Shown here: piece by piece, positions 1 to 64,000 of the stretch
Layout of the letters: every line of letters starts with the position of its first letter
Numbering within the stretch: position 1 is the first letter of the stretch
NCBI GenBank assembly: GCA_020629955.1
Contig: JAHDCI010000001.1
Span: 11,646-75,645, forward strand
Reading direction: 5' to 3'
From: Myxococcota bacterium
GTDB taxonomy: Bacteria; Myxococcota_A; Polyangia; Polyangiales; Houyiibacteriaceae
DNA: 64,000 nucleotides
The notes under the pieces: generated by a model
Told to the model about the DNA's origin: nothing
What the model saw: only the letters and a program-made list of their open reading frames with translations
Database searches by the model: none
Position numbers and translations under genes: made by a program

Positions 1-1
1 T

Positions 2-718
2 TTCGACGGCATGTACGAAGAGTGGGTCGTCGAAAACAATGTCGTCATCGTGGATCAAGATCACGGAATTACGTTTGCCGGGCTCGTCAATAGCCGCGTC
101 GTCAACAACACCTTGGTCTATCAAGGAAGCGGGGGACTCTCTGCGGAGATTCGAATCGCAAAACACAAAGATGGTCGTCCGAGCTCGAATGTGATCGTGC
201 GGAACAATCTGGTCTCGAGGGTCAATATCGTGCCGGGGCAATCCGTCAGTGAAGACCACAATATTCTCTTCACCAACATCCACGAGCACGTGGTCGATGT
301 GCGCGCATTCGATGTGCGTCTACGCGAAAGCAGCTCGGCGGTGAACGCGGGTACGATGGATCTTGCTCCGATCCTCGACCGCGATGGGAAGATGCGCCCT
401 GCAGGCGGGGCCATTGATATTGGCGCGTACGAGTTGGGCGCCACGCCTCCGCCAGTTCCAGAACCACGGGAGCCGGTCGAGCCGCCGTCCGAACCCGAAG
501 AGCCGCCCGCCGAAGAAGAGCCCGGACCCGGCTCGAGGCCAGCGCCCGTTCCGACGCCGCCTCGCCCCACGCCGCGAGACCCAGGTGTTCGAACCGATCC
601 TACCCCCGCCGGCGGGCCTTGCTCTGTGAGCTCGCCAGGTCTGGGCGGAACCCCGATTGGCGCGCCGCTTGGTCTCGGCCTTTTGTTCGGCTTGGTCGCC
701 CGTCGACGTCGGCGGTAG
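2..718 (+). CDS. C-terminal part of a secreted beta-helix-like protein with a Pro-rich linker and a MYXO-CTERM-type sorting tail (5' end lies outside the window)
   Basis: The reading frame of ORF 11..718 is open to the window edge. It has an IDIGAYE motif typical of the end of right-handed beta-helix / choice-of-anchor domains and a PPVPEPREPVEPPSEPEEP linker. The terminal GGPCS...GLGLLFGLVARRRRR (Cys + hydrophobic helix + Arg cluster) resembles MYXO-CTERM signals. Confidence 0.6.
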   Translation, partial: FDGMYEEWVVENNVVIVDQDHGITFAGLVNSRVVNNTLVYQGSGGLSAEIRIAKHKDGRPSSNVIVRNNLVSRVNIVPGQSVSEDHNILFTNIHEHVVDVRAFDVRLRESSSAVNAGTMDLAPILDRDGKMRPAGGAIDIGAYELGATPPPVPEPREPVEPPSEPEEPPAEEEPGPGSRPAPVPTPPRPTPRDPGVRTDPTPAGGPCSVSSPGLGGTPIGAPLGLGLLFGLVARRRRR

Positions 719-767
719 AGGCGAACGCCCTTGATTTGAACCGCATCGACAATCTAGTGTGTGGTGC

Positions 768-2273
768 ATGGCGCCCACGCCGCAAGCACACGGAAATCTA
801 ACCAAAACGCCGCTCGCGCACCTCATCTTGCAGCTCGCAGGAAAGAAGCTCTCCGGAACCTTGGCGATCTGGAGGCCAGACGGAGCCCAAGGACAAGATC
901 GGATTCGATTCGCGGATGGAGTGCCCGTCGCTGCCGCCGTGGAGACCCCGGGCTCATCCCTCGATCGTAGCTTGCTCCCGCTCTTTGAGAGAACGGGTGT
1001 CCCCTACGCGTTTTATGCCGAAGACCTCGTTCCCGATGCAAACGTCGAAGGGGAAACAGATCCGCTGAGGTTGATCGCCGCCTCGTGTCGCGGGGTGCTT
1101 CGAGACGATGTCGTCGATCCTATTCTCGCGCGGCTCAACGGCTTGCTACGGCTGCGCCGCGGAGCGCCCATGGAGCGCCTCGGGCTGATCGCGAAAGAAA
1201 CTGCGTTTGTCGATCTCATTCGCGCAAAGCCGCAGTCGGTCGAGCGCCTCATCGACGTCGCTCCAAACGCACGTGTGGCGCGGCGCATGCTCTATTTGCT
1301 CGCGATTACTCGCTGCGTAGAAGCGATCGATCCGGCGACCTTAAAGCAGGCGGCACAAAAGCGTGCGAACTCAAAACCTCCAGCGGCGCGGATCAGTCGC
1401 CCGCCCGTCGAGGAAACGTCGGAGGAGTTCGATCTACCGGGGCTGAGCGAACCTCCTCCTGCGCCGGAGAGTGCGGAGGGAGAATTTCCTGCGCCTCCCG
1501 CCTCGTTGAGTGAAGAGCACCGCGAACGCTGGCTCGAGATCGTCGAGTTCGCCAAACGGGTCGACACGATGAACTACTTCGAAATGCTCGGCGTAGAACA
1601 GACGGTCAGCCCGAAGGATGTTCAGCCGGCGTTCTTCCAACTGGTGAAGAAGTGGCACCCGGACCGCCTTCCTACGGAGCTCGAACCGCTTCGGGAAACC
1701 GCCGATACCATCTTCGGCCATCTTTCCGATGCTGAGAAAACGCTTACGGATTTGGAAGAGCGCGGCAAGTATCTCAAGTCGGTTCAAGGCGGCGGCGGCA
1801 CTCCGGAAGCCGATCGCAGGCTCGCGGCGGTGCTCAGCGCCGCGCTCGATTTTCAGAAAGTCGAAGTGCTCGAGCGAAGGCGCCGTTTCGACGAGGCGCT
1901 CACGCTTCTTCACCAGGTCCTCGAAGTCTCCGACGACGACCCGGATTACCACGCGATGCACGGCCTTCTGCTTTTTCGACAGTCGCCAACGGACAAAAAA
2001 ATTCAGCAAGAAGCACTCCTGCTTGCCGACAAAGCGCTCGGAATGGACGAAAAGAACGAGCGCGCAAAAATGCTCAAGGCGGAACTGCTCAGCCGGCGCG
2101 GCCGAGACGAGGAAGCGATCGAGCTCTACCGCGAGGTCGCTGCGAAGAATCCCAAGAACGAGGCGGCGGCGCGTCAAGTTCGACTCGCGAATATGCGAGG
2201 CGGGTCAGGCAAGAAGAAATCGAAGTCCGGAGACGAGGGACTGCTCGGAAAGCTCTTCGGCAAAAAGAAGTAG
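768..2273 (+). CDS. J-domain (DnaJ-like) protein with an N-terminal DUF4388-like region and C-terminal TPR-like repeats
   Basis: The J-domain signature is YFEMLGV...VKKWHPDRLP, with the HPD motif. The N-terminus GNLTKTPLAHLILQLAGKKLSGTLAIW is DUF4388-like. The ATG at 768 is preferred over the GTG at 759. Confidence 0.8.
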   Translation: MAPTPQAHGNLTKTPLAHLILQLAGKKLSGTLAIWRPDGAQGQDRIRFADGVPVAAAVETPGSSLDRSLLPLFERTGVPYAFYAEDLVPDANVEGETDPLRLIAASCRGVLRDDVVDPILARLNGLLRLRRGAPMERLGLIAKETAFVDLIRAKPQSVERLIDVAPNARVARRMLYLLAITRCVEAIDPATLKQAAQKRANSKPPAARISRPPVEETSEEFDLPGLSEPPPAPESAEGEFPAPPASLSEEHRERWLEIVEFAKRVDTMNYFEMLGVEQTVSPKDVQPAFFQLVKKWHPDRLPTELEPLRETADTIFGHLSDAEKTLTDLEERGKYLKSVQGGGGTPEADRRLAAVLSAALDFQKVEVLERRRRFDEALTLLHQVLEVSDDDPDYHAMHGLLLFRQSPTDKKIQQEALLLADKALGMDEKNERAKMLKAELLSRRGRDEEAIELYREVAAKNPKNEAAARQVRLANMRGGSGKKKSKSGDEGLLGKLFGKKK

Positions 2274-2277
2274 CGCG

Positions 2278-3738
2278 CTACTCGCTCTCTTCGTTCGCGC
2301 CCTCGTCGTCCGCCGGAGCTTCCGCCGTCTCTGCTGTCTCTGCCTGCTCGCTAGGTTCTTCCGCCGCGTCGATTTCATCGCTTCCGTCTTGAACGGGAGC
2401 TTCCGGCCGGCGCACCGGGGGCCCGTCAGGAGCCGGTTCCACATTGGACTGCGCGAGCGCGTAGATATGGCGGTCGTCGGAACCGAAGATGACATGCCCT
2501 TCTCGGCTTAGAACGGGCGGTGCGTCGACGTCGGCGCCCACCTCGAAGACCCATCGGAGCTCCCCTTCCGGAGAGAGCGAGTAGAGGAAGTCGTCATGAG
2601 AACCGAAGTAGATCGCACCATCGGCGTCAACGATCGGTCCCGAGACAATCCCAACTTCCGTGCTCATTCGAGCGGCGGCGGTGCTAAAGCTCCAGCCTTC
2701 TTCTCCATCGTCGCAAGAGAGCGCCACGACGCGCGGATGAGGACCGAAGACCGGTACGAGAAGTTCATTGCGCGCGGAAAGCGAAGCTGGGCCTCGAACC
2801 ATACCGCCGACTTCTTTGGACCACTTCAGTTCACCGTTGCGAGTGAGCGCGTAGACATTGCGGTCATCGCTCCCAAAGTAAATCGTGCCGTCGTCCCCGA
2901 TGACCGGGCTCGAGTCGTTATCGTCGCCCGTCCGATACGCCCAGCGCATCCGGCCATCGGGCGCGATTGCGTAGAAGTGATCGTCCTGAGAACCGACGTA
3001 CACGGTTCCATCCGAGTCGACGGCAGGAGTCGCGAAGATCTTCTCGCGAGCGGAGAAGCGCCACTGCACTTCCCCTTCGAGCGTCATGGACCAAACATCG
3101 AGCCCTGCAGCGAACACGATGCGTCCATCCGGCGTCTCGATTAAGCCCGTGTCCGCGTCATCCTCGGTGTTCATCCGCCACCTTTCGCGCCCACCTCGCG
3201 TAAAGGAGAAGACCATTCCTGCGTCACTACCAATGTAGAGGTTTCCATCCGAAGCGAGGAGCGCGGTGGAGTAGATCGGACCGCCAAGGTTCTCTTGCCA
3301 GCGAATGTTGCCGGCGGGGTTGATCGCTCGGAACGTTCCGTCGTGACTGCCGACGAAGATGTCGCCGCCGAGGTCGACGATCGCCTGCGCGGTGGTGCGC
3401 CCCCGCGTTTCAACACGCCAGAGAAGCCCCGCCCGTGAGGGGCCCCGCTGCGCAAATCGGCCCGCGTGACGAGCGCCACCCCGATACGCGCCGGGCGGAT
3501 CTTCGCTAAGCTCTCCAACCGCCAACTCCGAGCGGTCCTCTTGGTCCGCTTCGTCACCGGGTCCGTAGACGCGGATCGCCGTACCTGGGGTTGGCCCCGC
3601 GGTGTGGTTTTGCTCTTGCGAGGGATCGTCCTTCATCCAGAGCGCCACGACGGCGCCGCCGGCGACGATCCACATAAGGGCGATGGCGATATTCTTGCGC
3701 TGCACGTTGCTCCTAACGAAGAGGGCGGACTCTGGCAC
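2278..3738 (-). CDS. Membrane-anchored PQQ-like (BamB-type) beta-propeller repeat protein
   Basis: It has an N-terminal TM helix (IAIALMWIVAGGAVVALW). Repeated blades match the PQQ-like repeat pattern: GNLYIGSDAGMVFSF, DGTVYVGSQDDHFYAI, DGTIYFGSDDRNVYAL, GAIYFGSHDDFLYSL. Confidence 0.75.
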   Translation of the reverse strand: MPESALFVRSNVQRKNIAIALMWIVAGGAVVALWMKDDPSQEQNHTAGPTPGTAIRVYGPGDEADQEDRSELAVGELSEDPPGAYRGGARHAGRFAQRGPSRAGLLWRVETRGRTTAQAIVDLGGDIFVGSHDGTFRAINPAGNIRWQENLGGPIYSTALLASDGNLYIGSDAGMVFSFTRGGRERWRMNTEDDADTGLIETPDGRIVFAAGLDVWSMTLEGEVQWRFSAREKIFATPAVDSDGTVYVGSQDDHFYAIAPDGRMRWAYRTGDDNDSSPVIGDDGTIYFGSDDRNVYALTRNGELKWSKEVGGMVRGPASLSARNELLVPVFGPHPRVVALSCDDGEEGWSFSTAAARMSTEVGIVSGPIVDADGAIYFGSHDDFLYSLSPEGELRWVFEVGADVDAPPVLSREGHVIFGSDDRHIYALAQSNVEPAPDGPPVRRPEAPVQDGSDEIDAAEEPSEQAETAETAEAPADDEGANEESE

Positions 3739-3914
3739 ATCTGGGGGGACCTGACAAAAGCCGGTGGGCGAGAGTGGATCTTTGCACGGCCGCTGGCGGG
3801 AACGCGCGCCATTTCGCCAACATCCGCCACCATCAACGCGCTAAGCCATTGATTTCGTTGCACCAGGTTCCTGGCACACGTCGTGAAACGTTCTGACGCT
3901 GAAAAGGAACGTGG

Positions 3915-4652
3915 ATGGGGAAAGTACCGAAAACCAAGCGAGTCGAGACGCCGATGCTTCGAGAGCGAGCGATCTCGAGCGGCAGCGCAAGTCTCGACGA
4001 TATCGCCCTCGTCGCGCTCCTCCTGGGAACCGGGACATCTTCGCTATCGGTCGAAGAGCTCGCGGCGCGCGTCCTCGAGGAACATGGAGGTGTGGTGGGG
4101 CTTGGCCGCGCGACGATTGCAGGGCTTATGCAAAGCAAAGGGATCGGGCTCGCACGCGCGAGCCGCATCGCCGGCGCCATTGAGCTGGGACGGCGCGCGT
4201 TGACACGTCCACTCTCAAAGAGTGAACCGCTACGAAGCAGCCGTGATGTCGACCGCGCGTTCCGGCTGGGGATTGGGGCCGCGGAAAGTGAGCGCTTTGT
4301 GGCCGTTGCACTCGACGCAAAACACCGACCGACGCGGGAGATTCTCGTCCATCAGGGAGGAAGGATGTCCTGCCCCGTGGAGCCAGCGAGCGTGTTTCGC
4401 GAGCTTCTAAGAGCCAACGCGGTCGCAGCACTCTTTGTCCACAACCATCCGAGCGGAAGACCCGAACCAAGCCCCGAGGACGACATTCTCACCGAACGTC
4501 TGGCGCATGCCGGTGCGCTCATCGGGATTCCAGTGCTGGACCACATCATCGTCGCGCGAGAAGGCTACTTCAGCTTTCTCGACGCCGGGCGGCTCGAGGA
4601 AATCGAGTCGTTAATCGATAGCAAACCACACAAAGATCGAGGAAAAGAATGA
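3915..4652 (+). CDS. radC: RadC-family JAB/MPN domain protein
   Basis: It carries the JAMM motif HNHPSGRPEPSPEDDILTERL, an N-terminal helix-hairpin-helix-like region, and the typical length of about 230-245 aa. Confidence 0.85.
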   Translation: MGKVPKTKRVETPMLRERAISSGSASLDDIALVALLLGTGTSSLSVEELAARVLEEHGGVVGLGRATIAGLMQSKGIGLARASRIAGAIELGRRALTRPLSKSEPLRSSRDVDRAFRLGIGAAESERFVAVALDAKHRPTREILVHQGGRMSCPVEPASVFRELLRANAVAALFVHNHPSGRPEPSPEDDILTERLAHAGALIGIPVLDHIIVAREGYFSFLDAGRLEEIESLIDSKPHKDRGKE

Positions 4653-4771
4653 TCCCACTATGGCTCTCCATGATGATATCCACACCCGCGTGCGTAACCG
4701 ACGAAGCGCTCGATCCAGCCTTGCGTCCGCACGTGATCGCAGAAATGATCGAAGAAGTGCAGGAAGTCGCC

Positions 4772-4803
4772 TTGACACCTCATCAGGCAAGTGCTTTATG
4801 TGC
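4772..4803 (+). promoter_or_regulatory. Possible sigma70-type promoter of the rpmH operon
   Basis: TTGACA at 4772-4777 is followed 17-19 nt later by a TTTATGTG region. It sits about 25 nt upstream of the AAGGAG RBS (4813-4818) of rpmH. Confidence 0.3.
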
Positions 4804-4826
4804 CGACCTCCTAAGGAGATTTGAAC

Positions 4827-4976
4827 GTGAAGCGTACTTACCAGCCCAGTCGTACCCGCCGCCTCCGCAAGCACGGTTTTCGCGCCCGTATGGCGACGAA
4901 GGCCGGCCGGAAGGTCCTCTCTCGCCGTCGCGCGAAGGGCCGCAAGCGGCTCGCCGTCAGCACCTACAAGAAGTAA
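4827..4976 (+). CDS. rpmH: 50S ribosomal protein L34
   Basis: It has a GTG start with an AAGGAG RBS 8 nt upstream. The translation [49 protein letters not shown] is the canonical L34 sequence. It is absent from the ORF track because it is under 60 aa. Confidence 0.95.
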
Positions 4977-4982
4977 AGCTCC

Positions 4983-5369
4983 GTGAGCCTGCAGCGCTTT
5001 CGCGGCGCTGATCGGCTGAAGACTCGACGCGATTTTCGACGCGTTCAGTCTCAGGGCCGAAAGGTCCACACGCAAAGCTTCTTGGTGCTACTGCACCCCT
5101 CTCTCGATGGAGAGACCTCCCCGAAGATCGGATTCACCGTGACTCGGAAAGTCGGTCATGCTCCATCGAGAAATCGTTTTCGCCGTGTGCTCCGCGAAGT
5201 TTTTCGCCGCAACCGAGGGATTTTCCCTGACGGATGCGACACGGTGATTATCGTCAAGCGCGGTGCGGAAATCCCTTCGTACCAGAGCGCGCTCAAGGAA
5301 CTTGAAGGCGCTCGTGGACGTATTCGCAAAATAGGACGAGAACTTCGCGGCTTGCACTCTGTGCAATGA
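4983..5369 (+). CDS. rnpA: Ribonuclease P protein component
   Basis: It lies immediately after rpmH and is basic. The LKTRRDFRRVQSQGRK...FTVTRKVGHAPSRNRFRRVLRE pattern matches the RnpA family. Confidence 0.9.
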   Translation: MSLQRFRGADRLKTRRDFRRVQSQGRKVHTQSFLVLLHPSLDGETSPKIGFTVTRKVGHAPSRNRFRRVLREVFRRNRGIFPDGCDTVIIVKRGAEIPSYQSALKELEGARGRIRKIGRELRGLHSVQ

Positions 5370-5407
5370 GGTTGCAAGGCATGCCTTCGCTTTGCCGCTG
5401 ACGATCT

Positions 5408-7225
5408 ATGGACGACGCTAAAAGACAACTGCTGCTCCTCGTAGTAATCGGGGCGGTCACCTTCGGCCTCTACGAATCCGGGATCCTCGGAGGCGACGGA
5501 GAAAACGAGGAAACCCCTGCGGCAGAAGTCGCGGAGGCTGCGCCTGCGGACACGGGCGGAGCGTACGATCCGCTTAGCGCGCCACCTCTCGACGCCGGCG
5601 TCCGCGAAGCGCGCGAAGCTGCCGAGACGCTCTACACAATCGAAACGGACGCAATGCGTGCCGTATTTACCGACCGAAACACTGGCGTCGTATCGGTGCA
5701 GCTTAAAGAAGAGCAGTTCGCCAATGACGACGGCTCTCTTCTCGAGCTCGTAACCACCGACAAAGAACGCTATTTTCCCTTCCGGGTCTACGTCACTGGA
5801 GTTGAAATTCCGGAGGATGCGGTTTGGACCGGTCGTCAGGTCGACGCAACGCATGTTGAGTTCGAGTACCGAACGGAAGATGGCATTCGCATCGTTCGCG
5901 AGATCAGGGCGGCAGAACAGAACTACGAGCTTGTTTCACGCGTCCGAGTCATCAACGAATCCGCGCATCAGCGTCACGCTCGCGTGCGTTATATGACGCA
6001 TCACTATCTACGCCGCGAAGACGAATCCGGCGGCTTTATCGCGCGTCCTCCGACCCGGCTTGCGAAGGGTGCGTGTTATCACTCCGACGAAGAGTCGATG
6101 GATCGCGCCGAGGTTGCAGACCTCGTGACGGACACGGTGGGCTTTCCCTCACCCGAGTTTACGGGTTTTCACGATACCTACTTCTCAAACCTCCTGATCT
6201 CGACCGAGGGAGAGGCAACGCGCTGTGTGCTCTCTGCGCAACGACGCGGCGCTGGCGAAGAAGGCTACAGCGGCACCCTTCTGCAGGCGGAGCTTCGGTT
6301 CCCACAAGCCACGCTCGATGCCGGCCAAGAAACCGTCGCGACCGCAACAGCGTTCATGGGACCGCACGACCGAGACGTCCTTCGGGCTTCAGGCCATCAT
6401 TTGTCCGAAGTCATCGACCTTGGTTGGTTCAGCATTATTGCAGACGGTCTCATCTCCGCGCTTAAGTTTATCCGCGGCTTCGTCGGCAACTGGGGCTTCG
6501 CGATCATCCTCCTGACCTTCTTCGTAAAGCTGCTCTTCTTGCCGCTCACGATGAAGAGCTTCGAGTCGATGGCCGCGATGCGCCGCCTCAAGCCGCAGAT
6601 CGACGCGCTGAATGAGAAGTACGGCGATGACCGAGAGGCCAAGGGTGCCGCGACGATGGCGCTCTACAAACGCGAAGGAGTCAACCCCGCTGCGGGTTGC
6701 TTACCCTCGCTTTTGCAAATGCCGGTCTGGTTCGCGCTCTATCGTTCGCTCTCGACCAACGTCGAACTCTACCGCGCACCCTTTGCGCTCTGGTGGCAAG
6801 ATCTCTCCGCGCCCGACCCGTACTTCGTATTGCCGGTCATCGTCGGTCTGTTGATGCATTTCCAGCAGCGCTTGACGCCCAACACCATGGATCCGGCGCA
6901 AGCGAAGATCTTCATGTACGTCATGCCGATCATCTTCGGCGGCTTCATGCTCTTCCTGCCCGCTGGCCTTTGTCTCTACATCGTGACGAACTCAACGCTT
7001 TCCATCCTGCAGCAGCGCTGGATCTATCGTAGACTCGACGAGAAGGAAGCGGCGAAGAAAGCTGCGGGTCCTCAAGACGAGGCCGATGACGACGCGGACG
7101 TTGATGACGACTCCGACGCACAAACTGACAATTCCGACACAGAAAACCCCGGCAGCGGAAGCGCATCTCGTCGCCCCACGTCCGGCAAGAAAAAGAAGCG
7201 AAAGGCACGCAGTGGACGACGCTAA
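5408..7225 (+). CDS. yidC: Membrane protein insertase YidC
   Basis: It has a large periplasmic P1 domain followed by the conserved 5-TM core (NWGFAIILLTFFVKLLFLPLT..., LKPQIDALNEKYGDD, GVNPAAGCLPSLLQMPVWFALY). It sits in the rnpA-yidC-jag context. Confidence 0.95.
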   Translation: MDDAKRQLLLLVVIGAVTFGLYESGILGGDGENEETPAAEVAEAAPADTGGAYDPLSAPPLDAGVREAREAAETLYTIETDAMRAVFTDRNTGVVSVQLKEEQFANDDGSLLELVTTDKERYFPFRVYVTGVEIPEDAVWTGRQVDATHVEFEYRTEDGIRIVREIRAAEQNYELVSRVRVINESAHQRHARVRYMTHHYLRREDESGGFIARPPTRLAKGACYHSDEESMDRAEVADLVTDTVGFPSPEFTGFHDTYFSNLLISTEGEATRCVLSAQRRGAGEEGYSGTLLQAELRFPQATLDAGQETVATATAFMGPHDRDVLRASGHHLSEVIDLGWFSIIADGLISALKFIRGFVGNWGFAIILLTFFVKLLFLPLTMKSFESMAAMRRLKPQIDALNEKYGDDREAKGAATMALYKREGVNPAAGCLPSLLQMPVWFALYRSLSTNVELYRAPFALWWQDLSAPDPYFVLPVIVGLLMHFQQRLTPNTMDPAQAKIFMYVMPIIFGGFMLFLPAGLCLYIVTNSTLSILQQRWIYRRLDEKEAAKKAAGPQDEADDDADVDDDSDAQTDNSDTENPGSGSASRRPTSGKKKKRKARSGRR

Positions 7226-7742
7226 AACCAGCTCGGGCGAAGGCCCACTTCTTGACGCTGTCTCGAAGAACGAAGATTCCCAAGACTTTGACGCCAAGGC
7301 AGATGATGCCGCGGACCTTCTCGAGGACATTCTCGACATCATGGATATTGATGTCGAGGTCGAGATTCGCGCGGACGGCGAACAGATCGAGCTCGACGCG
7401 CAAGGCCCTGACGCCGGCCGCGTGATCGGCAAGAAGGGGCAGACGCTCGAAGCGCTTCAGTTCCTGCTCAATAAGATCATCAACCGATCCCCGGACGATC
7501 GTCGGTACATCATCGTCGACTCGGGCGACTACCGCGAGCGCCACGAGCGTGGTTTGGTCTCACTCGCAAAGCGCGAAGCAAAACGCGCGATGGACGAGGG
7601 CAAGACCGTCACCTTGCACCCCATGAGTCCGCGTGATCGTCGCGTGATTCACCTCTCGCTCGCGAAATTTGAAGGCGTGACCACGCTCTCCCAAGGACAC
7701 GGCGCGAAGCGACGCATTCAAATCATCCCGGGCTCCGACTAA
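7212..7742 (+). CDS. jag: Jag/KhpB-type RNA-binding protein (KH + R3H domains)
   Basis: The KH-like segment is GRVIGKKGQTLEALQFLLNKI and the R3H segment is PMSPRDRRVIHLSL. The start is placed at an in-frame GTG that overlaps the yidC stop. The ORF-track start at 7086 would overlap yidC by 140 nt. Confidence 0.8.
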   Translation: MDDAKTSSGEGPLLDAVSKNEDSQDFDAKADDAADLLEDILDIMDIDVEVEIRADGEQIELDAQGPDAGRVIGKKGQTLEALQFLLNKIINRSPDDRRYIIVDSGDYRERHERGLVSLAKREAKRAMDEGKTVTLHPMSPRDRRVIHLSLAKFEGVTTLSQGHGAKRRIQIIPGSD

Positions 7743-7797
7743 AAACGGTCCCCCAGCCGTCGGTGAGGATGGCCCCTAGCTAGCCACGGACTCGCTC

Positions 7798-7824
7798 AAA
7801 ACGTCACGATACTCGTGGCGTTTT
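7798..7824 (+). terminator. Rho-independent terminator after jag
   Basis: AAACGTCACGA / TCGTGGCGTTT forms an 11-bp stem (one G-U pair) with a short loop, followed by a TTTTCCGTTTTT tract. Confidence 0.6.
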
Positions 7825-7947
7825 CCGTTTTTCATTCCGAGCGTTTGAAACTCTCGTCAGTGTCTTTCCCCAGAGAAAACACGGTCGAGAGTTGCCTGCC
7901 ACCGCAAAATGACGGATACCATCGGACTCGGGCGAGAGAAGCAGTAA

Positions 7948-9732
7948 ATGCACGACCTCTCACCTCGTCTACCCATTATGAGCTTGAGTTCCCCAATGCT
8001 TCGTTCCCTTCTTTGTGCATCCCTTGTTCTTGCGATGGCGTGTGGCGGCTCGCCCCGGCGCGTGCGCCCCAACGGACAAGGGCAACAAATCACTGGTCCT
8101 GTCGGCGGGACCCAAGTCACGGGTCCCTCTGCTCCGACGGGCGCTGTGGGCACCCCGCGTGAACGCCTTGAGCGTGTCGAAGCCTTCATGACCCAAAACG
8201 GCTACAACCGAGTGGGCCCCGCGATTCACAACAACAACGCGATGCAGGGTTCGTTGATCGCCTACGCTGTCGATCCCCAGCCGGGCAACTGCTACGTCGC
8301 CGTGGCCGTCGCTACAGAGCAAACCGATCTCAATCTCTTTGTTCTCGACCCAGCGGGCCAAGGCCTCAACCACGACGTCCTCGCGAATGAAAGCCCTTGG
8401 GTGCAGGTCTGTCCAACGACCCCTGGGCGTCATATCGTGCGCCTTCAGATGCTGCGTGGAAACGGTGAATTCTACTACGCGCTCTACCAGGGGCCGCAGG
8501 GTAGCTCACCTCAACTCGCGTCCGTGCTGAGCGGGGGAAGCCCCGCCGCCATCAACGAAGCGCCTGTGGCCCAAATGGCCGAAATCGACGCAGAAACCCA
8601 GGGACGCCTGATCCAGATGGACGAGGCGCTGAGCCGGTCGCGATATCGTCGCGTCGGCGAGCCGGAAGGGATGATTCGCGCCGCAAACGAAGACTATATT
8701 CGCGAGCTTAATCTACAGCAGGGCGTTTGCTACGCCTTTGCGTCGCTCGGCGGTCCGGGCACGCGAGACACGGATTTGACGCTTCGCAATCAGCAAGGCG
8801 AGACCTTGGAACAGGACCGCGGCACGGACATCGATGGCCGGATTCAGTTTTGCCCAACGCAGGGCGGACGCTACTCGCTCGTTGCCAACCTCTACAGCGG
8901 AAATGGACCGGTCTTCGTGGCGGGCTGGGTACAGGAAGCCCAGTCGGCGCAGCCCCAAAACAACAATGGTCAGGTGATGGGCAATACCTCCGAGGGAGAG
9001 ACCGTCGATCAGCGCTATGCGCTTACGGATGCCGATATGCAGGCGCGCGGCTACGAGAGCTACGGAGAGCCCGTACGCGGCAGCCTCGGCTCCGGCCAAA
9101 ACCGTGAGTTCCCAATCGAACTCGAAGGTGGCAAGTGCTACGCGATCGTCGCGATTGGTGCGAGCTCCGTACGCAACGTCGACCTCGCACTGCATCAGGG
9201 GAACCGTTACCTCGACCGCGAGGTCGCCACGGACTCCCGCGCCATCGTGCGCGTCTGTGCGGAAGACACCGGCACATACTCGATGCAGATGACAATGGCC
9301 GAAGGGGAAGGCGCATTCATCTATCACGCCTACCGATGGCCACGCGGAACCCGCGGTCCCTTCGGGCTCGCCGGCCTCATCTACGTTCGGCTCGGAGAGG
9401 TCTCCGGGCTCCTCGGGGTGGATGGCTACGAACCCGATCTGAACATCGACCCAGATCGCGGGAGCCTCCGCCGCGAGGGGATGAGCGCGTCCCATCGTGT
9501 GCCTCTCCAGCAAGGGCAGTGCGTCGCGATCGCCGTCGTCGGCGGCGATGGTGTCCAGGATCTGAATGCGCAGCTCTCCCGTGGCGGTCAGCTCGTCGCC
9601 GGCGATGACTCGCGCAACGCCTCTCCGACCATTCGATACTGCGCGGAGGCGGCGGGCAACTACGACCTCCAGGTACAGGCCGCGGCCGGACAGGGAGACT
9701 ACTTCTATCAGGTCTTCTCCCGAGGACAGTAG
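7948..9732 (+). CDS. Secreted lipoprotein built of four tandem beta-sandwich-like repeats of about 120-130 aa (pre-peptidase C-terminal/PPC-like pattern)
   Basis: It has a signal peptide and lipobox (LVLAMAC GGS). Four internal repeats each contain G-x-C-(Y/V)-x-(V/F/I)-(A/V)...D(L/T)(N/D)L...(V/F/Y)C....G.Y pairs: GNCYVAVAVA, GVCYAFASLG, GKCYAIVAIG, GQCVAIAVVG. Confidence 0.7.
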   Translation: MHDLSPRLPIMSLSSPMLRSLLCASLVLAMACGGSPRRVRPNGQGQQITGPVGGTQVTGPSAPTGAVGTPRERLERVEAFMTQNGYNRVGPAIHNNNAMQGSLIAYAVDPQPGNCYVAVAVATEQTDLNLFVLDPAGQGLNHDVLANESPWVQVCPTTPGRHIVRLQMLRGNGEFYYALYQGPQGSSPQLASVLSGGSPAAINEAPVAQMAEIDAETQGRLIQMDEALSRSRYRRVGEPEGMIRAANEDYIRELNLQQGVCYAFASLGGPGTRDTDLTLRNQQGETLEQDRGTDIDGRIQFCPTQGGRYSLVANLYSGNGPVFVAGWVQEAQSAQPQNNNGQVMGNTSEGETVDQRYALTDADMQARGYESYGEPVRGSLGSGQNREFPIELEGGKCYAIVAIGASSVRNVDLALHQGNRYLDREVATDSRAIVRVCAEDTGTYSMQMTMAEGEGAFIYHAYRWPRGTRGPFGLAGLIYVRLGEVSGLLGVDGYEPDLNIDPDRGSLRREGMSASHRVPLQQGQCVAIAVVGGDGVQDLNAQLSRGGQLVAGDDSRNASPTIRYCAEAAGNYDLQVQAAAGQGDYFYQVFSRGQ

Positions 9733-9892
9733 CAGGCTGGCGAAAAACGTCCGAAACCGCTTCGCGGCATTTTCACGCACTCAAACGCCATCCAATTTTC
9801 GCCAGGTATGTGGAATACGAGTCCAAAAATCGGACGCATCTGCGTACGCCAAAATCCAACGAATCACAATCGGCCCTTTTTCACCACCCTGC
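9732..9892 (+). mobile_element. MITE-like 161-bp element with terminal inverted repeats, copy 1
   Basis: The 5' end GCAGGCTGGCGAAAAACGTCCGAA matches the reverse complement of the 3' end GCAGGGTGGTGAAAAAGGGCCGAT at 19/24 positions. TA dinucleotides flank both ends (9730-9731 and 9893-9894). Homologous copies lie at 29454-29609 (-) and 63151-63311 (+). Confidence 0.6.
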
Positions 9893-10139
9893 TAGGCTCG
9901 GAACCCGTCTCTTTCGCGTTTTCGCGCCCCGGCACCAGTCATGGTTCGGGCGCGCGGCAACGCTATGATTTTACTTCACTTTCATCTATCATCGAAGCAC
10001 CTCGCACCTCTTCGCGAGGGTGTGATTACTGGACATCGACCAAGACCGACCCCAATTGGGTAGATAAGCCTGAGCTCGGAGAAATCCGCCGACCGATCGG
10101 CGCTCTCTCCTCCCGCGAAGGCCCGATCAAGGAACACGA

Positions 10140-10463
10140 ATGAAGCACGTTATTGAGCACGACCTCGATATGGAAACCGCGAAGCTCGCGGCCGATAAAG
10201 CGTACGAATCTTACCGGGAGCGCTTCGCGAAATATCAGCCCACCGCAAACTGGGCCAGCGATCGGCACTGCGATGTCACCTTCACCGTGAAGGGTGTGAC
10301 GCTCGAGGGCAGCATCGATCTCGAGCCGAACAAGGTTCTCATGGACCTCGACGTTCCGCTCCTCTTTCGCCCATTCAAAAAGCTCGCGATGGGCATCGTT
10401 CAGGAAGAGATCGACACGTGGCTCCAAAAGGCGCGCCGCGGAGAACTGAAGGCCGAGGAGTAG
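10140..10463 (+). CDS. Small protein resembling the putative polyhydroxyalkanoic-acid system family (PHA_gran_rgn-like)
   Basis: It is 107 aa. The pattern (I/V)EH.L..E.A...A.K..E.Y..RF....P...W..D...V.F.V.G....G.I.L....V.MDL.VP.L..PFK is as I recall it for that family. It has an AAGGAA RBS. Confidence 0.45.
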   Translation: MKHVIEHDLDMETAKLAADKAYESYRERFAKYQPTANWASDRHCDVTFTVKGVTLEGSIDLEPNKVLMDLDVPLLFRPFKKLAMGIVQEEIDTWLQKARRGELKAEE

Positions 10464-10494
10464 AGGGTTCCGAGAGCCTTAAAGCAATGAACGA

Positions 10495-10518
10495 AGCCGG
10501 CGATACGCCGGCTTTTTT
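10495..10518 (+). terminator. Rho-independent terminator
   Basis: A perfect 8-bp stem AGCCGGCG-ATA-CGCCGGCT is followed by a T6 run. Confidence 0.7.
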
Positions 10519-10561
10519 CGTTTCGCTCCTCGCCCACCAGATGGTGTCGTCGCTCAAGCTT

Positions 10562-11695
10562 CTATCGAGCGAAGGTCATCCGGAATTCGAGGGTTCGCGG
10601 CGGAGGCGGAGGAAGACGCCAGCCTCGGCTCCGCTGCGTCAAACAATTCGCGATGCCAGAATCCCCGGTCGTGTTTCGCGCGGGCCGCGCCGACGCGATG
10701 CGGCCATCCTCATGGAGAACAAACGCCATCACAATACTTCCACTGAGACCGGGAACGCGCGCGTCCGCTTGATCGAAACAAGTCTGAACGTCGCCCACAT
10801 AGCGAGTCGCCACCAGGCGGCGCGCGGAGCTCGCATACATCACTCCCGTCTGTGACGAGCCGACGCCGCCAGCAGGGGGCACGGTCGGTGCCGGCGGAGG
10901 TTCACTCGTCGGCTCCGGTGCGGGGCGCCCTTGCCAAGGGGGAGGAGGCGCGCTCGGCTCGGGTGCGGGGCGCTGAGCCGGCTGCAGCGGGGGAGAAGGT
11001 TCGACCCCTTGGGGCCGCGTGGGTCGTGGGCTCACCTGCCGCCGGGAAGTCATTCGCGTGGGGCGCATGGAAGAGACCCGTGGCTCCTGAATTTCCGTGG
11101 GGGAAGGCTCCTGAACATCCTCCGAAGATGTATCGTCAGCGCCCGGCGGAACCACTCCTTCGGGCAGGACCGATTGCTCTTCTCTTGCTGGGAGTTCGTG
11201 CATCGCTTCATGTTCTGCCGCCGGCGCGATCTCGCCGATCATCACCGGCGCCCCAGGCTCCGCATTCCCCACGACCCTAGGTTCGGCCTCCGAGAGAAAC
11301 CACATTCCGGCGGCACCAAGCGCGACGAGCCCCGCCGCGGCGAGGCCCATCCACGTGTAGACCTTTTTCGCACTCGTAATGCCTGCCATCGCCATCGTGC
11401 GATTGCCGACAGCACGCGACGAACGAACGGCGACCATCTGCTGAGACATCCTCGCGGCACGCGCAGGATCCGCGAACTCCTCGACCGGCCCAATCCCCAA
11501 GGGTGAGGGCTGAGGCCGTATCGTTTTGGTATGCGCGATGAGTCCGCTCCCGCACTGTCCACAAAAGCGCGCGTAGCCAGGATTCTCCGTGCCGCAACAA
11601 TCACATCTCACGCCTGTTATCATGCCCGTCTTTGAACGCCCCGTCACTACAGGTGTCCCGCGGCCGCCGCGTTGCCCTTCAGCCCAGTTCCTCAT
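10562..11695 (-). CDS. Zinc-ribbon / TM / Pro-rich / TonB-C-like (AgmX/PglI C-terminal domain) envelope protein, GltJ/AgmX-like architecture
   Basis: It has an N-terminal CDCCGTENPGYARFCGQCG zinc ribbon, one TM helix (WMGLAAAGLVALGAAGMWFL), a Pro-rich spacer, and a C-terminal two-Cys domain (VQTCF...GSIVMAFVLHEDGRI...IANCL...WRLPPPP). The start is ambiguous: the ATG at 11695 has GAGGAA-N9 upstream, and the alternative ATG is at 11623. Confidence 0.75.
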   Translation of the reverse strand: MRNWAEGQRGGRGTPVVTGRSKTGMITGVRCDCCGTENPGYARFCGQCGSGLIAHTKTIRPQPSPLGIGPVEEFADPARAARMSQQMVAVRSSRAVGNRTMAMAGITSAKKVYTWMGLAAAGLVALGAAGMWFLSEAEPRVVGNAEPGAPVMIGEIAPAAEHEAMHELPAREEQSVLPEGVVPPGADDTSSEDVQEPSPTEIQEPRVSSMRPTRMTSRRQVSPRPTRPQGVEPSPPLQPAQRPAPEPSAPPPPWQGRPAPEPTSEPPPAPTVPPAGGVGSSQTGVMYASSARRLVATRYVGDVQTCFDQADARVPGLSGSIVMAFVLHEDGRIASARPARNTTGDSGIANCLTQRSRGWRLPPPPPRTLEFRMTFAR

Positions 11696-11769
11696 CGAGG
11701 GCAGTTCCTCATCGAGGGCAGTTCCTCATCGAGGGCAGTTCCTCATCGAGGGCAGCTCCTCATCGAGCG
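11685..11769. repeat. 17-bp tandem repeat x5 (CAGTTCCTCATCGAGGG; the last unit is degenerate)
   Basis: Direct reading shows units starting at 11685, 11702, 11719, 11736 and 11753. Each unit contains the small inverted repeat CCTC-ATC-GAGG. Confidence 0.9.
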
Positions 11770-11840
11770 CGGTTCTCATCCAGCCCACGTTCTGATCCAG
11801 CGGGGCTTCGCGTCCTCGTGCTATTCTGTCCCCACTTGAG

Positions 11841-12662
11841 ATGGGATGGTCGAGTACAGCGAAGTGGCCGAGTCGAGGGTCCGAAGACGGTCCCTTTCGA
11901 TCGGACGGGCTGATCGCAGAAACGAAGCGATTCCGGCCAGTCCGCGCCGGAGGAAGCGGTTACTTTAAACCCACTCGGATTGCACTCTCAGAGCGCTGTC
12001 TATTTGCCGAAGTCCAGAACGAAATCCGCATGGTCGAGCGCCACCGCGTGAGCGGGTTCGCAACGCATCGGGGCTTCGTCTGGATTGCAATCACGGATGC
12101 AGAGTTCCTGCTAGTTCCCGCGCGATCCACCAAGCGATTTCAGAAGGCCTTAGGCCAGCCGAGTGAGGCGTCCAATACCGAGCCCGCCGGCGCAATCTGG
12201 ATTCTACTCGGATTGCTTGCGATGGCCGGAGGCGTGGCGTGGAGAATCTTCGCGGACACTCAAGGCCTCGGGTCGGCGATCGCCCAGTTGCTACTCTGCC
12301 TAAGTCTTCCGATCGCCCTGCTCTTTCAACCCCGGTGGTCAAGCTATTCGAGATGGGGCGTGCTGTCCTATCGAGGAATCCTCCGTGGGGACCCGCTCGC
12401 GATCCCTCGCTCGGAGATACGAAGCATCACGCAACAAGCGGAGGTCGACCGAGTAAACGTGCCGATTTACCTCGTCAAAACGAAGCAGGGGCAGACCGTT
12501 CTCGGACTCGGAACCCGCAAAGACCTCCTCGATCCAAGTCTCGAAACACTGGGAGAAAAGGCGGCAAAGGTTCTGGATGTCCCCTTCACGCCCTCGTTCT
12601 CCCCGCGCCCCGATCCCCCGTCGAACGTTCACCGCGACATCCACACCGACATCCATCGGTGA
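11841..12662 (+). CDS. Hypothetical membrane protein (two central TM helices)
   Basis: The long ORF has coding-like composition. The TM segments are AGAIWILLGLLAMAGGVAWRIF and AIAQLLLCLSLPIALLF. I recognised no motif, and the start is uncertain. Confidence 0.5.
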   Translation: MGWSSTAKWPSRGSEDGPFRSDGLIAETKRFRPVRAGGSGYFKPTRIALSERCLFAEVQNEIRMVERHRVSGFATHRGFVWIAITDAEFLLVPARSTKRFQKALGQPSEASNTEPAGAIWILLGLLAMAGGVAWRIFADTQGLGSAIAQLLLCLSLPIALLFQPRWSSYSRWGVLSYRGILRGDPLAIPRSEIRSITQQAEVDRVNVPIYLVKTKQGQTVLGLGTRKDLLDPSLETLGEKAAKVLDVPFTPSFSPRPDPPSNVHRDIHTDIHR

Positions 12663-12771
12663 CCGCGCGGATAGCGGGCTCACGTCCTCGCGAACCCGGG
12701 TCATTTTCACACTGCGAGCGCTGGCACAGCCCCATCTTGACCGGCGGGCGAAATAGTGAAGGCTGCTCTGC

Positions 12772-15700
12772 ATGTCCGACCAAAGTCCGGCCTCTCCCTT
12801 TTCCATTTCCGACCTGAAGGCGGCGCTCGACAGAAGAATCCTTCTGCTCGACGGCGCAATGGGGACGATGGTTCAACGCGCGAAGTTGACCGAAGCGGAT
12901 TTCCGCGGAGAGCGATTCACGGCGCACCATAAAGATCTCAAGGGCAATAACGACTTGCTCGTTCTCACGCGGCCCGACGTCATCACAGACGTGCATCGTC
13001 AATACCTCGCGGCCGGCGCAGATATCATCGAGACAAACACCTTCAGCGCAACGACGATCGCGCAGGAAGACTACGACCTCTCACATATCGCCCGTGAGTT
13101 GAATGTCGAAGCTGCGCGGGTCGCGCGTGCGGCGGCAGACGCCTACTCGACCAAAGACCGTCCACGCTTCGTCGCTGGCGCGATCGGGCCGCTCAACAAG
13201 ACCCTCTCGCTCTCGCCCGATGTCGAAGACCCAGGGTACCGCGCAGTGACTTTCGAGGAGGTCAAGACCGCATACCGCGAGCAGCTCGAAGGGCTCCTCG
13301 AAGGGGGCGTCGACCTTTTCCTCGTCGAGACGATTTTCGACACGCTGAACGCGAAAGCAGCGCTCGTCGCCATCGACGAGCTTGCCCAAGAGACCGGCCG
13401 GCAGATCCCGACGATGATCTCCGTGACGATCACCGACCGCAGTGGCCGAACCCTCAGCGGACAGACGGTCGAGGCGTTCTTCTACGCCGTCGAGCACGCA
13501 CGTCCGCTCAGCGTGGGCATCAACTGTGCGCTTGGCGCCGAAGAGATGCGCCCCTTCCTCAACGACCTCTGCAAGGTCGCGAGCACCTACGTCAGCTGCT
13601 ACCCGAACGCCGGTCTTCCAAACGCGTTCGGAGAGTACGACCAAGACCCGAGTACGATGGGTAAGCTCCTCGGAGAGTTCGCTCAGGACGGCATGCTGAA
13701 CATCGTCGGCGGCTGCTGCGGGACGACGCCCGACCACATTCAGGCCATCGCAGAATCGGTCAAAGAAGCGAAGCCGCACTTGCCGGCCAAGAAGAGCACG
13801 AACACGCGTCTTTCCGGACTCGAGCCGCTCGAGCTCACCAAATCGAGCGGCTTCCAGATGGTTGGCGAACGTACGAACGTCACGGGCTCTCGAAAGTTCA
13901 TGCGCCTCATCAAGGATGGCAAGCTGCAGGATGCTCTCGTCGTCGCGACCCAGCAGGTCCGCGGCGGCGCGAATATCATCGATATCAATATGGACGAGGG
14001 CATGCTCGATAGTGTCGAGCTGATGGGGAAGTTCCTCGACCTCATCGCTTCGGAGCCTGAAGTCGCCCGCGTTCCCATCATGGTCGATAGCTCCAAGTGG
14101 GAGGTTCTCCTCGAAGGGCTAAAGCATATCCAGGGCAAGGCCGTCGTGAACTCGATCAGCCTCAAAGAAGGCGAAGAAGAGTTCCTCGACAAGGCGCGCC
14201 AGCTCCGCCGTTTTGGCGCCGCGGCCGTCGTGATGGCCTTCGACGAAGACGGGCAGGCCGATACCCTCGAGCGACGTGTTCAGATCTGTAGCCGAGCCTA
14301 CAAGCTGCTCACGGAAGAAGCCGGTTGGGACCCGAGCGATATTATCTTCGACCCGAACGTCTTTGCCGTCGCGACCGGTATCGAAGAGCACGACCGCTAC
14401 GGGCTCGATTTCATCGAAGCCACACGTCAGATCAAAGCAGCATGCCCCGGCGCGAAGATCAGCGGCGGCGTGTCGAACCTAAGCTTCTCTTTCCGCGGCA
14501 ATAACGTTGTCCGTGAAGCGATGCATGCCGCCTTCCTCTACCGCGCGATCGATGCCGGCATGGACATGGGCATCGTCAACGCGGGACAGCTCGCCGTGTA
14601 CGAAGAGATCCCGGAAGCGCTGCTCGAGCATGTTGAGGACGTACTTCTCTGCCGGCGCGAAGACGCGACTGAGCGCCTTGTCGCGTTTGCCGAGACGGTC
14701 AAAGGCAAAGGCAAAAAGCGCGTCGAAGATCTCAGCTGGCGGGAAGCCTCCGTCGAAGATCGAATCGCGCATGCGCTCGTCCGCGGCGTTGTCGACTTCA
14801 TCGTCGAAGATACAGAAGAGGCGCGCCAGAAGCTTGGCCGCCCGCTGAATGTGATCGACGGTCCGCTCATGGACGGCATGGCGATCGTTGGCGACCTCTT
14901 CGGCGCCGGAAAGATGTTCCTTCCCCAGGTCGTCAAGAGCGCGCGCGTGATGAAGAAAGCCGTCGCCCATCTCGAGCCGTTTATGGACGCGGAGAAGGAC
15001 GAGAGCGCGGCCAGCCAAGGCAAAGTCTTGCTCGCGACGGTCAAAGGCGACGTGCACGATATCGGGAAAAACATCGTCGGCGTCGTGCTCGGCTGCAACG
15101 GCTATGAGGTCATCGACCTCGGTGTCATGGTCCCGCAGGAAAAGATCCTCCGGCGCGCTCAAGAAGAGAAGGTCGACGCCATTGGTCTTTCGGGGCTGAT
15201 CACGCCATCTCTCGACGAGATGGTCAGCGTCGCCAATGAGATGCAGCGCCGCGGGATGAAGATGCCGCTCCTTATTGGTGGAGCGACGACGAGCCGGCAG
15301 CATACGGCCGTGAAAGTCGCCCCCGAATACGAAGGCGCCACGGTGCATGTCCTCGATGCCTCGCGCGTTGTAAACGTCATGAATGCGCTCCTCGACGAGG
15401 AACGCGTCGGCCCCTACATCGAGGCGGAACGTGAAAAACAGGACCGTCTGCGGCGTCTCTTCGAAACGCAGCAAACCCGCGAAATGCTGCCACTCTCGAT
15501 TGCACAAGAGAGCGGTCTCGAGACCGAATGGGAGCGTGTGAAGTTCCACGCCCCGGAAGGCCTCGGCGACAAAGGCTGGACTCGCGAAATCGTCGAGGAT
15601 GTCACGATCGAGACGCTCCGCCCCTTTATCGATTGGACGATGTTTTTCTCCGCCTGGGAGCTTCGCGGAAAGTTCCCGAAGATCCTCGAACACCCGAAAG

Positions 15701-16476
15701 TCGGCGAAGCGGCCCGGGAGCTTTATCGGGACGGTCTGGCAATGCTCGATCGCTTGCAGAACGAATCGCTTATTAGCCCGCGTGGCGTGATCGCCTTCTG
15801 GCCTGCCAATCGCGAGGGCGACGATATCGTTCTCTTTAAGGATGATTCTCGCAGGGAAGAACGCGCACGTTTCCACACGCTCCGGCAGCAGCAGGTCAAG
15901 CGCGGCGATAGCCCCTACTACGCTCTCTCCGATTTTGTCGCGCCGCGTGGCTACGCAGATCATATCGGCGGTTTCTGCGTCACCGCAGGTACGGAGACCG
16001 CCGGCATCGTGGAGGCCTACAAAGCCGAAGGCGATGATTACAACGCGATTCTCGTCGAGGCACTCGCGGATCGACTCGCGGAAGCCTTTGCGGAATACCT
16101 CCACCTTCGGGCGCGAAAGCGGTGGTACGCGAAAGACGAGAGCCTCGATAGCGAAGAACTCATTCGCGAGCGGTATCGCGGCATTCGGCCGGCATTCGGT
16201 TACCCCGCATGTCCCGAGCATAGCGAGAAGGGCACGCTCTTCTCGCTCTTGGGCGCCGAGGAGATCGGCGTGGAGCTCACCGAGAGCTTTGCGATGAGCC
16301 CTTCGGCGAGCGTAAGCGGCATCTACCTTGGACACCCCGAGGCGCGTTACTTCGCGGTGGGCAAGCTCGATGAGGACCAGGTCCTCGACTACGCGGAGCG
16401 TAAGGGCTGGAGCCGCGAAGAAGCCGAACGCTGGCTCGGACCGAACTTGAACTACACTCCGAAGCGGTCGTCATGA
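12772..16476 (+). CDS. metH: Cobalamin-dependent methionine synthase
   Basis: It is 1234 aa with full modular order. The Hcy-binding module shows LLDGAMGT and GGCCGTTP. The pterin-binding module follows, then the B12-binding module with [10 protein letters not shown], and the AdoMet activation domain with [15 protein letters not shown]. Confidence 0.97.
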
Positions 16477-17300
16477 ATCAAGCGCTCGCCGCCACCTATA
16501 TCGCCACGCTGATCGTCATTGGTCTTGGCAGCGTCGCGTTCGGAATCTTCTACGCGAAGAAGCACACCCTTCCACTTCGGACGCTCTGGCTCGGGTTCTT
16601 CACGTATATCATCGCGGAGGTTCTTCGGATCGGTGCCCAGACCGGGCTCAAGTACGCCTTCGCCCAGGAATGGCTGGAACAACCCGCACGTGACAACGTC
16701 ACAACCTTCGCGGTGGTCGTCGGCGCATGGGTCGCGGCGCTCGCCCAAGAGCCGGTTCGCCATCGCGCACTCACGGATTATATCCCGCCCGAAGAGCGAA
16801 CCATCTCGAGCGGTATCCTGCAGGGTCTCGGGCACGGCGGAATGCAGCTTCTCTTCTTCGCCTTGCTGGCAGGTGGCCTGGTGAAGCTCGCGTTCGACGG
16901 CTACGGCCTCAGCTCCGAAGAGCTTGTTTCCCAGCTTGGCATCGCTCCTTCGGATTCCAACGCGATCGCGATCAAGATCGACGTTTGGTGGAATCAGCCC
17001 TGGTGGAGCCCCCTACTCGAGCTTTTGCAGCAATTTTGTATGCTCGTGCTCCATGTCGGCCTCTCCGCATGGATGATGTCTCGAATCATCCACGGAAAGC
17101 ACTGGGTCGCAACGATCGTCGCTGCCATCGTCCTTCATGCGATCGCCGAGGCCCCCGTAGTTTATGTTGCGGAGAGCGCTTTGGACCAGTCGACCAATAT
17201 CGGCTTACACCTCGTCCCCTTGGCGATCGGCGCGGCTCTTCTGTGGGTAGGGCGGAGGGCCAAGGCGGCGCCCGTTCGCGCGACCGGCGAAGAAGAATAG
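16473..17300 (+). CDS. Polytopic membrane protein, possibly a YhfC-family intramembrane metalloprotease
   Basis: It has about 7 predicted TM helices, and its start overlaps the metH stop (ATGA). The GLGHGGMQ and HVGLS / HAIAE motifs resemble the YhfC pattern, though only weakly. Confidence 0.5.
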
Positions 17301-17393
17301 CACGCGACACATAAGCGGCCGCCTCGGGCTAGTGCGGGCATCAGATCGATGGAAGAGGGCCCTTCTAGCGATTTGAACCACGCACTAGGTTCT

Positions 17394-18587
17394 CTAGCGG
17401 GATGCACAAGCCGCCGCAGGAACCATTCCGCTCGCGATGGCCCGGATCGGATGTCCGTTCACCGCTGCAGCGCCGGAGGGCTGCTCCCACGATAAGCCAT
17501 CATTGCTTCGATAGAGCCGCGCGCCTTCGTAGTACTGCGCCCAGATGCTTGTCACCCCGAGGAGTGTGCCATCCGCGCTGCGCGCCACGTGTTGAAACTG
17601 CACGCCCGGAGTCTCAAGCGGCTCGCCTGCCCAAAGCGTGCCATCCGCGGAACGAACACGCTGGTTATCGGCGGTCCAACCGACAAACGCTTCCCCGTCC
17701 CAAACGAGGTTCGACGCGAGGTCCACCCCAAAGGAGAAGGGCATCCAGGTTTCGCCGCGGTCATTGGAACGACAGCCACGGTCGTCGCGCGAGCTGTAGA
17801 TCAGCACCGTCTCGCCGCCGCCGATCCCGCGAGAAATGCTTCCCGCATCGCAGCTTCCTGAATCGCGATGAAAGTTCTCTCCATCACCTGTCACGACGAT
17901 CTCAAAATCGTCGGCAACGATCCCATAGAGTGGGCCGCTCTCGAGGTCTGCGAAGAAGGCATGACGAACAGGCCGATAGTGAAAAGGTTCCAAACATCGA
18001 AAGCTCAAGTCCCCGCTCGCGACACATGCTTCGCGGCTACCACTGATCCACATGCCGGCGCCGTAATCGATGCCGTTAAAGGTGCCCGCTTGTACGCGAG
18101 TGTGTTCACCGCTTAAGGGGTCGAACTCAAAGAGCCCGTGTTCCCCGGCCGGGTCTTCTCCCCATCCGAGCGTAAAGAGCACCTTCCCCTCGCCAAAGGC
18201 AACCCCGTTGTTGCTCTCGACGTGATGGTCGCACTCAGGTCCGGAGCCTCCCAGCATGTCCCAGCAGCGCGCGTCGTCATCGCTCGAGCGATTCCACACC
18301 CAGGTCTCGCCACCGTCGCAGGTCAACATGACGCGCGCGAGATGGCCGGTGAGCGCGAAGGCCGATCGCATCTCCGGTCCCGCGTCCGGCTCGCCATCTG
18401 GCGCAACGTCGATCGCGCCGTCGGAAGCGTCGGTAGAGACGTCTGATGCGACATCTGTGGACACATCGAACGAAGTATCCTCCGCGGCATCGAGCGCGCC
18501 ATCCGTCGCAGCGTCGAGCGCGCCATCGTCATCTCCGCAGGCTCCGAGGAGAATCAGGGAGGCTGCAAGGAAGCGGTGGGCGTTCAT
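17394..18587 (-). CDS. Lipoprotein with an acidic linker and an Asp-box (BNR) beta-propeller
   Basis: The lipobox is LILLGAC GDDDG, followed by a D/A/S-rich linker. Repeated S-x-D-x-G-x-(T/S)-W Asp-boxes are present: CDGGETW, SNDRGETW, SADGTLW, SNDGLSW. Confidence 0.7.
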   Translation of the reverse strand: MNAHRFLAASLILLGACGDDDGALDAATDGALDAAEDTSFDVSTDVASDVSTDASDGAIDVAPDGEPDAGPEMRSAFALTGHLARVMLTCDGGETWVWNRSSDDDARCWDMLGGSGPECDHHVESNNGVAFGEGKVLFTLGWGEDPAGEHGLFEFDPLSGEHTRVQAGTFNGIDYGAGMWISGSREACVASGDLSFRCLEPFHYRPVRHAFFADLESGPLYGIVADDFEIVVTGDGENFHRDSGSCDAGSISRGIGGGETVLIYSSRDDRGCRSNDRGETWMPFSFGVDLASNLVWDGEAFVGWTADNQRVRSADGTLWAGEPLETPGVQFQHVARSADGTLLGVTSIWAQYYEGARLYRSNDGLSWEQPSGAAAVNGHPIRAIASGMVPAAACASR

Positions 18588-18590
18588 TTC

Positions 18591-19709
18591 TCAGCCCCCG
18601 CACATCGCGTTGTACTGCGGATCCCGCGCGCGATAGCCGGGATCGACGCATTCGCACCACGAGGCAAGCCCACACGCATCCCGGCTGCGATGACACGGCG
18701 GACATTCCGTGCAGTGCGCAGCGCTTGAGGGGTCGTAGCCAACAGGACAAAGCGCAACGCCGCGCTCTGCATCCCAAATGGTGGGGTCTCCGCTCTCGCG
18801 GAAGACCATGGTGCAAGAGGCTGCGTGGTTAAGCCCCGCCACGGCTTCGGCGCTTCGGAGCTGAGGCGGCAGGCAATCGCAGGAACAGCGGATCCGGCAC
18901 ATGCCATCGCCGGTGCATTCCATATTGTCGTTCGGTTCCACGCCGCAACCGCAGTTTCCTGGCAGGCGGCAATCCGTCGGAGCTCCATGGTCGCGTCGAT
19001 GTGAGCCCGTGCAAGGCGTTCCGCATCCATCATCTTCACCGCAGAGCTTATCCGAACAATCGGGGACACATTCACCGCCGGTGTCCATTCCTGTGTCGGG
19101 CATCCCCGTGTCCGGCACGCCGCCATCCTCGCTCGCGGGCTCGACCCCGAGCTCACAAACTCCATAAACCGATTCGTCTGGGTCCGCGACGAACTCGATG
19201 CGGATCGAGGGGGCACGATGACCCATGATTCGGAATCGCCAACGGAAGGGAGCGGAGCCGGACTCGACATCTTCGAGGACAGAGGACCCGCCGCCGGAGA
19301 CACGCATTTCGACATGAGTGAGTCCCTGCGTCGCGTGCACAAAGCGGGCGATCAGAGGCTCACCTTCGCGCGCGACCCGAGGCACCATCCAGTCGTCGTC
19401 GCAAGGCGGCAGTGCGGCATCAAAACCGGTATCGGCGGGCACATCCATTGCGGCGTCCATCATCGTATCGATTGCAGCGTCGCTCGGTTGCGTGTCCGCG
19501 GGAGCGTCCATCGGTTCGCTCCGATCGATCGCCACATCGGATGGAGCGTCGACGGACGAATCCGAGCCGCTATCGCCAGTGCTCAGCACACCGGGACCGC
19601 ACCCCACCCAAAGGAGCATCACGAGAATAGCAGAGCGGCTGGCGCCGCCGACAAATCGAGTCCAATCGGTCACTGTTATAATAAAACATCTCGTCGGCAC
19701 TCCGCGCAA
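18591..19709 (-). CDS. Lipoprotein with an acidic linker and a C-terminal Cys-rich module
   Basis: The signal/lipobox is AILVMLLWVGC GPG. More than 20 Cys fall in the last 170 aa or so (CVPDCSDKLCGEDDGCGTPC..., CSCDC, CTECPPC). Its stop lies 3 nt from the start of the downstream Asp-box gene. Confidence 0.65.
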   Translation of the reverse strand: MRGVPTRCFIITVTDWTRFVGGASRSAILVMLLWVGCGPGVLSTGDSGSDSSVDAPSDVAIDRSEPMDAPADTQPSDAAIDTMMDAAMDVPADTGFDAALPPCDDDWMVPRVAREGEPLIARFVHATQGLTHVEMRVSGGGSSVLEDVESGSAPFRWRFRIMGHRAPSIRIEFVADPDESVYGVCELGVEPASEDGGVPDTGMPDTGMDTGGECVPDCSDKLCGEDDGCGTPCTGSHRRDHGAPTDCRLPGNCGCGVEPNDNMECTGDGMCRIRCSCDCLPPQLRSAEAVAGLNHAASCTMVFRESGDPTIWDAERGVALCPVGYDPSSAAHCTECPPCHRSRDACGLASWCECVDPGYRARDPQYNAMCGG

Positions 19710-19764
19710 GGGGACGCGTGTCTTCTCTCAAGAAGCCTCAGCGATACAGCGTACGATGCTTGTC

Positions 19765-21087
19765 TCAAACTGAAGCTCGGTCTCGATCGAGTACAACAAG
19801 CGACTCGACGTGGGCCGTCTGCGCGAAGAGATCGTACGCGCGAGCAAAGACGGTTCGGTACGCGCGCGCTTCGAGAAGCGCGAGGTCTCGTTTTAAGGTT
19901 CCCGTATCGCACGACACGTAGATGATCCGCCGCGGAAGCTTGCCTTCGAGAATTCGCAGAATCGATTCCTTTGCGCCCGCCCGAGGTGGGTCGAGCACAA
20001 CCAGGTCAAACGTCCCTTTGGGGATCTCTGCTGCGTCCGAACAGAGAATCTTCGCCTGGAGGTTTCGCACGCGCAGGTTCTCGCGGAGGCATTCGACGCC
20101 GCGGTCATCGAGTTCGACCGCGGTCAGCGATTTGACGACCGAGGCCAGCTCGACACTAAGGGTACCGCTGCCCGCGAAGAGCTCGAGTGTCCTCCCCGCC
20201 CCCTCCGCATACTCGCGTACCTTCCGCGCGAGAGCGTCGAACTCGGCATGCGCCTGGCTAAACCCGCGCTCCGGCAACCGAAGAGGTTTGCCATCCGATG
20301 CGAGGATCCGCTCTTCTGTCTCACCAAATCGAGCTCGAACGCCTCGAGCTTCGAGGACCAGCCCCGCGATCGGAGAATCGGAGACGAGGTCCTCACAGAG
20401 AGCGAAGACTTCCGGCGGCTGCACCTCCTGACAGTCCAGCCACGCAACGGCCCGCTGATCCCGTCTCGCGAGCGAGATCTCTCCCTCCCCTTTTAGCGCC
20501 GGGTAGAGTCGTTCGCGCAACAGTTCATAAGCGGCACCCAGCGGCTCATCGAGAACGGCGCAGTCAGGAATATCGACGACGCGATGCGTTTTCGGTCGCC
20601 GGTAACCGAATGCATCGCGTGAAAAGAGAAGGCGGGCCCGGCGCCGGTAACCAAGCGCCGCGCCGGAATGGATCTCGATTGCGGAAGGCTCAGCATTTTT
20701 CCACGGCGGGAGCGCGTCTGCGAGAAAGCTCTTCTTTGCGTCCTGCTGCGCCTCTTCGTGAAGCTCCATCCAGGGGCAACCGCCACATCGGCTGGCATGC
20801 GCGCATGGGGCCTCTCGACGCAGAGGGCTCTCGCTGAGCCGCTCAAGCACCTCACCACGCCGGGTGCGTTTCGAGCCTTCATAGCTTCGAAGCCGAACGC
20901 GCTCCCCCGGGTAAACGCCGGTCACGAAAACGAGTCCAGCATCGGTTTCGACAAGTGCGGCGCCGCCGCGCGCCATGTCCCGGACCACGCCCTCGTGCTC
21001 GCGGATATCTTTCTTGGGAACCTCTCGACGCGCTTTGTGTTTCGCGGCGTGTTTCGTTTTCCCTTTTCGACCCGGTCCGCGCGTCAT
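19765..21087 (-). CDS. rlmD: TRAM-domain 23S rRNA (uracil-C5)-methyltransferase, RlmD/RumA family
   Basis: A TRAM-like N-terminus precedes the Fe-S cluster cysteines CAHASRCGGCPWM. A SAM-MTase fold follows (LELFAGSGTLS, VVLDPPRAGA), ending with YVSCD. Confidence 0.8.
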   Translation of the reverse strand: MTRGPGRKGKTKHAAKHKARREVPKKDIREHEGVVRDMARGGAALVETDAGLVFVTGVYPGERVRLRSYEGSKRTRRGEVLERLSESPLRREAPCAHASRCGGCPWMELHEEAQQDAKKSFLADALPPWKNAEPSAIEIHSGAALGYRRRARLLFSRDAFGYRRPKTHRVVDIPDCAVLDEPLGAAYELLRERLYPALKGEGEISLARRDQRAVAWLDCQEVQPPEVFALCEDLVSDSPIAGLVLEARGVRARFGETEERILASDGKPLRLPERGFSQAHAEFDALARKVREYAEGAGRTLELFAGSGTLSVELASVVKSLTAVELDDRGVECLRENLRVRNLQAKILCSDAAEIPKGTFDLVVLDPPRAGAKESILRILEGKLPRRIIYVSCDTGTLKRDLALLEARAYRTVFARAYDLFAQTAHVESLVVLDRDRASV

Positions 21088-22184
21088 GGACCTGGGACGA
21101 CGCTCTCACGCTCCTTCGGAACCAATCCGAGCTCTTCGAGCGAGCGGCGAAGTCGAGACTCCGGATTTCGGAGCCGGCGGAGGGTTCGCGTGTATCCGTC
21201 TTCGAGGATTACCCGACGCGCAGCAAAGTTCATCGGAGAATGCATAAACATTTCCACCTCGTCCCGTTCCGGCTCGACAAGGTGAATCGCGACCTCTGGA
21301 TTGGCCGCTTGGAGATTTTCAATCCCGGCGACGAGGCGCGCCTCGCTCGCCAGGCGCCAGCTCTGCGAATGCACCCAGAGCAGCCCCTTGTCTCGGACCC
21401 GAGTCATCGTGCCGTGCCCGGTAGGAATCGTCCGTTCCCCTGGGTCGCTCTTCACAGGGACCATGGGGTTGATGATCAAGATCATCTCGCATCCCTCCGC
21501 GAGAGCGAGGTCTGCGTGCGCGGCTTCTCCGATCGGAGAAGCCATGAGATCGCGACCATCAATCCGCACAGGCGCGAAAAGGATCGGAACAGCGTTCGCG
21601 GCGGCAATCGCTCGAGGAAGGGGCGCTCGCTCAGCCCCCTCGCCCGAACCGAAGACCACGCGCTGTCCGCCGTCGAGGTCGCTGGCGACAAGAAAAAGCG
21701 TCCGCGCGTAATCATCGAAGCTGCGAGGCAATCCCCGCCGCTGCATGAACTCGCGAAAAAAATCTTCGAACGAGTCCATGGAGAAGAGACCGGCCGGAAG
21801 CGAGTCGACAAAGCGCTCCAGCTCAGTCCAAACGTCGACCTCCAAGGGTCGAGACGTGACAGACCCAAGCATTCTTCGAGCCGCTCCCACTGCCGAACGA
21901 AAAACGCGCTGCATCTCCTTAAGGTCGAGGCGAAGGAGATGCTGCCTCTGTAGCGGAAAGAAATCGTCGGTGGGGCTTAGGAGCGCACGATAGAGACGTT
22001 GTGCTGGGATGCCGCCGGCGAGCGCTGTCGCGACGCAGCTCCCCGCAGAAGAGCCCACAAAGACATCAAAATCGCACGCTTGAAAATCGTGAAAGGCGTC
22101 TTCGATCGCCGCCAATGCGCCAACCTCGTACATCGCCCCGGTGATGCCGCCGCCGGCAAGACAAAGACCCGCCTTCTTCTTCAC
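21084..22184 (-). CDS. Patatin-like phospholipase
   Basis: It has the oxyanion motif CLAGGGITGAMYEVG, the nucleophile elbow GSSAGS (G-x-S-x-G), and a later D-G dyad region. Confidence 0.85.
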   Translation of the reverse strand: MKKKAGLCLAGGGITGAMYEVGALAAIEDAFHDFQACDFDVFVGSSAGSCVATALAGGIPAQRLYRALLSPTDDFFPLQRQHLLRLDLKEMQRVFRSAVGAARRMLGSVTSRPLEVDVWTELERFVDSLPAGLFSMDSFEDFFREFMQRRGLPRSFDDYARTLFLVASDLDGGQRVVFGSGEGAERAPLPRAIAAANAVPILFAPVRIDGRDLMASPIGEAAHADLALAEGCEMILIINPMVPVKSDPGERTIPTGHGTMTRVRDKGLLWVHSQSWRLASEARLVAGIENLQAANPEVAIHLVEPERDEVEMFMHSPMNFAARRVILEDGYTRTLRRLRNPESRLRRSLEELGLVPKERESVVPGP

Positions 22185-22195
22185 GCGTTACCTTG

Positions 22196-22699
22196 CTATC
22201 CGTGACGACGAGCGATGAACTCGTTCGTGAACTCAGCGCTTTGGTCGTAGCTCTTATTGATCTCGGCTTTGACGAAGCGTTCGAAAATACCGCCTACACC
22301 AAAAATAGAGCAGTCGATATCAAAGTCGACTTCCCGCCAGGAGCCACCCTCACGAGGTGTCATGATGAGCTGACCGGAGATCTGAATCTTCTTTTCGAAG
22401 GTGCCGGGCTTCACTCGGAAGCGGTAGACCCAAGGGTCGCTCGAGCGGTCGAGCTGCCCATGCTCCTCAAAGGAGACGCTATTGCCGAAAACCTTGATCA
22501 AGGCCTTGGGGGCCGTCTCCACAACGGGCGTCACGTGCGTCATCCGCTTACCGCTGGGCTTATCGTCCTCGAGCGTTCGGAAACCGTAGTTAAAGATCTC
22601 CGAGTACATCACCTGGTTAAAGCCGCCAAAGTGAACCCACTCCCAAAACTGCTCTGGAGTGCAGTTGATGGGATGCTTCATCTGGAGCTTGGTCGTCAT
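22196..22699 (-). CDS. Small SRPBCC/START-like fold protein (hypothetical)
   Basis: It is 167 aa. The N-terminal pattern PINCTPEQFWEWV..F...MY is reminiscent of the DUF2505/polyketide-cyclase-like START superfamily. The PP2C stop overlaps its start (ATGA). Confidence 0.4.
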   Translation of the reverse strand: MTTKLQMKHPINCTPEQFWEWVHFGGFNQVMYSEIFNYGFRTLEDDKPSGKRMTHVTPVVETAPKALIKVFGNSVSFEEHGQLDRSSDPWVYRFRVKPGTFEKKIQISGQLIMTPREGGSWREVDFDIDCSIFGVGGIFERFVKAEINKSYDQSAEFTNEFIARRHG

Positions 22700-23463
22700 C
22701 CGGTAAAGCGAACCGTCACGACGGTGATATTGTCTTCGCCGCCGTGGTCATTGGCAGCTCGCACCAGGCGCTCTGCGGCCATTTCCATGTCGCCGCCCGC
22801 CTCCATGACGAGATCGAGAATCATGTCGTCGACGATCATGCCGTTGAGTCCATCGGAGCAGAGCAGGTAGACATCGCCAGGTTCAGGTTCGTCCGGAGTC
22901 ATCTCCACCGCGATCGAGTTCTGAATGCCAAGCGCGCGGGTAATCACGTTCTTCGGCAGCTCTTCGCGCTGCTCCTCCGTCATATCCGGCTCGACCAACA
23001 ACCAATCGTTTAGGAGAGAATGGTCGCGCGTAAGCTGCGTGATCTCGCCGTTCCGAATTCGATACGCGCGGCTATCGCCGACATGAGCGATGTACACTCG
23101 GTGCCGGTCTTTTGAGAAAAGGAGTCCGACAACCGTCGTGCCCATGCCGTGCACTTCGCGGTGGCGGACCGACGCTTCGAAGATCTTTCGATTCGCGAGC
23201 TTAATACCGGTAACGAGGCGGTTTTCGTCGACGGAGAGATGAGGGTCGAAACTGAAGGGCCACGTGGAGTCTTCCGCTTCGGTCGACTTAAAGAAGTTCG
23301 CGATCGTGTGCGTTGCCATCTTACTGGCAACGTCTCCCGCGCGATGCCCACCCATGCCATCGGCCACGATGAAGAGCCGATGCTCTGGAAGGATCGTGAA
23401 ACTATCCTCGTTGTGCTCGCGCTGGAGCCCGACGTCGCTTAGACCTGCCGCGATGAAGTTCAT
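22696..23463 (-). CDS. PP2C-family Ser/Thr protein phosphatase (Stp-like)
   Basis: The motifs are GLSDVGLQREHNEDSF, VADGMGGHRAGDVAS, LLCSDGL and GGEDNITVV. The ATG at 23463 is preferred; the alternative is 23496. Confidence 0.9.
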   Translation of the reverse strand: MNFIAAGLSDVGLQREHNEDSFTILPEHRLFIVADGMGGHRAGDVASKMATHTIANFFKSTEAEDSTWPFSFDPHLSVDENRLVTGIKLANRKIFEASVRHREVHGMGTTVVGLLFSKDRHRVYIAHVGDSRAYRIRNGEITQLTRDHSLLNDWLLVEPDMTEEQREELPKNVITRALGIQNSIAVEMTPDEPEPGDVYLLCSDGLNGMIVDDMILDLVMEAGGDMEMAAERLVRAANDHGGEDNITVVTVRFTG

Positions 23464-23649
23464 GTACGTTTCGTTCCCCAGCAACGCCGGACGCATTCAC
23501 GAGTCGACGAAAAAACTGGGATGAGATGTCATAGCCTATCACGGAGCCTCGCGCGGAAAAAAATGAAGTGGTGCAGTTTGGTCAGGTCGTTTTTCTCAAT
23601 ATTTTCAGAGATTTGCTCTGAAAAAGAACACAATATTCGTACTTTTGCG

Positions 23650-24216
23650 ATGCTCATCGCGCTCTCTGCGCTCTTCTCTGCCTGTGGGATGGGTGGCACC
23701 CCCGACCCGCGGAGTGTTGACGGTGCGCTCGCGTACCTGGCGGTCGCGATGGAAAGAGACGAGCCCGGGATGCTCTATCGTGCTCTCGATGTCCGGTCGC
23801 GGCATGCGATGATCTCGATCGTAGAGGATCGCAGAGCGGCGGCGGCGGCCATTCGGGAGCACTATCCGCCAGCGGAGCGAGAGACAGCGCTGCGAGCCCT
23901 CGGGGACGCCGCGAATGTCGAATCGGCGGAGGCTCTCTTTTTGGAACGTTGCGATGCCGGTTGTCGTCGAGAGCTCGCGGGGCGACTCGGCGCCGCGGTC
24001 GAGCAAGACGAAAACGGAAACGAACTACGCGTCACCACTACGCGCGGGGAGATTCGCTTCTATCGCGAGAATCGCTCGGATTGGTGGGGCTTTGTTTGGC
24101 GACAAGAAGAACTCGACCGGGAGCGAGACCGCGCCGCGCAGGAGCGACGCTCCATCGAAAGGAACGCCGCGGTGCACCAACAGCGGAGCAGGCTTCAGGA
24201 GGGCCCCGCAGAGTAG
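23650..24216 (+). CDS. Hypothetical lipoprotein
   Basis: The internal ATG gives MLIALSALFSAC GMGG, a signal peptide plus lipobox. I recognised no domain. Confidence 0.55.
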   Translation: MLIALSALFSACGMGGTPDPRSVDGALAYLAVAMERDEPGMLYRALDVRSRHAMISIVEDRRAAAAAIREHYPPAERETALRALGDAANVESAEALFLERCDAGCRRELAGRLGAAVEQDENGNELRVTTTRGEIRFYRENRSDWWGFVWRQEELDRERDRAAQERRSIERNAAVHQQRSRLQEGPAE

Positions 24217-24258
24217 GCACGACTCCCATCCTGAGTCGCTTCGCGGAGTCGGAACGCT

Positions 24259-25062
24259 TTAGCGTAAGCCAGGCGCAGAGAAGACTTCGATCGAGGTGTC
24301 GCCATCCGATCCGGCCGCAGGATAGATCGCCCTAACTCCTTCACATGTGACCGTGATCATATTGTCCCGTTCCACGGCAGGGGAGCAGCCAGGTAGTAGG
24401 CGAACGAGATTCTCCACCGGCTGACCAGCGGAATAGGCGCCCTGTCCGACCTGGATTCGCACGAGGTCGCGTAGGTTTGCTCGGATCGAGTCTTCGCCGT
24501 GGACGAATTGTGGAGCACTCGACGCGCGCTCTTCTCGGGAAAGCGCAAGCGTGAGCCCCGCAATACTCTCTCCCGGAACCACCGGCACGGCCAGTGTCGT
24601 TTCTGTCGAATGCACGTGCTCAACGACCGACTCGATCGTGTAGACGATGGGCCTATCTAGGGAATCCGGGGCATTGAGCTGCATTTGATACATCCCCGTT
24701 GCATCTTCCGGAAACCCTTGAATACAACCAGTGACGACCCGTTGCGCAGCGCCTGGCGCAGAGATGAAACTGTGATGGCATGATTCGCCCGTCGCGGTGT
24801 AGTTGGGGGTCCCCAAGACCCACACCGGACGACGTACGAAGTCTTGAATCCTGAATACGCGTGGCATGCGATTCCTGGCTTCCCCACTCGTATCGTCAGG
24901 CGATTCCGACTGTTCAGGGCCAGCGGCGATCTCGGTGCTCCCTTCATCTCCGGACGCGGAGGAAGCCTGGGTCGTATTGGTAAGCTCTCTCGTCGAATTG
25001 AGGGCCATTCCTCCACCACAAGCAAAGGAGGTTAGTAGAAGCATCGATACGTGTCGGATCAT
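24259..25062 (-). CDS. Hypothetical lipoprotein
   Basis: It starts MIRHVSMLLLTSFAC GGG (signal plus lipobox). I recognised no domain. Confidence 0.55.
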   Translation of the reverse strand: MIRHVSMLLLTSFACGGGMALNSTRELTNTTQASSASGDEGSTEIAAGPEQSESPDDTSGEARNRMPRVFRIQDFVRRPVWVLGTPNYTATGESCHHSFISAPGAAQRVVTGCIQGFPEDATGMYQMQLNAPDSLDRPIVYTIESVVEHVHSTETTLAVPVVPGESIAGLTLALSREERASSAPQFVHGEDSIRANLRDLVRIQVGQGAYSAGQPVENLVRLLPGCSPAVERDNMITVTCEGVRAIYPAAGSDGDTSIEVFSAPGLR

Positions 25063-25306
25063 TGGGTTCTCCTTGGAAAATCAAGAGTTGCGTCGCTCTG
25101 CTCGAAATGAACCAGCGCGCGTCAGCTGTTGTAAACGCGCGCACAAAGGCTCATTAGGTAGGAACCACGATTTACCGCTGAATCATTTTCACTATTGAAC
25201 TCACGATGCCTGAATGGCTCGCCCAATTACTTTGGTGGCTTGAACCGCGCGGGCCTGGGTCGTGTGGCGAAGTAGGCCGCCCGGACTCTTTTCGGAAGGG
25301 CGTGGC

Positions 25307-26680
25307 TCAGCTGCCTTCTTGAATCGTGACGATCGCGCCGCTCTCGACGCGCCACACCGAGACGGCTCCACTCGTCAGTTCTTCCGTTTCGGGAGAGTAA
25401 TCGAGGGGGCCAGACGCTCCGCTAAGATCGATCGACGCACCGTCCTGGAACGCCTCGACGACCTCCGGCCAATTCGAGGGCTGGATTGAGATATTCGCGC
25501 CGCTGCTGATCCGCCGTAGCCCGCGAGCGAGGCTGCGTGGTCCGAGATCGGGCTCGTTATATTGCGCCCAAGCCGTAGCGTAGAGAGCGAGCCAGCTCGC
25601 ATCGTATGCCTGCGCAAGGAAAGAGACGTCGGTGGGGTCGGTATCCGCAAATTCCTGACGGAAGCGAGTCGCGTAGATCGTAAAGACGGGCGTGTCGGTA
25701 TCGGTCGGCCGCGTTCCCCGGAGGCGGTCCCCGATTCCGGCTGCCTCGACGGCGGTCGCGAAAGTTCGCGTCGCGGCTCCATCGGCGAAGAAGAAACGTT
25801 TCATGTCGAAGTTCGAATCACGCGCAACAACGTTCACGAAACTTACGAGTTCATCTTCTTCGGAAGAGATCACCAAAATCTCTTCCACTTCCGAGCCCCC
25901 AAATTCGGCGATGCGCTCGGAGAGCTGCGCGGCACTTCGATAAATGAGCACCTCTGGTTCAAGCATCCCCTGAAGTTCGTCAACGACGTTCATCGACAGA
26001 CCTTCTCCGTAGGGGCCGGACTGAGCCAAAATTCCTAGGTTCGAGACGCCCCGACGCAGAACATCTGCCGCGATCACCGCGCCTTGTTGGGGATCGGTCG
26101 GCGCGGTTCGCCAAAGGGTTCCAGGCGATTCGTCGGATGGCGCGGGTTCGAGGTCTGTCAGCGCGCCACTGGTCGCAGAAGGGGAGATCAAGAGCACGGT
26201 CTGACCGATTTCTTCGTACACCCCGGCGACGGTCGCGGAGGACATCGGTCCGACGATGGCACTTACCCCGTAGACATCCCGAAGGTAGGTCGCGAGCTCG
26301 GAGGCTTCGCCGATATCATCGTCGTTTTGTCCGTAGTCGCAGGAAATCATCGCAAACGACTTGCCTTCGAGGCCGCCCGCATCGCTTGCATCCTTGACCG
26401 CGAGGAGGAGCGCGCGCGCTCGTGCCAGATGACTCTCACGCCCAAGCGCTCCAAGATTTCCGATGATGATGCGGTTGCTGAAGTCTCCGTCTTCAGGCCA
26501 GATCACCGAACAGCGAGAGTCGAGCGTCGCCGGTTCGCAGAAGCCACTCGCCAAGCAAACGTTTCCCGGGCCGAGCGCGTCGCGACAATCTGCGCTCGTC
26601 TGGCACGCCTCGACATCGAAACGTGTGAACGTGCAGCTAAGCAACAAGAGGGGCGCAAAAGCAAAAGCGTTGAAGCGCAT
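25307..26680 (-). CDS. Type-1 periplasmic binding protein (Leu/Ile/Val-binding / ANF-receptor-like) with an N-terminal Cys-rich insert; orphan substrate-binding protein
   Basis: It has a signal peptide. The pattern IIGNLGALGRES....A.ALLLAVKD...AGGLEGK.F.MISCDYG....IGEA...A..L......V.AIVGPMSS matches the Peripla_BP_6 layout. No ABC permease or ATPase gene is adjacent. Confidence 0.6.
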   Translation of the reverse strand: MRFNAFAFAPLLLLSCTFTRFDVEACQTSADCRDALGPGNVCLASGFCEPATLDSRCSVIWPEDGDFSNRIIIGNLGALGRESHLARARALLLAVKDASDAGGLEGKSFAMISCDYGQNDDDIGEASELATYLRDVYGVSAIVGPMSSATVAGVYEEIGQTVLLISPSATSGALTDLEPAPSDESPGTLWRTAPTDPQQGAVIAADVLRRGVSNLGILAQSGPYGEGLSMNVVDELQGMLEPEVLIYRSAAQLSERIAEFGGSEVEEILVISSEEDELVSFVNVVARDSNFDMKRFFFADGAATRTFATAVEAAGIGDRLRGTRPTDTDTPVFTIYATRFRQEFADTDPTDVSFLAQAYDASWLALYATAWAQYNEPDLGPRSLARGLRRISSGANISIQPSNWPEVVEAFQDGASIDLSGASGPLDYSPETEELTSGAVSVWRVESGAIVTIQEGS

Positions 26681-27510
26681 CAGAAATGTCCTCCGACCTG
26701 CAACGCGGCGCCGCCGGGCAAGACCCCAATCCCAGCCTCGACGGCAGGCTCATCTTCGTCGTCGCCGCCACTCGTCGCGATGAGGATAACGCCGACAGTC
26801 GCTAACACGCCCGTGAGGACAAAAAGCCCATCCGCCGAAACCGAGGCGGCGAGGTCGCGACGTTCAAGGGCTTCCGCAGACGCGGGACAGATCCCCTCAT
26901 TGCACGCCTCTTCGAGGTCCGAGCGCGCGCCGTTGGCGATCAGCGCAGCAACGATTCCGCCAGCCAACGTTGCGCCCGCGCCAGCGAGCAAGAGTGGTCC
27001 GGCAAGGCTCCCGCCCTCGTCTTCGCGATCTCCTGCGAGCAGTCGCGCCTCTTCTTGACGCCTTCGCTCTTCTTCTAGGGCCGCTTCTTGCGCGAGTCGC
27101 TCACGCTCGGCCTCCGCCTCTTCGCGCTCGATGCGGACTTCTAGGCTACGAATGCGGCTCTCGACATCACTTCGCTGTTCTTCGGTCGCGTGGGGAAGAT
27201 ACTCTTGAAGGTTCGTTCGAGCTTCCTGAAGACGTCCGGCCCGCTCGAGCGCATTCGCCACATTGAAGAGAAGCGCGGGTCGGTGAGAGAGTTCGTAAGC
27301 TTCCTGGAAAGCGTCGTATGCGCCTTCGTACTGGCCGCGTGAATACAATCGATCACCGAGCTGATAGAGCTCCCGCGCTCGCGCGTCATCCTCAGGAGAG
27401 ACTGCCTGCGCAGCCACCCAGCTGGGCGATGAAAAGACACACGAACCTGCGAACAAGACCAGAAGCCGGGCCGTCGCGCGGTAGCCGCGAAGCCGTCGAA
27501 ACCAATTCAT
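26680..27510 (-). CDS. Secreted TPR-repeat protein with a coiled-coil and a C-terminal membrane anchor
   Basis: The internal start gives the signal peptide MNWFRRLRGYRATARLLVLFAGSCVFSSPSWVAAQA. TPR-like segments are present (ELYQLGDRLYSRGQYEGAYDAFQEAYE...). An E/R-rich coiled coil and a hydrophobic C-terminus follow. Confidence 0.7.
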   Translation of the reverse strand: MNWFRRLRGYRATARLLVLFAGSCVFSSPSWVAAQAVSPEDDARARELYQLGDRLYSRGQYEGAYDAFQEAYELSHRPALLFNVANALERAGRLQEARTNLQEYLPHATEEQRSDVESRIRSLEVRIEREEAEAERERLAQEAALEEERRRQEEARLLAGDREDEGGSLAGPLLLAGAGATLAGGIVAALIANGARSDLEEACNEGICPASAEALERRDLAASVSADGLFVLTGVLATVGVILIATSGGDDEDEPAVEAGIGVLPGGAALQVGGHF

Positions 27511-27523
27511 ATCGGGATCTCTA

Positions 27524-29203
27524 TCACATATTCCACGGGTCGAGGTTATCCGAACGCGAACCACCTCGCATCGGACTTGCCGTCTCCATCGGGGTCGGCG
27601 GAGGTGGCTCTTCGACAACCGGCTGACGACGCATGCCAGGGCGACGGCGCATTGCCCCGGATACCGTCTCAGCACGCTGCAAGGTCACGCTGAGCTCACC
27701 TTCTCGGCCCACCAGCGCAATCTCGCGAGTATCGTATCCCTCGAGCGAGATCTCCGCGGCCCATCGTTCGCCTTGGGGAACATCCACAACCGTCGGTGTG
27801 TCCCCGTAGTCCATCCCGTCGACGGTGACGCGAGCGCCTGCGGGCTCACTCCGAATGCTAACTGCACAACAATCGCCGGCAGCTTCCGGTTGTGGAGCCG
27901 CGACCGGAGCTTCGGGTTCTTCATTGCCTGCGGACTCATTGACGGTGACCTCGGGCTCTGGCTCTGCCTCCACCTCGCCCGTCTGCGACGCGACAATGAC
28001 TCCGACGAGACCGAACGCCAGCACGATCCCAAGAACAGCGGCGAGCTTTAACCAACCCGCCTTCGCTGCGCCGGACGCCTCGGAGGCGTCCGCCGGACGC
28101 ATCGATTTTGGGCTCCCGGCGATGGTCGGCGAACTCGGGCTCGCTGTGCTCGGTACGGGAATCGGAGCCCGAGGCACCGGCCCCGATTGACCGGAGAGGC
28201 TCGGGGAACTCGAGCTTGCAGAGGGCAACGAAGATGCTCCGACGCCGGTCTCCTCGGGACAGCGGACGAGCGCGTCGACAAGCGCAGACATGCTCTCGAA
28301 ACGTTCTTCTGGCGCCTTCCGAAGGCAGCGCATGATGACATCCTGCAGCTGATCGCTCGCAGAGGTAACAACCACGGAATCAATCCGCGGCGGTTCAACG
28401 TTCACATGCGACGCCATCAGCACAAACTTCGACTCGGATTCGAAGGGCGGTCTTCCGGCGAGCAGATGGTAGAGCACCGCCCCGAGAGAGTAGATATCTG
28501 CGGCGGGAGTCACCGCGGTCGAGGCGATTTGCTCCGGCGCGATATAACGGGGCGTACCGAGAACGGCGCCACTCTCCGTAAGATCGGAGTCGTGCCCTTT
28601 GACGAGGCCGAAATCCAGAACGGTCACGTAGTCGTCGTCGGCGCCGCGCGATGTGAGCATGATATTTCCGGGCTTCACGTCACGATGCACCATTCCGTGG
28701 GAATGTGCTTCGGCCAAGGAGCCGCAGATTTGCAACGCGATGTGGACAACGCGGGCCGGGTCGAGTGGAGCGAAGGCGCGAATCTCCTGACTCAGCGTTC
28801 GCCCCTCAAGGAGCTCCATCGCGATGTAGAAGATTCCCTCTTCGGCCTTCCCATAGTCGTAGACCACAACCGAGTGCGGGTGAGTCAGCTTCGCGCACGC
28901 CGCCGCTTCGAGGAAGAACCGTTTTTCAAAGTCCGCGGCCGCGTCGCCCGAGGCGAGGTTGCTATCGAGCACCTTCAGCGCAACAGCGCGACCGAGCGGA
29001 CGCTGAATGGCGCGATACACTCGACCCATACCACCACGCGCGAGCATCTCGACGACTTCGTATTTGCCATCGAGCACATGTCCAAGGAGCGGATCTCGCG
29101 TGAGTGATGAGGGACTCGGCACGGCTGCGATCAGCACTATACCCCCGAATGGGGGACGAACGTAACGTTTTTGCCTTAATTCACCATAACCGGGATCCAT
29201 CAC
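27524..29203 (-). CDS. Hanks-type Ser/Thr protein kinase with a TM helix and an extracytoplasmic PEGA domain
   Basis: The kinase motifs are GGMGRVYRA, VALK, HRDVKPGNIML, DFG and GTPRYIAPE. A TM helix (LAAVLGIVLAFGLVGVIV) follows. The C-terminal VSIRSEPAGARVTVDGMDYGDTP is a PEGA motif. Confidence 0.9.
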   Translation of the reverse strand: MMDPGYGELRQKRYVRPPFGGIVLIAAVPSPSSLTRDPLLGHVLDGKYEVVEMLARGGMGRVYRAIQRPLGRAVALKVLDSNLASGDAAADFEKRFFLEAAACAKLTHPHSVVVYDYGKAEEGIFYIAMELLEGRTLSQEIRAFAPLDPARVVHIALQICGSLAEAHSHGMVHRDVKPGNIMLTSRGADDDYVTVLDFGLVKGHDSDLTESGAVLGTPRYIAPEQIASTAVTPAADIYSLGAVLYHLLAGRPPFESESKFVLMASHVNVEPPRIDSVVVTSASDQLQDVIMRCLRKAPEERFESMSALVDALVRCPEETGVGASSLPSASSSSPSLSGQSGPVPRAPIPVPSTASPSSPTIAGSPKSMRPADASEASGAAKAGWLKLAAVLGIVLAFGLVGVIVASQTGEVEAEPEPEVTVNESAGNEEPEAPVAAPQPEAAGDCCAVSIRSEPAGARVTVDGMDYGDTPTVVDVPQGERWAAEISLEGYDTREIALVGREGELSVTLQRAETVSGAMRRRPGMRRQPVVEEPPPPTPMETASPMRGGSRSDNLDPWNM

Positions 29204-29453
29204 CAGGATTCGCGCCCTCGCACAATCCTTCGCAATCGCAAGGAAAGTTCTCTTCGCTCACATCCGGCCTGCATTCTCGCTCAGACAACTTCCCTTACGT
29301 TTGCGAAATCTTGCACGACCATCACGAGGCTCCGGATGAAGAAGACTGCTTATCTCTGGCGAAGCTTCAAACGCCCAAAAACAACTTCGCGATTTTTTTC
29401 CGTGCGCACCCCAATTATCCAGCGGCTTCACAGATGGGAACGTTTGGATGCGA

Positions 29454-29609
29454 GCAGGGTGGTGAAAAAGGGCCGATGTTGGTTCGTTGGATTCTTCGTG
29501 CCCAGATGCATCCGATTTTCGGAACGTGACGGGAACTGGGTGGCGCTGGATGGCGTTTGAGTGGGTGAAAATACCGCGAAGCGGTTTCGGACGTTTTTCA
29601 CCAGCCTGC
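29454..29609 (-). mobile_element. MITE-like TIR element, copy 2 (156 bp, inverted orientation)
   Basis: Its reverse complement aligns with copies 1 and 3. The first 63 nt differ from copy 1 at 3 positions, the central 35 nt or so are divergent, and the TIRs match 20/24. Confidence 0.6.
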
Positions 29610-29616
29610 CAGACGC

Positions 29617-29648
29617 AAAAACGCGCTGGTTCCAAGGAACCAACGCGT
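29617..29648 (-). terminator. Rho-independent terminator of rplC
   Basis: On the minus strand, a 13-bp stem with one mismatch (ACGCGTTGGTTCC / GGAACCAGCGCGT) is followed by TTTTT. It lies 23 nt after the rplC stop. Confidence 0.65.
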
Positions 29649-29670
29649 TGAATGGTTGCTCGCTGGTGGT

Positions 29671-30330
29671 TTAAGCGTTGGCCTTCTTGGCCTTCTTCGC
29701 CGCCTGGCGAATCGTGACGACGCCGCCGCGCGGTCCGGGGACGCTGCCCTTCACCATCACGATGCCTTCTTCGTCCATGACCTTGACGACCTTCAAGCTC
29801 ATCACGGTGACGCGCTTGTTGCCGTGCTGGCCGGCCATCTTCTTGCCCTTGAAAACACGACCGGGCGTCATGTTCATACCGATGGAGCCGCCGTGACGCT
29901 GGTACTCGTGCGCACCGTGCGTGGCCTTGTAGCCGGCAAAGTTGTGGCGCTTCATGACACCGGTGAAGCCGCGACCCTTCGAGGTGGCGCAGACGTCAAC
30001 GAAACCGCCTTCTTCGAAGATCTCGCTCGCCTTCAGCTGCTGACCGACTTCGTACCCGTCGACCTTCTCGGCCGGGAGGCGGAACTCACGAACAACTTCC
30101 GGGACGCCCGCTTCAACGTGGGAGAACTGACCGGCGACGGGACGCGTCGTGGTCTTCTTCACACCGAATCCAAGCTGGATCGCGGAGTAGCCGTGCTTCG
30201 CGACGGTGCGCTTGCCGACGACGGTGCAGGGGCCCGCTTCGACCACGGTGACGCGACGAATCTCGCCGTCGTCCGTGAAAACCTGGGTGTTGCCGACTTT
30301 TTTGCCGATGAGTCCGAGTGACGTGTTCAC
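29671..30330 (-). CDS. rplC: 50S ribosomal protein L3
   Basis: The translation GLIGKKVGNTQVF...TSKGRGFTGVMKRHNF...GSIG.N.TPGRVFKGKKMAGQHGNKRVTV is a canonical full-length L3. Confidence 0.95.
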   Translation of the reverse strand: MNTSLGLIGKKVGNTQVFTDDGEIRRVTVVEAGPCTVVGKRTVAKHGYSAIQLGFGVKKTTTRPVAGQFSHVEAGVPEVVREFRLPAEKVDGYEVGQQLKASEIFEEGGFVDVCATSKGRGFTGVMKRHNFAGYKATHGAHEYQRHGGSIGMNMTPGRVFKGKKMAGQHGNKRVTVMSLKVVKVMDEEGIVMVKGSVPGPRGGVVTIRQAAKKAKKANA

Positions 30331-30465
30331 TGGGGTACTTCCTGTGTTCGAAGACTTCGAAGTAAAATAAGAACTTCTTAGTGTTTTTTTGGTCCTAATG
30401 ACCGCGCCATCTGGCTCTCCCAGATCGACGAAAGGGTGCGTAGGGTATTGAGGATTGGGCCGCGG

Positions 30466-31266
30466 TCAAGCCGATTCTTCGATTCCAAAGATTCGGCATG
30501 CGTTCGCGTACGTCTGGGCGCGCAATTCTTCAGGATCTTCGCCGCGCAGCTTTGCGACGAAATCCGCGGTGTGCGCGACAAACGCGGGTTCGTTCCGTTT
30601 TCCGCGAAGCGGCATCGGGGCAAGATAGGGCGCGTCGGTCTCGACAAGAATGGAATCCGCCGGCTGCTTTCGCGCCGCCTCCTGAATCGATTCGGATTTC
30701 TTAAACGTCACGATTCCAGAAAAACTCGCCACAAAGCCGAGATCCAGAGCCGCCTTTGCGAACTCGGGGTCCTCGGAGAAGCAGTGGATAATCCCGCCAA
30801 CGTCGCGCGCGTTTTCCTCGCGAAGAATTTCGAGGGTATCTGCCGCCGCATCTCGGGTGTGCACAATGATCGGCTTCTTGACGTCGCGCGCGAGCGCGAT
30901 CTGGCGCCGGAAGACTTCCTTCTGCTGCTCGCGTGGGCTGTTGTCGTAATAAAAATCGAGCCCCATCTCGCCGATGGCCACGCAGAGCGGGTGCTCCGCA
31001 ATCTCCTCGATGCGCGCGTAGATCGCTTCGCCATCTTCCTCGGTGAGCGTCTCGGCGTCATGCGGGTGAAAACCGATCGTGGTGCAAATCCAGTCCGCAT
31101 TGGCTTCGGCAATCTTCAGCGCCGAATCCACCGAATCGAGATATCGCGCGCAGCCGATGGTCGCGATGCGCTTCACGCCCGCTTCTTTCGCGCGCCCGAG
31201 CAACTCGTCGAGGTCGTCGTCTTTGAACTTGCGATGGTCGAGGTGGCAGTGGGTATCGAAAAGCAT
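30466..31266 (-). CDS. tatD: TatD-family metal-dependent hydrolase/DNase
   Basis: The internal ATG gives MLFDTHCHLDH. Later motifs are AIGEMGLDFYY, PIIVHTRDA, GIIHCFSE and LVETDAPYLAP. Confidence 0.9.
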   Translation of the reverse strand: MLFDTHCHLDHRKFKDDDLDELLGRAKEAGVKRIATIGCARYLDSVDSALKIAEANADWICTTIGFHPHDAETLTEEDGEAIYARIEEIAEHPLCVAIGEMGLDFYYDNSPREQQKEVFRRQIALARDVKKPIIVHTRDAAADTLEILREENARDVGGIIHCFSEDPEFAKAALDLGFVASFSGIVTFKKSESIQEAARKQPADSILVETDAPYLAPMPLRGKRNEPAFVAHTADFVAKLRGEDPEELRAQTYANACRIFGIEESA

Positions 31267-31291
31267 GATGTCTATTTTTCCAGGCGGGCGT

Positions 31292-32314
31292 TTAGACCGC
31301 GTATCCCTTTTGCTTGAGTCGCTCGAGCGCGGATGCCGCGCCAGGTTCCACCTCGGCGATAGAAGCAAGCGTCTCCGCGAGCAATCGCGGGTCCGCCCCT
31401 CGCAAACGTTCACACAAACGGGCCAGCGCAGGCAGGAGCGCGACTCGCTGATACTCACCTGCCGCAGCGATCGCATAATCGCGACCATCGGCACGCCACG
31501 CTTTTAGCGCAGCGTTCAACGGTTCATCGCCTCGGGCGTCCCCAAGCTGCACCAGCGCCCGGCCACATGCCGCGCGAACGAGCAGAGAACCGAAGAACTT
31601 CGAGCCGCGATCGTAGAGCGCAGCTTTGCCGCGATCGCTCGCGACGCGTCCGAGAGCCTCCGCGGCTTCGATCGCCAAGAGTGGATGCGAGAGCCCGCGA
31701 ATCAGGCGAACTTCGCCTGCGTTATTTCCGAAGTAGGAGAGCGCAATCGCGGCGGCATTTGCGACCTCTTCATTTCCATCGGTCAGAGCTTTCTTGAGCC
31801 CCGTGACAATCGCATCTTTTTCGCCAGCCGTCTCGTGGTGCGCGAGTGCGAGACCATCGGCCGCAGCCGCTCGGACCCGGCCATCTTCATCCCGAAGCAA
31901 TTTGAGCAGCGCTTTCGCGTCGACGCTTTCTTCCTGGCGCCAGAGATCGGCCGCTTGAAAACGAAGCACAAAATCGTCGCTCGCAGCGAGCTCTGAGAGC
32001 ACGTCCGGACGCTTGCCTTCCGAGAGAGCGTAGAGCGCCCGCGCGGCCGATTGACGGACCTCCGCGTGCTCGTCGCTCAGTCCCTCCCGAACGAACGCCG
32101 GCACCCCGACCAGCGCCAAGCCTTCAAATGCCGCAGCTCGAATGGGACCGAGGCGATCTTTGGCGAGGGCTTCTAATCCGGCCCGCGCTTCTTCCTCGCG
32201 CCCTTCGGGTACCGCCGCGAGACCGTGCGCAGCGCGCAGACGAAAGTTCTCATCCTTGGAGGTGACATCCCGCAGCGCGGCGTCGAAGTTCGGAGTGAGC
32301 GGCCGAAAGAACAC
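31292..32314 (-). CDS. HEAT-repeat (PBS-lyase-type) protein
   Basis: Repeated helical-hairpin motifs with the (V/I)R..AA.AL pattern run throughout: RLRAAHGLA, IRAAAFEGLA, VRQSAARALY, VRAAAADGLA. Confidence 0.75.
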   Translation of the reverse strand: MFFRPLTPNFDAALRDVTSKDENFRLRAAHGLAAVPEGREEEARAGLEALAKDRLGPIRAAAFEGLALVGVPAFVREGLSDEHAEVRQSAARALYALSEGKRPDVLSELAASDDFVLRFQAADLWRQEESVDAKALLKLLRDEDGRVRAAAADGLALAHHETAGEKDAIVTGLKKALTDGNEEVANAAAIALSYFGNNAGEVRLIRGLSHPLLAIEAAEALGRVASDRGKAALYDRGSKFFGSLLVRAACGRALVQLGDARGDEPLNAALKAWRADGRDYAIAAAGEYQRVALLPALARLCERLRGADPRLLAETLASIAEVEPGAASALERLKQKGYAV

Positions 32315-32355
32315 CCTATTCTTTGGCGAGCGGGCGTCCGAAATGCAAGGAGAGT

Positions 32356-32865
32356 TCAGAAGGTATTCGGCGGACGCGTGACCAGCTCACAGATCGCGAT
32401 GAAGTCTTCCCGGTTAATAAGATTCACCTCGTCCAATCGCTCGGAGAGCGCCTGCAGCAGCGCTTGCAGATCCGCGCTTGCGATATGGTCATTGGGGCAG
32501 AGACGCACCGTGTCGCGCCCGGCGGTCTCCACGATGTACACCAAGTGCTCATCGTAAGAGCGATCGATCTCGCAACGTACCAGCGGGAAGTAGAGCTCTG
32601 TATCCCGCGCGCTCGGGAATGAGAGCGCTTCGCCTCGAATGACAATGCTACGCCTCGAAGCTGGGAAGTCCCGGAGGTATTTGTAAACGAGCCCGATGCC
32701 GCCAATCGCGAAGAGGGAGCCAAAACACACCCCGGCACCCTGGCCACCCGCGATCATGAAGCCGCCGACACAAACGAGAGGGACGAAACAGCCTGTCGGC
32801 ACTATCCACGACGGGCGCAGCACGTACGCTCGGGGCTCCGGCTCCGCTTGCAGATCTGAACTCAA
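32356..32865 (-). CDS. Small two-TM protein with a cytoplasmic domain of about 100 aa, paralog P1 (unknown family; C-terminus ...ICELVTRPPNTF)
   Basis: It has a TTG start. Two N-terminal TM helices are followed by a soluble domain. It is paralogous to 32957..33460 and, more distantly, to 33457..33999. Confidence 0.65.
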   Translation of the reverse strand: MSSDLQAEPEPRAYVLRPSWIVPTGCFVPLVCVGGFMIAGGQGAGVCFGSLFAIGGIGLVYKYLRDFPASRRSIVIRGEALSFPSARDTELYFPLVRCEIDRSYDEHLVYIVETAGRDTVRLCPNDHIASADLQALLQALSERLDEVNLINREDFIAICELVTRPPNTF

Positions 32866-32956
32866 AACGTCTGGAACCTTTCAGAGAGTCGGAGAGAACG
32901 CACGAAAGAACGCCCTTTCTCCTTTGCCGAGCGGGCGCCCGTAGCGCAAGGAGAGT

Positions 32957-33460
32957 TCAGAAGGTATTCGGCGGACGCGTGACCAGCTCGCAGATCGCGA
33001 CGAAGTCTTCCCGAGTAATGAATCGCTCCTCTTCGATGCGCCGTTCCATCCGCGTCAGGAGTTCCTTCAAACGTGACCGCGCCATGGTGGAGTTCGGCGT
33101 AATCGAAACTTGCTGGCGGCCGGCGGTTTCGATGACGAACTGAAACCCAGAATCTCCGGCGTAGCGCTCACATCCAACGAAGGGAAAGTAGAGCTCGACG
33201 CCCTCTGCCCCAGGCAACGATGCCGATATCTCCGAGACAACGATCCTTCGCTTTCGCGGGAGGTATTCCGACACGAAGCGGAAAGTGAGATACGCCCCGC
33301 AGAGCAGAGCCGGTCCCGCAAAGCAGAGAATGCCTTCCGCGAACCAGGCCAAAAACACAGAGGCCGCGATCAGGCCGAAGGTGACAAACGCCGGCAATGT
33401 CCACGACGAGCGCAGGACATACGTTCGGGTCGCTTCTTCTTTGGAAACATCTGAACTCAA
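32957..33460 (-). CDS. Small two-TM protein, paralog P2 (C-terminus ...ICELVTRPPNTF)
   Basis: Its TTG start overlaps the TGA stop of P3 (TTGA). It has the same architecture as P1. Confidence 0.65.
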   Translation of the reverse strand: MSSDVSKEEATRTYVLRSSWTLPAFVTFGLIAASVFLAWFAEGILCFAGPALLCGAYLTFRFVSEYLPRKRRIVVSEISASLPGAEGVELYFPFVGCERYAGDSGFQFVIETAGRQQVSITPNSTMARSRLKELLTRMERRIEEERFITREDFVAICELVTRPPNTF

Positions 33461-33999
33461 AACGTCTGTGGCCTTTTCGAAAGCCGCGACTCGAGGATCC
33501 CTTTGACGGCATCGTAGTCGAGCGCCTCTCCGCTATCGAAGAACGCCTGCAGCTCCGCGAAGATTCCCCGTAGCGAGTGACAGGTCGAACTAGCGGAGAC
33601 CTCCGCTTCTCCGACGGGTCCCGTCATGAGAATGGTCTTGCGGGTTCCAAAGCCTTCGACTTCGATGCTCTTGATCGGGAGGGAAATCGACGCGTTAACC
33701 TCCTTCGGAAACTCAAGCGCCTTTTCGGTAAGTCTCACCTCCCGCTCTCTCGGGAGCGATCGATAAAGCCCCATCATGGCGAAGTGAGCGCCGGAGATCG
33801 CGAGCGGGAGCGATGCGATTAGCAGCGCGGCACTCCAAGGCATTGCAAGGTCGCGCACATCCCAGAAGCCCCAACCCACCAACGGCAAAATGGCGAGACC
33901 TGAGAGGCAAATACGGTCGAGCGGCAGAGGGAGTAAAAACGTCTTCGCCTTCGCCGCTCTCTTCGGCATCTCCCCCTTCGTCGCGTCCCCTCCTCGCAT
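33457..33999 (-). CDS. Small two/three-TM protein, distant paralog P3 (C-terminus ...SKRPQTF)
   Basis: It has the same size class, N-terminal TM helices, and a C-terminal RP-x-TF end. It is translationally coupled to P2. Confidence 0.6.
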   Translation of the reverse strand: MRGGDATKGEMPKRAAKAKTFLLPLPLDRICLSGLAILPLVGWGFWDVRDLAMPWSAALLIASLPLAISGAHFAMMGLYRSLPREREVRLTEKALEFPKEVNASISLPIKSIEVEGFGTRKTILMTGPVGEAEVSASSTCHSLRGIFAELQAFFDSGEALDYDAVKGILESRLSKRPQTF

Positions 34000-34044
34000 T
34001 CCGACAACCTAAATTCCGCCCCGAGGAGGGCAAGAAAAATCGCG

Positions 34045-34845
34045 CTACTCTTCGGCCGGTCCGATCGACCAATGAAGGCTGCGGCTTCGAAGGAGCCCCA
34101 GGCTGACCTCGTACGCGAGGTCTACGGGCGGCAGCGTCTCGAGCTCGAGCCCATCAAACGCGCGCGCAGGATGGCGCGTGACGATCACCTCCGAAGCGAA
34201 AGGCAAAAGCGCGTCGTTCCACGCGCCCACTGGCAGCGGCCTGACATCCGTCACGCCAAGCGGATGCTCTGCTTCGAAGGGAATACGTTCGTCGCTGCCG
34301 GGCAGCTGGTACCAGCCACGCAGGCTCGCCACCGTCTGATCGCGCCCTGTGCCGTGCACGCTGAAGAGCTCGCAATAGCGCGCACGTAGCGCGATGGACT
34401 GCCCTCGAAGGTGCAGCTCCTCGCTAAGGAGCTCGTCGAAATCTTCGGGCTCACTCACCGAGATATCGTGGTCATACGCGCTCCCGTGGGCATAGGCGCG
34501 TCCTGGCAAGAGCGACGTGATGACGGTTCGGAGCCCTTGCGAGATCGCATCGTTCGCTTGCCCGTGCTCTTGCTCTTCCTCCAGCTCTTCCTCGAGCGTG
34601 TCTTCGCAAGGCACCAGCTCGACCGAAGTCGTCCGAAACCAAAACGACTCAAGCCCGACGACGTATCCAAGGTCCGTCGTGAAGACCCGCACGCCCTCTT
34701 CGAGGTGCGCGCCTTCCCAATCGGTTTCGACCCAGTATTCGATCTGATTTGGCGCAAGCTCCGGCAAGGGGAGCGCCGCGCAGCCCACGACAAACGCCGC
34801 GCTCAGCCAACCCGAACGTCGTCCGCGGCGCATAGTCGAAGGCAT
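34045..34845 (-). CDS. Hypothetical lipoprotein (third gene of the lipoprotein operon)
   Basis: The internal ATG gives MPSTMRRGRRSGWLSAAFVVGC AALP (lipobox). It starts 13 nt after the upstream gene's stop. It has an acidic EEELEEEQEH patch, and I recognised no domain. Confidence 0.55.
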   Translation of the reverse strand: MPSTMRRGRRSGWLSAAFVVGCAALPLPELAPNQIEYWVETDWEGAHLEEGVRVFTTDLGYVVGLESFWFRTTSVELVPCEDTLEEELEEEQEHGQANDAISQGLRTVITSLLPGRAYAHGSAYDHDISVSEPEDFDELLSEELHLRGQSIALRARYCELFSVHGTGRDQTVASLRGWYQLPGSDERIPFEAEHPLGVTDVRPLPVGAWNDALLPFASEVIVTRHPARAFDGLELETLPPVDLAYEVSLGLLRSRSLHWSIGPAEE

Positions 34846-34858
34846 ACGCAACGAATCG

Positions 34859-36427
34859 CTAGGGACGAGGCGGTCGCCCGCCACCTCCGCCAGCCTCGAG
34901 GTAGATATAGGTATTGTCCCGCGCGGTCTCGGAGGGAGCATCCCGGAAACAGCTGTTCACGTACGGGAACGTCGGCGTGCCGACGTAGACATAGCCATCC
35001 GCGGTCTCCACGCCGTTGCAGCGATCGAGGTAGACATACCCCGAGTCTTCGAGCGCATCGTCGTGGTCTCGGAACGCATGCGAGCACCAACTATAGTCCG
35101 GGGTCACGCAGCGATTGGATAGGGTTACCGAGTCGCCGTCCTCAACCAACAAGGGGTGACAGTGGAGGCGGCAGAGTCCGCCATCAGGGCAGCAATCGCC
35201 GGCGTCTTCGCACTCCATCAACTCCCGGCCGAAGTAGCTCGCGCTCACCGTCGCGGAGTCGACATTGGGAAGCTCACTCTCGTCATCGGACCAACGAGCG
35301 AGGCCCGCGTAGACATAGCCCGAACGAGCCCGTCGAAGATCCGTACACGAGCCATCGTCCGCACGCGCCATGCAAAGACAGGTGCCGCGCATCGGATGAC
35401 CGTCATAGGACCAGCCGACGATATCCGACTCGCTCTCGCAATCCGCTTCATCGAGGTCTTCCACCACGAACGCGGTCGCACCCGTCGCATAACCGTTCGC
35501 CGGGGCGCCGTTTTCATCTTGCTCGAGGCAAACCTCGTTGATCCAGTGGTTGTGCGTGATCGCCGCCGGGTGCGTGCCGCAATAATCGACAAAAAGTGTA
35601 TCCGGGTCGGCGTAAGACCAGAAGAGCGGAGAACCGTAGGGGTCGGGGCGCGCCTCTTCGCAGGGAGCGAAGGCGGGAACGCCCGTGATCAACCCGGCGG
35701 TCTGCCCATAGCAATGGATCTTCGTGTAGACATGCTCGCCATCCGTAATGTGGTGAAGGCCCGTATTCGCGGAACCATCCTCGGTCTCGTACCAGCAGTG
35801 CGAGAAGGGAGGCATCGTCGGTGTCTCGTGCGTAACCGCCATGTTCAGCGCGCTATCGCAGCCATTGATGCCCTCAAATGAATCCGCTGCGGTGCTCTGA
35901 TCGATCGGCGCCGGCGAAAGCGGAATGCGATGCACGATCGGCGTGTCGGCCGTTTCAAAAATCGGGGCTGCCTGCGGCGAATAGTGCGGAAGCGCGTTCG
36001 AAGCGATGTAGGCGTAGTCGGCATCGCAAAGAACCTCGACGCACGGCGTCGCACCATCGCTCCCGTCGGCCGCGATGGTGCCAGCGACCACGATGCCCTC
36101 AAAGTTCATCAGCGACTCTTCGATCGCGAGTCCTTCTGGGCTCGTGCAGCGCTGAAGTGAATCGAGCGAGACATCCGGGTACATCGTCTCGAGAAGGGTC
36201 CAACCCGAACAATTGTCCGTGGAGGGCGGACTGGTATCGGGGTCTGCGTCGAGGTCGCTTGCATCCTGTTCAGGCGCATCGACGCCGCTATCGACGGCAG
36301 CATCGGAGCCCATATCGTCGTCTCCGCATGCGGCCAAGAGGATCGCCGCCAGGAGGCAGGCAAGGCTGCACCAAAAAACATCGTGAAGCGCGCCGTAGGT
36401 CTCTCCCGAGAAGTCATCGTTTTCCAT
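34859..36427 (-). CDS. Cys-rich lipoprotein with a YHYH-domain-like pattern (conserved His replaced)
   Basis: A strong GAAGGAGGA RBS lies 5 nt upstream of the ATG at 36427. The lipobox is LLAAC GDDD. SNALPHYSPQAAPIF...IPLSPAP and DRCNGVETADGYVYVGTPTFPYVNSCF resemble the YHYH family layout as I recall it. Confidence 0.55.
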   Translation of the reverse strand: MENDDFSGETYGALHDVFWCSLACLLAAILLAACGDDDMGSDAAVDSGVDAPEQDASDLDADPDTSPPSTDNCSGWTLLETMYPDVSLDSLQRCTSPEGLAIEESLMNFEGIVVAGTIAADGSDGATPCVEVLCDADYAYIASNALPHYSPQAAPIFETADTPIVHRIPLSPAPIDQSTAADSFEGINGCDSALNMAVTHETPTMPPFSHCWYETEDGSANTGLHHITDGEHVYTKIHCYGQTAGLITGVPAFAPCEEARPDPYGSPLFWSYADPDTLFVDYCGTHPAAITHNHWINEVCLEQDENGAPANGYATGATAFVVEDLDEADCESESDIVGWSYDGHPMRGTCLCMARADDGSCTDLRRARSGYVYAGLARWSDDESELPNVDSATVSASYFGRELMECEDAGDCCPDGGLCRLHCHPLLVEDGDSVTLSNRCVTPDYSWCSHAFRDHDDALEDSGYVYLDRCNGVETADGYVYVGTPTFPYVNSCFRDAPSETARDNTYIYLEAGGGGGRPPRP

Positions 36428-36438
36428 CACGTCCTCCT

Positions 36439-37203
36439 TCACTCGACGGTGATGCGGCAAAGCACGGTGTTATGAGTCTGCAGATTCGCCCCCCAAATGA
36501 ACTCGGCGTCGGGGTCCCAGGTGATATCGTCGTAGCCTTGTTTCGGGTCCACAGCGGCTGCGCTAAAGACGCTTGCCATCGGCCAGCTCGAGTCATCGAA
36601 GTCCATGGCGCGCCAGCCAGCGGGCTCCTCGCTGATCGTCGCCTCACACGTCTCTTCCGGATTTGCATCGTCTTCGCACTCAACGTTGAGCGGGGCTTCG
36701 TGAATCGTGAGACAGCGCCAATCTGCGCTCGAAAGGAGGACCCGTTCGCCGGAGTCCGTATCGGTGATCTGCGCAATGTAGCCACCATCGCCCATCTGCT
36801 GACGCGCGGAACCGATGTACTCAAGCCCGGAGTCGTTCTCGATAAAGTCTTTCAACACAACGTTGACCTGAAAGGGCCGAGAAGCCTCGAACGTGAACGT
36901 CTCCGAGTTGAAGGAACGTTCGGTCGTGATCGGAACGCTGTCCTCCATCACGAGCGTTTCGCCAATGTACATGGAAGACCAGTTGTCCGCCCAGACTTCG
37001 CCTCGGTACGTCACGGTCTCGCTGGAACCACTATCTTCCTCCGGTGAAGCATCGGACATCGCCGCGTCTTCTTCGACAGCAGCATCACCCATCGCACTAT
37101 CCTCGCCTCCATCCGGGATCGAGGCGTCCAAATTTTCGTCGGGATCTGAGCAGCCAAAAGCCACCAGGCAGAGCGCGGCGAACCAAGCAAGTGTTCTTCT
37201 CAT
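36439..37203 (-). CDS. Hypothetical lipoprotein (first gene of the operon divergent from the ECF sigma gene)
   Basis: It starts MRRTLAWFAALCLVAFGC SDPDEN (signal plus lipobox) and continues with an acidic linker and a beta-rich C-terminal domain of unknown family. Confidence 0.6.
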   Translation of the reverse strand: MRRTLAWFAALCLVAFGCSDPDENLDASIPDGGEDSAMGDAAVEEDAAMSDASPEEDSGSSETVTYRGEVWADNWSSMYIGETLVMEDSVPITTERSFNSETFTFEASRPFQVNVVLKDFIENDSGLEYIGSARQQMGDGGYIAQITDTDSGERVLLSSADWRCLTIHEAPLNVECEDDANPEETCEATISEEPAGWRAMDFDDSSWPMASVFSAAAVDPKQGYDDITWDPDAEFIWGANLQTHNTVLCRITVE

Positions 37204-37357
37204 AGAAGACCGACAGCGCGGAAGAGCGAAGCGTTATGGAAAAATCAACAGGGCCGTCCATCGCTGCTACTCATCACGAACTCCGGAATTTCGAGGACGG
37301 TTCTAACGCTACGCGGAAGCCAGCTGTCATATTCTCGCGGCGACCTCGCCTCCCACT

Positions 37358-37939
37358 ATGAGCGATTCTATTCACCAAACGGACTCAACAAGCGCCAAGC
37401 CTCTCGCGGAAGTGGTCGAAGAGGCCACGCGAGGAGATCGGGCGGCGCGAGAAACGCTCGTGCGACGATACCTAAGGCCAGCATATTGCGTCGCGCTTTC
37501 GATCGTTCGGCGACCCGCCGATGCGGAAGATGTCGCGCAGGATTCGCTGATCAAAGCGTTGACCAAAATCGAGACATGCCGATCGCCCGAACGGTTCGAA
37601 GCGTGGTTGATGCAGATCGTTCGCAATCACTCTCGAAACTGGCTCGACCGCCGGCGACTCCGCGACGTCCCTCGATTCGAGGTGCACGAAATGGAACCTG
37701 CGCCAGGGGAAAAGACGAGCGCAAAAACGGACCGACTGACGCGTCAAAGACAGCTGAGCGAAGCGCTCGCGGGACTGAACGAAACCCAACGGGCCGTGGT
37801 GCTTTTGCATGACCTCGAGGGCTACACCCACCCCGAGATCGCAGACGCTCTCGAACTCTCTGTTGTAAACTCGCGTCAGTACCTCTTTGTCGCCCGCAGG
37901 CGACTTCGCGAGCATCTCGGAGAAGGGGGGAAGCGATGA
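37358..37939 (+). CDS. ECF-subfamily RNA polymerase sigma factor
   Basis: Region 2 is RRYLRPAYCVALSIVRRPADAEDVAQDSLIKA...WLMQIVRNHSRNWL. Region 4 is EALAGLNETQRAVVLLHDLEGYTHPEIADALELSVVNSRQYLFVARRRLRE. Confidence 0.9.
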   Translation: MSDSIHQTDSTSAKPLAEVVEEATRGDRAARETLVRRYLRPAYCVALSIVRRPADAEDVAQDSLIKALTKIETCRSPERFEAWLMQIVRNHSRNWLDRRRLRDVPRFEVHEMEPAPGEKTSAKTDRLTRQRQLSEALAGLNETQRAVVLLHDLEGYTHPEIADALELSVVNSRQYLFVARRRLREHLGEGGKR

Positions 37940-38526
37940 GCAACTCACCAAAAATCCCGGATATGCCAGAGCCCGTCGATCTTTCCGCGCTCGATCCCAC
38001 AAGCGACCCGATTGCGTGGGAAGAACGAATCGCTCAGATCGTGGATCCACCCCTCGATTTCGGCTCGCTCAATCCAACCGGCTCCGAAAACTGGGAAGCA
38101 GGCGTTCAAGGTGTGCTCGATGCCCTCGAGACCGAAGATGCTCTGCATCGCCTTCAAGGCTTCTCGGGCGAAACACTCGAGTCGGCAATCGGCCACATTC
38201 TCGATGCGAGCGCGGCGCCGAATGTCCCGGAAACGCGAGAGCATTTGGTCGCGCACCTGCCGATGGACCGGCAAACCAACGACGAGAGTGAGGACGCTCC
38301 AGCGACCATTGTCACGTTGGCCCCGAGAGCGCTGTCTTTCGCCGCGGCTCTCGCCGCAGCCGCGTGGCTGATTGTATGGGCAATCCCCCGGCAGCCGAGA
38401 GCAATCGCCGAGACCGATCCCGAGATGGCGGTGATGGAGTGGGCGGAAAGTGGAGATGCCTCGGGTTCCGACGCGCTCGAAGCGCTGGGTAGCTGGACGA
38501 CGCTCGACCAGGTGCAAGATGACTAA
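37936..38526 (+). CDS. Putative single-pass anti-sigma factor
   Basis: Its start overlaps the sigma gene's stop (ATGA). It has one TM helix (LSFAAALAAAAWLIVWAI). The call rests on position and topology only. Confidence 0.55.
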   Translation: MSNSPKIPDMPEPVDLSALDPTSDPIAWEERIAQIVDPPLDFGSLNPTGSENWEAGVQGVLDALETEDALHRLQGFSGETLESAIGHILDASAAPNVPETREHLVAHLPMDRQTNDESEDAPATIVTLAPRALSFAAALAAAAWLIVWAIPRQPRAIAETDPEMAVMEWAESGDASGSDALEALGSWTTLDQVQDD

Positions 38527-38986
38527 GCGAAGGCAGGTCGCACCGAGCCTCGTTTTGCTTGCAACGTTCGCCCTCGGTGGGCTCTTCGGTGCAGGCATCT
38601 CGCGTTTTGCCCAGCAGTCCGTGCACCGGGAGCCGCGCAGGGCGCGAAACCCGTTCCCCGTTCATGAGCTCGACCTCAGCGCCGAGCAGCGAGAACGGAT
38701 TCGCGAAATCATGGAATCACATCGACCGGAAGTGCAGGCGATCTTACGGGAAAGCCGCCCAGCCATCGAAGCGATCAACGAGCAGGTGCTGCGCGAGATC
38801 CGCGAGGTCCTCACCGATGCGCAATCTCGCGAGCTTGATCGCCTTCGCTCTCTGCGACCTCCTCCCGGACCACACGGGGGCCCGCCACCGCACGGCGGCC
38901 CACCACCGCACGGCGGCCCGCCACCGCACGGCGGCCCGCCACCGCACGGCGGCCCACCACCGCACGGCGGCCCGTCACCCTTCTGA
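38519..38986 (+). CDS. Periplasmic Spy/CpxP/ZraP-like (LTxxQ-type) protein with a C-terminal (HGGPPP)x6 tail
   Basis: The ATG at 38519 overlaps the anti-sigma stop. The signal anchor is VAPSLVLLATFALGGLFGAG. LSAEQRERIREIM and LTDAQSRELDRL are LTxxQ-like motifs. Six His-Gly-Gly-Pro-Pro-Pro units sit at the C-terminus. Confidence 0.7.
   Translation: MTKRRQVAPSLVLLATFALGGLFGAGISRFAQQSVHREPRRARNPFPVHELDLSAEQRERIREIMESHRPEVQAILRESRPAIEAINEQVLREIREVLTDAQSRELDRLRSLRPPPGPHGGPPPHGGPPPHGGPPPHGGPPPHGGPPPHGGPSPF
38873..38980 (+). repeat. 18-nt in-frame tandem repeat x6 (CACGGCGGCCCRCCACCG) encoding HGGPPP
   Basis: Direct reading shows units starting at 38873, 38891, 38909, 38927, 38945 and 38963. Confidence 0.9.
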
Positions 38987-39102
38987 AGATGTCGGGCGCC
39001 AAATACTTTTGCGAGTTTCGACCTAACACTTCTCGTAATGAAACAGTCTTCTTATCAAACATTGTTTAAGGAAGTCTTAAACAAGATAACGGAAGACTCA
39101 TC

Positions 39103-39375
39103 ATGAAAAAAACCACCCTCCTATTCGTAATTGCGGCACTCGCCGCCCCTCTCGCCATAGCATCTGCACAGCGCGGCGGAGACCACCGCGAGGGCGGACG
39201 ACGGCACGGGCCGCCGCCAGAAGCCTTTGCTGCCTGCGAGCAACAAGACGAAGGCTCTCTCTGTGAATTCGAGACGCCCCGAGGCTCCATCGAGGGTGTG
39301 TGTCGTATCCCGCGCGGAGAAGACCTCGTATGCGTGCCTCGCGAGATGGATGAGCGTCATCGGCAGCGAAGCTAG
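39103..39375 (+). CDS. Small secreted 4-Cys protein (90 aa), unknown family
   Basis: The signal peptide is MKKTTLLFVIAALAAPLAIASA. The mature part is basic/His-containing at its N-terminus (GGDHREGGRRHGPPPEAF), followed by CEQQDEGSLCEF...GVCRIPRGEDLVCVP. Confidence 0.6.
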   Translation: MKKTTLLFVIAALAAPLAIASAQRGGDHREGGRRHGPPPEAFAACEQQDEGSLCEFETPRGSIEGVCRIPRGEDLVCVPREMDERHRQRS

Positions 39376-39423
39376 GCTGCCTCAATCCCCTCACGTGGAA
39401 GCGCCGATTCTAAGGCGACGCGC

Positions 39424-39453
39424 AAAAAGCCCTCTATGGAAGAGGGCTTTTCT
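39424..39453. terminator. Bidirectional intrinsic terminator between the small secreted gene and glmU
   Basis: A perfect 9-bp stem AAGCCCTCT-ATGGA-AGAGGGCTT is flanked by an A5 run upstream and T-rich sequence downstream. Confidence 0.6.
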
Positions 39454-39472
39454 CGTTCTCGAGGGTGAGCCG

Positions 39473-40870
39473 CTACTTCTTCGCGGCTTTCATTCGGGCC
39501 CGAAGGCGCGACGCATAACCATCCTTGTTGACCTGCTTGGTCCGGCTCATCGCCAGCGCATCTGAAGGAACATCTTTGGTCACCGTCGATCCGCTCGCGA
39601 CATATGCGCCCTTTCCGACCGTGAGCGGCGCAACAAGCTGCGAATCGCTCCCGATAAATACTCCGTCCTCGAGCACCGTGGTGTGCTTTTGCACGCCATC
39701 GTAGTTGCAGAAGATCGTTCCGGCGCCGACATTCACGCCTTCTCCGAGGATTCCATCTCCGACATAAGAGAGATGATTCACCTTCGAACCTCGTCCAACA
39801 GTTGTCTTCTTTGTTTCGCAGAAGTTACCGACTTTGCTCTCCGGTCCAAGCTTTGTGTGGGGACGCAAATGAGAGAAGGGTCCAACGTTGGCCGCCTCTC
39901 CGATCGAACTCTCCGTCGCGACGGTGTACGGCTTTAGGGTCGCGCCGCCATGCACCTCCACATCTTTGAGCACGCAGCCGACGTCGACGCGCGCGCCGCT
40001 ATGCACGATCGTCTTCCCGCGCAGGTGCACATTCGGTTCGATCACAGCATCGGGCTCAAGCACGCACTCCGCACCGATAAAGGTGCCGAAAGGATCGCGA
40101 ATCGTGACGCCGCTGCGCGCCCAGGCGATGTTGATCCGGAGCCGGAGTGTTTTCTCGACCTCTGCGAGCTGCGAGCGATCGTTGACGCCCATCATCTCCG
40201 CCATATCCCCGAGAAGATCGACGACTGGCGTTTCCGACATCGCGATAAGGTCGGTCAGGTAGAGTTCTCCCTGCGCGTTATCGTCCGTTAGCCGGCTCAT
40301 CGCATCGCGCGCAAACGCGGCATCGAAAACGTAAAGCCCAGGGTTCACCTCGCAGATTTCTTTTTGCTCTGGCGTGCAATCCCGGTCTTCGACGATCGCG
40401 GTAACGACACCCGATTCGTTGCGGACGATGCGGCCGTAACCGCGCGGGTCGTTTTTCGTCGCGACCATGAGCCCCGAGCTCGCGTTTTCGCTCTTCGTCA
40501 CCAAGGTTTTTAGAGTCACCGCGGAAAGCGCAGGGCAATCTCCGTAAAGAACCAATAGGCGACCCTGGTAGTCTTGGAGCGCGGCGTCCATCGCACAGCG
40601 AACGGCGTGTCCTGTGCCGCGCTGTTCTTCCTGGACAGCAAAGCGCACTCGGTCCTCAAACTCGTCTTTGAGCAAAGACATCACCGCGTCACGACCGTGG
40701 CCGACCACAACCACGCACTCGGAAGCGCCAGCATCGAGCGCCGCCTGCACCACCCAGCTGACCATCGGTCGCTCGCAGACCTCGTGAAGGACCTTCGGAA
40801 GCGCGCTCTTCATGCGCGTCCCCTGCCCTGCTGCCAATACGATTCCGACCAGCGATTGCTCCTGCGACAT
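39473..40870 (-). CDS. glmU: Bifunctional UDP-N-acetylglucosamine pyrophosphorylase / GlcN-1-P N-acetyltransferase
   Basis: The motifs are VLAAGQGTRMKSALPKVLH and LVLYGDCP, followed by a left-handed beta-helix hexapeptide region and NYDGVQKHTTV. Confidence 0.97.
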   Translation of the reverse strand: MSQEQSLVGIVLAAGQGTRMKSALPKVLHEVCERPMVSWVVQAALDAGASECVVVVGHGRDAVMSLLKDEFEDRVRFAVQEEQRGTGHAVRCAMDAALQDYQGRLLVLYGDCPALSAVTLKTLVTKSENASSGLMVATKNDPRGYGRIVRNESGVVTAIVEDRDCTPEQKEICEVNPGLYVFDAAFARDAMSRLTDDNAQGELYLTDLIAMSETPVVDLLGDMAEMMGVNDRSQLAEVEKTLRLRINIAWARSGVTIRDPFGTFIGAECVLEPDAVIEPNVHLRGKTIVHSGARVDVGCVLKDVEVHGGATLKPYTVATESSIGEAANVGPFSHLRPHTKLGPESKVGNFCETKKTTVGRGSKVNHLSYVGDGILGEGVNVGAGTIFCNYDGVQKHTTVLEDGVFIGSDSQLVAPLTVGKGAYVASGSTVTKDVPSDALAMSRTKQVNKDGYASRLRARMKAAKK

Positions 40871-41114
40871 CCATTACCTCCGTGGATTCGAGACGCTCTC
40901 ATCCCCGCTCGGTCCGGTCAATCTTCCGTTGGGAGAAAGCTCCGGCGTGCGCTCTCGGCACAGATGTACGGCATGCGTCTCGCATCGGGGGACTCCCACC
41001 GCACACCAATACTTCGCGAGACGAAAACAGTCCTTTCTTCACCACCCGCTCGATCGAGTCTCCTGCATTGGAAGATTCTATCTCCACGAAAAATCGATTA
41101 CGCTCGGAGAGGCA

Positions 41115-42914
41115 ATGAAAGCCTATCGACGTTTCGGCGGAAGGGTCCCGCCCAATCTCGTCCCCGCTCTTCTTGGGATACTCTGCATCGGGTGCTCCGT
41201 CTCGCACCCGGAGTTGATTTCGGACGGTGGCGTGCGAGACGCGTCGGCAGACGTCGCACTCGATAGCGATCAGCAATGTTCCTCGCCATCGGATTGCGAG
41301 GTACCCGACCCTTGTGTCTCCGCCGTTTGTAGTGGCGGCCGCTGCGTACTCACGCCCGATTCGCGGCTCTGTGAGCACGACTTCCAAGTCTGCACGATCG
41401 ATGAGGGGTGCGTGTGTGACGCAAGCCGTTGCGGCGCGTTCTGGGCCGACGAAAACACCTGCCAGACGGGCGTGTGCGGACGCGATATCGCGGACGTCGA
41501 GACCTGCATGCCCGCGAGCGCGTGTGGAGATGGCGAAAGCTGCTGCGGCAACGGAACCTGCCTCGACTGCACCGGCTCGGAGGATAGCTGCAACGGCGCG
41601 ACCTGCGAACTGGACGGGGATACTGCCGTTTGCGTCCAGAAGCCCTTCGAAGACGGTATCGCCTGCGACGATGACAACGGGTGCACGCTTGGAGATACCT
41701 GCACCGCGGGCATTTGCGGTGGGGACTCATGCGATTCGATCGGTCTGGACTGCGTCGATGAAGGCGCCGATCGCTTCTGCGGAGGCTGCGATTCAGGCGG
41801 CTCCCCATGCCCGGACGAGTCCACGACGGAGTGCGCGTTCGACGATGAGGGAACCCCGGACACGTGTTCTGGTACGCAAGAAGTGACGACCTTCGCGTGC
41901 GAAGACGATCGTTGTGTTGAACGCTCCGAACCTCGCGAGTGTTTCCGAGATGTGGCTCGAACAGTCGTTTGTGACTCCCGGGAGGAGCGCGGCGGATGCG
42001 AAGCTCGGGAGACCTGCGATTTAGAAGGCGCGCAACGGCGCGACACGTTCTTCTCTTTTTGCACGACCGACGGTGGGTGCGAAGAGTCGGGCTCCCCGGA
42101 AACAGACTCCACGACGTGCGATCGAGTCGTCGCCGGAGATTCGTGTGCGGAACCAACTCTTGACGATGTTTGTGAGGAAGCGTGCGTCCCTGCCGACCCA
42201 GCGAATATCTGCTCTACGCTTGGACGCTGTCGTGCGCGGCGCAGTGTCTTCGCGTGTACGGCGGAGGGCGACTGCGAAGATGTCTGTGACGGTTCCGCGG
42301 ATGAGATGTGCTTTATGGACATCGACTGCGAGCTCGACAGCACCGACGGCATCGCCTGCGGAGAAGATCAGACCGACAACCTTGAATGCACCACCGATCC
42401 CGCGGGCGAAGGCGTTTGCCCCATGGGCATGCGACAGATCAGAATCCGCCCCCGAGTGTGCGATTCCGGCGCTTGTATTTTGGGCGAGGAGCGACTGGAG
42501 ACCATGGCAGATTCGGACTGCGACCGAGACGGCGAGATGTGCGACGACGACGTCGTTGTTCCAGGAGATGAATGCACGCCGGCCGCTCGCGATTCATGCG
42601 TTGGGCGCCGAGAGGTGCAGACAACCACTTTTCAATGCTTGGGAACCTCATGCGAAGGGACTCCCGGATTGGCGACGTTTGAGGAGTGTGACCTCCCCGA
42701 AGGCTCCGTCTGCGGCGGGTCGGAGCGTTGTGTTTTGAACAGCGCGTGCCGTGGGGTGCTGGCGGTCACGCCGTCGATGTGTGACGCATCCGGCGATTGT
42801 GTCCCCGGCACCGAAGAGATGACGGACCGGCCTTGCGAAATGCCCGAGGCGTGCCTCGAGGCGAGCGAGATGTGTTGCGAGGACGGAAGCTGCTCCAATA
42901 GCTGCGTGATGTAA
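41115..42914 (+). CDS. Large Cys-rich secreted lipoprotein (about 599 aa, more than 70 Cys)
   Basis: The ATG at 41115 gives MKAYRRFGGRVPPNLVPALLGILCIGC S (lipobox). Repeated modules such as DGIACDDDNGCTLGDTCTAGICGG are typical of myxobacterial Cys-rich repeats. Confidence 0.7.
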   Translation: MKAYRRFGGRVPPNLVPALLGILCIGCSVSHPELISDGGVRDASADVALDSDQQCSSPSDCEVPDPCVSAVCSGGRCVLTPDSRLCEHDFQVCTIDEGCVCDASRCGAFWADENTCQTGVCGRDIADVETCMPASACGDGESCCGNGTCLDCTGSEDSCNGATCELDGDTAVCVQKPFEDGIACDDDNGCTLGDTCTAGICGGDSCDSIGLDCVDEGADRFCGGCDSGGSPCPDESTTECAFDDEGTPDTCSGTQEVTTFACEDDRCVERSEPRECFRDVARTVVCDSREERGGCEARETCDLEGAQRRDTFFSFCTTDGGCEESGSPETDSTTCDRVVAGDSCAEPTLDDVCEEACVPADPANICSTLGRCRARRSVFACTAEGDCEDVCDGSADEMCFMDIDCELDSTDGIACGEDQTDNLECTTDPAGEGVCPMGMRQIRIRPRVCDSGACILGEERLETMADSDCDRDGEMCDDDVVVPGDECTPAARDSCVGRREVQTTTFQCLGTSCEGTPGLATFEECDLPEGSVCGGSERCVLNSACRGVLAVTPSMCDASGDCVPGTEEMTDRPCEMPEACLEASEMCCEDGSCSNSCVM

Positions 42915-43054
42915 TGGGCTGAACGCCGCGTGGTGCACGGCTGTCGACCACGGCGTAGTACACGGGAAGGCGTGCAGCGCGACGAAGGAAATGGGCGACA
43001 GCCTCCGATTTCGCCTTGCCCCGGCGACCAAAGAACAGTTCACTGTTTGGTGAA

Positions 43055-44299
43055 ATGATGCCTAGCCCCTCCTATCGTCGCATTCTCGCGATCGCCCGTA
43101 TTTCTACGGTCATCGCCATCGGGATGATGAACGGGATCGCGCTGGCCCAAGAGACGGTCGCCCTCTCCGAAGACCACGTCGCCCGCGCAGCGCTTCTTCG
43201 CTTTCGTGAGCAGAGCGCGAGACGAAGGGCGCGGGTCGGCGCGGGGCCGGAAGCCGCGGGCGTTCGAGCGAACCCTGAACTCAGCTTCGAAAGACAGCAG
43301 GCGTTCGCTCCGAATCCACAAACCCAAGACCTGCTCGCGCTGGATATCCCCTTTGAGATCTCCGGCCGGGTTGACGCGGAGAGGGCACTTGCGGAGGCGG
43401 AGGTCGCGCGGAATGAACTCGAACTCCACCAAGCGCGGCTTCGATTTCTGTTCACGAACCTCTCGGATTTCTACCGAGTCATCGCAGCACGCGAGCGGAC
43501 ACGACTTCGTCACGAACATCTTGAAGCCCTTGAGAGTGTACTCCAGGTGATTGAAGCGCGCGTCGCCGCAGGAGACGCGGCATCTCTCGATCAACGGCGC
43601 ACTCGAGTCGAACGTGAGCTCTTGCTGAGCGAAATCGCGGAAGAGCGCGCAAACGCCGCGGCCCGCGAGCTCTCTCTAAAGGCTCGGCTCTCGCTCGAAG
43701 GTCAGCTCGTCGGAGAGCTTCGTAGCCGCGCCCCCGGGGCGATCTCCGAACTTCTCCGCGCCGCCGAAGCGAACCGGCACGATGTTCACGCGATGGACCT
43801 GAGAAACGACTATCTCGAACATGCTGCGCACGCCGCAGAGCGAGCGTTCATCCCGCCGATCAGTCTTCGGGTTGGCTACTTTCGACCTGGTCCACCGGCC
43901 GCCCATGGCTTGAGTATTGGCGCATCGGTCGAGCTACCCTTCTTCGATCGAGGGCAGACCTGGCGGGCCGAGGCGCGCGCGAGTCGCGAATCACTTGGGG
44001 GCGAGCGTGATGCCTATCTCGCGGACATTCGAGGAGAGATCCTCGCGGCGCGGCAGCAGGTCCTCGCGCTTCGGGAAGAGCTTGAAAGATTTGAGGGCAT
44101 CACGGAGAGCGAATCCCTGCTGGAGGCCACGCTAAGCGCGTATGCGGAGGGTGAGCGCTCGGTCTTCGAGGTGCTCGATGTTCATCGATTGTTGCTCGAG
44201 ACAAAGGAGCGGATGCTGCATCTTCAGTTTCGGGCGAGCATCCAGGACCTACGGCTTCGGATCGCGCTCGGAATGTTCGACGAGGCGAGGGACCGATGA
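43055..44299 (+). CDS. czcC: TolC/CzcC-family outer-membrane efflux protein
   Basis: It has a signal peptide (RISTVIAIGMMNGIALAQE), two OEP-type helical repeats, and a stop that overlaps the adaptor gene's start (ATGA). Confidence 0.8.
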   Translation: MMPSPSYRRILAIARISTVIAIGMMNGIALAQETVALSEDHVARAALLRFREQSARRRARVGAGPEAAGVRANPELSFERQQAFAPNPQTQDLLALDIPFEISGRVDAERALAEAEVARNELELHQARLRFLFTNLSDFYRVIAARERTRLRHEHLEALESVLQVIEARVAAGDAASLDQRRTRVERELLLSEIAEERANAAARELSLKARLSLEGQLVGELRSRAPGAISELLRAAEANRHDVHAMDLRNDYLEHAAHAAERAFIPPISLRVGYFRPGPPAAHGLSIGASVELPFFDRGQTWRAEARASRESLGGERDAYLADIRGEILAARQQVLALREELERFEGITESESLLEATLSAYAEGERSVFEVLDVHRLLLETKERMLHLQFRASIQDLRLRIALGMFDEARDR

Positions 44300-45864
44300 G
44301 CGCACGACGAATCTCGGCGTTCGCGATGACGATCGCAATATGGGGGTCGGCCTGCGGAGGGGAAAGCGAGGGGGCCCACGGGCACGGGCACTCCCACGGG
44401 GAGCCTCACTCTCACGCAGAAGGACACTCTCATGAAGAAGCGCACGCGCATGATGAGGAGTCGAGGCACCTGACCGCTTGGTCGAGCGAACTTGAACTCT
44501 TCGCGGAGATTCACGAAGAGAACGACCGGCTGTCGATTCACGCACATCTCACCGACCTCGATACGTTCAGCCCGGTGGAGGGGGAAGTTCAATGCTTCTC
44601 GGGAGAGACCCCGTGCCAAGCGAGCACGGTCGCGCCTGGAATCTACGCGATCGATTTGCCCACGCCTTCCACCGGTCAGCTTGAGTTTGCGCTGGTCTCG
44701 CGGGAGCGGCGCGTCGAGGGCAGAACCAATATCCTCGCGGAGGAGGAGCATGACCACGCGGGAATCGAACTCACCAAAGAGCAGCAATGGACGGTCGATT
44801 TCCGAAGTGCCGAAGCGACAACAGCTAGGCTGCGCGAAACGGTCGAAGTCACCGGGGACCTCACCACGCCGCCGAGCGGTCAGGCGCACGTTCACGCTCC
44901 GATCGCAGGAAGACTCAGCGGCTCCGCCGATACGTTTCCGCAACCTGGGACACGCGTTCGAGAGGGAGAGTTGCTCACCACCCTCGCGCCAACGCCAGGC
45001 GCCCCAGAAGACGCCGTCCGAGCAGACCTCGCAGTCGTGGATGCACAATCGAGCCTTGAAAACGCGCGTGCGGAGCGGGAACGCTCCGTTCGTTTGGTCG
45101 GGGAGGGAGCCATTCCAGAGCGTCGTCTCGCCGAGGCAGAACGGGGCGTACGGGTCGCGGAAGCGTCGCTCGCGGCAGCCCGCAGAGCTCGCTCCCTTTA
45201 CGCCGCCGCGCGCAGTAGCCGCGGGCGCGGAAGTTGGCGAATTACCGCCCCGATCGAGGGTCTGATCGACGAGGTTCTCGCGAGTCCGGGAATGAGCGTG
45301 GACGCCAACGAGGAACTGTTCCGGATCGTGAACCCAGACAGGCTCTGGGTGCACCTTCATGTCCCCGAGGCGTGGGCGCCACGTTTGCGGGCAAGCGCCA
45401 ACGCCGAATTTCAACTGATCGGAGATACGCGGTGGCTTCCGCTTCGGGTGACGCCTTCTGAAGGTCAAGAGATCAGCGCGACGCTCATCAATGTCGGTCG
45501 TTCCGTCGATGAGCGGACGCGGACAGTGTCGGTGTTTTTCGAGTTAGAGGGTGCGATCGCCGAAGAAGAATCACTGCGCGTCGGCGCATCGCTTCGCGCG
45601 CGGCTTCCCGTTGGCGAAGAGGCCAGCGGCATTCGCCTCCCCGCCTCAGCAGTCTTGGATGCCGAAGGACGAGATATCGTGATCGTGCAGCGGGAAGGCG
45701 AGCTCTTTGAGGAGCGCAGCGTCCGGGTTGCGCTTCGCAGCGGGTCCGAAGTGTTAATTACTCGAGGCCTCCGCGCGGGCGAACGGGTCGTGACACAAGG
45801 CGCAGTCTTCGTGCGTCTCGCGAGCCGCCGAAACGAAAACATCGGCCACGGTCATGTTCATTAG
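44296..45864 (+). CDS. czcB: RND efflux periplasmic adaptor (CzcB/CusB-like) with a His-rich N-terminus
   Basis: It has a lipoprotein-like start (IAIWGSAC GG), then HGHGHSHGEPHSHAEGHSHEEAHAHDEE. The body shows the HlyD/barrel-sandwich adaptor pattern (APIAGRLSG..., ITAPIEGLIDEV). Confidence 0.85.
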   Translation: MSARRISAFAMTIAIWGSACGGESEGAHGHGHSHGEPHSHAEGHSHEEAHAHDEESRHLTAWSSELELFAEIHEENDRLSIHAHLTDLDTFSPVEGEVQCFSGETPCQASTVAPGIYAIDLPTPSTGQLEFALVSRERRVEGRTNILAEEEHDHAGIELTKEQQWTVDFRSAEATTARLRETVEVTGDLTTPPSGQAHVHAPIAGRLSGSADTFPQPGTRVREGELLTTLAPTPGAPEDAVRADLAVVDAQSSLENARAERERSVRLVGEGAIPERRLAEAERGVRVAEASLAAARRARSLYAAARSSRGRGSWRITAPIEGLIDEVLASPGMSVDANEELFRIVNPDRLWVHLHVPEAWAPRLRASANAEFQLIGDTRWLPLRVTPSEGQEISATLINVGRSVDERTRTVSVFFELEGAIAEEESLRVGASLRARLPVGEEASGIRLPASAVLDAEGRDIVIVQREGELFEERSVRVALRSGSEVLITRGLRAGERVVTQGAVFVRLASRRNENIGHGHVH

Positions 45865-45989
45865 CGGCTTCACAATCTGTCCGGGGGTGGCTGGGAGCGA
45901 TCCGTTGATTCGCCCCGAACTTCGCTTCGCGGCACTGCGCTTCGTGGCGCTGCGCCCTTCCAAGCGCTGTGGCGAAGAATGAGTGAACG

Positions 45990-48900
45990 ATGATCGAGGC
46001 ACTCCTTCGAGCGTCGCTTCAAAATCGCGGACTCGTGCTGATCTGCGCCGTCGCTCTTTCGTTCTTCGCGCTCTCAAGTGCGAGCGAGCTCCCCCGCGAT
46101 GTGATCCCCGACGTTAACGCGCCATCCGTCACTGTTCTCACCGAAGCGCGAGGACTCGCACCAGAGGAGGTCGAGCAGCTCGTCACCTACCCACTTGAGA
46201 CCACCCTCCAAGGCTCGACTGGTCTGCGCCGTATGCGGTCGGCGAGTTCAGCCGGGCTCTCCATTCTCTGGCTGGATTTCGATTGGGAAACCACCGGTCC
46301 ACTCGCTCGACAGCGAATCACCGAGCGACTTCGAACGGTCGAACTGCCCCCGGGCGTCGACTCCCCATACCTCACTCCGCCTTCGTCGATCATGGCGGAG
46401 ATCGCATTTGTGGCGATGGTTCGAGAGGATCGCGAGACAGAAATCTCGGACGTTGAGATGCGACGCGTCGCGGAGGTCGTTGTTCGGCGCAGACTTTTGA
46501 CCATCGAGGGAGTGTCGGAAGTGACTGTCATCGGCGGACACCGTCGCGAAGTACAGATCATCCTCGATCCCGCGCGACTCGCGGCCTACGGACTCTCCCA
46601 ATCCGATGTGGGCGACGCCGTGGAACGAGGAACCGGCAACGCTGCGGGTGGATACCTCGTCGATCGTGGTATCGAGTCGGTCGTTCGCGTCCTTGGGCGT
46701 GCACAGAACGCAGAGGATATCGCGCAGATCGCCGTCGGCGGCTCCGCTCAAACTCCCGTCCGAGTGCGAGATATCGCCGATGTTCGCATCGGCCCTGCCG
46801 TACGACGCGGGGTCGGAGGATATGGGGGCGAGGACGCCATCGTCTTTGGCATCATGAAACAACCTGGCGCCGACACGATTGGGGTCACGCGCGAACTCGA
46901 TCGAGCGATCGACTCGCTCGCAACGAGCCTGCATGAACGCGGCCTTCAAATCGAGCGGGAGAGCTTCCGTCAGTCACACTTCATCGAACGTGCGACGGAT
47001 CACCTTCTTGCGGTGCTTCGTGACGCGGTGATGATCGTCGCGCTCGCCCTCCTCTTCTTCCTTTGGAGCCCGCGCGCGACCCTCGTTAGCATCGTCGCTC
47101 TTCCGACCTCTCTACTGCTCGCGATCCTCGTGCTCCGCTGGTTTGATCTTCGGCTCGATACGATGACCTTGGGAGGCCTTGCTATCGCCGTCGGCGAGCT
47201 CGTCGATGACGCGATTGTCGATGTTGAAAATGTGTCGCGTCGGCTCCGAGAGCGGCGAAATCTCCCGGAAGAGAAGCGAACCAGCATCGTTCAAACCGTT
47301 CTCGCGGCATCGCTCGAAGTTCGCGCCGCATTGATTTCTGCAACCTTGGTGATCAGCCTCGTCTTCCTTCCACTCTTCGCGCTTCAGGGCTTCGAAGGAC
47401 GTCTTCTTCAACCGCTCGCGATTGCCTATCTTGCGGCGATCGGCTCGTCACTCTTCGTTGCGGTGACGCTAACCCCGGTTCTCGCATCACTCCTGCTCTC
47501 GGAGGAAAAGGAACGGGAATCACCGGTGGAGAGGAGACTCGTAGGCCTTTATCAACCGCTCCTTCAACGCGCGCTGGAACATCGCTCGGCGATGGTTGCG
47601 CTGCCCATCGTCTGCGTTCTTTTTGGAGGATTCGCGCTGGCGAACTCGAACCGTGAGTTCCTGCCTTCGATGAACGAAGGAAGTCTCTTGGTCGGACTCG
47701 TTGGTGAACCCGGCACATCCCTCGAGGACGCAAATGTGGTCGGGAGACAGGCCGAGCAAGCGATCTTGCGCGCCGAAGGCGTACTCTCGGTAACGCGAAG
47801 AACGGGACGTGCAGATTACGACGAGCACGTACTCGGACCTGAGAGCACGGAGATCGAGATCGGCTTTTCGCACGACGACCGCCGCACGACCGAAGAACGG
47901 ATTCACGCCGTCCGAGATGAGTTGGCGCCTCTGCCCGTGAGCGCCTCCTTTGGCCAACCCATCGGCCACCGGATCGATCACACCCTTCACGGGCACCCCA
48001 CCGCATTGGCCGTACGCGTCATCGGAGAAGACCTCGGTCTCGCACGTCGCGTGGCGCAGGATGCGCTCGAACGGATCGAAGCGGTTACGGGAGTCGTCGA
48101 CGCCCAGGTCGAGCCGATCGTCGATGTACCCCAGCTCTTTATCGACGTGGATGGGCTTGCCGCGGCTCGGTACGGATTCTCGCGCGGTGAAGCTGCGAGA
48201 GCCATCGGCGCCGCACTTTGGGGCCGGGATGTCGCGCGCATCTACGAAGACGGAGTGACGACTCCGGTCATCGTTCGTTTTCCCGATTCACTGCGCGAAG
48301 ATCGAAACGTGCTTCGATCTGCACTGATCCCCACGCCAAGCGGCGGGAACGTTCCGATCGAGGCGATCGCAAATCTTCGAGACGAACGAGCGCCGAACTA
48401 CATTATGCGAGAGAACGCAGCGCGCCGCGTCTCTCTCACAGCCAACATCGCGGGTCGCGATCCGGAACAAACCGCCAACGAAACCTGCGAAGCCATTGCT
48501 GAAATGGAGGCTCCGGCGGGGATTCGGCTCGAATGCACCGGGAGGTTTGAGAGCGAGAGAAGAGCTTCGCAACGCCTTTTCCTTTTCGCAGGCTTTGCCC
48601 TTCTCGGGATCTTCTTTGTGATCCTCGGTGCGCTCCGAGATACCCGCCGAGCGTTCGTTGTGATGGCAAATCTTCCTCTGGCACTCGCCGGCGGCGTGGT
48701 GGGCGTACAGTTTAGCGGCGCCCTCTCCCTTGCGACATCCATCGGCTTCATCACCCTCTTCGGCATCGCGACGCGAAACGGTCTGTTGCTGGCGACGCGG
48801 GTGCGAGACCTGGAAGAGAAAGGTGTTGTCGGAAAGAGCGCCATCGTACAGGGCGCATCCGAGCGCCTTCTTCCGATTTTGATCACGTCGACGACCGCTG

Positions 48901-49103
48901 CTCTCGGATTGCTTCCGCTCGCCCTTTCGCTGGGCGCACCTGGCGCGGAGATTCAAGCGCCGATGGCCTGGGTCATTCTTACGGGTCTGGGCACCTCGAC
49001 GGTGCTGAATATGTTTGTCGTCCCCTCCCTTCTGCAGGAACCCGAGAAGGGACTTCCCCTTCGAGATTCCCAGCCGACGATTCGCCCGCCCGCTACCGAG
49101 TAG
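45990..49103 (+). CDS. czcA: CzcA/CusA-family heavy-metal efflux RND transporter
   Basis: It is 1037 aa with 12-TM RND topology. The N-terminus MIEALLRASLQNRGLVLICAVAL...PDVNAPSVTVLTEARGLAPEEVEQLVTYPLE and the VDDAIVDVEN motif are characteristic of the HME-RND family. Confidence 0.95.
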   Translation: MIEALLRASLQNRGLVLICAVALSFFALSSASELPRDVIPDVNAPSVTVLTEARGLAPEEVEQLVTYPLETTLQGSTGLRRMRSASSAGLSILWLDFDWETTGPLARQRITERLRTVELPPGVDSPYLTPPSSIMAEIAFVAMVREDRETEISDVEMRRVAEVVVRRRLLTIEGVSEVTVIGGHRREVQIILDPARLAAYGLSQSDVGDAVERGTGNAAGGYLVDRGIESVVRVLGRAQNAEDIAQIAVGGSAQTPVRVRDIADVRIGPAVRRGVGGYGGEDAIVFGIMKQPGADTIGVTRELDRAIDSLATSLHERGLQIERESFRQSHFIERATDHLLAVLRDAVMIVALALLFFLWSPRATLVSIVALPTSLLLAILVLRWFDLRLDTMTLGGLAIAVGELVDDAIVDVENVSRRLRERRNLPEEKRTSIVQTVLAASLEVRAALISATLVISLVFLPLFALQGFEGRLLQPLAIAYLAAIGSSLFVAVTLTPVLASLLLSEEKERESPVERRLVGLYQPLLQRALEHRSAMVALPIVCVLFGGFALANSNREFLPSMNEGSLLVGLVGEPGTSLEDANVVGRQAEQAILRAEGVLSVTRRTGRADYDEHVLGPESTEIEIGFSHDDRRTTEERIHAVRDELAPLPVSASFGQPIGHRIDHTLHGHPTALAVRVIGEDLGLARRVAQDALERIEAVTGVVDAQVEPIVDVPQLFIDVDGLAAARYGFSRGEAARAIGAALWGRDVARIYEDGVTTPVIVRFPDSLREDRNVLRSALIPTPSGGNVPIEAIANLRDERAPNYIMRENAARRVSLTANIAGRDPEQTANETCEAIAEMEAPAGIRLECTGRFESERRASQRLFLFAGFALLGIFFVILGALRDTRRAFVVMANLPLALAGGVVGVQFSGALSLATSIGFITLFGIATRNGLLLATRVRDLEEKGVVGKSAIVQGASERLLPILITSTTAALGLLPLALSLGAPGAEIQAPMAWVILTGLGTSTVLNMFVVPSLLQEPEKGLPLRDSQPTIRPPATE

Positions 49104-49167
49104 GCGGCCGAATCTTGGAGTCCGAAGCATTGGACGAGGGCATGAAGCAAGCGGCGCTACTTCCGCG

Positions 49168-49965
49168 ATGAACGCCCTTTTCGATTCGATCCCCGCACTT
49201 GTTCGCGCCGCTCTTGTCGTTCGAAGGATTTGGCCCCACCATGAGAGTATGTTCGGAACGCTCGCTGCTGGATTTGGAACCGCAGGGGCGCTCGTGTTCG
49301 CAGCACATCGACGGAAGCAAAAGGCGCCTCGATCCAGTGTGACCCCCGATACACCGCGAACGAAGATCGAAGATCTTCGCGAAGGTCGCCATCAGATTGT
49401 CGGCACCGTTCGAAGCGTGAAACCAACTCCCTCGCTGGTAGACGACCTCCCGTGCGCCTTCGTGGAGCGGGTCGAGTATCGCTCGTACGGCGGCAGCATC
49501 CGGAAGGAAGAAGAACACGTAGCCATTGCGCCCCCGTGTCTACTCTCCGATGGAACCGGCGAGGTTTGGGTCGATCTTTCCCGCGCGGAGATCGAAGGAT
49601 CGACCGTCAGCAGCGCGGGCGGAGCAATCGTTGAGTATCGCGTCCGCGAAGGCGAAGAGGTCGTCGTCCAGGCAGACTTTGAGCGCACAGAGAGAGAATC
49701 CCTCGAAGGACTCGAGGCCGATCCGTACCGGAGCGCGGAGCGTGTTTGGAACGCATCGACTCGCTCTTCGACCCCGAGTGTTTCCGTGCGCACGGTCGAC
49801 ATCGAATACCGGCGCCCTGACGATATCCGGCTCTTTCTGCTTGGAGCGGCAGGGTTGATCACTGCGGCGACGCTTTTTCTTGCGGGGTTGGAACTGGCAA
49901 TGAACGCGCAGCCGGCTTCTCTACCCTCTGCACAAACATTCATCCATAGCGCCCCGCTCGAGTAA
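49168..49965 (+). CDS. Membrane protein with a GIDE-like (E3-ligase-like) domain pattern
   Basis: It has N- and C-terminal TM helices. The central KIEDLREGRHQIVGTVRSVKPTPSLVDDLPCAFVERVEY resembles the bacterial GIDE domain layout. The call is tentative. Confidence 0.45.
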   Translation: MNALFDSIPALVRAALVVRRIWPHHESMFGTLAAGFGTAGALVFAAHRRKQKAPRSSVTPDTPRTKIEDLREGRHQIVGTVRSVKPTPSLVDDLPCAFVERVEYRSYGGSIRKEEEHVAIAPPCLLSDGTGEVWVDLSRAEIEGSTVSSAGGAIVEYRVREGEEVVVQADFERTERESLEGLEADPYRSAERVWNASTRSSTPSVSVRTVDIEYRRPDDIRLFLLGAAGLITAATLFLAGLELAMNAQPASLPSAQTFIHSAPLE

Positions 49966-49978
49966 CGAGCGAACTCAA

Positions 49979-50629
49979 TCAGCCGCGGCGGACGAAGCGC
50001 GCGAGCAGCGTACGAACACTGCCATCCGCGAACTCGATCTCGAGCTTCTCGCCATCGAACTCGCGGAGGATTTTCCCGCTGCCAAATTTAGGATGTTCGA
50101 CCCGTTCTTGTTCGGCGGCCGCCGTGAGCGCAGGAACGAACGTTTCGACATCTTCGTCATTCACCTTCGCGATAAGCCGGGCGCGGTCTTCGCCTTCCTC
50201 GTGACGCAGCGCTTCCTTTTCGAGCGAAATTAGCTCATCGAGCCACTCGAGGAGTGGCAACTCCCGAACGCCCGAGTTGCCGACATCCCAAATGCAAAGG
50301 CGCCCGCCGAGGGGAGCGATCGCAATGACGCCACCGCTCTTGTCCTCTTTGCCGATGGCGATCAATCCCCGAGGGCCACGCTGGGCACGAAGGCTCTCCG
50401 CGTGGGTCTCCAGAAAACCGAGGGCGATCTCATGTCGCGCGAGCGCCGGATCACCATTGGCCATCAATGCGAGAATGGGATCGCTGAGCTCTCGGCCGAT
50501 CGTACGTTCTACCCGCTCGACATCGTCTGCGCAGACCTCCGCCGGGGTCGGGGTGCCGGTGATCACTCGAAGGTGAAGTAGCCTTCGCTTGAGGCTAGAT
50601 TCGATCTGGAGTGGGCCGGCGGTGCGCAT
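49979..50629 (-). CDS. Hypothetical protein, SMI1/KNR4 (SUKH)-like N-terminal part plus a DUF3553/Tudor-like C-terminus
   Basis: The pattern VERVERTIGRELSDPILALMANGD...LIAIGKED.SGGVIAI suggests SUKH-1. The C-terminal HPKFGSGKILREFDGEKLEIEFADGSVRTL resembles the HPxFGxGxV motif. The call is tentative. Confidence 0.4.
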   Translation of the reverse strand: MRTAGPLQIESSLKRRLLHLRVITGTPTPAEVCADDVERVERTIGRELSDPILALMANGDPALARHEIALGFLETHAESLRAQRGPRGLIAIGKEDKSGGVIAIAPLGGRLCIWDVGNSGVRELPLLEWLDELISLEKEALRHEEGEDRARLIAKVNDEDVETFVPALTAAAEQERVEHPKFGSGKILREFDGEKLEIEFADGSVRTLLARFVRRG

Positions 50630-50850
50630 CGCGAGGGAGCATACAGGTCTCTGATGAATAAATCACCTGCCAGCACACACACGCGAGCTTTTCTTTCGGA
50701 CGGCGGTTTACGAGAAGCTGGCGATGACGAGTGTGGTGCTTTTGGGGATGTCCATGCCGCCGGAAAGCCGCCTCAAAAGCACGTTTCGAAGGCGATATCC
50801 GCCGGCTTGCAGCCACCCGAAGCGGTGGCCCTAAGCGGGCGCGGCGTGGC

Positions 50851-52200
50851 TCAGTCGAGCAGCCTCGCCTGACGGAGCGTCTCCCGAATCGATGGTCGCT
50901 TTCCGGTCAGAAGAAGGCCCACCCGAAAGAGACGCGCGCCAAAGCGAATCGAGAGCCAGGTCGCCAAAGAAAGCATCGCGAGACTTCCCGAGACCGAGTA
51001 CCAGCGAAGCCCTTCAGGCTCCACCGAGGCGCGCACGATCACCGTTAGCGGCGCGCTGAAGGGGACCCACGTCAAAAACTCTGCGATCGGGCCATGCGGC
51101 TCCTCGAGCAGAATCAACATGCTCATGAGTGGCAGAACAGCCAGCATGGCCCAGCCCAGAGTCAGCTTTTGACTCTCAGGTACGCTGCCTCCGAGCGAGC
51201 CGGTCGAGATCATGAGACTTCCGAAGAAGAGATAGCCCATCACGAAGAACACCGGCGAGATCGCCATCGCTTCCCATGGCACGACAACATCGAGCTCGGT
51301 CAAAAGCGCAACCAAACCGGTCCCGGTTCCGATGACCATGGCGCCCCATATCGCGAACTGCAGGATTCCCGCAGCTCCAAGCCCAAAGAGCTTTCCCGTC
51401 AAAAGCTCGTCCGGGTCGACCGAGGAGAGGAGCACCTCAACGACTTTGCTCTCCTTATCGTTGGCGACGGTCTGCACGAGGTATCCGGAGCTACTCAGCA
51501 GCGCGGTCAACAGCATGACCCCAAGCAGAAAGGGAATACCGATTCGTGAGACCAGCTCCGCAAAACCGCCTTCCGAATCCCTCACTCCCTCACTCGTCGT
51601 CACCGACCGGATGGGCTCCATAGGCGTCAACACCCGTTCCGAATACGGGGAAGCGAGGCGTTGATCGACGAGGGCTCTTCGGAGGAGGCCGGAAAAGACA
51701 GGCTCCACGGTCTCACTTTGCACGGTGACGACCGACGCGTGTTCCTGGCTAAAAATCTCGACCTCACCGGTCTCGAGGTAATTCTCACGAAGGTGAAAGG
51801 TGGCCAGCAGTGATCCCGCCCGCATCGCGTCAAGTGCCACGCCAAGGTCTTCGCTCTGGAACAAGACGAAGACACTCTGATCGATCTCGGCATAGTGGAG
51901 CATTCCTTCGGGGGCCTCCGAAAGATCCGATGTTGCGAACACGGCATCTGGGCTCAGCGCTTCCCGACCGGTCCATGCATCATCAAATTCACGCAAAGGC
52001 CCAGCGCTATCAACGACGCCATAACACGCGACCCGGGAGAGCCGAGACTCCAGAAAAGCTCCTTGAAGAATCAAGAGCGTGAGCATGAGCCCCCCAAGAA
52101 AGATGGGTAGTCCAAAGGTGGCGATTACATACCCCCAGCGGAAAACCACTTGGCGGAACTCGAAGCGCGCGATGGTGAGTACGCGAGAACCCCGAATCAT
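50851..52200 (-). CDS. ABC-2-type transporter permease (NatB-like)
   Basis: An N-terminal TM helix is followed by a large extracytoplasmic loop and 5 C-terminal TM helices. It is translationally coupled (ATGA) to the upstream ATPase gene. Confidence 0.75.
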   Translation of the reverse strand: MIRGSRVLTIARFEFRQVVFRWGYVIATFGLPIFLGGLMLTLLILQGAFLESRLSRVACYGVVDSAGPLREFDDAWTGREALSPDAVFATSDLSEAPEGMLHYAEIDQSVFVLFQSEDLGVALDAMRAGSLLATFHLRENYLETGEVEIFSQEHASVVTVQSETVEPVFSGLLRRALVDQRLASPYSERVLTPMEPIRSVTTSEGVRDSEGGFAELVSRIGIPFLLGVMLLTALLSSSGYLVQTVANDKESKVVEVLLSSVDPDELLTGKLFGLGAAGILQFAIWGAMVIGTGTGLVALLTELDVVVPWEAMAISPVFFVMGYLFFGSLMISTGSLGGSVPESQKLTLGWAMLAVLPLMSMLILLEEPHGPIAEFLTWVPFSAPLTVIVRASVEPEGLRWYSVSGSLAMLSLATWLSIRFGARLFRVGLLLTGKRPSIRETLRQARLLD

Positions 52201-53114
52201 GACTTCGACTCCCGCACCGCTCGAATAAAGATCTCTTCCATCGTGGGAAAGACCTCCTCGAAGTGCTGGACTCGAATATTGCCGGCAATGAGCCTTGCGA
52301 GCACCTCGTTCAAATCGAGCGTATCTTCAACGCGAAGCTCTACAAAGCCTTGCCGAACCTCAAACGCGATGAGCCCCTCGACCAACGCCTGCGCGTCTTC
52401 GTGTGAGAGCGCCGGGGCGGCTTTGATCCTCACCGTTCGCTGACCATGGACACGTCGAACCTCGTCAATCGTGCCGTAGAGGACACGTTGACCGTCGCTG
52501 ATGAGCGCGATTCGATCGCAGAGCGCCTCAACCTGATTCATCATATGAGTGCTCAAGATCGTGGTACGTCCACGCTCGCGCCGCTCGAGGATAATCGATT
52601 TCACGTCGTCCATATTCACCGGATCGAGGCCGCTGAAGGGCTCGTCGAGAATACAGAGCGCCGGGTCACTGATGAGCGCGGATGCCACCTGCACTTTCTG
52701 GCTCATCCCTTTGCTCAACGCCTCCACATTCTCCTTCTCAACGTGCGGCAAGCCGATCCGCTGCAACCAAACCCTCGCTTCGCGAGTTGCATCGCGCCGG
52801 CTCATCCCGGTGAGCTGGCCGAAGTATCGGAGGGCGTCGAGAACCTTGGTCTTCTTGTAGAGTCCGCGTTCTTCCGGGAGATAGGTAACGCGATCAAGCG
52901 ACTCTCGGCTGAGGGGTGCCCCAAAAATCTCCACCTCGCCGGAATCCGGTCGGAGGATATCGAGCCCGATTCGGAGAAGAGACGTCTTGCCGGCGCCGTT
53001 CGGCCCCAGAAGTCCAAAGACTTCCCCTTCGGCGACATCGAGCGAGACTCCTCGAAGCGCTACTTTATCGCCATAGCTTTTGGTGATGCCTTCGAAGCGG
53101 AGTGCGGCACTCAT
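52197..53114 (-). CDS. ABC transporter ATP-binding protein (NatA-like)
   Basis: It has Walker A GPNGAGKTS, the signature LSKGMSQK, Walker B ILDEPFSGLD, and the H-loop STH. Confidence 0.92.
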   Translation of the reverse strand: MSAALRFEGITKSYGDKVALRGVSLDVAEGEVFGLLGPNGAGKTSLLRIGLDILRPDSGEVEIFGAPLSRESLDRVTYLPEERGLYKKTKVLDALRYFGQLTGMSRRDATREARVWLQRIGLPHVEKENVEALSKGMSQKVQVASALISDPALCILDEPFSGLDPVNMDDVKSIILERRERGRTTILSTHMMNQVEALCDRIALISDGQRVLYGTIDEVRRVHGQRTVRIKAAPALSHEDAQALVEGLIAFEVRQGFVELRVEDTLDLNEVLARLIAGNIRVQHFEEVFPTMEEIFIRAVRESKS

Positions 53115-53358
53115 ATTCGCTTCGTGGCCTTCCCGAACGAAGTGCCATGCTCACACAACGAAATCTTCACTCGGAACTGGCAAGACACCTCTGAGAAATA
53201 CCATAAAAACGGGAAGCCAGAGAAGCCCGCCCAACACGCTGGAATCGCCCCCAAAAACGAACGCAGTTCACTTTCACTCTCAACAGAACGAGGGAGATTA
53301 GGCAACGAACACAGGACCTTGAGAGGCGTCTGGCTCGGGTGAAAATACTGAAAATGCA

Positions 53359-53387
53359 TTGACACGAACATTTAAAGTCGCTAGTGT
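53359..53387 (+). promoter_or_regulatory. Candidate sigma70-type promoter for tRNA-Pro
   Basis: The arrangement is TTGACA (53359-53364), 17 nt, then TAGTGT (53382-53387). It lies about 30 nt upstream of the tRNA 5' end. Confidence 0.4.
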
Positions 53388-53418
53388 TCGCATCTCGAAG
53401 ACGAAGAAAGGCTTCATA

Positions 53419-53495
53419 CGGGGCGTAGCGCAGTTTGGTAGCGCGCACGGTTCGGGACCGTGAGGTCGAAGGTTCAAATCCTTTCGCCCCGACCA
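53419..53495 (+). tRNA. tRNA-Pro (anticodon CGG), CCA encoded
   Basis: I folded the cloverleaf by hand. The acceptor stem is CGGGGCG/CGCCCCG and the D stem is GCGC/GCGC. The anticodon stem CACGG/CCGTG carries the loop TTCGGGA. The T arm is GAAGG-TTCAAAT-CCTTT, with discriminator A plus CCA. Total length is 77 nt. Confidence 0.9.
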
Positions 53496-53551
53496 AAACC
53501 GAAGAGATGGAATGAGTGCAGCGGCACGTCGTGGGGGCACGGCTGGAGAAG

Positions 53552-54160
53552 ATGACGAAAGCACCAAATCCACTCAAAGTACTGGTTGTCGATGACGACC
53601 GGGAAATTCTGGACTTCATGCAGACCTTCCTTACGGGGGAAGGCTGTGAAGTTGAGACCTTGAGCGATCCATCGAGCGCGGAATCCGCGGTTCGGGCGAA
53701 ATCGTTCCACATGGTGGTTCTCGACCTGATGATGCCCGATATGGACGGCGTCCAGGTTCTTGAACGGATCCGAAAGGTCGATGACGATATCGCCGTCGTG
53801 ATCTTCACCGGCTACCCGTCTCTCGAGACCGCGGTGCAGTCGATGAAGCTTGACGCGATCGACTACCTGAAGAAGCCCTTCAATCCGCAAGCGTTCCGGG
53901 ATGTGATTGCCCGCGTGATGCAAAAGAAGGGATTGCTCCGCTCCCCGGAAGAGGAACTGCATCGTACGATCGGCGCCATTATTCGCTCGAATCGAAAAGA
54001 GCAGTCGCTGACGCTCAAGCAGATGGCCCGGCGCACGGGACTCAGCGTGTCCTTGCTCTCTCAGATCGAACGCGCGGAGTCGAGTGCAAGCATCAGCTCG
54101 CTCTATAAGATCGCGCGGGCGTTGGATGTTCGGGTCCGAGAGCTCTTCGGCGACTTCTAA
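53552..54160 (+). CDS. Response regulator with a receiver domain fused to an XRE-type (HTH_3) DNA-binding domain
   Basis: The receiver (REC) domain shows KVLVVDDD...VVLDLMMPDMDG...VVIFTGY...YLKKPF. The C-terminal HTH is IRSNRKEQSLTLKQMARRTGLSVSLLSQIERAESSASISSLYKIARALDVRVRELF. Confidence 0.8.
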   Translation: MTKAPNPLKVLVVDDDREILDFMQTFLTGEGCEVETLSDPSSAESAVRAKSFHMVVLDLMMPDMDGVQVLERIRKVDDDIAVVIFTGYPSLETAVQSMKLDAIDYLKKPFNPQAFRDVIARVMQKKGLLRSPEEELHRTIGAIIRSNRKEQSLTLKQMARRTGLSVSLLSQIERAESSASISSLYKIARALDVRVRELFGDF

Positions 54161-54187
54161 CCGACGCGCCTCCAAAGCGACTCGAAC

Positions 54188-54219
54188 CAAAACGCCCTGG
54201 ACGAATCCAGGGCGTTTTT
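54188..54219. terminator. Bidirectional intrinsic terminator
   Basis: A 10-bp stem AACGCCCTGG-ACGAAT-CCAGGGCGTT has A-rich sequence 5' and a T run 3'. It lies between the convergent genes 53552..54160 (+) and 54270..54572 (-). Confidence 0.65.
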
Positions 54220-54269
54220 AGGTTCACCGCCCGTCGAAGCGAGTTGGGTAGCGAGCGAGACCGTACCCA

Positions 54270-54572
54270 CTACTGCTGCGACTGGAGAACCGTACGCACG
54301 CCGCTCGATGCCTTGTCGACAAGCTTGCTCGCCAGCTCAACCTCTTGGGAGTAGCGGTAGACTTCCGCCTGCAGGACCAGCAACTCCTGCGGGCTTGTCT
54401 CCGCGCGACGACCGGCCCGACGAATATGGCGACGGGTTCGTTGCTCCAGTTCGCTGAGCGAGTGCACGTGCTCACGCAGTGCGTCGCCGAACGAGCGTTC
54501 AGGCTCGACGCGAGCTTCGGGTTTTGGGGAGACGGAATGAGTAACGCCGCGAGGGCTCTGGATCTGAGTCAT
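54270..54572 (-). CDS. Small protein with a T3SS inner-rod (SctI / PrgJ / YscI)-like C-terminus
   Basis: It is 100 aa. Its C-terminal ELLVLQAEVYRYSQEVELASKLVDKASSGVRTVLQSQ tracks PrgJ ELAISQEMISDYNLYVSMVSTLTRKGVGAVETLLRS and YscI LMLMQWSLIRITIQEELIAKTAGRMSQNVETLSK, both recalled from memory. The length also matches. Confidence 0.45.
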   Translation of the reverse strand: MTQIQSPRGVTHSVSPKPEARVEPERSFGDALREHVHSLSELEQRTRRHIRRAGRRAETSPQELLVLQAEVYRYSQEVELASKLVDKASSGVRTVLQSQQ

Positions 54573-54623
54573 GCTCAGTTCTCGGCCACCGCGGCGCTCA
54601 GTTTCGTAAAAAACGACTCTTCT

Positions 54624-57245
54624 TTACGAAGCCTCCCACCAGGCGTCGACGGGTGCTGCAGGCTGCGACGGCGTCTCTTCGCCCTCACCACCTTCGGTGG
54701 ATTCGCCACTATCGGCAGGCGGTTGTGATGGCGTGTTGCCTTCCGAGGGCGCGGCCTCGCCGTTTTGCTGAAGCCACCAAGGCTCGCCTGTTTCTCCGCC
54801 GTTGCCTTCTCCTGGCTGCGTCTGTCCCGGTTGCGCTTGTCCAGGCTGGGTCTGCGCGGGCTGGGTCTGTCCAGGCTGAGTCTGTGCAGGCTGCGTCTGC
54901 GTGGGTTGCGCGGGCTGAGTTTGTGCGGGCTGCGCGGCGTGACGGACTTCCCACCACGGCCGGCCCACAAAGCCCGCCGCATTTCCGAGAGACTCGGCCC
55001 GCGACCACCAGTGCGCGTAAGCGGGCTGGTTGCTTCGGGGCGTATTCCCAGTGCTGCTTCGGAGACGAATCGAGAAACTCGCGCGCTGCCGGCGCTGCTG
55101 AATCCCGGGGAAGCGAAGCTCCGCGATCGTTGGCGAGAGGCACTCGACAAACTCCGGCGTATTCGGCGCGTAGCGGAACTCCGCGGTGTTGCCCTCTTGC
55201 TCGATGATAAAGGCAAAGCGAACCGTCCCAAGCTCTGGGTTGCGTTCCATTTCGCCTTCAACGCAGCCACGGAGAGCGTCGGTCTGCGCCATAAAGACCT
55301 CATTGATCTGCTCTTGCGTCAGACGCTCCGGACGCGCAGCGCGTTCTTCGGCCTCGGCTTCCGCGGCCGCCAGCGCTTCCGCTTCAACGCGCGCAGCCTC
55401 TTCGTTTTCGAGGCGCGTCGTCTCCGCCTGGAAGATCGCGGTAATCGATTCCTTCAAAGGCGCGATCGTGCGGCCGCGGTCGGCAAAGGTCTGAAGCGAC
55501 GCACGCCCCTCGTCTCCGCCATGCCGGAAGATTCCTTCGGCCGCAATCGTGAGCGGGTCCATGTTCTCCGCAAAGGTGGAGTCCGCGTGATAGAGGGTGA
55601 GGAATTGCTGAAGCGGACCGACCACGGACTCGTCACCAAGCTCAACAATCGCGCGAAGAACGAGCGCGAGCTGGTCCGCTGGTGTCTCGTGATCAAAGAG
55701 GTGCGCGATAAGTTGGCTCAGCGCCTCGCTCTTCTCTTGTTCGAGCAGCGCCGGCACCAGAAGCGTGAAAGGTGGCGAGCGTGTCTCATCGAGGTAGTCG
55801 TAAGAAGTGTTTAATGCCGCGACCAGGTAGTCAGCGCCTGGTTCGCGCGTGCGCAGCGACTCACGGATCGCGTCGCGAAGCGCGCCCGGGGTTGAACGTT
55901 GCGCATAGAGATCGAGCAGCCCCCGCGTGATCTCTGGATCCTCCATCCCGGCAAGTTGACCGATGGCATACGATCGCGCCGCAACGAGGCGGTTGTCAGG
56001 ATCGCCGGCAAGCTCGAGGAGCGACGTCGAGAGATCCCTCGCTTCGCCAGGGTTCGACTCGGGAGCAAATCCGTTCACGTCAAACCCTGCGGACGCAAGC
56101 TCGAGCTCCGCGCCCCCAGTCCAAGCCGAGTTGCCCGTCGACGCATCGAGGAAGTTCGCCCGGCCGCGCTCTCCGAGCGTGAAAAGACCACCACTCAGGA
56201 CCTGAGCCCGGATCACATCCTGCTCGAGGATCCGCGCCCATTCCATCTCGCCAGTCGTCGCGTCATACGCAAAAACATAACGGTAATAGACGAGATAGAC
56301 GCGGCTGGACATGAGCGCGAGTCCATTCTCCCCGGGAGCCGGCGCCACGTAGAAGCGGATCCGTCCCCGCGCGGAGCGAGTACCTGGCGTGGGAATGAAG
56401 ACATCGTCTTCGATCGCCGGCTCACGTGGCGCGCCGGTGACCGGATTGCCAACGTACGTGGATTCGCTCTGACGCCCCGTCGCCGAACTCACATCGAGAC
56501 GGTATATGCCATTGGAGCCGTAGTACACGCCGCTCGGTTCTTCACGCATCCACGCGAGAACGTCGTCGGTCGTCCGAATACGCGTAACTTCATTCCCGGT
56601 CTGCAGGTTGAGGATCGCGATATTCTGCTTGTCCCACGGAATCATCGCATAGCCGCCGCGCGCGACGGGACGCCCGAAGATGCCGGCGAGTTCGTGGTCC
56701 CAAATCGCTCGACCCGAACGCGCATCCACTGCGAACGCATGGCCCACGCGAGTCGCTCCGCCCGAACCGCCGATCGAGAGCACGTAGAGAAGCGTATTGC
56801 CATCCCGCGATGCGCCGACATAGGCGAGCGTATCAAGCTCCTTCTGCCAAAGCGTTTGTCCCGTTTCGGTGGACACCGCGACAATATTCTCACGCGTGCT
56901 GACCATGGTGATATCGCCGAGCACCTCGGGACGCGTCTGTACGTCGAGATTTGTGCGCCACATCTCCGCACCATCGAGCCCAAACGCGACCAACGCGCGC
57001 TCCCCAGCTTCGAGCGAGTGGGTGGACGCGACGATCAGCGGCTGCCCCGAGCTATTGCCGGGTGCGTCCGCAACTTCTCCACCCGCGGCACCGACGATCG
57101 GGCCCAACGTCTCAGCGTCGTTGTCCGGGAACCGAGGGTCGAACGCCGGACGTAGCGCGACCGTGTAGCAGCCCGAAAGAAGGACGAGAACGAAGCTGAG
57201 GGCGAGCAGGGAACTCGCAGGGAGGTTTGTGTTCGAGAACTTCAT
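54624..57245 (-). CDS. 873-aa lipoprotein: PQQ-like beta-propeller + HEAT-like helical region + AgmX/PglI-type TonB-C-like domain + Q/T/P-rich repeat tail
   Basis: The lipobox is LVLLSGC YT. Propeller-type blades are present (GQTLWQKEL..., GRAIWDHEL..., GEMEWARIL...). A two-Cys C-terminal domain follows (LRGCVEGEM...VRFAFIIEQEGN...FVECL...LRFPG). The tail carries QPAQTQPGQTQ repeats and ends WWEAS. Confidence 0.75.
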   Translation of the reverse strand: MKFSNTNLPASSLLALSFVLVLLSGCYTVALRPAFDPRFPDNDAETLGPIVGAAGGEVADAPGNSSGQPLIVASTHSLEAGERALVAFGLDGAEMWRTNLDVQTRPEVLGDITMVSTRENIVAVSTETGQTLWQKELDTLAYVGASRDGNTLLYVLSIGGSGGATRVGHAFAVDARSGRAIWDHELAGIFGRPVARGGYAMIPWDKQNIAILNLQTGNEVTRIRTTDDVLAWMREEPSGVYYGSNGIYRLDVSSATGRQSESTYVGNPVTGAPREPAIEDDVFIPTPGTRSARGRIRFYVAPAPGENGLALMSSRVYLVYYRYVFAYDATTGEMEWARILEQDVIRAQVLSGGLFTLGERGRANFLDASTGNSAWTGGAELELASAGFDVNGFAPESNPGEARDLSTSLLELAGDPDNRLVAARSYAIGQLAGMEDPEITRGLLDLYAQRSTPGALRDAIRESLRTREPGADYLVAALNTSYDYLDETRSPPFTLLVPALLEQEKSEALSQLIAHLFDHETPADQLALVLRAIVELGDESVVGPLQQFLTLYHADSTFAENMDPLTIAAEGIFRHGGDEGRASLQTFADRGRTIAPLKESITAIFQAETTRLENEEAARVEAEALAAAEAEAEERAARPERLTQEQINEVFMAQTDALRGCVEGEMERNPELGTVRFAFIIEQEGNTAEFRYAPNTPEFVECLSPTIAELRFPGIQQRRQRASFSIRLRSSTGNTPRSNQPAYAHWWSRAESLGNAAGFVGRPWWEVRHAAQPAQTQPAQPTQTQPAQTQPGQTQPAQTQPGQAQPGQTQPGEGNGGETGEPWWLQQNGEAAPSEGNTPSQPPADSGESTEGGEGEETPSQPAAPVDAWWEAS
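54810..54938 (-). repeat. Coding low-complexity repeat (about 15-nt units encoding QTQPA/QTQPG)
   Basis: Direct reading of CTGGGTCTG(C/T)(G/C)C(G/A)GG-type units gives the translation AAQPAQTQPAQPTQTQPAQTQPGQTQPAQTQPGQAQPGQTQPG. Confidence 0.8.
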
Positions 57246-58135
57246 GACGCACCTCCAGGGCGGATCGTTTCACCGGAGGCTTGCTCCGGAATGCGCACCA
57301 TCGTGTCGCGCACGAGGTCGCGGAGTTCTCGAACTTCGCGATCGCGGCGACGGAAACGCTCAGGGAAGGTGTTGAGGTACGATTGCAAGAAACGGCGGAC
57401 CATGACGCCCGCAACTTCGCCAAGACGTTCGACGATCGCGGTCTTGGTTTCGAGCGAGATATCGTCGCGGCGCAGGAGATGTTCGTACCCAGAGAGCATG
57501 ACACCAAGAGGCTCGTTGCCGAGGAAACCATTGTAGCGATCCACCGCCTCGTTCGGAGCGAGCTGGCCAATCGCGATGGCGGCTTCAACCACGTTTCGTT
57601 CGAACGCGCGGAAGAGAAGCTCGAGCGAATCCGTCGCGCCACGCTCTCCAAGCGCGATCGCGGCGACGCCTCGAATCCCGCGGTCACTATCGCGGAGGCC
57701 CGCTTCGAGGATCGGCACCACGCGCGCATCTTCGATCGCGGCCAGGGCGTGGTACGCCCTGCGGCGAGCGCCCGGTCGGCGGTGATGCGTGAACTCCGTG
57801 AGGACCTCAATCCCCTCCACCTTCTTTAACGAGCCGAGCGCTGCGAGCGCGTGATCCGTAAGATGGTCGGATTGCCCGGAGCGCAAGAGCGTTGCGATCG
57901 GTTCAATCACCTGCGCATCGTCGATGACGACGAGTTGGTCGATCGCCTCTCGGACCTGGTCGGCATCTTCGCTCTGAAGACGCTCGACGACCTGGGGAAG
58001 GTCCCGAATCGTCGGCGGAGCAGAAGCCGTTTCCCCCGAATTTTCCTGGTTTTCCTGTGCTGCACGGCGCTGTCCAAGAACCGAACTTGGAACGAGCAAT
58101 GAGGCGACAAGAGCGAATAACGTAAAGGCGCGCAT
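57242..58135 (-). CDS. Secreted HEAT-repeat protein
   Basis: The internal ATG gives the signal peptide MRAFTLFALVASLLVPSSVLGQ. HEAT motifs are present (VREAIDQLV, HALAALGSL, RRRAYHALAAI, IRGVAAIALGE). Its stop overlaps the start of the 873-aa gene (ATGA). Confidence 0.7.
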   Translation of the reverse strand: MRAFTLFALVASLLVPSSVLGQRRAAQENQENSGETASAPPTIRDLPQVVERLQSEDADQVREAIDQLVVIDDAQVIEPIATLLRSGQSDHLTDHALAALGSLKKVEGIEVLTEFTHHRRPGARRRAYHALAAIEDARVVPILEAGLRDSDRGIRGVAAIALGERGATDSLELLFRAFERNVVEAAIAIGQLAPNEAVDRYNGFLGNEPLGVMLSGYEHLLRRDDISLETKTAIVERLGEVAGVMVRRFLQSYLNTFPERFRRRDREVRELRDLVRDTMVRIPEQASGETIRPGGAS

Positions 58136-58244
58136 GGTTGATTGACCCCCGGTCAGCCAATCCCGTAGCACAATGCTCAAGTTCGCAAAGTGGTCGATGT
58201 TTTCGTTCGGGAAACCGCTGCCGCGCGAATGTCGGCGCGCGTAT

Positions 58245-59906
58245 TCACACCTTGCTCTCGGACGTGAGTTCGAACGCCTCTAGCCAATCCTGACAGACCT
58301 GCAGGTCTCGAAACACGCGTTCTTCGGGCACCGCGCCTCCGATGAGTTCAATTCGCTCCATCATCTCGAAAGGCTGGGCCCGAACTCCGGTGAGAAGCAC
58401 GGTCGTGCCGCCCTTCTGAAGCTCTTGAATCGTGTCTTCGAGTGCATAGAGCCCCGACTGGTCGATATGGGGTACGCGCTCCATGCGGACGATGAGCGCC
58501 TTTGTCTCTTTCGGGAGCGCAGCCGCGAGCGCACGAAAGCCCGAGGTAAAGCCGAAGAAGAGCGGGCCATAGAGGTGTTTGATGAAGACCTTATCGCCAA
58601 ATTTTTTGGCAAGGGCGATCTCGTCATCCCAGAGCTCCTCTTTCGGAAGCTCGGTCAGCTCTTTGACGGAGCTCTCCGCTTCCGCGAGGTCCGAGGTTCG
58701 CTTCATGAAAAGAACGCTCGCGAGCACCACTCCGAGACCTACCGCGTGGATGAGATTGCCAAAGACCGTCCAGCCGAGCACGAGCACCATCACAAAGGCG
58801 TCGGCGCGGGGGATATGGCGCAGGTGCTTGATGCCTTTCGTATCGATGATCGCGACTCCGACCGCGATAAGAAGGCCGGCGAGAACGGAGAGAGGGATAT
58901 ACGATGCGGCCGCACCGGCGCCCAAGAGGACGAGTAACTGAAAGAGTCCGTGCGAAACGCCCGAAAGACGCGTCCGCCCTCCCGCATCAATATTGACCAC
59001 CGTACCTTTTGTCGCGCCGGCGCCCGGGATGCCGCCAAACACCGCAGCAATGATATTCCCGATGCCCTGCCCGACGAGCTCGCGATTGCTATCGTGTTGT
59101 TCCTTCGTCAGGTTGTCCGCGATCACCGAGGTCAGGAGTGAGTCGATCGAGCCAAGAAGCGCGAGGGTCACGCCGGACTGGAGTACAAATCCCCAATGCT
59201 CCGAGGCGGTGGTCCACATCGCGGAGATTTGAAGCTCGGGGATCCCGGTGGGGATCGCACCAATCGTAGGCACTTCCGCACCCATGAGGATGGAGGCTCC
59301 AGTCCCAGCAAGGAGGGCAACAAGCACCGCGGGGACCTTCTTCGTGACGTAGGGAAAGACGTAGTAGGTAACCAAGGTGAAAGCGCCGAGGCCCACCGCT
59401 TGAAGGTTTAGGTCACGGATCGGTTCCTGGATTCGAAGGAATACGTCGACCGTCGATTTCGGGGACGCGGAGCCGAGGAAGGGCCAGATCTGCAAAAAAA
59501 TGATGATCAGACCGACCCCAGACATGAAGCCGGAGACCACCGGGTAAGGGAAGTACTTCACGTACTTCCCTACGCCGAGGAACCCCAGCCCGACCTGCAG
59601 CACTCCACCGGCGAGAAAGCTCAAGAAGACGATGCCGAGGCCAGCCTCGAGACTTCCCGTCGCTTCCGTCGCATAAACGACGATCGACGCGCTAACGACG
59701 GTCATCGGTCCCGTCGGACCGGATGCCTGCGTCCGCGTGCCACCAAGCGCCGCCGCGAAAATCCCGACGGCGATGGCTCCGTAGAGCCCCGCGGCCGCAC
59801 CGAGCCCCGACTGGACGCCAAATGCTAGCGCGAGCGGCAGCGCAATGATGCCCGCAACGAAACCTCCTGAGAGGTCACCCTTCAGATTCTTCATCTCGTA
59901 GTTCAT
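58245..59906 (-). CDS. SulP-family anion transporter with a C-terminal STAS domain
   Basis: The N-terminus is LKGDLSGGFVAGIIALPLALAFGV. It has more than 10 TM helices and a C-terminal STAS region (LIVRMERVPHIDQSGLYALEDTIQELQKGG). The ATG at 59906 is preferred over the TTG at 59918. Confidence 0.9.
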   Translation of the reverse strand: MNYEMKNLKGDLSGGFVAGIIALPLALAFGVQSGLGAAAGLYGAIAVGIFAAALGGTRTQASGPTGPMTVVSASIVVYATEATGSLEAGLGIVFLSFLAGGVLQVGLGFLGVGKYVKYFPYPVVSGFMSGVGLIIIFLQIWPFLGSASPKSTVDVFLRIQEPIRDLNLQAVGLGAFTLVTYYVFPYVTKKVPAVLVALLAGTGASILMGAEVPTIGAIPTGIPELQISAMWTTASEHWGFVLQSGVTLALLGSIDSLLTSVIADNLTKEQHDSNRELVGQGIGNIIAAVFGGIPGAGATKGTVVNIDAGGRTRLSGVSHGLFQLLVLLGAGAAASYIPLSVLAGLLIAVGVAIIDTKGIKHLRHIPRADAFVMVLVLGWTVFGNLIHAVGLGVVLASVLFMKRTSDLAEAESSVKELTELPKEELWDDEIALAKKFGDKVFIKHLYGPLFFGFTSGFRALAAALPKETKALIVRMERVPHIDQSGLYALEDTIQELQKGGTTVLLTGVRAQPFEMMERIELIGGAVPEERVFRDLQVCQDWLEAFELTSESKV

Positions 59907-59997
59907 CGATGGTCCCAAACCAGTGCAAACACGACGGCGATATCTCTAAGGCAGAAAAGAGGACAAAAGCAGTCCCCTTTTTGAAAAACGCGTCGAA

Positions 59998-60450
59998 ATG
60001 CGGGAATCTCGCGAGGCCGTCATGTCCCAGGAAGAAGAGAGACGATCCAATGATCTGCGGGGTGCACCGAGTTTCCTTCGACTGGATAACGACACAGGAG
60101 CCTACACTAGCAGCGTTTTGCTAAAGGACGGAGAGACGTTTCGGCTCCGTATTCATGCATCGCTCGTATCCGATTCTAGGCTGAGCCCCGCGATCGCATC
60201 ATTGCTGGGAGAGGTCCAAAAGGGGGTCGCGATTCGGGAAGCAATGGAGGCCCTTGAACGGAAAGAGCGATCCGCGTGGACGGCCTCTCACTGGCGGCGA
60301 TTTCGAGCCTCACTCAAGCCCGACCAGATCGAGGTCTTTGAAGATGGCACCATCGAAATCTCCCTCGCAGGAACCCACGAGTTCGAGGGGCACAGCGTTC
60401 TTTTCGCATTCGATTCCGCGCTTCGACGGCTCGCGGTCGGCATCGAATAG
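59998..60450 (+). CDS. Hypothetical cytoplasmic protein
   Basis: The ORF has coding-like composition. I recognised no motif, and the start is uncertain (59998 or 60022). Confidence 0.4.
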   Translation: MRESREAVMSQEEERRSNDLRGAPSFLRLDNDTGAYTSSVLLKDGETFRLRIHASLVSDSRLSPAIASLLGEVQKGVAIREAMEALERKERSAWTASHWRRFRASLKPDQIEVFEDGTIEISLAGTHEFEGHSVLFAFDSALRRLAVGIE

Positions 60451-60462
60451 CTACCGACAACG

Positions 60463-60496
60463 AAAAACGCCGCCCTTCCAAGAAGGAAGGACGGCG
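60463..60496 (-). terminator. Rho-independent terminator of the SPFH gene
   Basis: On the minus strand, a 12-bp stem with one mismatch (CGCCGTCCTTCC / GGAAGGGCGGCG) has a 5-nt loop and is followed by TTTTT. Confidence 0.6.
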
Positions 60497-60512
60497 CTCT
60501 CGAACCAAAAGG

Positions 60513-61427
60513 CTATGCCGCGTCTTTGGTCGTCCGAAGAGCCGCGCTCATCCGAGCGAGCTCCTTCATCGCCTCTTCACCAGAGCCGTTGACCATGATG
60601 ACGTTGCCAGGGCTATGCGCGGCGTCGCGGATGGTGTCCCAATGATTGGTCATCATCAGCATTGCCAAAATCACCGATTCCGAAGTGTCGGGCATGGCGA
60701 TCCGCAGCTTGTCCATGGCGTCATGATATCCCTCGGCGATGGCCAGCCGCTGCGCGGCAATACCCTCACCCTGGAGACGCTTGCTCGTCTTCTCCGCCTC
60801 GGCGACGCCGACCAGACGGATCCGGTTGGCTTCTGCCTCGTTCAGAGCAGCCTCGCGCTCACGTTCCGCCGCGATGACGCGGTTAAACGCAGCCTGCACT
60901 TCATGAGAAGGCTGAGGCTCATCGACGAGTACATTGGCAATCTCATAACCGTACTCGTTCATCCGGTCGGCGAGCTCATGCTTCACCGCAACTTCGACGT
61001 CCTGCTTGGCCGTAAAGAGTTGCTCAAGCGTAAGCTTCGCACCTTCCGTTCGGACAACGTTGAGCACAAAGCTCACGATCTGTCCCTCCGGATTGTCGAG
61101 CTCGTAGAACGCCTCGCGGATTCGCGAAGGCATCACTCGATACTGGACGGCGACGGGAAAGCTGACGAACGCGTTGTCGCGGGTCTTCACCGAGACGTGC
61201 TCTTTCAGCTCGCGGAGCCGAAGATTCACGCGTGTTCCGACCATCGTCTTGCGCTCGAGCCCAAAGGGCCACGGCGGCTTCACGCGAAGTCCAGCGTGCT
61301 TCACCGAATGAAAGCGACCGAAAAGTTCGACGATCGCTGCCGACTTATTCTTGATCACCATGATGCTCGTCGAGAGCCAAGCGATCAGAAATACGCCGAG
61401 AAGAATAACCAACTGAATCTTTAACAT
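60513..61427 (-). CDS. SPFH/Band-7 (stomatin/HflC-like) domain protein
   Basis: It has an N-terminal TM anchor. The core I recognise as SPFH is IVELFGRFHSV...GLRVKPPWPF...V.TRDNAFVSFPVAVQYRV, followed by a coiled-coil AAEREREAALNEAEA. Confidence 0.9.
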   Translation of the reverse strand: MLKIQLVILLGVFLIAWLSTSIMVIKNKSAAIVELFGRFHSVKHAGLRVKPPWPFGLERKTMVGTRVNLRLRELKEHVSVKTRDNAFVSFPVAVQYRVMPSRIREAFYELDNPEGQIVSFVLNVVRTEGAKLTLEQLFTAKQDVEVAVKHELADRMNEYGYEIANVLVDEPQPSHEVQAAFNRVIAAEREREAALNEAEANRIRLVGVAEAEKTSKRLQGEGIAAQRLAIAEGYHDAMDKLRIAMPDTSESVILAMLMMTNHWDTIRDAAHSPGNVIMVNGSGEEAMKELARMSAALRTTKDAA

Positions 61428-61586
61428 GACCTCCTCCCGTGTTTTGGGATGTTGTGGGGCGTTTGCGTTCGAACCAACGTGGGTCAGGTGCCGCGCGGGC
61501 CCAGTGGGAACGCGGCCGCTCCAGTCCCGTCCGCCGGGCCCGATCTTCGCTTTGAGCGAGGGGCCGCTTCGTGGGAGACAAACGCC

Positions 61587-62384
61587 GTGAATCAGTCCTA
61601 CTTTCGTTCAGATGAGCTAGCGCCCAACGCCGAAGGTCGATGGGAGGTCGAGACCACTCCCTTTTCCCGCGGCCCATGGCATCCCGATTTTTGCCACGCG
61701 GGACCACCATCGGCGCTGATGGTTCGGGCGGCCCAAGAGCTTGGGAGTTTTCCGTCGGTGCAGCGCGCAACATTCGACGTGCTCCGCCCGATCCCCCTAG
61801 GAGCGCTGATCGTCACGGTCCGAAAGCAGAGCGATTCCCGTAGCCTCGAGCGCTGGGAGGTCGAACTCTTGAGCGCCGAGCGCGTTTGCATGCGAGGCAC
61901 GATTCTCCTCGCCTCATCAAATGAAACCGAGGGGCTCCCCGATCCGGCTCCGTCGCCTCTACCGAATGACTCGGCTCCGCTGGAATTCCCGTTCAACACG
62001 GCGGACGAGAGCTATATGCACGTCGTTGAACTGCGCGCCGCGCGGGGAAAAATCGGGGACGGGGATATGTTCTGCTGGCTACGTCCCAGCGCGAGCTTAC
62101 TCGCCGGTGAATCCACGCTTCGGCCCACCGACCGCGTCTTCGTGTGCGCGGACGCATCCAGCGGCGTGGGCGCGCGCCTCGACTGGAAGACCCACTCCTT
62201 CGTAAACGCGGATCTCAGTGTCTCGCTCTTTCGCGAACCGGAGGGAGATTGGCTCGGTCTTGAGGCGAAGACCTACGCGGGCGCCGGTGGCCGAGGGCTC
62301 ACCAGCACGACACTCTTCGATGCGAGAGGCCCGGTCGGAGCGTGCATGCAAGGATTGGCGATTCGGAGAGTCCGCTCGAAGTAG
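61587..62384 (+). CDS. Acyl-CoA thioesterase-like (double hot-dog, TesB/4HBT_3-like) protein
   Basis: The motifs CHAGPPSALMVRAA and the C-terminal FVNADLSVSLFREPEGDWLGLEA...LFDARGPVGACMQGL match the family layout. The start is placed at an in-frame GTG, since there is no ATG near the domain start; it remains uncertain. Confidence 0.55.
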   Translation: MNQSYFRSDELAPNAEGRWEVETTPFSRGPWHPDFCHAGPPSALMVRAAQELGSFPSVQRATFDVLRPIPLGALIVTVRKQSDSRSLERWEVELLSAERVCMRGTILLASSNETEGLPDPAPSPLPNDSAPLEFPFNTADESYMHVVELRAARGKIGDGDMFCWLRPSASLLAGESTLRPTDRVFVCADASSGVGARLDWKTHSFVNADLSVSLFREPEGDWLGLEAKTYAGAGGRGLTSTTLFDARGPVGACMQGLAIRRVRSK

Positions 62385-62455
62385 GCCATCGCGGCTTACC
62401 ATCGAGGCGTCCTGAAATCGCGACAGCGAGCACAGGCGTGCGCTATCCTGGTGAA

Positions 62456-63151
62456 GTGAAACGCTTCCTTTTCATTCTCACGCTGTTCGTACCTCTTGCA
62501 GCTGGCTGCGGCGACGACGACGTGCGGCGATGCAACTCCCCCGCAGATTGTGACGGGGATCGATGCTTTAACGGACTGTGTGTCCCCGACGAAGCGCTCC
62601 CCGACGCTTCGGCGGAGGACAGCGGACAAGACGCCGGGATGGACGATGCCGCAGTCAACGATGCCGCAGTCGACGCGAGCGCAGATACTGGCGGGGGAGG
62701 AGATGCGGCAATCGACGATTCTGGCACCCAAGACGCCAACACGGAGGACGCCAGCACCGAAGACGCCGGCGCCGGGGACGCCGCAATGGACGCGGAAGTC
62801 GACGCAGGTCGAGACGACGCCGCACCCACCTGTCCGAACATTCTCGGAACGTGGAGCGTCTGCGATCATCCTTCGTGCGCTGCGGCACAATGCTATGCCG
62901 ACGAAGTCGAGATCATCACCGATTCGCGCAGCCCGTTTGAGTGCGGCTTCCGCGTCACGGCGGATGGACGTCCAGCCGGACCGAACGTTGCCGGCGCGTT
63001 CGGCACCGACGATGGCCGAATGTTCGAGGAAAACGGCATTCTGGTCGATGACCAAAGCTGTTCGTCGATTTCGCGACCGGAAGACGACGCACTCGAAATC
63101 ACCAGCTGCGGCGGGGGACGTGGCTGCGGCGTTCGTCTCGTTCGGTTCTAG
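62456..63151 (+). CDS. Acidic Cys-containing lipoprotein (hypothetical)
   Basis: The GTG start gives VKRFLFILTLFVPLAAGC GDDD (lipobox). A D/A-rich low-complexity linker follows, then a C-terminal domain with conserved Cys. Confidence 0.6.
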   Translation: MKRFLFILTLFVPLAAGCGDDDVRRCNSPADCDGDRCFNGLCVPDEALPDASAEDSGQDAGMDDAAVNDAAVDASADTGGGGDAAIDDSGTQDANTEDASTEDAGAGDAAMDAEVDAGRDDAAPTCPNILGTWSVCDHPSCAAAQCYADEVEIITDSRSPFECGFRVTADGRPAGPNVAGAFGTDDGRMFEENGILVDDQSCSSISRPEDDALEITSCGGGRGCGVRLVRF

Positions 63152-63311
63152 CGGGCTCGTGAAAAACGCCCGAAACCGCTTCGCGGTATTTTCACGGACT
63201 CAAACGCCATCCAACTCTCGCCACGTATGGACAACACGAGTCCAATCATCGGACGCATCTGTGCACGCCAACATCCAACGAATCAAAATCGGCCCTTTTC
63301 CTACAGCTGAC
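63151..63311 (+). mobile_element. MITE-like TIR element, copy 3 (161 bp)
   Basis: It aligns with copy 1 over its full length, and both are 161 bp. TA flanks lie at 63149-63150 and 63312-63313. The right TIR is degenerate. Confidence 0.6.
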
Positions 63312-63313
63312 TA

Positions 63314-63970
63314 ATGCTTCCAAGAATCCTTTCGACGATCGCGATCACGGCGCTCTTGCTCCTCTCCGGCTGCAGTGAGAACGCGGAGGCAAGCGCCAGC
63401 CAAAGCAGCGCAAACCATCCGGCGCAGGTCCACATCAACCTCGACGATCCGCAAACGCTCTTTACTTGGTACGACGAAGACGGGCCGCATATCACGGAAT
63501 CGCGAGAAACAATTCCGGAGGCCCACCGCGCCCGCGTCCGAGTCGATTCCCTCGCCCTCTCCCCGGAGGACCGAGATCCGGGTGTTGTCTACGTGGTTGA
63601 TCTTCGCGTCGCGGAGCCTGAGATCGAAGCGGTCGACCGAGAAGCATTTGATGCCCTCCTCGCTCCCGAAGAGCCTGCGGCGACAGAGCTTCCCACCGAA
63701 CCACAGGAGCTCGCTCAGAATTCGAGCGATGTCACCATTTTCGGAGCGTCCTGGTGCGGAGCCTGTCGGCAGGCCAAGGCGTATCTGCGGTCCCGCGATA
63801 TCGATTTTGTCGAACGCGATGTCGAAGAGGAGCCCGGCGCTCGAGCGGAAATGCAGCGACGGGCGCGGGAAGCCGGCGTTCGGGTAAGTGGCATCCCCGT
63901 GATCGATTTCCGCGGGACCATCTTAAGCGGGTTTAACCGCTCCGCGATCGATCGACTGGCCGGTTTATGA
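63314..63970 (+). CDS. Lipoprotein with a C-terminal glutaredoxin-like (CxxC thioredoxin-fold) domain
   Basis: The lipobox is ALLLLSGC SEN. The C-terminal VTIFGASWCGACRQAKAYLRSRDIDFVERDVEEEP...GIPVIDFRGTILSGF matches the glutaredoxin family pattern. Confidence 0.75.
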   Translation: MLPRILSTIAITALLLLSGCSENAEASASQSSANHPAQVHINLDDPQTLFTWYDEDGPHITESRETIPEAHRARVRVDSLALSPEDRDPGVVYVVDLRVAEPEIEAVDREAFDALLAPEEPAATELPTEPQELAQNSSDVTIFGASWCGACRQAKAYLRSRDIDFVERDVEEEPGARAEMQRRAREAGVRVSGIPVIDFRGTILSGFNRSAIDRLAGL

Positions 63971-64000
63971 GCGTGTTGGACGGTCGTCTTTTCGGTGAAG

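Follow-up and report, generated by a model that had tools for sequence, protein, structure and literature searches.

The 64-kb window that we analysed (the whole stretch of DNA, 64,000 nucleotides) contains three copies of a palindromic, non-coding repeat of approximately 160 bp, the positions of which are listed in Table 1 together with those of the associated features. Copy 1 lies between a PPC-domain lipoprotein gene (ORF 7948-9732) and a PHA-granule-region gene (10140-10463, + strand), copy 2 separates rplC from a Ser/Thr kinase gene, and copy 3 occupies the entire gap from the stop codon of a lipoprotein ORF (62342-63151) to the start codon of a glutaredoxin-domain gene (ATG at 63314). 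All three copies are intergenic and are found between co-directional genes. The initial annotation had placed each of them immediately 3' of a gene and in the orientation of that gene. The orientation of the element was indeed that of the genes at 3/3 copies, although this agreement was not significant (P = 0.125 for one named direction, 0.25 for either), while the immediate 3' position did not hold at copy 2, which starts 61 nt after the rplC stop codon and behind a terminator-like hairpin located outside the element. As a hairpin resembling an intrinsic terminator precedes copy 2, co-transcription of this copy with rplC is doubtful.

Table 1. Location of the three repeat copies, their termini and flanking dinucleotides, and the associated features in the window.
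Feature	Position	Strand	Remarks
Copy 1	9732-9892	+	161 nt; nhmmer profile E = 6e-57
Copy 2	29454-29609	-	156 nt; nhmmer profile E = 2.7e-50
Copy 3	63151-63311	+	161 nt; nhmmer profile E = 1.5e-54
Copy 1, 5' terminal inverted repeat	9732-9755	+	GCAGGCTGGCGAAAAACGTCCGAA; matches 9869-9892 in reverse complement at 19/24 positions
Copy 1, 3' terminal inverted repeat	9869-9892	+	Partner of 9732-9755
Copy 1, 5' flanking TA	9730-9731	+	Supplies the T and A of the TAG stop codon (9730-9732) that ends ORF 7948-9732
Copy 1, 3' flanking TA	9893-9894	+	Putative target-site duplication
Copy 3, 5' flanking TA	63149-63150	+	Supplies the T and A of the TAG stop codon at 63149-63151
Copy 3, 3' flanking TA	63312-63313	+	Abuts the ATG at 63314
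Terminator-like hairpin, outside the element	29620-29649	-	13-bp stem followed by UUUUU; -27.7 kcal/mol, z = -4.0; separates copy 2 from the rplC stop
Reconstructed empty sites			Copy 1, GGACAGTAGGCTCGG; copy 2, GCGTCTAGCATCC or GCGTCTCGCATCC; copy 3, GGTTCTAATGCTTCC

The coordinates and sequences originally assigned to the three copies were confirmed, as was the size of about 160 bp, the copies being 156-161 nt in length. When the window was searched with an nhmmer profile of the element nothing significant was returned beyond these three copies. A 26-nt core occurred three times in the window with at most one mismatch, against 0.00 occurrences expected from shuffles. Pairwise identity among the copies was 73-84% (divergence of 16-27%), and in a three-way alignment the homology ended sharply at the ends of the element. 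Between the copies, the 5' third (the 5' 65 nt) was 89-92% conserved and the centre 40-74%, with the central 35 columns of copy 2 just 40-46% identical to copies 1 and 3. A block of 35 nt which was conserved across the alignment corresponds to the hairpin module GTGAAAAACGYCCGAAACCGCTTCGCGGYATTTTCAC. The GC content of the element was 52-56%.

The shared termini of the element begin GCAGGCTGG, and comparison of the 5' end with the reverse complement of the 3' end gave identities of 19/24 for copy 1, 20/24 for copy 2 and 14/24 for copy 3, where just 3 of 200,000 random 24-mer pairs scored at least 19. Terminal inverted repeats (TIRs) of about 24 bp had been proposed initially, but the 3' TIR of copy 3 is degenerate and the symmetry extends beyond 24 nt to span the whole element. 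The element is an imperfect palindrome from end to end, the self-reverse-complement score of copy 1 being 125 compared with 0.7 +/- 12 for shuffled sequences. The minimum-free-energy fold of copy 3 contained a conserved 5'-arm hairpin, GTGAAAA...TTTTCAC.

TA was present at four of the six flanking positions in the window, where it accounts for 1.7% of dinucleotides (P ~1e-6 for at least 4/6). A TA on both sides, as described in the initial annotation, was found at copies 1 and 3 but not at copy 2, the flanks of which are TG...TC in the window. Removal of copy 1 together with one TA gave CAG TAG GCT and restored the stop codon, in support of the earlier suggestion that the TA of the original stop had been the target. 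The same holds for copy 3, where removal of the element and one TA gave TTCTAATGC (TTC TAA TGC), a TAATG stop/start overlap, of a common type, of the two adjacent genes which had previously gone unnoticed. With both TAs removed at copy 1, the upstream ORF became longer by approximately 55 codons (hand translation); the PPC domain of this ORF ends at residue 578 of 594. Insertion at TA with a 2-bp duplication was consistent at two of the three sites, the probable targets being GTAG, CTAA and CTA?, which are compatible with the TA/CTAG preference of IS630 (PMC2170065). A 3-bp target-site duplication (TAG) was ruled out since it fits copy 1 alone. A single ancestral TA gives the best account of the junctions at copies 1 and 3. 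As the flanking TA is self-complementary, however, it could belong to the TIR instead of representing a duplication.

A variant of copy 2 was found in a contig of another assembly (L085), in which 7/55 bases of the copy differed and yet the flanking sequence was identical at 1034/1034 positions. The 5' flank of copy 2 in this contig is TA. The variant is not an inverted copy, since the end carried by L085 is of the 5' type and does not correspond to the 3' end in reverse complement.

Six-frame peptides from all three copies, used as a concatenated query against 5.8 billion proteins, gave no match at E <= 0.01, and no start codon or ORF was conserved between the copies, in keeping with the absence of coding capacity first reported for the repeat. 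Public collections were searched for further copies. An exact-pattern scan for a 21-nt core gave 0 matches in 185,579 species-representative genomes, and the four matches obtained in a scan of JGI metagenomes were all due to chance, with no similarity past the pattern. Viral contigs gave 0 matches to a pattern combining TIR and core, and a blastn search in distant mode of 72,556 plasmids gave no match. Related genomes were fetched with rplC, but no close relatives were available, the closest rplC being 62% identical, and among the 95 fetched loci (1.25 Mb) the nhmmer element profile matched Logan contigs of the same organism alone. No other copy was found in the public collections searched, so that the figures for copy number and flanks are based on three copies. 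In the Logan contigs of three read sets from this organism (SRR14415273, SRR14415274 and SRR14415275), however, all 8/8 contig ends which approached a copy stopped 27-56 nt inside the element. This multi-copy behaviour, as expected of de Bruijn branches, points to further copies elsewhere in the genome. No empty site was recovered from these three assemblies when they were searched via the flanking proteins, every recovered junction being filled, and none was found via homologues of the glutaredoxin-domain gene, where the relatives were approximately 50% identical, non-syntenic and too distant for a test.

Most likely the element is a MITE (a small non-autonomous transposon) of a general kind which is already known, and its family was found in none of the collections searched. 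We consider it probable that it represents an undescribed MITE family which is mobilised in trans, the enzyme being a DDE transposase that duplicates TA and may be of the IS630/Tc1-mariner type. IS630-family elements are known to insert into TA and to duplicate it (PMC2170065, PMC2229807). The element would be a non-coding deletion derivative or foldback of about 160 bp, and its termini of approximately 24 bp would serve as binding and cleavage sites for a DDE transposase with its gene at another place in the genome. This enzyme would excise the element, paste it into a TA and duplicate that TA. In this genome, with its GC content of 61%, TA is scarce and insertions within genes would be lost, so that the TA of a TAA or TAG stop codon may be one of the few tolerated targets. 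Both ends of the element begin with G, so that insertion in either orientation would rebuild TAG at the same codon and leave the protein unchanged. After insertion the element would be carried passively. If copies 1 and 3 are transcribed with the upstream gene they would be predicted to form a long imperfect hairpin which may affect mRNA processing, and a role of the element in mRNA stability or processing can be proposed only by analogy.

The parentage of the element could not be traced within the window. No transposase domain was identified among the approximately 50 window ORFs scanned and no autonomous element is present in the window. Comparison of the element TIR with the Himar1 ITR ACAGGTTGGCTGATAAGTCCCCGGTCT (sequence per PMC2553598) gave a best score of 6, which ranked 2271 among 127,944 window 28-mers and was not significant; the bases in common, CAGGnTGG..GA.AA, were likewise not significant. 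The IS630/Tc1 origin put forward in the initial annotation was not borne out by these searches. A few IS5-group elements may also insert at and duplicate TA. From the divergence between the copies, either the activity of the family is not recent or subfamilies exist. The better conservation of the 5' third relative to the centre is not predicted for a purely neutral relic and counts against the interpretation of the element as a MITE.

This conservation of the 5' 65 nt would be in keeping with a functional structured RNA or 3'-UTR module (a stabiliser, RNase target, sRNA or terminator-like element) kept by selection and not by transposition, and copies 1 and 3 do begin where the upstream gene has its stop codon. 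When folded as RNA, copy 1 (-43.3 kcal/mol, z = -2.18) and copy 2 (-47.3 kcal/mol, z = -2.85) were both better than shuffled sequences, but good folding is a trivial outcome of an inverted-repeat architecture, and the terminal stem of copy 3 has decayed (z = -0.64), with five terminal pairs broken and uncompensated. No compensatory covariation was detected among the three sequences, a comparison of low power, in which the RNAalifold covariation term was positive (+3.11) and double changes were seen in just one of 38 pairs. An Rfam scan of the window at the gathering threshold returned nothing except one tRNA, and at E <= 10 the sole match was a chance miRNA (E = 3.9), so that the repeat, which had initially been reported as unrecognised, matched no RNA family. 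When the three loci were scanned for promoters and terminators, no signal inside the element exceeded that of shuffles, and a terminator-like hairpin stands ahead of copy 2. Taken with these results, maintenance as a structured RNA appears improbable. The repeat might alternatively be a REPIN/REP-like or IS200/IS605-type palindromic element (PATE), mobilised in single-stranded form by a transposase of the Y1/HUH type (RAYT or TnpA). Sub-terminal hairpins would then be recognised and insertion would take place beside a short target without duplication, the TA or CTAG/GTAG being the target or cleavage motif. We regard this as unlikely, since true terminal inverted repeats extend to the very ends of the element, the junctions best fit exactly one ancestral TA, and no Y1_Tnp, RAYT or TnpB domain was found in the approximately 50 window ORFs scanned. 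A length of 160 nt with 80-nt arms also exceeds that of typical REPINs, which are shorter. It is nevertheless the case that the whole-length imperfect palindrome resembles a REP doublet, that the 5' arm has its own conserved hairpin, that every copy is intergenic with co-directional genes on either side, and that the end motif G/CTAG...CTAG/A is reminiscent of the GTAG carried by REPs.

We also considered that the repeat binds a protein, as a dispersed palindromic operator or a site for a nucleoid protein, or that it is a non-mobile repeat of another kind which recombination has spread; the TA would then belong to the site. Such a site would account for the dyad symmetry and for the conserved 35-nt block, and the element-confined replacement at copy 2 would indicate that copies exchange sequence by recombination. 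We hold it to be highly improbable, as 160 bp is far above the size of a typical operator, the neighbouring genes are functionally unrelated (PPC lipoprotein; rplC and kinase; lipoprotein and glutaredoxin-domain gene) and insertion, unlike regulation, explains why copies are placed exactly in stop codons.

Several known systems are close to the element. RUP of Streptococcus pneumoniae is an IS630-type MITE (PMC2170065, PMC2229807) related to IS630-Spn1 which, like the present element, is small (107 bp), non-coding, bounded by TIRs, dispersed and intergenic (PMC2229807, PMC3049150). It inserts at TA, and its mobilisation in trans is attributed to a transposase of the IS630 family (PMC2229807, PMC3049150). 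No sequence similarity between the two was found, and a partner IS with matching TIRs is known for RUP whereas none was found here; the present element is also longer (156-161 bp), richer in GC (52-56%), palindromic over its full length and from another host phylum. The Correia/NEMIS elements of Neisseria are 100-155 bp in length, with TIRs of approximately 26 bp and TA at both termini, and are often co-transcribed with their neighbours, the RNA hairpin formed by the TIRs being a target of RNase III (PMC2229807). No transposase is known for them either, but their sequence is unrelated and their hosts belong to another phylum, and neither an IHF site nor promoter motifs were found in the element described here.

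Palindromy over the whole length is shared with ERIC/IRU and YPAL of enterobacteria and Yersinia, which are imperfect palindromes of about 127-168 bp found as transcribed intergenic DNA by the 3' ends of genes, and for which a role in mRNA stability has been proposed (PMC2229807). The sequences of both are unrelated to that of the element, and YPAL lacks a terminal TA and has variable duplications of 3-26 bp. The Stowaway MITEs of plants and insects, which are non-autonomous Tc1/mariner derivatives of 80-250 bp, combine a TA target-site duplication with a full-length foldback (PMC3814204), but are eukaryotic and have identified parent elements. REPINs, the RAYT-mobilised REP doublets, are similarly intergenic, hairpin-forming and palindromic, and occur in many copies. 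They differ in having no TIR or target-site duplication and in their dependence on RAYT; the window yielded no RAYT, and a TA duplication is the better fit to the junctions.

If confirmed, the repeat would add a MITE family for a little-studied, uncultured Myxococcota-like lineage and would provide a clean case of a TA-targeting element colonising a GC-rich, gene-dense genome via the TAs of stop codons, with the stop regenerated and, at copy 3, a TAATG-coupled gene pair split. A more far-reaching proposal, which we think unlikely, is that the family is at present either active or dynamic through recombination, with a bias towards stop codons (the TA of TAA/TAG, with its own terminal G rebuilding TAG), that copies are swapped in an otherwise clonal population, as the 7/55 differences in copy 2 beside 1034/1034 identical flanking bases might suggest, and that it spreads the GTGAAAAACGYCCGAAACCGCTTCGCGGYATTTTCAC hairpin as a mobile 3'-UTR regulatory cassette. 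A new mechanistic question would arise only if the replacement of the copy 2 allele or a 3'-UTR function is real. The repeat also fragments short-read assemblies of this organism, which is of consequence for MAG quality.

The repeat that the initial annotation had reported at 9730-9894 was found exactly as described, and alignment, a profile search and statistics on the terminal inverted repeats (TIRs) and TA flanks confirmed its recurrence at two further sites. In a three-way alignment homology was sharply bounded at the proposed termini with dissimilar flanks, and pairwise identity was 73-84% overall, falling from 89-92% in the first 65 columns to 40-74% in the centre and rising again to 76-85% in the last 62. 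A 26-nt core occurred three times in the window at no more than one mismatch, against 0.00 expected, and an nhmmer profile of the element returned the three copies at E = 6e-57, 1.5e-54 and 2.7e-50 with no other credible match over the window. One weakly element-like stretch, CCCAAAAACAACTTCGCGATTTTTTTCC (E = 0.22 with nhmmer), is found in opposite orientation at a distance of 50 nt from copy 2; it may be left over from an earlier insertion or be due to chance.

TIR identity was 19/24 in copy 1, 20/24 in copy 2 and 14/24 in copy 3; of 200,000 pairs of 24-mers drawn at random from the window, only 3 scored 19 or more. TA, which makes up 1.7% of dinucleotides, was present at four of the six element flanks (P ~1e-6); the claim of TA on both sides held for copies 1 and 3 and failed for copy 2, where the window flanks are TG...TC. 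These flanks had been overlooked, as had an inverted symmetry spanning the entire element: the self-reverse-complement score of copy 1 was 125 versus 0.7 +/- 12 for shuffles, and its reverse strand matched the element profile at E = 1.7e-13.

Element copies, neighbouring genes and other features of the window
Feature	Position	Strand	Remark
Copy 1 with flanks	9730-9894	+	sequence read directly
Copy 2	29454-29609	-	homologous to copy 1
Copy 3	63151-63311	+	homologous to copy 1
PPC-domain lipoprotein gene	7948-9732	+	upstream of copy 1
PHA-granule-region gene	10140-10463	+	downstream of copy 1
rplC	29671-30330	-	neighbour of copy 2
Ser/Thr-kinase/PEGA gene	27524-29203	-	neighbour of copy 2
Lipoprotein ORF	62342-63151		upstream of copy 3, ends in TAG
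Glutaredoxin-domain gene	ATG at 63314		downstream of copy 3
CCCAAAAACAACTTCGCGATTTTTTTCC motif	29356-29404	+	
tRNA gene	53419-53492	+	RF00005, 67 bits
~600-bp tandem duplication	32321-33486		
Paralogous ORFs	32356-32865; 32957-33460	-; -	167-169 aa
ACCGCACGGCGGCCCGCC array	38851-38994		18-bp unit, six copies
CAGTTCCTCATCGAGGG array	11668-11792		17-bp unit, six to seven copies

Anatomically the element fits a bacterial MITE: it is small and non-coding, ends in TIRs, is flanked by TA on either side, occurs in several copies and could fold back over its full length. This interpretation, already proposed from most of these features, is the best supported one. Cut-and-paste insertion into TA, with duplication of the TA, is documented for IS630-family transposases (IS630, ISY100), and IS630 prefers CTAG as its target (PMC2170065). 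In S. pneumoniae, RUP is a MITE that inserts into TA and has IS630-Spn1-like TIRs (PMC2229807, PMC3049150). Because of the MITE anatomy and this published behaviour of IS630 and RUP, we assign the element as a putative non-autonomous derivative of a TA-duplicating DDE transposon. IS630/Tc1-mariner is the most likely candidate parent, rather than a class in which the element is filed, and both mobility and this parentage are putative; IS5/IS427-group elements are also possible parents. TIR likeness to the Himar1 ITR, the sequence of which was verified in the literature, was non-significant when tested. The element is a new family within a well-known kind, and one curious point is the element-confined replacement of the copy 2 allele.

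It is unlikely that the element belongs instead to a REPIN/RAYT or IS200/605-PATE system: among about 50 window ORFs scanned, all Pfam matches were to ordinary cellular genes and no transposase, RAYT or TnpB domain was found. Slightly less probable again is a selected RNA element. The Correia/NEMIS, ERIC and YPAL repeats form hairpins, are co-transcribed and can change mRNA processing (PMC2229807, PMC3049150). Copies 1 and 2 folded better than shuffles (z = -2.2 and -2.9) while copy 3 did not (z = -0.64) and has five terminal-stem pairs broken and uncompensated; the good folding of copies 1 and 2 follows from the inverted-repeat architecture and alone is no sign of RNA function. The covariation term of RNAalifold over the three copies was positive (penalising), with a double change in only 1 of 38 pairs. 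The element matched no Rfam family over threshold, and a permissive scan of the locus gave only a chance miRNA match (E = 3.9). The sole Rfam gathering-threshold match in the window was a tRNA gene. Promoter and terminator scans gave no signal above background within the element. A 3'-UTR role is putative, and for copy 2 doubtful.

Removal of copy 1 and one TA restored ...GGA CAG TAG GCT, as had been stated, with stop codon and position unchanged. The same operation at copy 3, which wholly occupies the interval from the lipoprotein TAG to the glutaredoxin-domain ATG, gave ...CGG TTC TAA TGC..., with the upstream stop TAA and the downstream start ATG sharing bases as TAATG, a layout that is very common among translationally coupled neighbour genes. 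Deletion of both TAs at copy 1 would lengthen the ORF by ~55 codons (hand translation), although the PPC domain is complete by residue 578 of 594. Since one-TA deletions give sensible stops and the two-TA deletion lengthens the copy 1 ORF, each of these two ancestral sites most probably held exactly one TA, the expectation of TA target-site duplication. Both termini begin with G (GCAGG... and the complement of ...CCTGC), and insertion at the TA of a stop codon, whether TAA or TAG, would rebuild TAG in either orientation, so that proteins would be unaffected and no special targeting needed. With ~26 TAA/TAG stops and ~202 intergenic TAs in the window by rough count, two of three insertions within stop codons is only mildly unexpected (P ~0.03).

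The claim that all copies lie immediately 3' of a gene was wrong for copy 2, because a terminator-like 13-bp hairpin followed by UUUUU (-27.7 kcal/mol, z = -4.0) separates it from the rplC stop. rplC stands alone (region 29620-30330, -) between a TatD-family gene (30466-31494, -) and the Ser/Thr-kinase/PEGA gene, with its own strong terminator hairpin and not within a recognisable S10 ribosomal-protein operon. Its product had at most 62% identity to any match among 185,579 species representatives, and the glutaredoxin-domain protein had ~50% identity to proteins named Myxococcota, Sandaracinus and Polyangiaceae; the host bacterium is uncultured and deep-branching, and probably Myxococcota-like.

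The exact proteins flanking the element copies were present in Logan short-read assemblies of SRR14415273, SRR14415274 and SRR14415275. All eight contigs examined left unique DNA, entered the element and ended 27-56 nt inside: L094 (5') and L091 and L092 (downstream) at copy 1, L085 at copy 2 after rplC, and L093 and L095 (5') and L086 and L087 (before the glutaredoxin-domain gene) at copy 3. Contigs are expected to break inside a multi-copy repeat, where the de Bruijn graph branches, and as the other two window copies do not provide the shared 30-mers needed, we infer that the genome must carry additional copies elsewhere. No empty site was seen among the eight junctions. Contig L093 (SRR14415275; L093:5786-6074 versus window 62900-63188) differed from the window by a single non-synonymous SNP (Thr to Ala), which falls in the lipoprotein gene preceding copy 3, and agreed with it over the first 37 nt of the copy; closely related strains therefore coexist across the three runs.

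L085 (SRR14415274) showed no difference from the window over 1034 nt (tatD 3' end, rplC and terminator), up to the base preceding the element, and then differed at 7 of 55 covered element positions (window 29555-29611 versus L085:1034-1089), including the flank position, where A, giving TA, replaces the window G. The same run gave junctions at copies 1 and 3 that were identical to the window. Since four of the differences fall within 17 nt of unique flank, a k-mer chimera was ruled out for either version. Ectopic gene conversion among family members, with a tract limited to the element and TA, would be the simplest explanation; a mixed population with two copy 2 alleles is also possible, and independent insertions at the same TA are conceivable.

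Core or TIR patterns were absent from genome representatives and viral contigs, copy 1 had no blastn match in plasmids, JGI metagenomes gave only chance pattern matches and six-frame peptides matched no predicted protein. The family was thus found in none of the collections searched and is, as far as those show, restricted to this lineage.

Other repeats were also seen in the window. The tandem duplication (82-84% identity over aligned 38- and 120-nt pieces) corresponds to two adjacent paralogous ORFs, neither with a Pfam match. The ACCGCACGGCGGCCCGCC copies, in an ORF region without Pfam match, would encode a short Pro/Gly/Cys-rich peptide repeat. The CAGTTCCTCATCGAGGG array has a unit length that is not divisible by three. 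It is situated about the 5' end of ORF 10562-11695 (-), in the divergent stretch that precedes ORF 11841-12662 (+), and may be iteron-like or regulatory; contig L091 terminates in it.

Follow-up and report, generated by a model that had tools for sequence, protein, structure and literature searches.

In Mycobacterium tuberculosis the genes dop, lpdA and cysG carry promoter repeats that vary in copy number, and the repeat at dop has been annotated within the coding sequence (PMC12817950). The MIRU elements present a second arrangement, in which an internal ORF is coupled at -4 nt, by an ATGA overlap, to the gene downstream, as the work of Supply et al. 1997 is summarised in PMC12548453. In Haemophilus influenzae the 5'-UTR of hmw1A contains the repeat (ATCTTTC)n, which is transcribed and acts as a rheostat (PMC12721329), and hifA and hifB are served by a combined divergent promoter that holds a TA repeat; TAAA repeats are described for nadA (PMC3899988). 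Here we analyse a tandem array of 17-bp units that lies between two divergent genes, 10562..11695 on the minus strand and 11841..12662 on the plus strand, in a Myxococcota genome. Coordinates refer to the window, which is the whole stretch of 64,000 nucleotides that was analysed.

The array shares single features with each of these systems. As at dop, lpdA and cysG, the tandem repeat is found just upstream of a gene, where it would be a substrate for slippage or recombination, and as at dop part of it appears to have been called coding through over-extension of the ORF. The unit is 17 bp here against 54-58 bp in M. tuberculosis, and an identified promoter element within the unit and a demonstrated variation in copy number are features of the M. 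tuberculosis repeats only. Like a MIRU, the unit contains a short ORF, with a 4-nt overlap between its stop codon and the following start, so that insertion or amplification would spare translation downstream. MIRUs differ in that they are 40-100 bp long, dispersed and situated between the co-oriented genes of operons; the present unit is 17 bp, occupies a single locus within the 64-kb window, with no dispersal there, and sits in a divergent intergenic region, and the start to which it is coupled is probably not the conserved one. With hmw1A and hif the array has in common a period that is not a multiple of 3 and a position upstream of an envelope protein gene, and the hif repeat is also placed between divergent genes. 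For hmw1A and hif the variation in copy number is proven, works on expression as a rheostat or switch, and has a defined mechanism, as an RNase III hairpin or as -10/-35 spacing, whereas at our locus there is no hairpin (z = -0.8) and a scan found no promoter. The array is best filed with the general class of intergenic VNTRs or minisatellites. On balance we favour the view that it is a minisatellite generated by slippage in a divergent intergenic region and decayed at its edges, which would be tolerated since translation from the upstream starts ends at once.

Units, extent and decay of the array

TRF identified an array of period 17 at 11685..11780, with 5.7 copies, 93% matches and a score of 164, the top score among those arrays of the window that have a period not a multiple of 3. 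Four perfect units, found both by exact matching and by TRF, form its core at 11685..11752 on the minus strand, where each reads CCCTCGATGAGGAACTG. On the plus strand the exact 17-mer is CAGTTCCTCATCGAGGG, which occurs head to tail at 11685, 11702, 11719 and 11736. In a shuffle control for the unit the mean was 0.31 matches, and 0 of 100 dinucleotide shuffles got to 6. The fifth unit, CGCTCGATGAGGAGCTG (11753..11769, minus strand), agrees with the consensus at 15 of 17 positions, with 2 mismatches, and keeps the ATG together with a GAGGAG motif. The five direct repeats described in the original prediction were recovered in this way, by TRF and exact matching, as four perfect units and one near-perfect one at 11685-11769.

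We also identified three units beyond the five of that prediction. Unit 6, GGCTGGATGAG-AACCG (11770..11785, minus strand), is decayed to 16 nt by a one-base deletion and matches at 12 of 17 positions; its SD-like motif is gone and its ATG is retained. In unit 7, CGCTGGATCAGAACGTG (11786..11802, minus strand), which is also decayed and matches at 11 of 17 positions, the ATG is altered to ATC. Towards the gene, a probable decayed unit 0, GGCTGAAGGGCAACGCG (11668..11684, minus strand), matches the perfect unit at 6 of 17 positions and agrees in register with units 6 and 7 at 10 of 17 positions each (P ~0.002-0.005, using random 17-mers from the window). With this probable unit included, the array probably extends over ~11668-11802 and comprises about eight units. 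Four identical units are therefore seen inside the array and degenerate units at both of its edges, giving a gradient of decay, as is typical of minisatellites that slippage or unequal exchange homogenises at the centre. The array is both larger and older than five units. The decayed units that are still present indicate an old array, with which selection as well as neutrality could be compatible. Because the array would reach to ~11668, codons 1-9 of the annotated ORF 10562..11695 appear to be repeat-derived.

The sequence comes from a metagenome-assembled genome of a lineage without close relatives, and such an assembly might contain a real repeat with the wrong number of perfect units. An independent k=31 assembly, Logan contig L001 (SRR14415275), does break in the array, ending within the repeat 19 nt upstream of ATG 11695. 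A k-mer assembler is expected to break at a true repeat. The break in L001 confirms that the repeat was present in the reads and says nothing on copy number. The perfect tract between unique anchors measures ~73 nt, a distance spanned by ordinary 150-nt reads, and decayed units anchor the tract on both sides. We consider an artefact in the number of perfect units to be extremely improbable. The protein of ORF 10562..11695 itself was found on one NCBI contig and on one Logan contig, the latter broken in the array.

Copies of the unit were sought in several collections. A scan of genome contigs with the single-unit 17-mer returned at least 120 stretches with a single chance match apiece, and among the genome-contig matches listed there was no array like that at 11668-11802. 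A two-core pattern gave two unrelated two-copy matches only, and no similar array, in JGI metagenome contigs, and 0 matches in viral contigs. Elsewhere in the 64-kb window there were no dispersed copies of the unit beyond chance. When the motif was relaxed to allow for the old units, as GCTGGATGAGAAC, 10 matches were found across the window (7 of them array units and 3 outside), compared with 5.1 expected by chance. With only 3 relaxed matches outside the array, we rejected a regulon-like dispersed motif.

Each unit also contains a small palindrome, CCTC-N3-GAGG, and the array resembles plasmid and chromosomal iterons in being built of tandem direct repeats, which in iterons are ~17-22 bp long. 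The units could accordingly be imagined as an iteron-like array or a reiterated operator in which the palindromes bind a regulator cooperatively. This seems very unlikely to us. By our estimate a palindrome with 4-bp arms is expected by chance in a large share of 17-mers, and the relaxed motif has just the 3 outside matches noted above. Unlike iterons, the units abut without spacers, and there are no origin features: an initiator (Rep) gene, an AT-rich DUE and DnaA boxes are all absent. The neighbours encode a protein with a zinc ribbon and an AgmX C-terminal domain and an orphan protein, so no rep or regulator gene is nearby, and the window holds metH and other chromosomal housekeeping genes. 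The GC content is ~0.60 across the region, with no AT-rich stretch that might serve for unwinding.

The mini-ORF ladder and the start of the gene

A script listing all minus-strand ATGs showed that each good unit reads ATG AGG AAC TGC CCT CGA TGA on that strand. The first mini-ORF, MRSCPR* (11743..11763, minus strand), starts at ATG 11763, and its TGA overlaps ATG 11746. Three overlapping mini-ORFs, each MRNCPR*, follow at 11692..11746 on the same strand, from ATGs 11746, 11729 and 11712, and the last TGA (11694-11692) overlaps ATG 11695, which opens a 377-codon ORF ending at 10562. The overlap of TGA with the following ATG, as ATGA, is found at all the unit junctions from 11763 to 11695, and the distance from the end of GAGGAA to the following ATG is 9 nt throughout the good units. 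The four upstream ATGs, the peptides, the ATGA overlaps and the 9-nt spacing had all been predicted, and the script reproduced each of them. The prediction that the chain would be unaffected by gain or loss of a unit also holds, since each unit restores the same ATG context. One further ORF had escaped the prediction. The ATG of unit 6, at 11779, opens 17 codons, MRTALDEELPSMRNCPR* (11726..11779, minus strand), that run into the ladder. The locus thus displays the overlap of stop and start, with an SD-like motif upstream, that is looked for in termination-reinitiation.

This geometry follows to a large extent from arithmetic. The frame from a unit ATG covers five codons, the sixth lies across the junction, and the TGA of the next ATGA comes after it. 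Because the unit contains ATGA and the period of 17 is 2 mod 3, six-codon frames are closed by the TGA of the following unit. The ladder, together with its independence from copy number, is therefore forced by the sequence and length of the unit, and its geometry is not independent evidence of design. To put rates on this, random 17-mers drawn from the window were arrayed in tandem. An ATG was present in 31% of them; 16% gave a mini-ORF chain, 11% a chain with stop/start overlap, and 1.6% the overlap together with an SD-like tetramer 5-12 nt upstream. For a random unit the full set of features (ATG, chain, overlap and SD-like motif) is somewhat unusual, with P ~0.016. The chance that ATG 11695 runs in frame into the gene is ~0.2, the product of 1/3 for being in frame and 0.59 for 24 open codons. 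In assorted fetched loci totalling 1.06 Mb, arrays with a period of 10-40, not divisible by 3, and with at least 3.5 copies occur at ~4 per Mb; from this rate and that of the ladder, chance alone would be expected to supply a 10-Mb genome with about one complete ladder. Only copies identical by descent show the ATG and SD features, which older units have progressively lost, so that the ladder bears no mark of purifying selection.

The annotated ORF (10562..11695, minus strand) encodes 377 aa, with an N-terminal zinc ribbon, a TM segment, a Pro-rich linker and an AgmX/PglI C-terminal domain. The zinc ribbon, at residues 31-51 counted from ATG 11695, falls under the Pfam cut-off; the C-terminal domain is TonB-C-like and matches NF033768 of NCBIfam with E = 1.8e-12. 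An exhaustive HMMER search returned 108 relatives at E <= 1e-10. The alignments of all the full-length homologues start between query residues 24 and 31 and between homologue residues 2 and 7. Of the 18 full-length homologues inspected, all 18 have their first zinc-ribbon Cys at residue 3-13 (median 3), the typical N-terminus being M-x-C-x-x-C-G, and even the three longest homologue N-termini have a Met two residues ahead of the Cys. We compared three candidate starts on the minus strand with this pattern. From the annotated ATG 11695 (MRNWAEGQR...) the first Cys is residue 31, from ATG 11623 (MITGVRC...) it is residue 7, and from GTG 11611 it is residue 3, giving M-R-C-D-C-C-G, the pattern of the family. 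The homologue N-termini, beginning 3-13 residues before the Cys, thus favour GTG 11611 or ATG 11623 over the repeat-derived ATG 11695.

Judged from these alignments, the family-consistent start is most likely GTG 11611 or ATG 11623, which would place the perfect units 62-74 nt upstream of it. The annotated start at 11695, taken by both the NCBI and the Logan gene callers, is most likely an over-extension drawn by the repeat-borne GAGGAA-N9-ATG. A codon model that had learnt from 19 long ORFs in the window gave the 24-codon extension a score of -3.6, which is under 98% of true in-frame 24-codon windows; the score leans towards a non-coding extension but is weak taken by itself, since the N-terminal windows of the gene are low as well. 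Starts that lack an SD are the rule here: an SD-like tetramer is lacking at 17 of the 24 first starts in the window, including that of metH, and the starts at two homologue loci, L130 and L131, are likewise without an SD-like motif. As for the original prediction, ATG 11695 does open the long ORF in frame, as it had stated, but as the start of the gene it is opposed by all 18 homologues. The proposed feeding of the gene by termination-reinitiation along the leader chain is in the same position, in that the geometry is exact and the real start probably lies downstream of 11695.

GAGGAA, at its distance of 9 nt, could plausibly serve as a ribosome-binding site, SD motifs being in use at some genes of this genome, and transcription of the array would mean real translation of the ladder. 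It is conceivable that the mini-ORFs act as a functional series of uORFs, carrying ribosomes by stepwise termination and reinitiation through a transcribed 5' leader to AUG 11695 as the true start, with copy number tuning the ribosome loading. The exact geometry would suit such a role, an ATGA (-4) overlap with an upstream SD being the classic arrangement for coupling, and a role in delivering ribosomes has been proposed for short uORFs, among them the MIRU ORFs coupled at -4 nt (PMC12548453). The P of ~0.016 for the full feature set and the choice of 11695 by the gene callers point in the same direction. We nevertheless regard this role as unlikely. The extension of 24-28 residues that it would require is missing from 18 of 18 homologues, comes from the repeat and scores poorly on codons; the chain is forced by the arithmetic of ATGA and period 17; and the SD-like motif and ATG are gone from older units, while homologue loci are without the array. 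Start sites 17 nt apart would also be expected to be sterically exclusive, so that extra units should add little loading. A more elaborate version, in which a copy-variable ladder of coupled six-codon uORFs sets the ratio of extended to canonical isoform of this AgmX/PglI-type envelope protein through AUG 11695 by the number of SD-AUG sites, strikes us as highly improbable.

Neighbourhood, structure and promoters

The two flanking genes, 10562..11695 (-) and 11841..12662 (+), are divergent, and the intergenic region measures ~230 bp from the family-consistent start. The ORF at 11841..12662 encodes a membrane protein of 273 aa and begins 39 nt from the decayed end of the array. We found only the self match for it among 5.8 billion proteins, so that it is referred to here as an orphan; its codon score is positive in frame and negative in the other five frames. 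The next gene is metH, at 12772. Its product has its closest matches, just 71% identical, among MetH proteins of Polyangiaceae and Sandaracinus MAGs, which indicates a lineage without a close sequenced relative. The loci of these closest MetH relatives have a different upstream gene, encoding an ArsR-HTH/methyltransferase protein, and are not syntenic upstream of metH. Homologues of the zinc-ribbon protein gave two loci for comparison, L130 (42% identical) and L131 (35%), and at neither is there an upstream tandem repeat or a comparable uORF. The original prediction had asked for a comparable array in related genomes, and these two loci have none.

The minus-strand RNA from 11810 to 11600 did not fold above its shuffles (MFE z = -0.81), and Rfam gave no match at E <= 1. 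The locus accordingly has neither the conservation upstream of homologues (L130, L131) nor the RNA structure or family by which regulatory leaders and uORFs are recognised. As single-stranded DNA the array folded with z = -1.2 and -1.7, and on these DNA values and the RNA z of -0.81 we rejected both a structured leader and a slippage hairpin. A scan for sigma-70-like promoters found none, an inspection by eye for sigma-54-like elements showed nothing convincing, and the single terminator-like site is no more than chance would give. Whether the plus strand codes was considered separately. All three frames are open and three ORFs of 55-93 aa cross the array, with negative codon scores, and this possibility was rejected.

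These results bear on whether the array is a contingency locus that works at the level of DNA or transcription, where slippage would shift the spacing or helical phase between the divergent promoters or between a promoter and an upstream element, and would switch or grade the expression of one or both genes. The array offers what such a locus needs in sequence, since four perfect units are a good substrate for slippage and a perfect tandem tract at the 5' end of a gene, by which phase-variable loci are recognised, is present at ORF 10562..11695. A unit of 17 bp corresponds to ~1.6 helical turns. The position is also suitable, being intergenic between divergent genes and 39 nt from the orphan ORF, and there are precedents in hifA/hifB and nadA (PMC3899988), in dop, lpdA and cysG of M. 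tuberculosis (PMC12817950) and in hmw1A (PMC12721329). Against this, the promoter scan revealed no sigma-70-like sites, a long hairpin of the hmw type is absent (z = -0.8), and the array is known from one genome and from one Logan contig that is broken in it. The neighbours, to judge from their domain matches, are not known phase-variable surface antigens. We think this reading rather unlikely.

Origin and meaning of the array

If the array is a minisatellite tolerated between the two genes, as we favour, its history may be outlined as follows. Replication slippage or unequal recombination would have produced it, and the interior units would have been homogenised or amplified recently, with the edge units decaying by loss of the SD-like motif first and of the ATG second. 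That the unit carries ATGAGGAA would be a matter of chance, and it would make the array translationally benign. Were the array transcribed toward the gene, initiations at the upstream ATGs would abort after six codons, and the last ATG (11695) alone would read on, adding 24-28 Gly/Arg-rich residues, presumably dispensable, to the N-terminus. The gene cannot be frameshifted when a unit is gained or lost. Any effect of the array on either flanking gene would then be quantitative, exerted through the distance to the promoter or by how many start sites compete, and in this sense it is possible that the array is a candidate locus for the tuning of expression.

Two more general points arise from the analysis. 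For annotation, the repeat-borne SD-ATG probably drew the annotated start 72-84 nt too far upstream. For the interpretation of repeats, mini-ORF ladders are to be expected arithmetically, and not as design, wherever the period is not a multiple of 3. If the ladder did set an isoform ratio, it would amount to a heritable yet reversible translational rheostat made from a single 17-nt module, in a myxobacterium. Proof that the array varies and tunes expression would make it a rare case of repeat-based contingency regulation in the Myxococcota, and also a neat minimal example of a repeat unit equipped with a ribosome-binding site, a start and a stop of its own.

Plus-strand ORFs across the 17-bp array, and the contig break

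Read on its plus strand, the 17-bp array lacks stop codons in all three frames, so that it is spanned by three overlapping ORFs of 55-93 aa (window 11589-11913), all with negative codon scores. We also observed that L001, a Logan contig from SRR14415275, terminates within the array, with its positions 1-30 matching window 11714-11685. The contig end lies 19 nt upstream of ATG 11695, the annotated start of the zinc-ribbon ORF, where the 17-bp repeat broke the k=31 assembly.

A 14-nt inverted repeat, with 86% complementarity, has its arms at window 11597-11610 (ACAATCACATCTCA) and 11837-11850 (TGAGATGGGATGGT), so that each of the divergent genes has one arm at its start region. This arrangement is probably due to chance.

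Other tandem arrays

The 178-aa ORF 38450..38986 (+) has a C-terminal tail of (GGPPPH)x6, which is encoded by an 18-bp x 6.2 array (window 38869-38979; TRF score 187). Nested 15/30/45-bp arrays at 54801-54937 translate as QTQPA/QTQPG repeats, close to the C-terminus of an 873-aa ORF, 54624..57245 (-). In a marine Polyangiaceae relative (loci L125/L126) a 10-bp x 4.6 array (CGCCTACGCA, 15077-15122) sits at the 3′ end of a gene with a MutS_V domain.

The gene upstream of metH

The 273-aa ORF upstream of metH is an orphan, having no homologues among 5.8 billion proteins. In the closest MetH relatives (L125-L129), which are ~70-71% identical to the window MetH, an ArsR-HTH/SAM-methyltransferase gene adjoins or overlaps metH, whereas here (window 11841-12772) the orphan ORF occupies the position of this gene.

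Follow-up and report, generated by a model that had tools for sequence, protein, structure and literature searches.

A putative orphan family of hairpin membrane proteins arrayed in tandem at a synteny breakpoint of a myxobacterial genome

The three consecutive genes P3, P2 and P1 probably represent a real, protein-coding orphan family of hairpin membrane proteins which grew in tandem at a rearrangement junction, an explanation that we hold with moderate confidence. They were studied in a 64-kb stretch of DNA (hereafter the window) from a Polyangiales/Sandaracinaceae-like myxobacterial genome, represented by a single 102-kb contig. All three ORFs are intact, and a rival long ORF is absent at the locus. 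In agreement with the original prediction, coordinates, minus strand and start codons correspond to the ORF list, with an ATG start for P3 (33457..33999; 180 aa) and TTG starts for P2 (32957..33460; 167 aa) and P1 (32356..32865; 169 aa).

No domain family had been recognised beforehand, and Pfam, NCBIfam, PADLOC, PHROGs and the PDB consistently gave no match for P1–P3; nor did any search place the proteins in a well-characterized family. An hmmsearch of 1.84e9 cluster representatives, standing for about 15 billion proteins, with a three-sequence profile recovered the three proteins themselves and two repeat-protein artefacts, while a word-index homolog search with P1 returned its self-match alone. 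Pattern scans based on an alignment of the family found no match among viral, genomic or metagenomic contigs, nor did a degenerate DNA pattern for VTRPPNTF* in metagenomes, and a tblastn search of plasmids and phages with P2 yielded a single chance match to a BenE transporter (E 0.1). With no member outside this locus among those 15 billion proteins, the earlier wording as a “family” was too generous. Judged by these sequence searches, P1–P3 form a real taxonomically restricted (orphan) family confined to one genome. Its orphan status may in part stem from poor sampling of the host genus, and the nearest relatives with sequence data are distant (identity of up to 65% for TatD and up to 80% for the YHYH-domain protein). 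With one carrier genome and without a conserved partner, the testable questions reduce to expression and the effect of a deletion.

Coding evidence and predicted architecture

Codon statistics, as independent evidence, supported the view that P1–P3 are genuinely protein-coding. In this frame, the three codon positions have gene-like GC contents (0.56/0.49/0.69 in P2; GC3 of 0.69–0.72 for the P genes), and a codon-usage index of 0.63–0.64 ranks top of the six frames, towards the bottom of the native range (0.60–0.80 for bona fide genes of the window) and barely above the antisense frame. Between P1 and P2, identity by codon position is 0.54/0.63/0.44, position 2 thus being the most conserved, and 79 synonymous differences at 127 sites stand against 153 nonsynonymous differences at 374 sites. 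Here, pS (0.62) exceeds pN (0.41; z ~4), and dN/dS amounts to about 0.45, an imprecise value owing to the saturated dS.

Sequence comparison identified P1 and P2 as clear paralogs, 40% identical from end to end (E 1e-42) and sharing the motifs ELYFP, CE, ETAGR and REDFxAICE. P3 is probably a distant paralog of both: BLASTP gave E 0.001 against P2 and E 1.8 against P1, hhalign against P1/P2 reached E 0.0015 at a probability of 16%, shuffle tests resulted in z values of 2.0–5.7, and an HMM built from P1 and P2 alone ranked P3 top among about 8,445 other ORFs of the window and 85 further loci. The proposed paralogy of the trio is consequently well established for P1/P2 and likely for P3, whose scores are weak and consistent.

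The P3 stop codon and the P2 start share the 4 nt TTGA (33457–33460), the overlap described in the original prediction. Translational coupling, which had been proposed for all three genes, appears plausible for P3/P2 and not for P1, located behind a 91-nt spacer. Since the TTG starts lack a clear Shine-Dalgarno sequence, start sites are uncertain, most of all for P1 with its spacer. In the public annotation, P1 begins at Met37 (32757; 133 aa); conservation of its N-terminal 23 aa with P2 favours the TTG start. P2 is annotated with 167 aa; among the public proteins, P3 is a singleton of 180 aa, featuring a further in-frame ATG at codon 11 (33969) with AAGGGGGAG just before it.

Each of the three proteins starts with a short, charged N-terminal stretch, followed by a membrane hairpin of two helices, a domain of about 105 aa and an RPxxTF end, which reads TRPPNTF in both P1 and P2 and KRPQTF in P3, the latter having an N-terminus rich in Lys/Arg. 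This common architecture, already proposed from the sequence, is reflected in hydropathy and in the order of elements in the AlphaFold models, albeit models of low confidence. Hydrophobic segments span residues 15–64 (P1), 15–63 (P2) and 20–48 plus 50–79 (P3), placing the hairpins at about aa 20–64 of P1 (32674–32808), aa 20–62 of P2 (33275–33403) and aa 21–79 of P3 (33763–33939), all on the minus strand. The AF2 model of P1 comprises helices 24–39 and 44–66, five strands within 80–122 and helices 130–147 and 152–163; that of P3 contains helices 27–43 and 54–81, followed by strands and two helices. The modelled helices coincide with the hydropathy segments, and both models follow the order of two TM helices, 3–5 strands and two helices. 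Their pLDDT values of 48.7 and 45.4 make the domain fold, and likewise any oligomer, a matter of conjecture. Arg/Lys residues cluster ahead of TM1 and behind TM2, with a short, uncharged loop in between. Thus, the P proteins are predicted to form a helical hairpin in the inner membrane with both ends cytoplasmic, and the models would place the C-terminal domain of about 105 aa (few strands, then two helices) on the cytoplasmic face.

Duplication scar and genomic setting

Exactly two copies of the 20-nt P3/P2 junction CAGACGTTTTGAGTTCAGAT are present in the window (33449–33468 and 32854–32873; 0 expected). The second exact copy corresponds to the fossil junction originally noted upstream of P1; the P1 TTG start sits within it, and the upstream frame at this position is no longer within any gene. 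A repeat search revealed collinear direct repeats across the array at a spacing of 595–601 nt, which make the postulated tandem-duplicated unit of about 600 bp visible. These include D1 (32321–32440 vs 32922–33041; 84% identity), D2 in the N-terminal coding region (38 nt; 84%), D3, the P3 3′-end fossil (32854–32891 vs 33449–33486; 82%), and D5, in which the real HEAT 5′ end (32290–32317) matches a spacer fossil (32889–32916; 82%). Based on D1, D3, D5 and the unit alignment, the P2–P1 spacer on the minus strand (32866..32956), with the predicted length of 91 nt, is a composite tandem-duplication scar: the ~600-bp duplication brought in the last ~26 nt of P3 (32866–32891, reading ..SERFQTF*) and the first ~28 nt of the HEAT gene (32889–32916, start codon now GCG), next to a copy of a P gene 3′ flank (32922–32956). 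The parent of this copy is the P1 3′ flank (32315..32355, minus strand), which reaches the GTG start codon of HEAT.

P1 and P2 furthermore have a minus-strand stretch of 44 identical nucleotides in common (32345..32388 and 32946–32989; two exact copies, 0 expected). It covers the final 11 codons together with the stop codon and 11 flanking nucleotides, and forms the core of a longer tract (~79 nt, 2 mismatches). Sliding identity of the P1/P2 unit is 0.87–1.0 at this end tract vs about 0.43 in the core, and pS is 0.14 over the last 20 codons vs 0.7–0.8 in the core. In sequence terms, this is probably a recent gene-conversion tract, and the mosaic of near-identical ends and a saturated core speaks for an old duplication, with ends that gene conversion homogenised afterwards, rather than for one clean recent event. 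An RNA-based explanation of the conserved 3′ flank was discarded, as the spacer and flank fold no better than shuffled sequences (z +0.8) and Rfam gave no match in the array region. A repetitive or mobile element was likewise rejected, the conserved blocks occurring just twice in the window and no tRNA lying nearby.

As originally described, the array lies co-directionally between a three-lipoprotein operon and the HEAT and TatD genes. The upstream cassette consists of lipoA (36439–37203), the gene of a YHYH-domain lipoprotein (34859–36460; PF14240) and lipoC (34045–34833/34941), with the lipoboxes AFGC, LAAC and VVGC in the translations; downstream follow the genes of the HEAT-repeat protein (31292–32314) and TatD (30466 to ~31266) and rplC (29671–30330), all on the minus strand. 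Divergent from the cassette, the plus strand encodes an ECF sigma factor (37358–37939; Sigma70_r2/r4_2/ECF) with an adjoining candidate anti-sigma gene (37936–38526). The lipoA-YHYH-lipoC cassette is kept in five related loci (L081–L085; YHYH protein 58–80% identical), and in L081 it is found beside sigma and anti-sigma genes whose products are 68 and 31% identical, respectively. Downstream of lipoC, the content of these loci varies (a convergent gene, DUF4303, lipoA-like or acyltransferase-like), and tblastn detected no P-like gene in any of them. Across these loci, linkage of the P genes to the lipoprotein operon is hence not conserved, five related loci carrying the cassette without them.

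Synteny with L081 ends at 34048, and the HEAT-TatD-rplC synteny begins at about 32302–32314. In related Polyangiales MAGs, the HEAT-TatD-rplC block is kept with metG directly upstream of HEAT (e.g., L001), and both metG and holB are absent from the 64-kb window. Each flanking block recurs in relatives, and P genes occur in none of them. By this comparison, the P array exactly fills the rearrangement junction of two separately conserved blocks and is part of neither. Relaxed searches for the source of the array (tblastx and blastn with 32315–34044) produced noise only, both in the rest of the window and in the 85 loci. In the lipoC–P3 gap, a weak terminator-like hairpin is located at 34033–34016, in a scan whose count was not clearly above that of shuffles.

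On the preferred reading, the family would have grown by successive tandem duplications, with P3 the first to split off. A ~600-bp duplication would then have yielded P1 and P2, copying along the 3′ end of P3 and the 5′ end of the HEAT gene; the P1/P2 cores would have diverged to synonymous saturation under purifying selection, and later gene conversion would have homogenised the unit ends. Close packing of the genes and the overlap of the P3 stop with the P2 start suggest that they are co-expressed, probably on a transcript starting at the ECF-sigma-linked lipoprotein cassette; the same features suggest that the paralogs could assemble into a membrane-anchored, hetero-oligomeric scaffold on the cytoplasmic side, which would serve an accessory role related to the envelope. 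If expressed, the array would offer a clean, datable case of a lineage-specific membrane-protein family arising and expanding at a synteny breakpoint, with a duplication scar that pinpoints the exact bases copied, and would add one more unannotated family of small hairpin membrane proteins near ECF-sigma envelope modules.

Alternative explanations

An unlikely alternative is that the P proteins are extremely divergent bPH_2 (YdbS-like) members, acting in envelope stress or peptide resistance/export as proposed for YdbS/YdbT and DdE/DdF. YdbS (159 aa) combines one PHb2 domain with two TM segments, and its gene lies in tandem with that of YdbT (PMC8657885). The ydbS-ydbT genes belong to the ECF-dependent sigma-W regulon of Bacillus subtilis (PMC3498285), comparable to the ECF sigma gene just upstream of the operon here. 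The architecture also agrees, with two TM helices directly N-terminal to the domain (hydropathy, AF2) and low-confidence models that show strands followed by a C-terminal helix; an “ETAG” motif occupies the same relative position as in a synthetic bPH_2 consensus, with which the P3 soluble domain is collinear (z 3.5–4.2). This consensus, however, is synthetic and not a real family alignment, and P1 and P2 reached z values of just 1.2–2.8 against it. Pfam remained empty for the full proteins (E<=1) and the soluble domains (E<=10) in a run in which the consensus itself, as a working-scan control, scored 96.8 bits against PF03703 (gathering score 22 bits). Moreover, the hhalign alignment with the PF03703-validated consensus extended over only 9 columns (probability 1.3%), Foldseek of the low-confidence models against the PDB found nothing below E 0.39, and the profile search of 1.84e9 representatives drew in none of the very numerous bPH_2 proteins. 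Used as query, the consensus had no match in the PDB, the protein database, plasmids or local ORFs. The resemblance to PH-like membrane proteins, raised in the original prediction, consequently fails at the sequence level.

The P ORFs could also be young proto-genes or decaying remnants without function, i.e., filler of the junction, with the apparent constraint an artefact of saturation and base composition. Homologs nowhere, the position exactly on a synteny breakpoint, TTG starts with weak ribosome-binding sites, the low codon-usage index and poor structure models would all be in line with this. However, three serial coding-strand ORFs of 167–180 codons each are improbable by chance (an estimated ~3% stops per random codon), P1 and P2 retain open frames, TM hairpin and common motifs despite saturated synonymous divergence, and second codon positions are best conserved, which renders this option quite improbable in our assessment. 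A further proposal treats the array as a recombination-ready cassette, in which conserved 5′ and 3′ ends (among them the perfect 44-nt repeat) around hyper-divergent cores would serve expansion, contraction or core swap, and which arose at the rearrangement junction and was recruited to an ECF-sigma-controlled envelope operon. We regard it as very improbable; if true, it would show a young family in the midst of diversification, which could be needed for an immunity or receptor function. Lipoprotein toxins are of a kind exchanged among myxobacteria, and the trio might be a membrane immunity-protein array against a membrane-acting toxin made or received, e.g., a lipoprotein toxin. Such a role would fit the tandem arrangement of diverged paralogs, whose termini are conserved around a hyper-divergent core, as well as their location immediately after three lipoprotein genes, of which two encode no known domain. 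Nevertheless, Pfam, NCBIfam and PADLOC searches of lipoA, the YHYH protein, lipoC and the HEAT protein gave only YHYH and HEAT repeats and no toxin domain, and PADLOC was without matches. The well-conserved cassette (P-less in five other loci) is atypical of toxin-immunity pairs, homologs that could reveal polymorphism do not exist elsewhere, and synonymous saturation of the core means that age alone accounts for its divergence. With no toxin partner and no support from the defence or toxin profiles, the immunity-array idea of the original prediction is extremely improbable.

Comparison with known systems

Like the P proteins as modelled at low confidence, YdbS-type proteins are of similar size and combine two N-terminal TM helices with a small beta-rich cytoplasmic domain ending in a helix; the genes of YdbS/YdbT (B. 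subtilis) and DdE/DdF (E. faecalis) also lie in tandem and in one orientation. In contrast, the P domain is longer (~105 vs ~80 aa), with a predicted extra C-terminal helix and the conserved RPxxTF tail, a sequence relationship is not detectable, and the host is a myxobacterium rather than a Firmicute or Actinobacterium. Orphan immunity-gene arrays of polymorphic toxin systems resemble the P array in their tandem small paralogs, conserved junctions and divergent cores, whereas the latter is without an adjacent toxin or known immunity domain and its neighbouring cassette is conserved and occurs P-less. On the preferred reading, P1–P3 compare with ORFan genes tandem-expanded at synteny breakpoints, i.e., short membrane proteins of a single lineage at a rearrangement junction, with native base composition and paralogs homogenised by gene conversion. 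This class is descriptive and not a functional family; within it, the coding evidence for P1/P2 is better than usual, since two old paralogs could be compared with each other.

Coding potential, paralogy and hairpin architecture of P1-P3

The three consecutive minus-strand ORFs lie within 32356-33999 exactly as the original prediction had claimed: P3 (33457-33999, ATG start, 180 aa), P2 (32957-33460, TTG start, 167 aa) and P1 (32356-32865, TTG start, 169 aa). Also as claimed, P3 ends where P2 begins, with stop and start sharing the sequence TTGA. GC content by codon position is gene-typical for this genome, and the codon-usage index is 0.63-0.64 (secure window genes: 0.60-0.80), by which the annotated frame outscores the other five. 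Between P1 and P2, identity is highest at the second codon position (0.63) and lowest at the third (0.44), and by our own arithmetic from site counts pS (0.62) exceeds pN (0.41) by ~4 standard errors. Despite synonymous saturation, both genes keep an open frame, the hydrophobic hairpin and the motifs ELYFP, CE, ETAGR and REDFxAICE. Judging from these sequence signatures, we conclude that the P ORFs are coding, or were under selection during most of their history.

Less certain are the start sites. Public annotation gives 167 aa for P2 and 180 aa for P3 and starts P1 at Met37 (133 aa, first base 32757 instead of 32865), which removes the first TM helix. Since residues 1-23 are conserved between P1 and P2, the TTG at 32865 (169 aa) is favored as the P1 start. 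P1 has no upstream gene for coupling, and only a weak AAAGG precedes it.

P1 and P2 can be aligned over their whole length (40% identity, E 1e-42). P3 is much more distant, with BLASTP E-values of 0.001 versus P2 and 1.8 versus P1, an hhalign E-value of 0.0015 (probability 16%) and z-scores of 2.0-5.7 in shuffle tests. An HMM built from P1 and P2 only returned P3 as the top non-self match among ~8,445 ORFs of the window and 85 related loci. P3 also adjoins P2, shares the RPxxTF ending, has the same length as P1 and, in the models, the same predicted element order (two TM helices, strands, two helices); it is probably an old paralog of the other two.

Each protein starts with ~20 charged residues followed by two hydrophobic helices with a 4-10-residue loop between them; an Arg/Lys cluster comes after the second helix (e.g. 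LPRKRR in P2, LPRERE in P3). Applying the positive-inside rule, the basis for assigning cytoplasmic termini, to these clusters, both termini and consequently the ~105-aa C-terminal domain should reside in the cytoplasm. The AlphaFold2 models, built on an alignment of the three paralogs only, were of low confidence (pLDDT 48.7 and 45.4), and Foldseek of these low-confidence models against the PDB gave no match under E 0.39. Overall, the initial observation was correct, and its structural reading largely right.

Duplication structure of the array

The junction CAGACGTTTTGAGTTCAGAT (20 nt) is present in two copies and nowhere else in the window, with 0 expected by chance, and a repeat search found collinear direct repeats at a spacing of 595-601 nt. 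The P2-P1 spacer (91 nt) is a composite of three pieces, namely a copy of the P-gene 3' flank, the fossilized first ~28 nt of the downstream HEAT gene (32889-32916 versus the real 32290-32317, 82% identity) and the fossilized last ~26 nt of P3 (32866-32891). While the P3 fossil had been noted earlier and was confirmed here, the HEAT fossil is newly recognized and sets the other end of the duplicated unit. Such a composite spacer is the mark of one tandem duplication whose segment reached from the interior of the P3 3' end to the interior of the HEAT 5' end. Because the HEAT 5' end was copied along, the ancestral P gene was already located beside HEAT when P1 and P2 arose.

When the two units are aligned base by base, identity is 70-83% from the junction through the first ~35 codons, ~43% in the ~370-nt core, and 87-100% in the last ~21 codons with the adjacent flank, including a perfect 44-nt repeat; the non-coding fossils retain ~80%. 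In the core, synonymous sites have reached saturation (pS 0.7-0.8); in the last 20 codons they are nearly unchanged (pS 0.14). Based on these alignments, an old duplication whose ends were later homogenized by gene conversion explains the mosaic divergence best. RNA structure as the cause of the conserved 3' block was rejected, as the block folds no better than shuffles and Rfam is empty there.

The fossil of the HEAT initiation region (32895-32925 versus 32296-32330) keeps a good Shine-Dalgarno sequence, AAGGAG, with the start codon now GCG; the functional copy before the real HEAT GTG has degenerated to AAAGAATAGG. Base pairing is possible in the fossil between CUCUCCUU, located behind the P2 stop, and AAGGAGAA.

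Junction position and neighboring modules

TatD-based retrieval grouped the genome with Polyangiales/Sandaracinaceae-like MAGs, which share at most 65% TatD identity with it. These relatives keep HEAT-TatD-rplC together as a block immediately preceded by metG, and in the related locus L001 the metG stop even overlaps the HEAT start (metG-HEAT-TatD-rplC at 7006-11680, versus 29671-32314 in the window). Neither metG nor holB is present anywhere in the 64-kb window. A rearrangement has therefore split metG from the block, and HEAT-TatD-rplC now relies on whichever promoter is located upstream. In the window, rplC (L3; region 29204-30330), which follows TatD, is not itself followed by rplD, rplW or rplB, and the 467 nt between rplC and a Ser/Thr kinase gene (29204-29670) contain no convincing ORF and no Rfam match. 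In L001, the next ORF after rplC has no Pfam match.

On the other side of the array, conservation covers the lipoprotein cassette lipoA-YHYH-lipoC together with a divergently oriented ECF sigma/anti-sigma pair, the sigma factor being 68% identical in locus L081 and the YHYH protein 58-80% identical across L081-L085. In none of these loci does a P-like gene follow lipoC, and the downstream gene differs in every one. Synteny with L081 ends at 34048 and that of the HEAT block begins at ~32302-32314; the P array (32315-34044) exactly fills the gap between the two conserved blocks. No sequence related to the array DNA was detectable in the rest of the window or among the 85 loci.

The cassette (34045-38526; L081 6466-10723; L082 7799-10726; L083 4647-8425; L085 1156-4040) is kept in several Sandaracinaceae-like genomes and encodes three lipoproteins, one small, one of ~500 aa with a YHYH domain and one of ~240 aa without known domain. 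Together with the divergent sigma/anti-sigma pair, as found in the window and L081, it may represent an ECF-controlled envelope module and deserves a study of its own. A small gene beyond the candidate anti-sigma gene is also conserved (38559-39026 / L081 5960-6412, tblastx 52% over 73 aa), suggesting that the sigma module may have three genes. In L082 (10803-12424), a Logan assembly and the closest cassette-bearing contig, lipoC is followed co-directionally by two genes, one for a DUF4303 protein of 177 aa, the other for a protein of 351 aa without Pfam annotation on record; this pair is located where P3-P1 sit in the window.

The P genes could be co-transcribed with their neighbors: along the gene run, lipoC and P3 lie 45 nt apart, P3 and P2 overlap, and 91 nt and 41 nt separate P2 from P1 and P1 from HEAT; no sigma-70-like promoter was found. 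The P3/P2 stop-start overlap could provide stoichiometric co-production, and the proteins might form a cytoplasmic hetero-oligomer anchored to the membrane, whose role would be accessory and envelope-related. A weak terminator-like hairpin, TTGCCCTCCTCGGGGCGG then AATTTAGGTT, is located in the 45-nt lipoC-P3 gap (34016-34033, minus strand); the terminator scan yielded 16 such sites in the region versus 9.3 +/- 3.6 in shuffles.

Orphan status and comparison with known systems

That the proteins belong to no recognized domain family, as originally claimed, was borne out by profile and sequence searches. Pfam gave no match with the full proteins or the soluble domains (the latter up to E 10), nor did NCBIfam, PADLOC, PHROGs or, with the family profile, PDB sequences. 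An exhaustive hmmsearch of 1.84 billion cluster representatives with the three-sequence profile retrieved the three proteins themselves and two long repeat proteins only, the latter being rejected as artefacts matched via 7-13 short repeated stretches. P1-P3 are singleton clusters, all from one 102-kb NCBI contig, and no relatives emerged when genomes, metagenomes and viral contigs were scanned for patterns or when plasmids and phages were queried by tblastn. The "family" is limited to this one locus, without a conserved neighborhood. P1-P3 are very likely a real orphan paralog family, well documented and arranged in tandem, with an evolutionary anatomy that is neat and ordinary in kind. Any specific functional reading is doubtful.

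Two such readings had been proposed. An immunity array finds no toxin here and is at odds with the lipoprotein cassette being conserved in loci without P genes. A PH-like identity was not supported at the sequence level, as the P proteins gave no match to PF03703 (bPH_2) and hhalign against a PF03703-validated synthetic consensus, which is not a real family alignment, aligned nine columns only, around "ETAG". Shuffle z-scores against this synthetic consensus were 1.2-2.8 for P1 and P2; P3 alone reached 3.5-4.2. The idea that the P proteins work like YdbS is an improbable lead; in architecture, YdbS-type bPH_2 proteins are their nearest known counterparts. YdbS (159 aa) combines two TM helices with a single PH-like domain. 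Its gene is a tandem neighbor of ydbT and a member of the sigma-W (ECF) regulon, and export of a leaderless bacteriocin depends on the YdbS homologs DdE/DdF (PMC8657885, PMC3498285).

Follow-up and report, generated by a model that had tools for sequence, protein, structure and literature searches.

[quoted passage not shown] The gene, coding for a protein of 100 aa, occupies positions 54270–54572 on the minus strand of a 64,000-nt stretch of a contig from a Myxococcota bacterium (further referred to as the window). The initial annotation considered it an orphan SctI-like gene, the last one in an operon with genes for a HEAT-repeat protein and an 873-aa lipoprotein, and named three possible explanations: a component of a dispersed apparatus, an exapted rod-like polymer of a new envelope machine, and convergence of a helical hairpin.

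The open reading frame and its translation proved to be exact (minus strand, ATG start, 100 codons), and both the SctI profiles and the AF2 model place the product among hairpin proteins of the SctI/SctF superfamily. The NCBIfam model NF038054 (T3SS_SctI) matched the protein with E = 9.7e-9 and 35.2 bits, residues 27–98 being aligned to model positions 3–76 of 76, and the Pfam model PF17001 (T3SS_basalb_I) matched with E = 2.4e-5 and 25.1 bits. The E-values for TIGR02497 and for the PrgJ model PRK15325 were 0.0015 and 0.02, respectively, the C-termini being aligned end to end in the latter case; all SctI model matches on the protein extend to the C-terminus of the model. The E-values of NF038054 and PF17001 are significant, but no SctI score of the protein (NF038054, PF17001, TIGR02497 or the PrgJ model) reached its curated cutoff, which equals 39 bits for NF038054 and 32.4 bits for PF17001. 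The profile of the family described below matched the structure of the Shigella SctI protein (MxiI, 8axk) with E = 4.4e-5 over residues 19–97 of 97, and the hhalign comparison of the family with MxiI gave E = 7.5e-5 over 75 columns. The loop motif [LM]-[ND]-P-x-x-L-x-x-LQ is common to the family and the SctI models.

The AF2 model of the protein (pLDDT 82) comprises a disordered segment (residues 1–27) and two helices (residues 28–55 and 61–99). When this model was compared with PDB using Foldseek, the best matches were MxiI, PrgJ and needle chains. None of them was significant, as is expected for a hairpin, and designed helical hairpins scored equally well. Taken together, the profiles, the end-to-end alignment of the C-termini and the disordered N-terminus followed by a two-helix hairpin agree with the SctI-like size and C-terminal signature noted in the initial annotation, and, as judged from its sequence, the small protein is a real, divergent member of the SctI/SctF helical-hairpin superfamily. 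It shares with SctI proteins (PrgJ, MxiI, YscI, HrpB) the length of about 100 aa, the disordered N-terminus, the C-terminal two-helix hairpin, the C-terminal helix aligned to the very end of the protein and the loop motif P-x-x-L-x-x-LQ. It differs from them in having scores below the curated cutoffs, in that its gene was not found beside sctF, sctJ or export-apparatus genes, in the sigma-28-type promoter and the link to a FliA-like sigma gene considered below, and in the C-terminal 40 residues, which are conserved in its family far beyond the SctI norm.

The first search yielded 15 relatives with these 40 residues near-invariant (LLALQAGVYRYSQEVELASKLVDKASSAVKTTLQSQQ). All 15 were matched by PF17001 and six of them by the needle family PF09392. 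An exhaustive profile search returned 1,295 representatives at E ≤ 1e-3 and 765 at E ≤ 1e-10, the representatives corresponding to clusters at 50% identity (about 1,300). Among 141 diverse members, 82 were matched by NF038054, and the window protein had the best SctI score; none of the 141 was matched by FlgM or FliE profiles, and a phmmer search for FliE over the loci and the window gave no match either. The 77 genome loci recovered all come from Myxococcota MAGs. Named carriers among them are Polyangiales, Polyangiaceae, Labilithrix, Sandaracinus and Nannocystis, that is, Polyangia. Loci beyond these 77 were added from contig look-ups. Searches with two peptide patterns returned no representative of a cultured myxobacterial species among the 77 loci; Sandaracinus amylolyticus likewise was not returned. 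The small gene thus belongs to a large unnamed family, so far found only in Myxococcota MAGs.

Gene adjacency in the loci was derived from homology matches. Of 83 non-redundant loci, 71 have a gene of the sigma-70 family at a distance of at most 2 kb from the small gene. In 57 loci this gene precedes the small gene in the same orientation, with a median gap of 49 nt; in about 14 the two are convergent and their stop codons nearly touch, and in one they are divergent. No sigma gene was found nearby in eight loci with adequate flanks, the window included. The best match of the linked sigma factors is TIGR02479 (FliA/WhiG), with E-values from 3e-28 to 4e-36 and scores of 99–125 bits against the cutoff of 189.6. 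FliA from E. coli aligns with them over the full length at 33–34% identity and matched in 76 loci (E down to 1.5e-27). A gene for a TPR protein of 215–250 aa accompanies both the small gene and the sigma gene in at least 18 loci (e.g. L006:9161–9916, L008:10622–11368, L097:8064–8711). The similarity of this protein to LcrH/SycD and SctY chaperones is weak and at the generic TPR level (E = 1e-3 to 1e-4).

A different upstream neighbour, a Ser/Thr protein kinase gene instead of the sigma gene, was observed in L085 (8477–10258), and also in L070, L073 and L080. In L085 the kinase and SctI-like frames are joined in one 593-aa ORF, probably owing to a frameshift in a long-read assembly and not to a true fusion.

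Upstream of the family gene we observed a bipartite motif conserved in most loci, (A)CGCAAC(T/C)-N14-GCCGAT(A/G). Its strict form is found in the 120 nt preceding the small gene in 17 of 79 loci and only eight times elsewhere in 2.54 Mb, and at least seven of these eight sites precede the same gene (longer variants or an unpredicted start) or a co-clustered gene. With a PWM, a score of 14 or higher was obtained in 39 of 67 loci. The modal position of the upstream box is about −38 (the range is roughly from −37 to −51), and the last base of the downstream box is mostly at −7 or −8 relative to the start codon. Some of the k-mers enriched upstream of the small gene, AAGTCGTGGGCGAG among them, reflect the conserved 3' end of the sigma coding sequence; these were set aside, and the intergenic bipartite motif alone was kept.

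The window copy, scored by the PWM and by the regular expression, has the −35-like box ACGAAAC (ACGCAAC in the family) at positions 54601–54607 and the −10-like box GCCGAGAA (GCCGAT[A/G] in the family) at positions 54579–54586, both on the minus strand. The PWM score of this promoter equals 12.6; it stands at the modal position, its −10-like box ending about 6–7 nt before the ATG, and has one mismatch per box relative to the family consensus. It is the sole motif site in the window at the modal position before a start codon. The second site, at 10169–10201, is inside a coding sequence and was taken as a chance occurrence.

A published sigma-28 promoter consists of TCTAAAG (−36 to −30) and GCCGATAA (−15 to −8) (PMC12784957), and the window −10 box GCCGAGAA matches the latter at seven of eight positions. 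Common to sigma-28 (FliA/WhiG) class-3-type promoters and the family promoter are the −10 sequence GCCGAT(A/G) and the 14-nt gap separating it from a 7-nt upstream box. The former have TAAA in the −35 box, whereas the family box ACGCAAC and the window box ACGAAAC both lack it. The small-gene promoter also differs in that it abuts the start codon and in that its hosts are not known as flagellated. With the sigma-28 geometry placed at the start codon, the transcript would begin at the A of the ATG or at an adjacent base, and we predict from the sequence a leaderless or near-leaderless mRNA for the small gene. The small gene, including the window copy, carries a conserved promoter of the sigma-28 (FliA/WhiG) architecture, and the link to a FliA/WhiG-type sigma factor together with this promoter is the dominant signal associated with it.

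Our tentative reading, held with some reserve, is that the SctI-derived hairpin protein is the signature target and a probable checkpoint partner of the FliA-like sigma factor. The sigma factor would transcribe the small gene, and the small protein may feed back on that sigma factor as a binding or checkpoint partner, in the manner of FlgM, though derived from a rod protein. The protein, with its disordered N-terminus and near-invariant C-terminal helix, may or may not still be exported. A two-gene module with no other conserved neighbour, as in sigma/anti-sigma pairs, suggests such a partner, and it is from gene linkage and by analogy that we infer the anti-sigma or checkpoint role.

FlgM acts as an anti-sigma-28 factor, is exported as a substrate of the flagellar T3SS, and is encoded by a gene that is in turn under sigma-28 control. 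Common to FlgM and the small protein are the small size, the disordered N-terminal part and the helical C-terminal part. Both genes are under a sigma-28-type promoter and tied to a FliA-type sigma factor, the window copy having the promoter and not the adjacency; the proposed feedback of the gene product on the cognate sigma factor would also be shared, as far as the analogy goes. The proteins differ in that the small protein has two long predicted helices, as opposed to the four short ones of FlgM, and in that no sequence similarity was found: hhalign of the family against E. coli FlgM gave E = 0.22 over 14 columns, and no FlgM likeness was seen in Pfam, NCBIfam or PDB.

This lack of sequence similarity speaks against the partnership with the sigma factor, as do several other observations. 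The sigma gene is convergent in the loci mentioned above and absent from the vicinity in eight others, the window among them. The window promoter is one base off in each box, and its −35 box is unlike the classical TAAA. The SctI scores, from which derivation from a rod protein is read, are all under the curated cutoffs. Finally, in two loci the neighbours resemble substrates, chaperones and switch proteins of T3SSs, which brings us to the question of an export apparatus.

Homologues of 17 Shigella Mxi-Spa and 19 E. coli flagellar proteins, taken from annotated records, were searched for by tblastn and phmmer in the 64-kb window and in 91 family loci (±10 kb). No SctV/FlhA, SctN/FliI, SctRST/FliPQR, SctJ/FliF, SctC, SctD or SctQ was found in the 91 loci or in the window. 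The sole matches in the loci were a FlhB C-terminal domain (L060 and L091) and FliA. The orphan status ascribed to the gene in the initial annotation is thus correct for the window and, given the absence of apparatus genes around the 91 loci as well, is a property of the whole family; the survey of homologue neighbourhoods that the annotation had named as a check shows loci devoid of the export apparatus, with a FliA/WhiG-like sigma gene as the usual neighbour.

The two loci mentioned share a conserved cluster around the SctI-like gene (L091:5837–11878, on a 3.98-Mb contig, and L060:1651–7729). It encodes an LcrH/SycD-like TPR protein of 144 aa (E = 7e-10), two hydrophobic proteins, one of them weakly SseC/SseD-like, a TPR lipoprotein, a 119-aa protein with a weak YscP match, a 195-aa protein resembling outer-membrane proteins, and a stand-alone FlhB/SctU C-terminal domain of 79 aa (E = 7e-20, above the Pfam cutoff). 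Within 10 kb in these loci there are no export gate, ATPase or ring genes. For this cluster, a real secretion role fits better than a purely regulatory one.

A protein of 173–228 aa with a Gly/Ser/Ala-rich middle is encoded in eight loci: L079 (6892–7503), L075, L076, L078, L082, L083, L060 and L091. By eye its C-terminus (…FNLQYLQLQ.KIQ.DTRQFNLISNIMKTKHDAAKNALNNVR) is similar to needle (SctF) proteins, and in L076, L078, L082 and L083 its gene is preceded by the GCAAC-N-GCCGATA promoter. The needle reading obtained no support from Pfam, NCBIfam or PDB profiles, the hhalign comparison with MxiH giving E = 0.018, and we treat it as no more than a lead.

Yet another arrangement was observed in L089 (188–2340), where the start of the SctI-like gene overlaps the stop codon of a 72-aa ORF having a homologue in L060. 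Next to it are genes for a PT-HINT polymorphic-toxin-type protein and a DMP19-like protein, and a phage-type integrase gene is located a few kb further on.

The main rival of the sigma-partner reading is that the small protein is a genuine SctI inner-rod or adaptor subunit of an apparatus encoded elsewhere in the genome, the core genes of the T3SS or T3SS* being dispersed. The FliA-like sigma factor would then be a regulator of late genes, just as sigma-28 drives late flagellar genes. The homology to SctI and the disordered N-terminus, typical of T3SS substrates, fit such a subunit, as do the chaperone-like, translocon-like and weakly YscP-like proteins and the FlhB C-terminal domain of the L091/L060 cluster, and so does the co-clustered gene that is needle-like by eye and has the same promoter in four loci. 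Against it are the absence of any core apparatus gene from the 91 loci (±10 kb) and the window and the missing profile support for the needle reading; we know of no precedent for a rod gene being located apart from its own apparatus in every case.

Literature data bear on this reading from both sides. The T3SS loci of M. xanthus include an inner-rod gene (PMC3459982), which favours it; published surveys, on the other hand, place T3SS and T3SS* core genes mainly in Myxococcia and rarely in Polyangia (PMC3459982, PMC10196010, PMC11821767, Microflora Danica preprint). The M. xanthus needleless T3SS* and T3SS(2) loci (Myxo-type NF-T3SS) contain no needle, secretin or translocon genes (PMC3459982, PMC12075869). 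The phylum and the inner-rod gene are common to those loci and the ones considered here; in M. xanthus, however, the rod gene is inside the apparatus cluster, whereas the small gene has no apparatus nearby and comes from a Polyangia-like lineage. On balance, we consider a rod subunit of a dispersed apparatus somewhat unlikely. It does not exclude the sigma-partner reading, since FlgM combines the roles of T3SS substrate and anti-sigma factor.

Much less probable is the explanation of the SctI resemblance by convergence or compositional similarity of helical hairpins, with no T3SS ancestry. It is consistent with all SctI scores being under the curated cutoffs and with insignificant Foldseek matches equalled by designed hairpins. 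On the other side, several independent profiles (Pfam, two NCBIfam SctI models, the PrgJ and needle models) and the solved SctI structure align end to end, with matching C-termini; the loop motif is shared; and neighbours of T3SS classes are present in L060 and L091, including the FlhB domain above the Pfam cutoff.

It remains to consider the neighbours of the gene in the window. The initial annotation described them properly. The 873-aa lipoprotein (54624–57245, minus strand) has a lipobox, a BamB/PQQ-like propeller (E = 1.5e-16), a helical region, a C-terminal domain of the GltJ/GltG/AgmX type (E = 1e-6 to 2e-7, under the cutoff) and a PQ-rich tail, which consists of QPAQTQP-like repeats. 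The HEAT-repeat protein with a signal peptide (57242–58180, minus strand; HEAT_2, E = 2e-13) is encoded by a gene whose last 4 nt overlap the 873-aa gene; its true start is probably near 58135. The C-terminal domain of the GltJ/GltG/AgmX type hints at TonB-like domains of gliding motility. A second BamB/PQQ-like propeller protein, of 486 aa, is encoded at 2278–3738 on the minus strand of the window, about 50 kb from the first.

On the other side, convergent to the small gene, profile matches identify a gene for a response regulator with an HTH_3 output domain (53516–54160, plus strand); no link between this gene and the small gene was found. Between the two there is a strong bidirectional terminator-like hairpin, CGCCCTGG-ACGAAT-CCAGGGCG (54189–54219), with an 8-bp GC-rich stem bordered by runs of A and T. 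A simple scan for consensus terminators did not list it. A stretch of 111 nt at the hairpin folds with −55.7 kcal/mol (z = −4.9).

The 873-aa protein has homologues in Sandaracinaceae/Polyangiales with 44–53% identity over nearly the full length, including one from the cultured Sandaracinus amylolyticus. In three Sandaracinaceae-type relatives (L092–L094: Sandaracinus amylolyticus and two MAGs) the HEAT and BamB-like genes form an overlapping pair, and no SctI-like gene follows it, the next gene being on the opposite strand. In one of these relatives, GCA_054027155.1, a different contig carries the SctI-like gene, flanked by a TPR gene and a convergently oriented sigma gene. This set of TPR gene, small gene and sigma gene recurs in the closest relative of the window protein, and none of the other family loci has the HEAT/BamB-like pair near the small gene. 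Since the pair is conserved without the small gene in three relatives, conservation of a three-gene operon is rejected, and the annotation of the small gene as the last gene of such an operon is not supported. The gene order in the closest relatives and the pair devoid of the small gene together indicate that the adjacency in the window is a lineage-specific relocation. In the window the small gene and its promoter are away from any sigma gene, behind the HEAT/BamB-like pair, and end at the bidirectional terminator: the small gene was relocated as a self-contained unit together with its own promoter, and we judge the pair not to belong to it.

The weakest of the explanations, an exapted rod-like polymer working with the HEAT protein and the BamB-like/TonB-C-like lipoprotein in a new envelope machine, finds support in the common strand of the three genes, the 51-nt gap after the 873-aa gene and the terminator located only past the small gene, but is very improbable and already largely refuted by the relatives that keep the pair with an opposite-strand gene beside it, by the lack of the pair in all other family loci, the closest relatives having the TPR and sigma genes instead, and by the separate conserved promoter of the small gene.

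For the window, this means that the apparent HEAT/BamB-like operon stems from a lineage-specific rearrangement. For the family, dozens of uncultured myxobacterial lineages link a homologue of a rod protein, with no apparatus genes nearby, to a sigma factor of the FliA type and to a promoter of the sigma-28 type. Myxococcota hold the earliest-branching non-flagellar T3SS and bear on the question of how the injectisome and the flagellum diverged. In a broader scenario, which is speculative and, as a whole, unlikely, a SctI homologue would have been recruited as a dedicated anti-sigma or secretion-checkpoint partner of a FliA-type sigma factor; the resulting two-gene module with its own leaderless sigma-28-like promoter, widespread in Polyangia-type Myxococcota and persisting in genomes that lack a type III export apparatus, would represent a regulatory remnant of the transition from flagellum to injectisome. 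If the T3SS is dispersed, a hidden secretion system exists in lineages thought to lack one, and calls of needleless or absent T3SS made from clustered core genes need to be revisited. If the small protein is a partner of the sigma factor, it represents a new type of sigma partner that originated from a structural component of secretion machinery. The promoter motif itself provides a concrete, testable regulon seed for an uncharacterised sigma subfamily.
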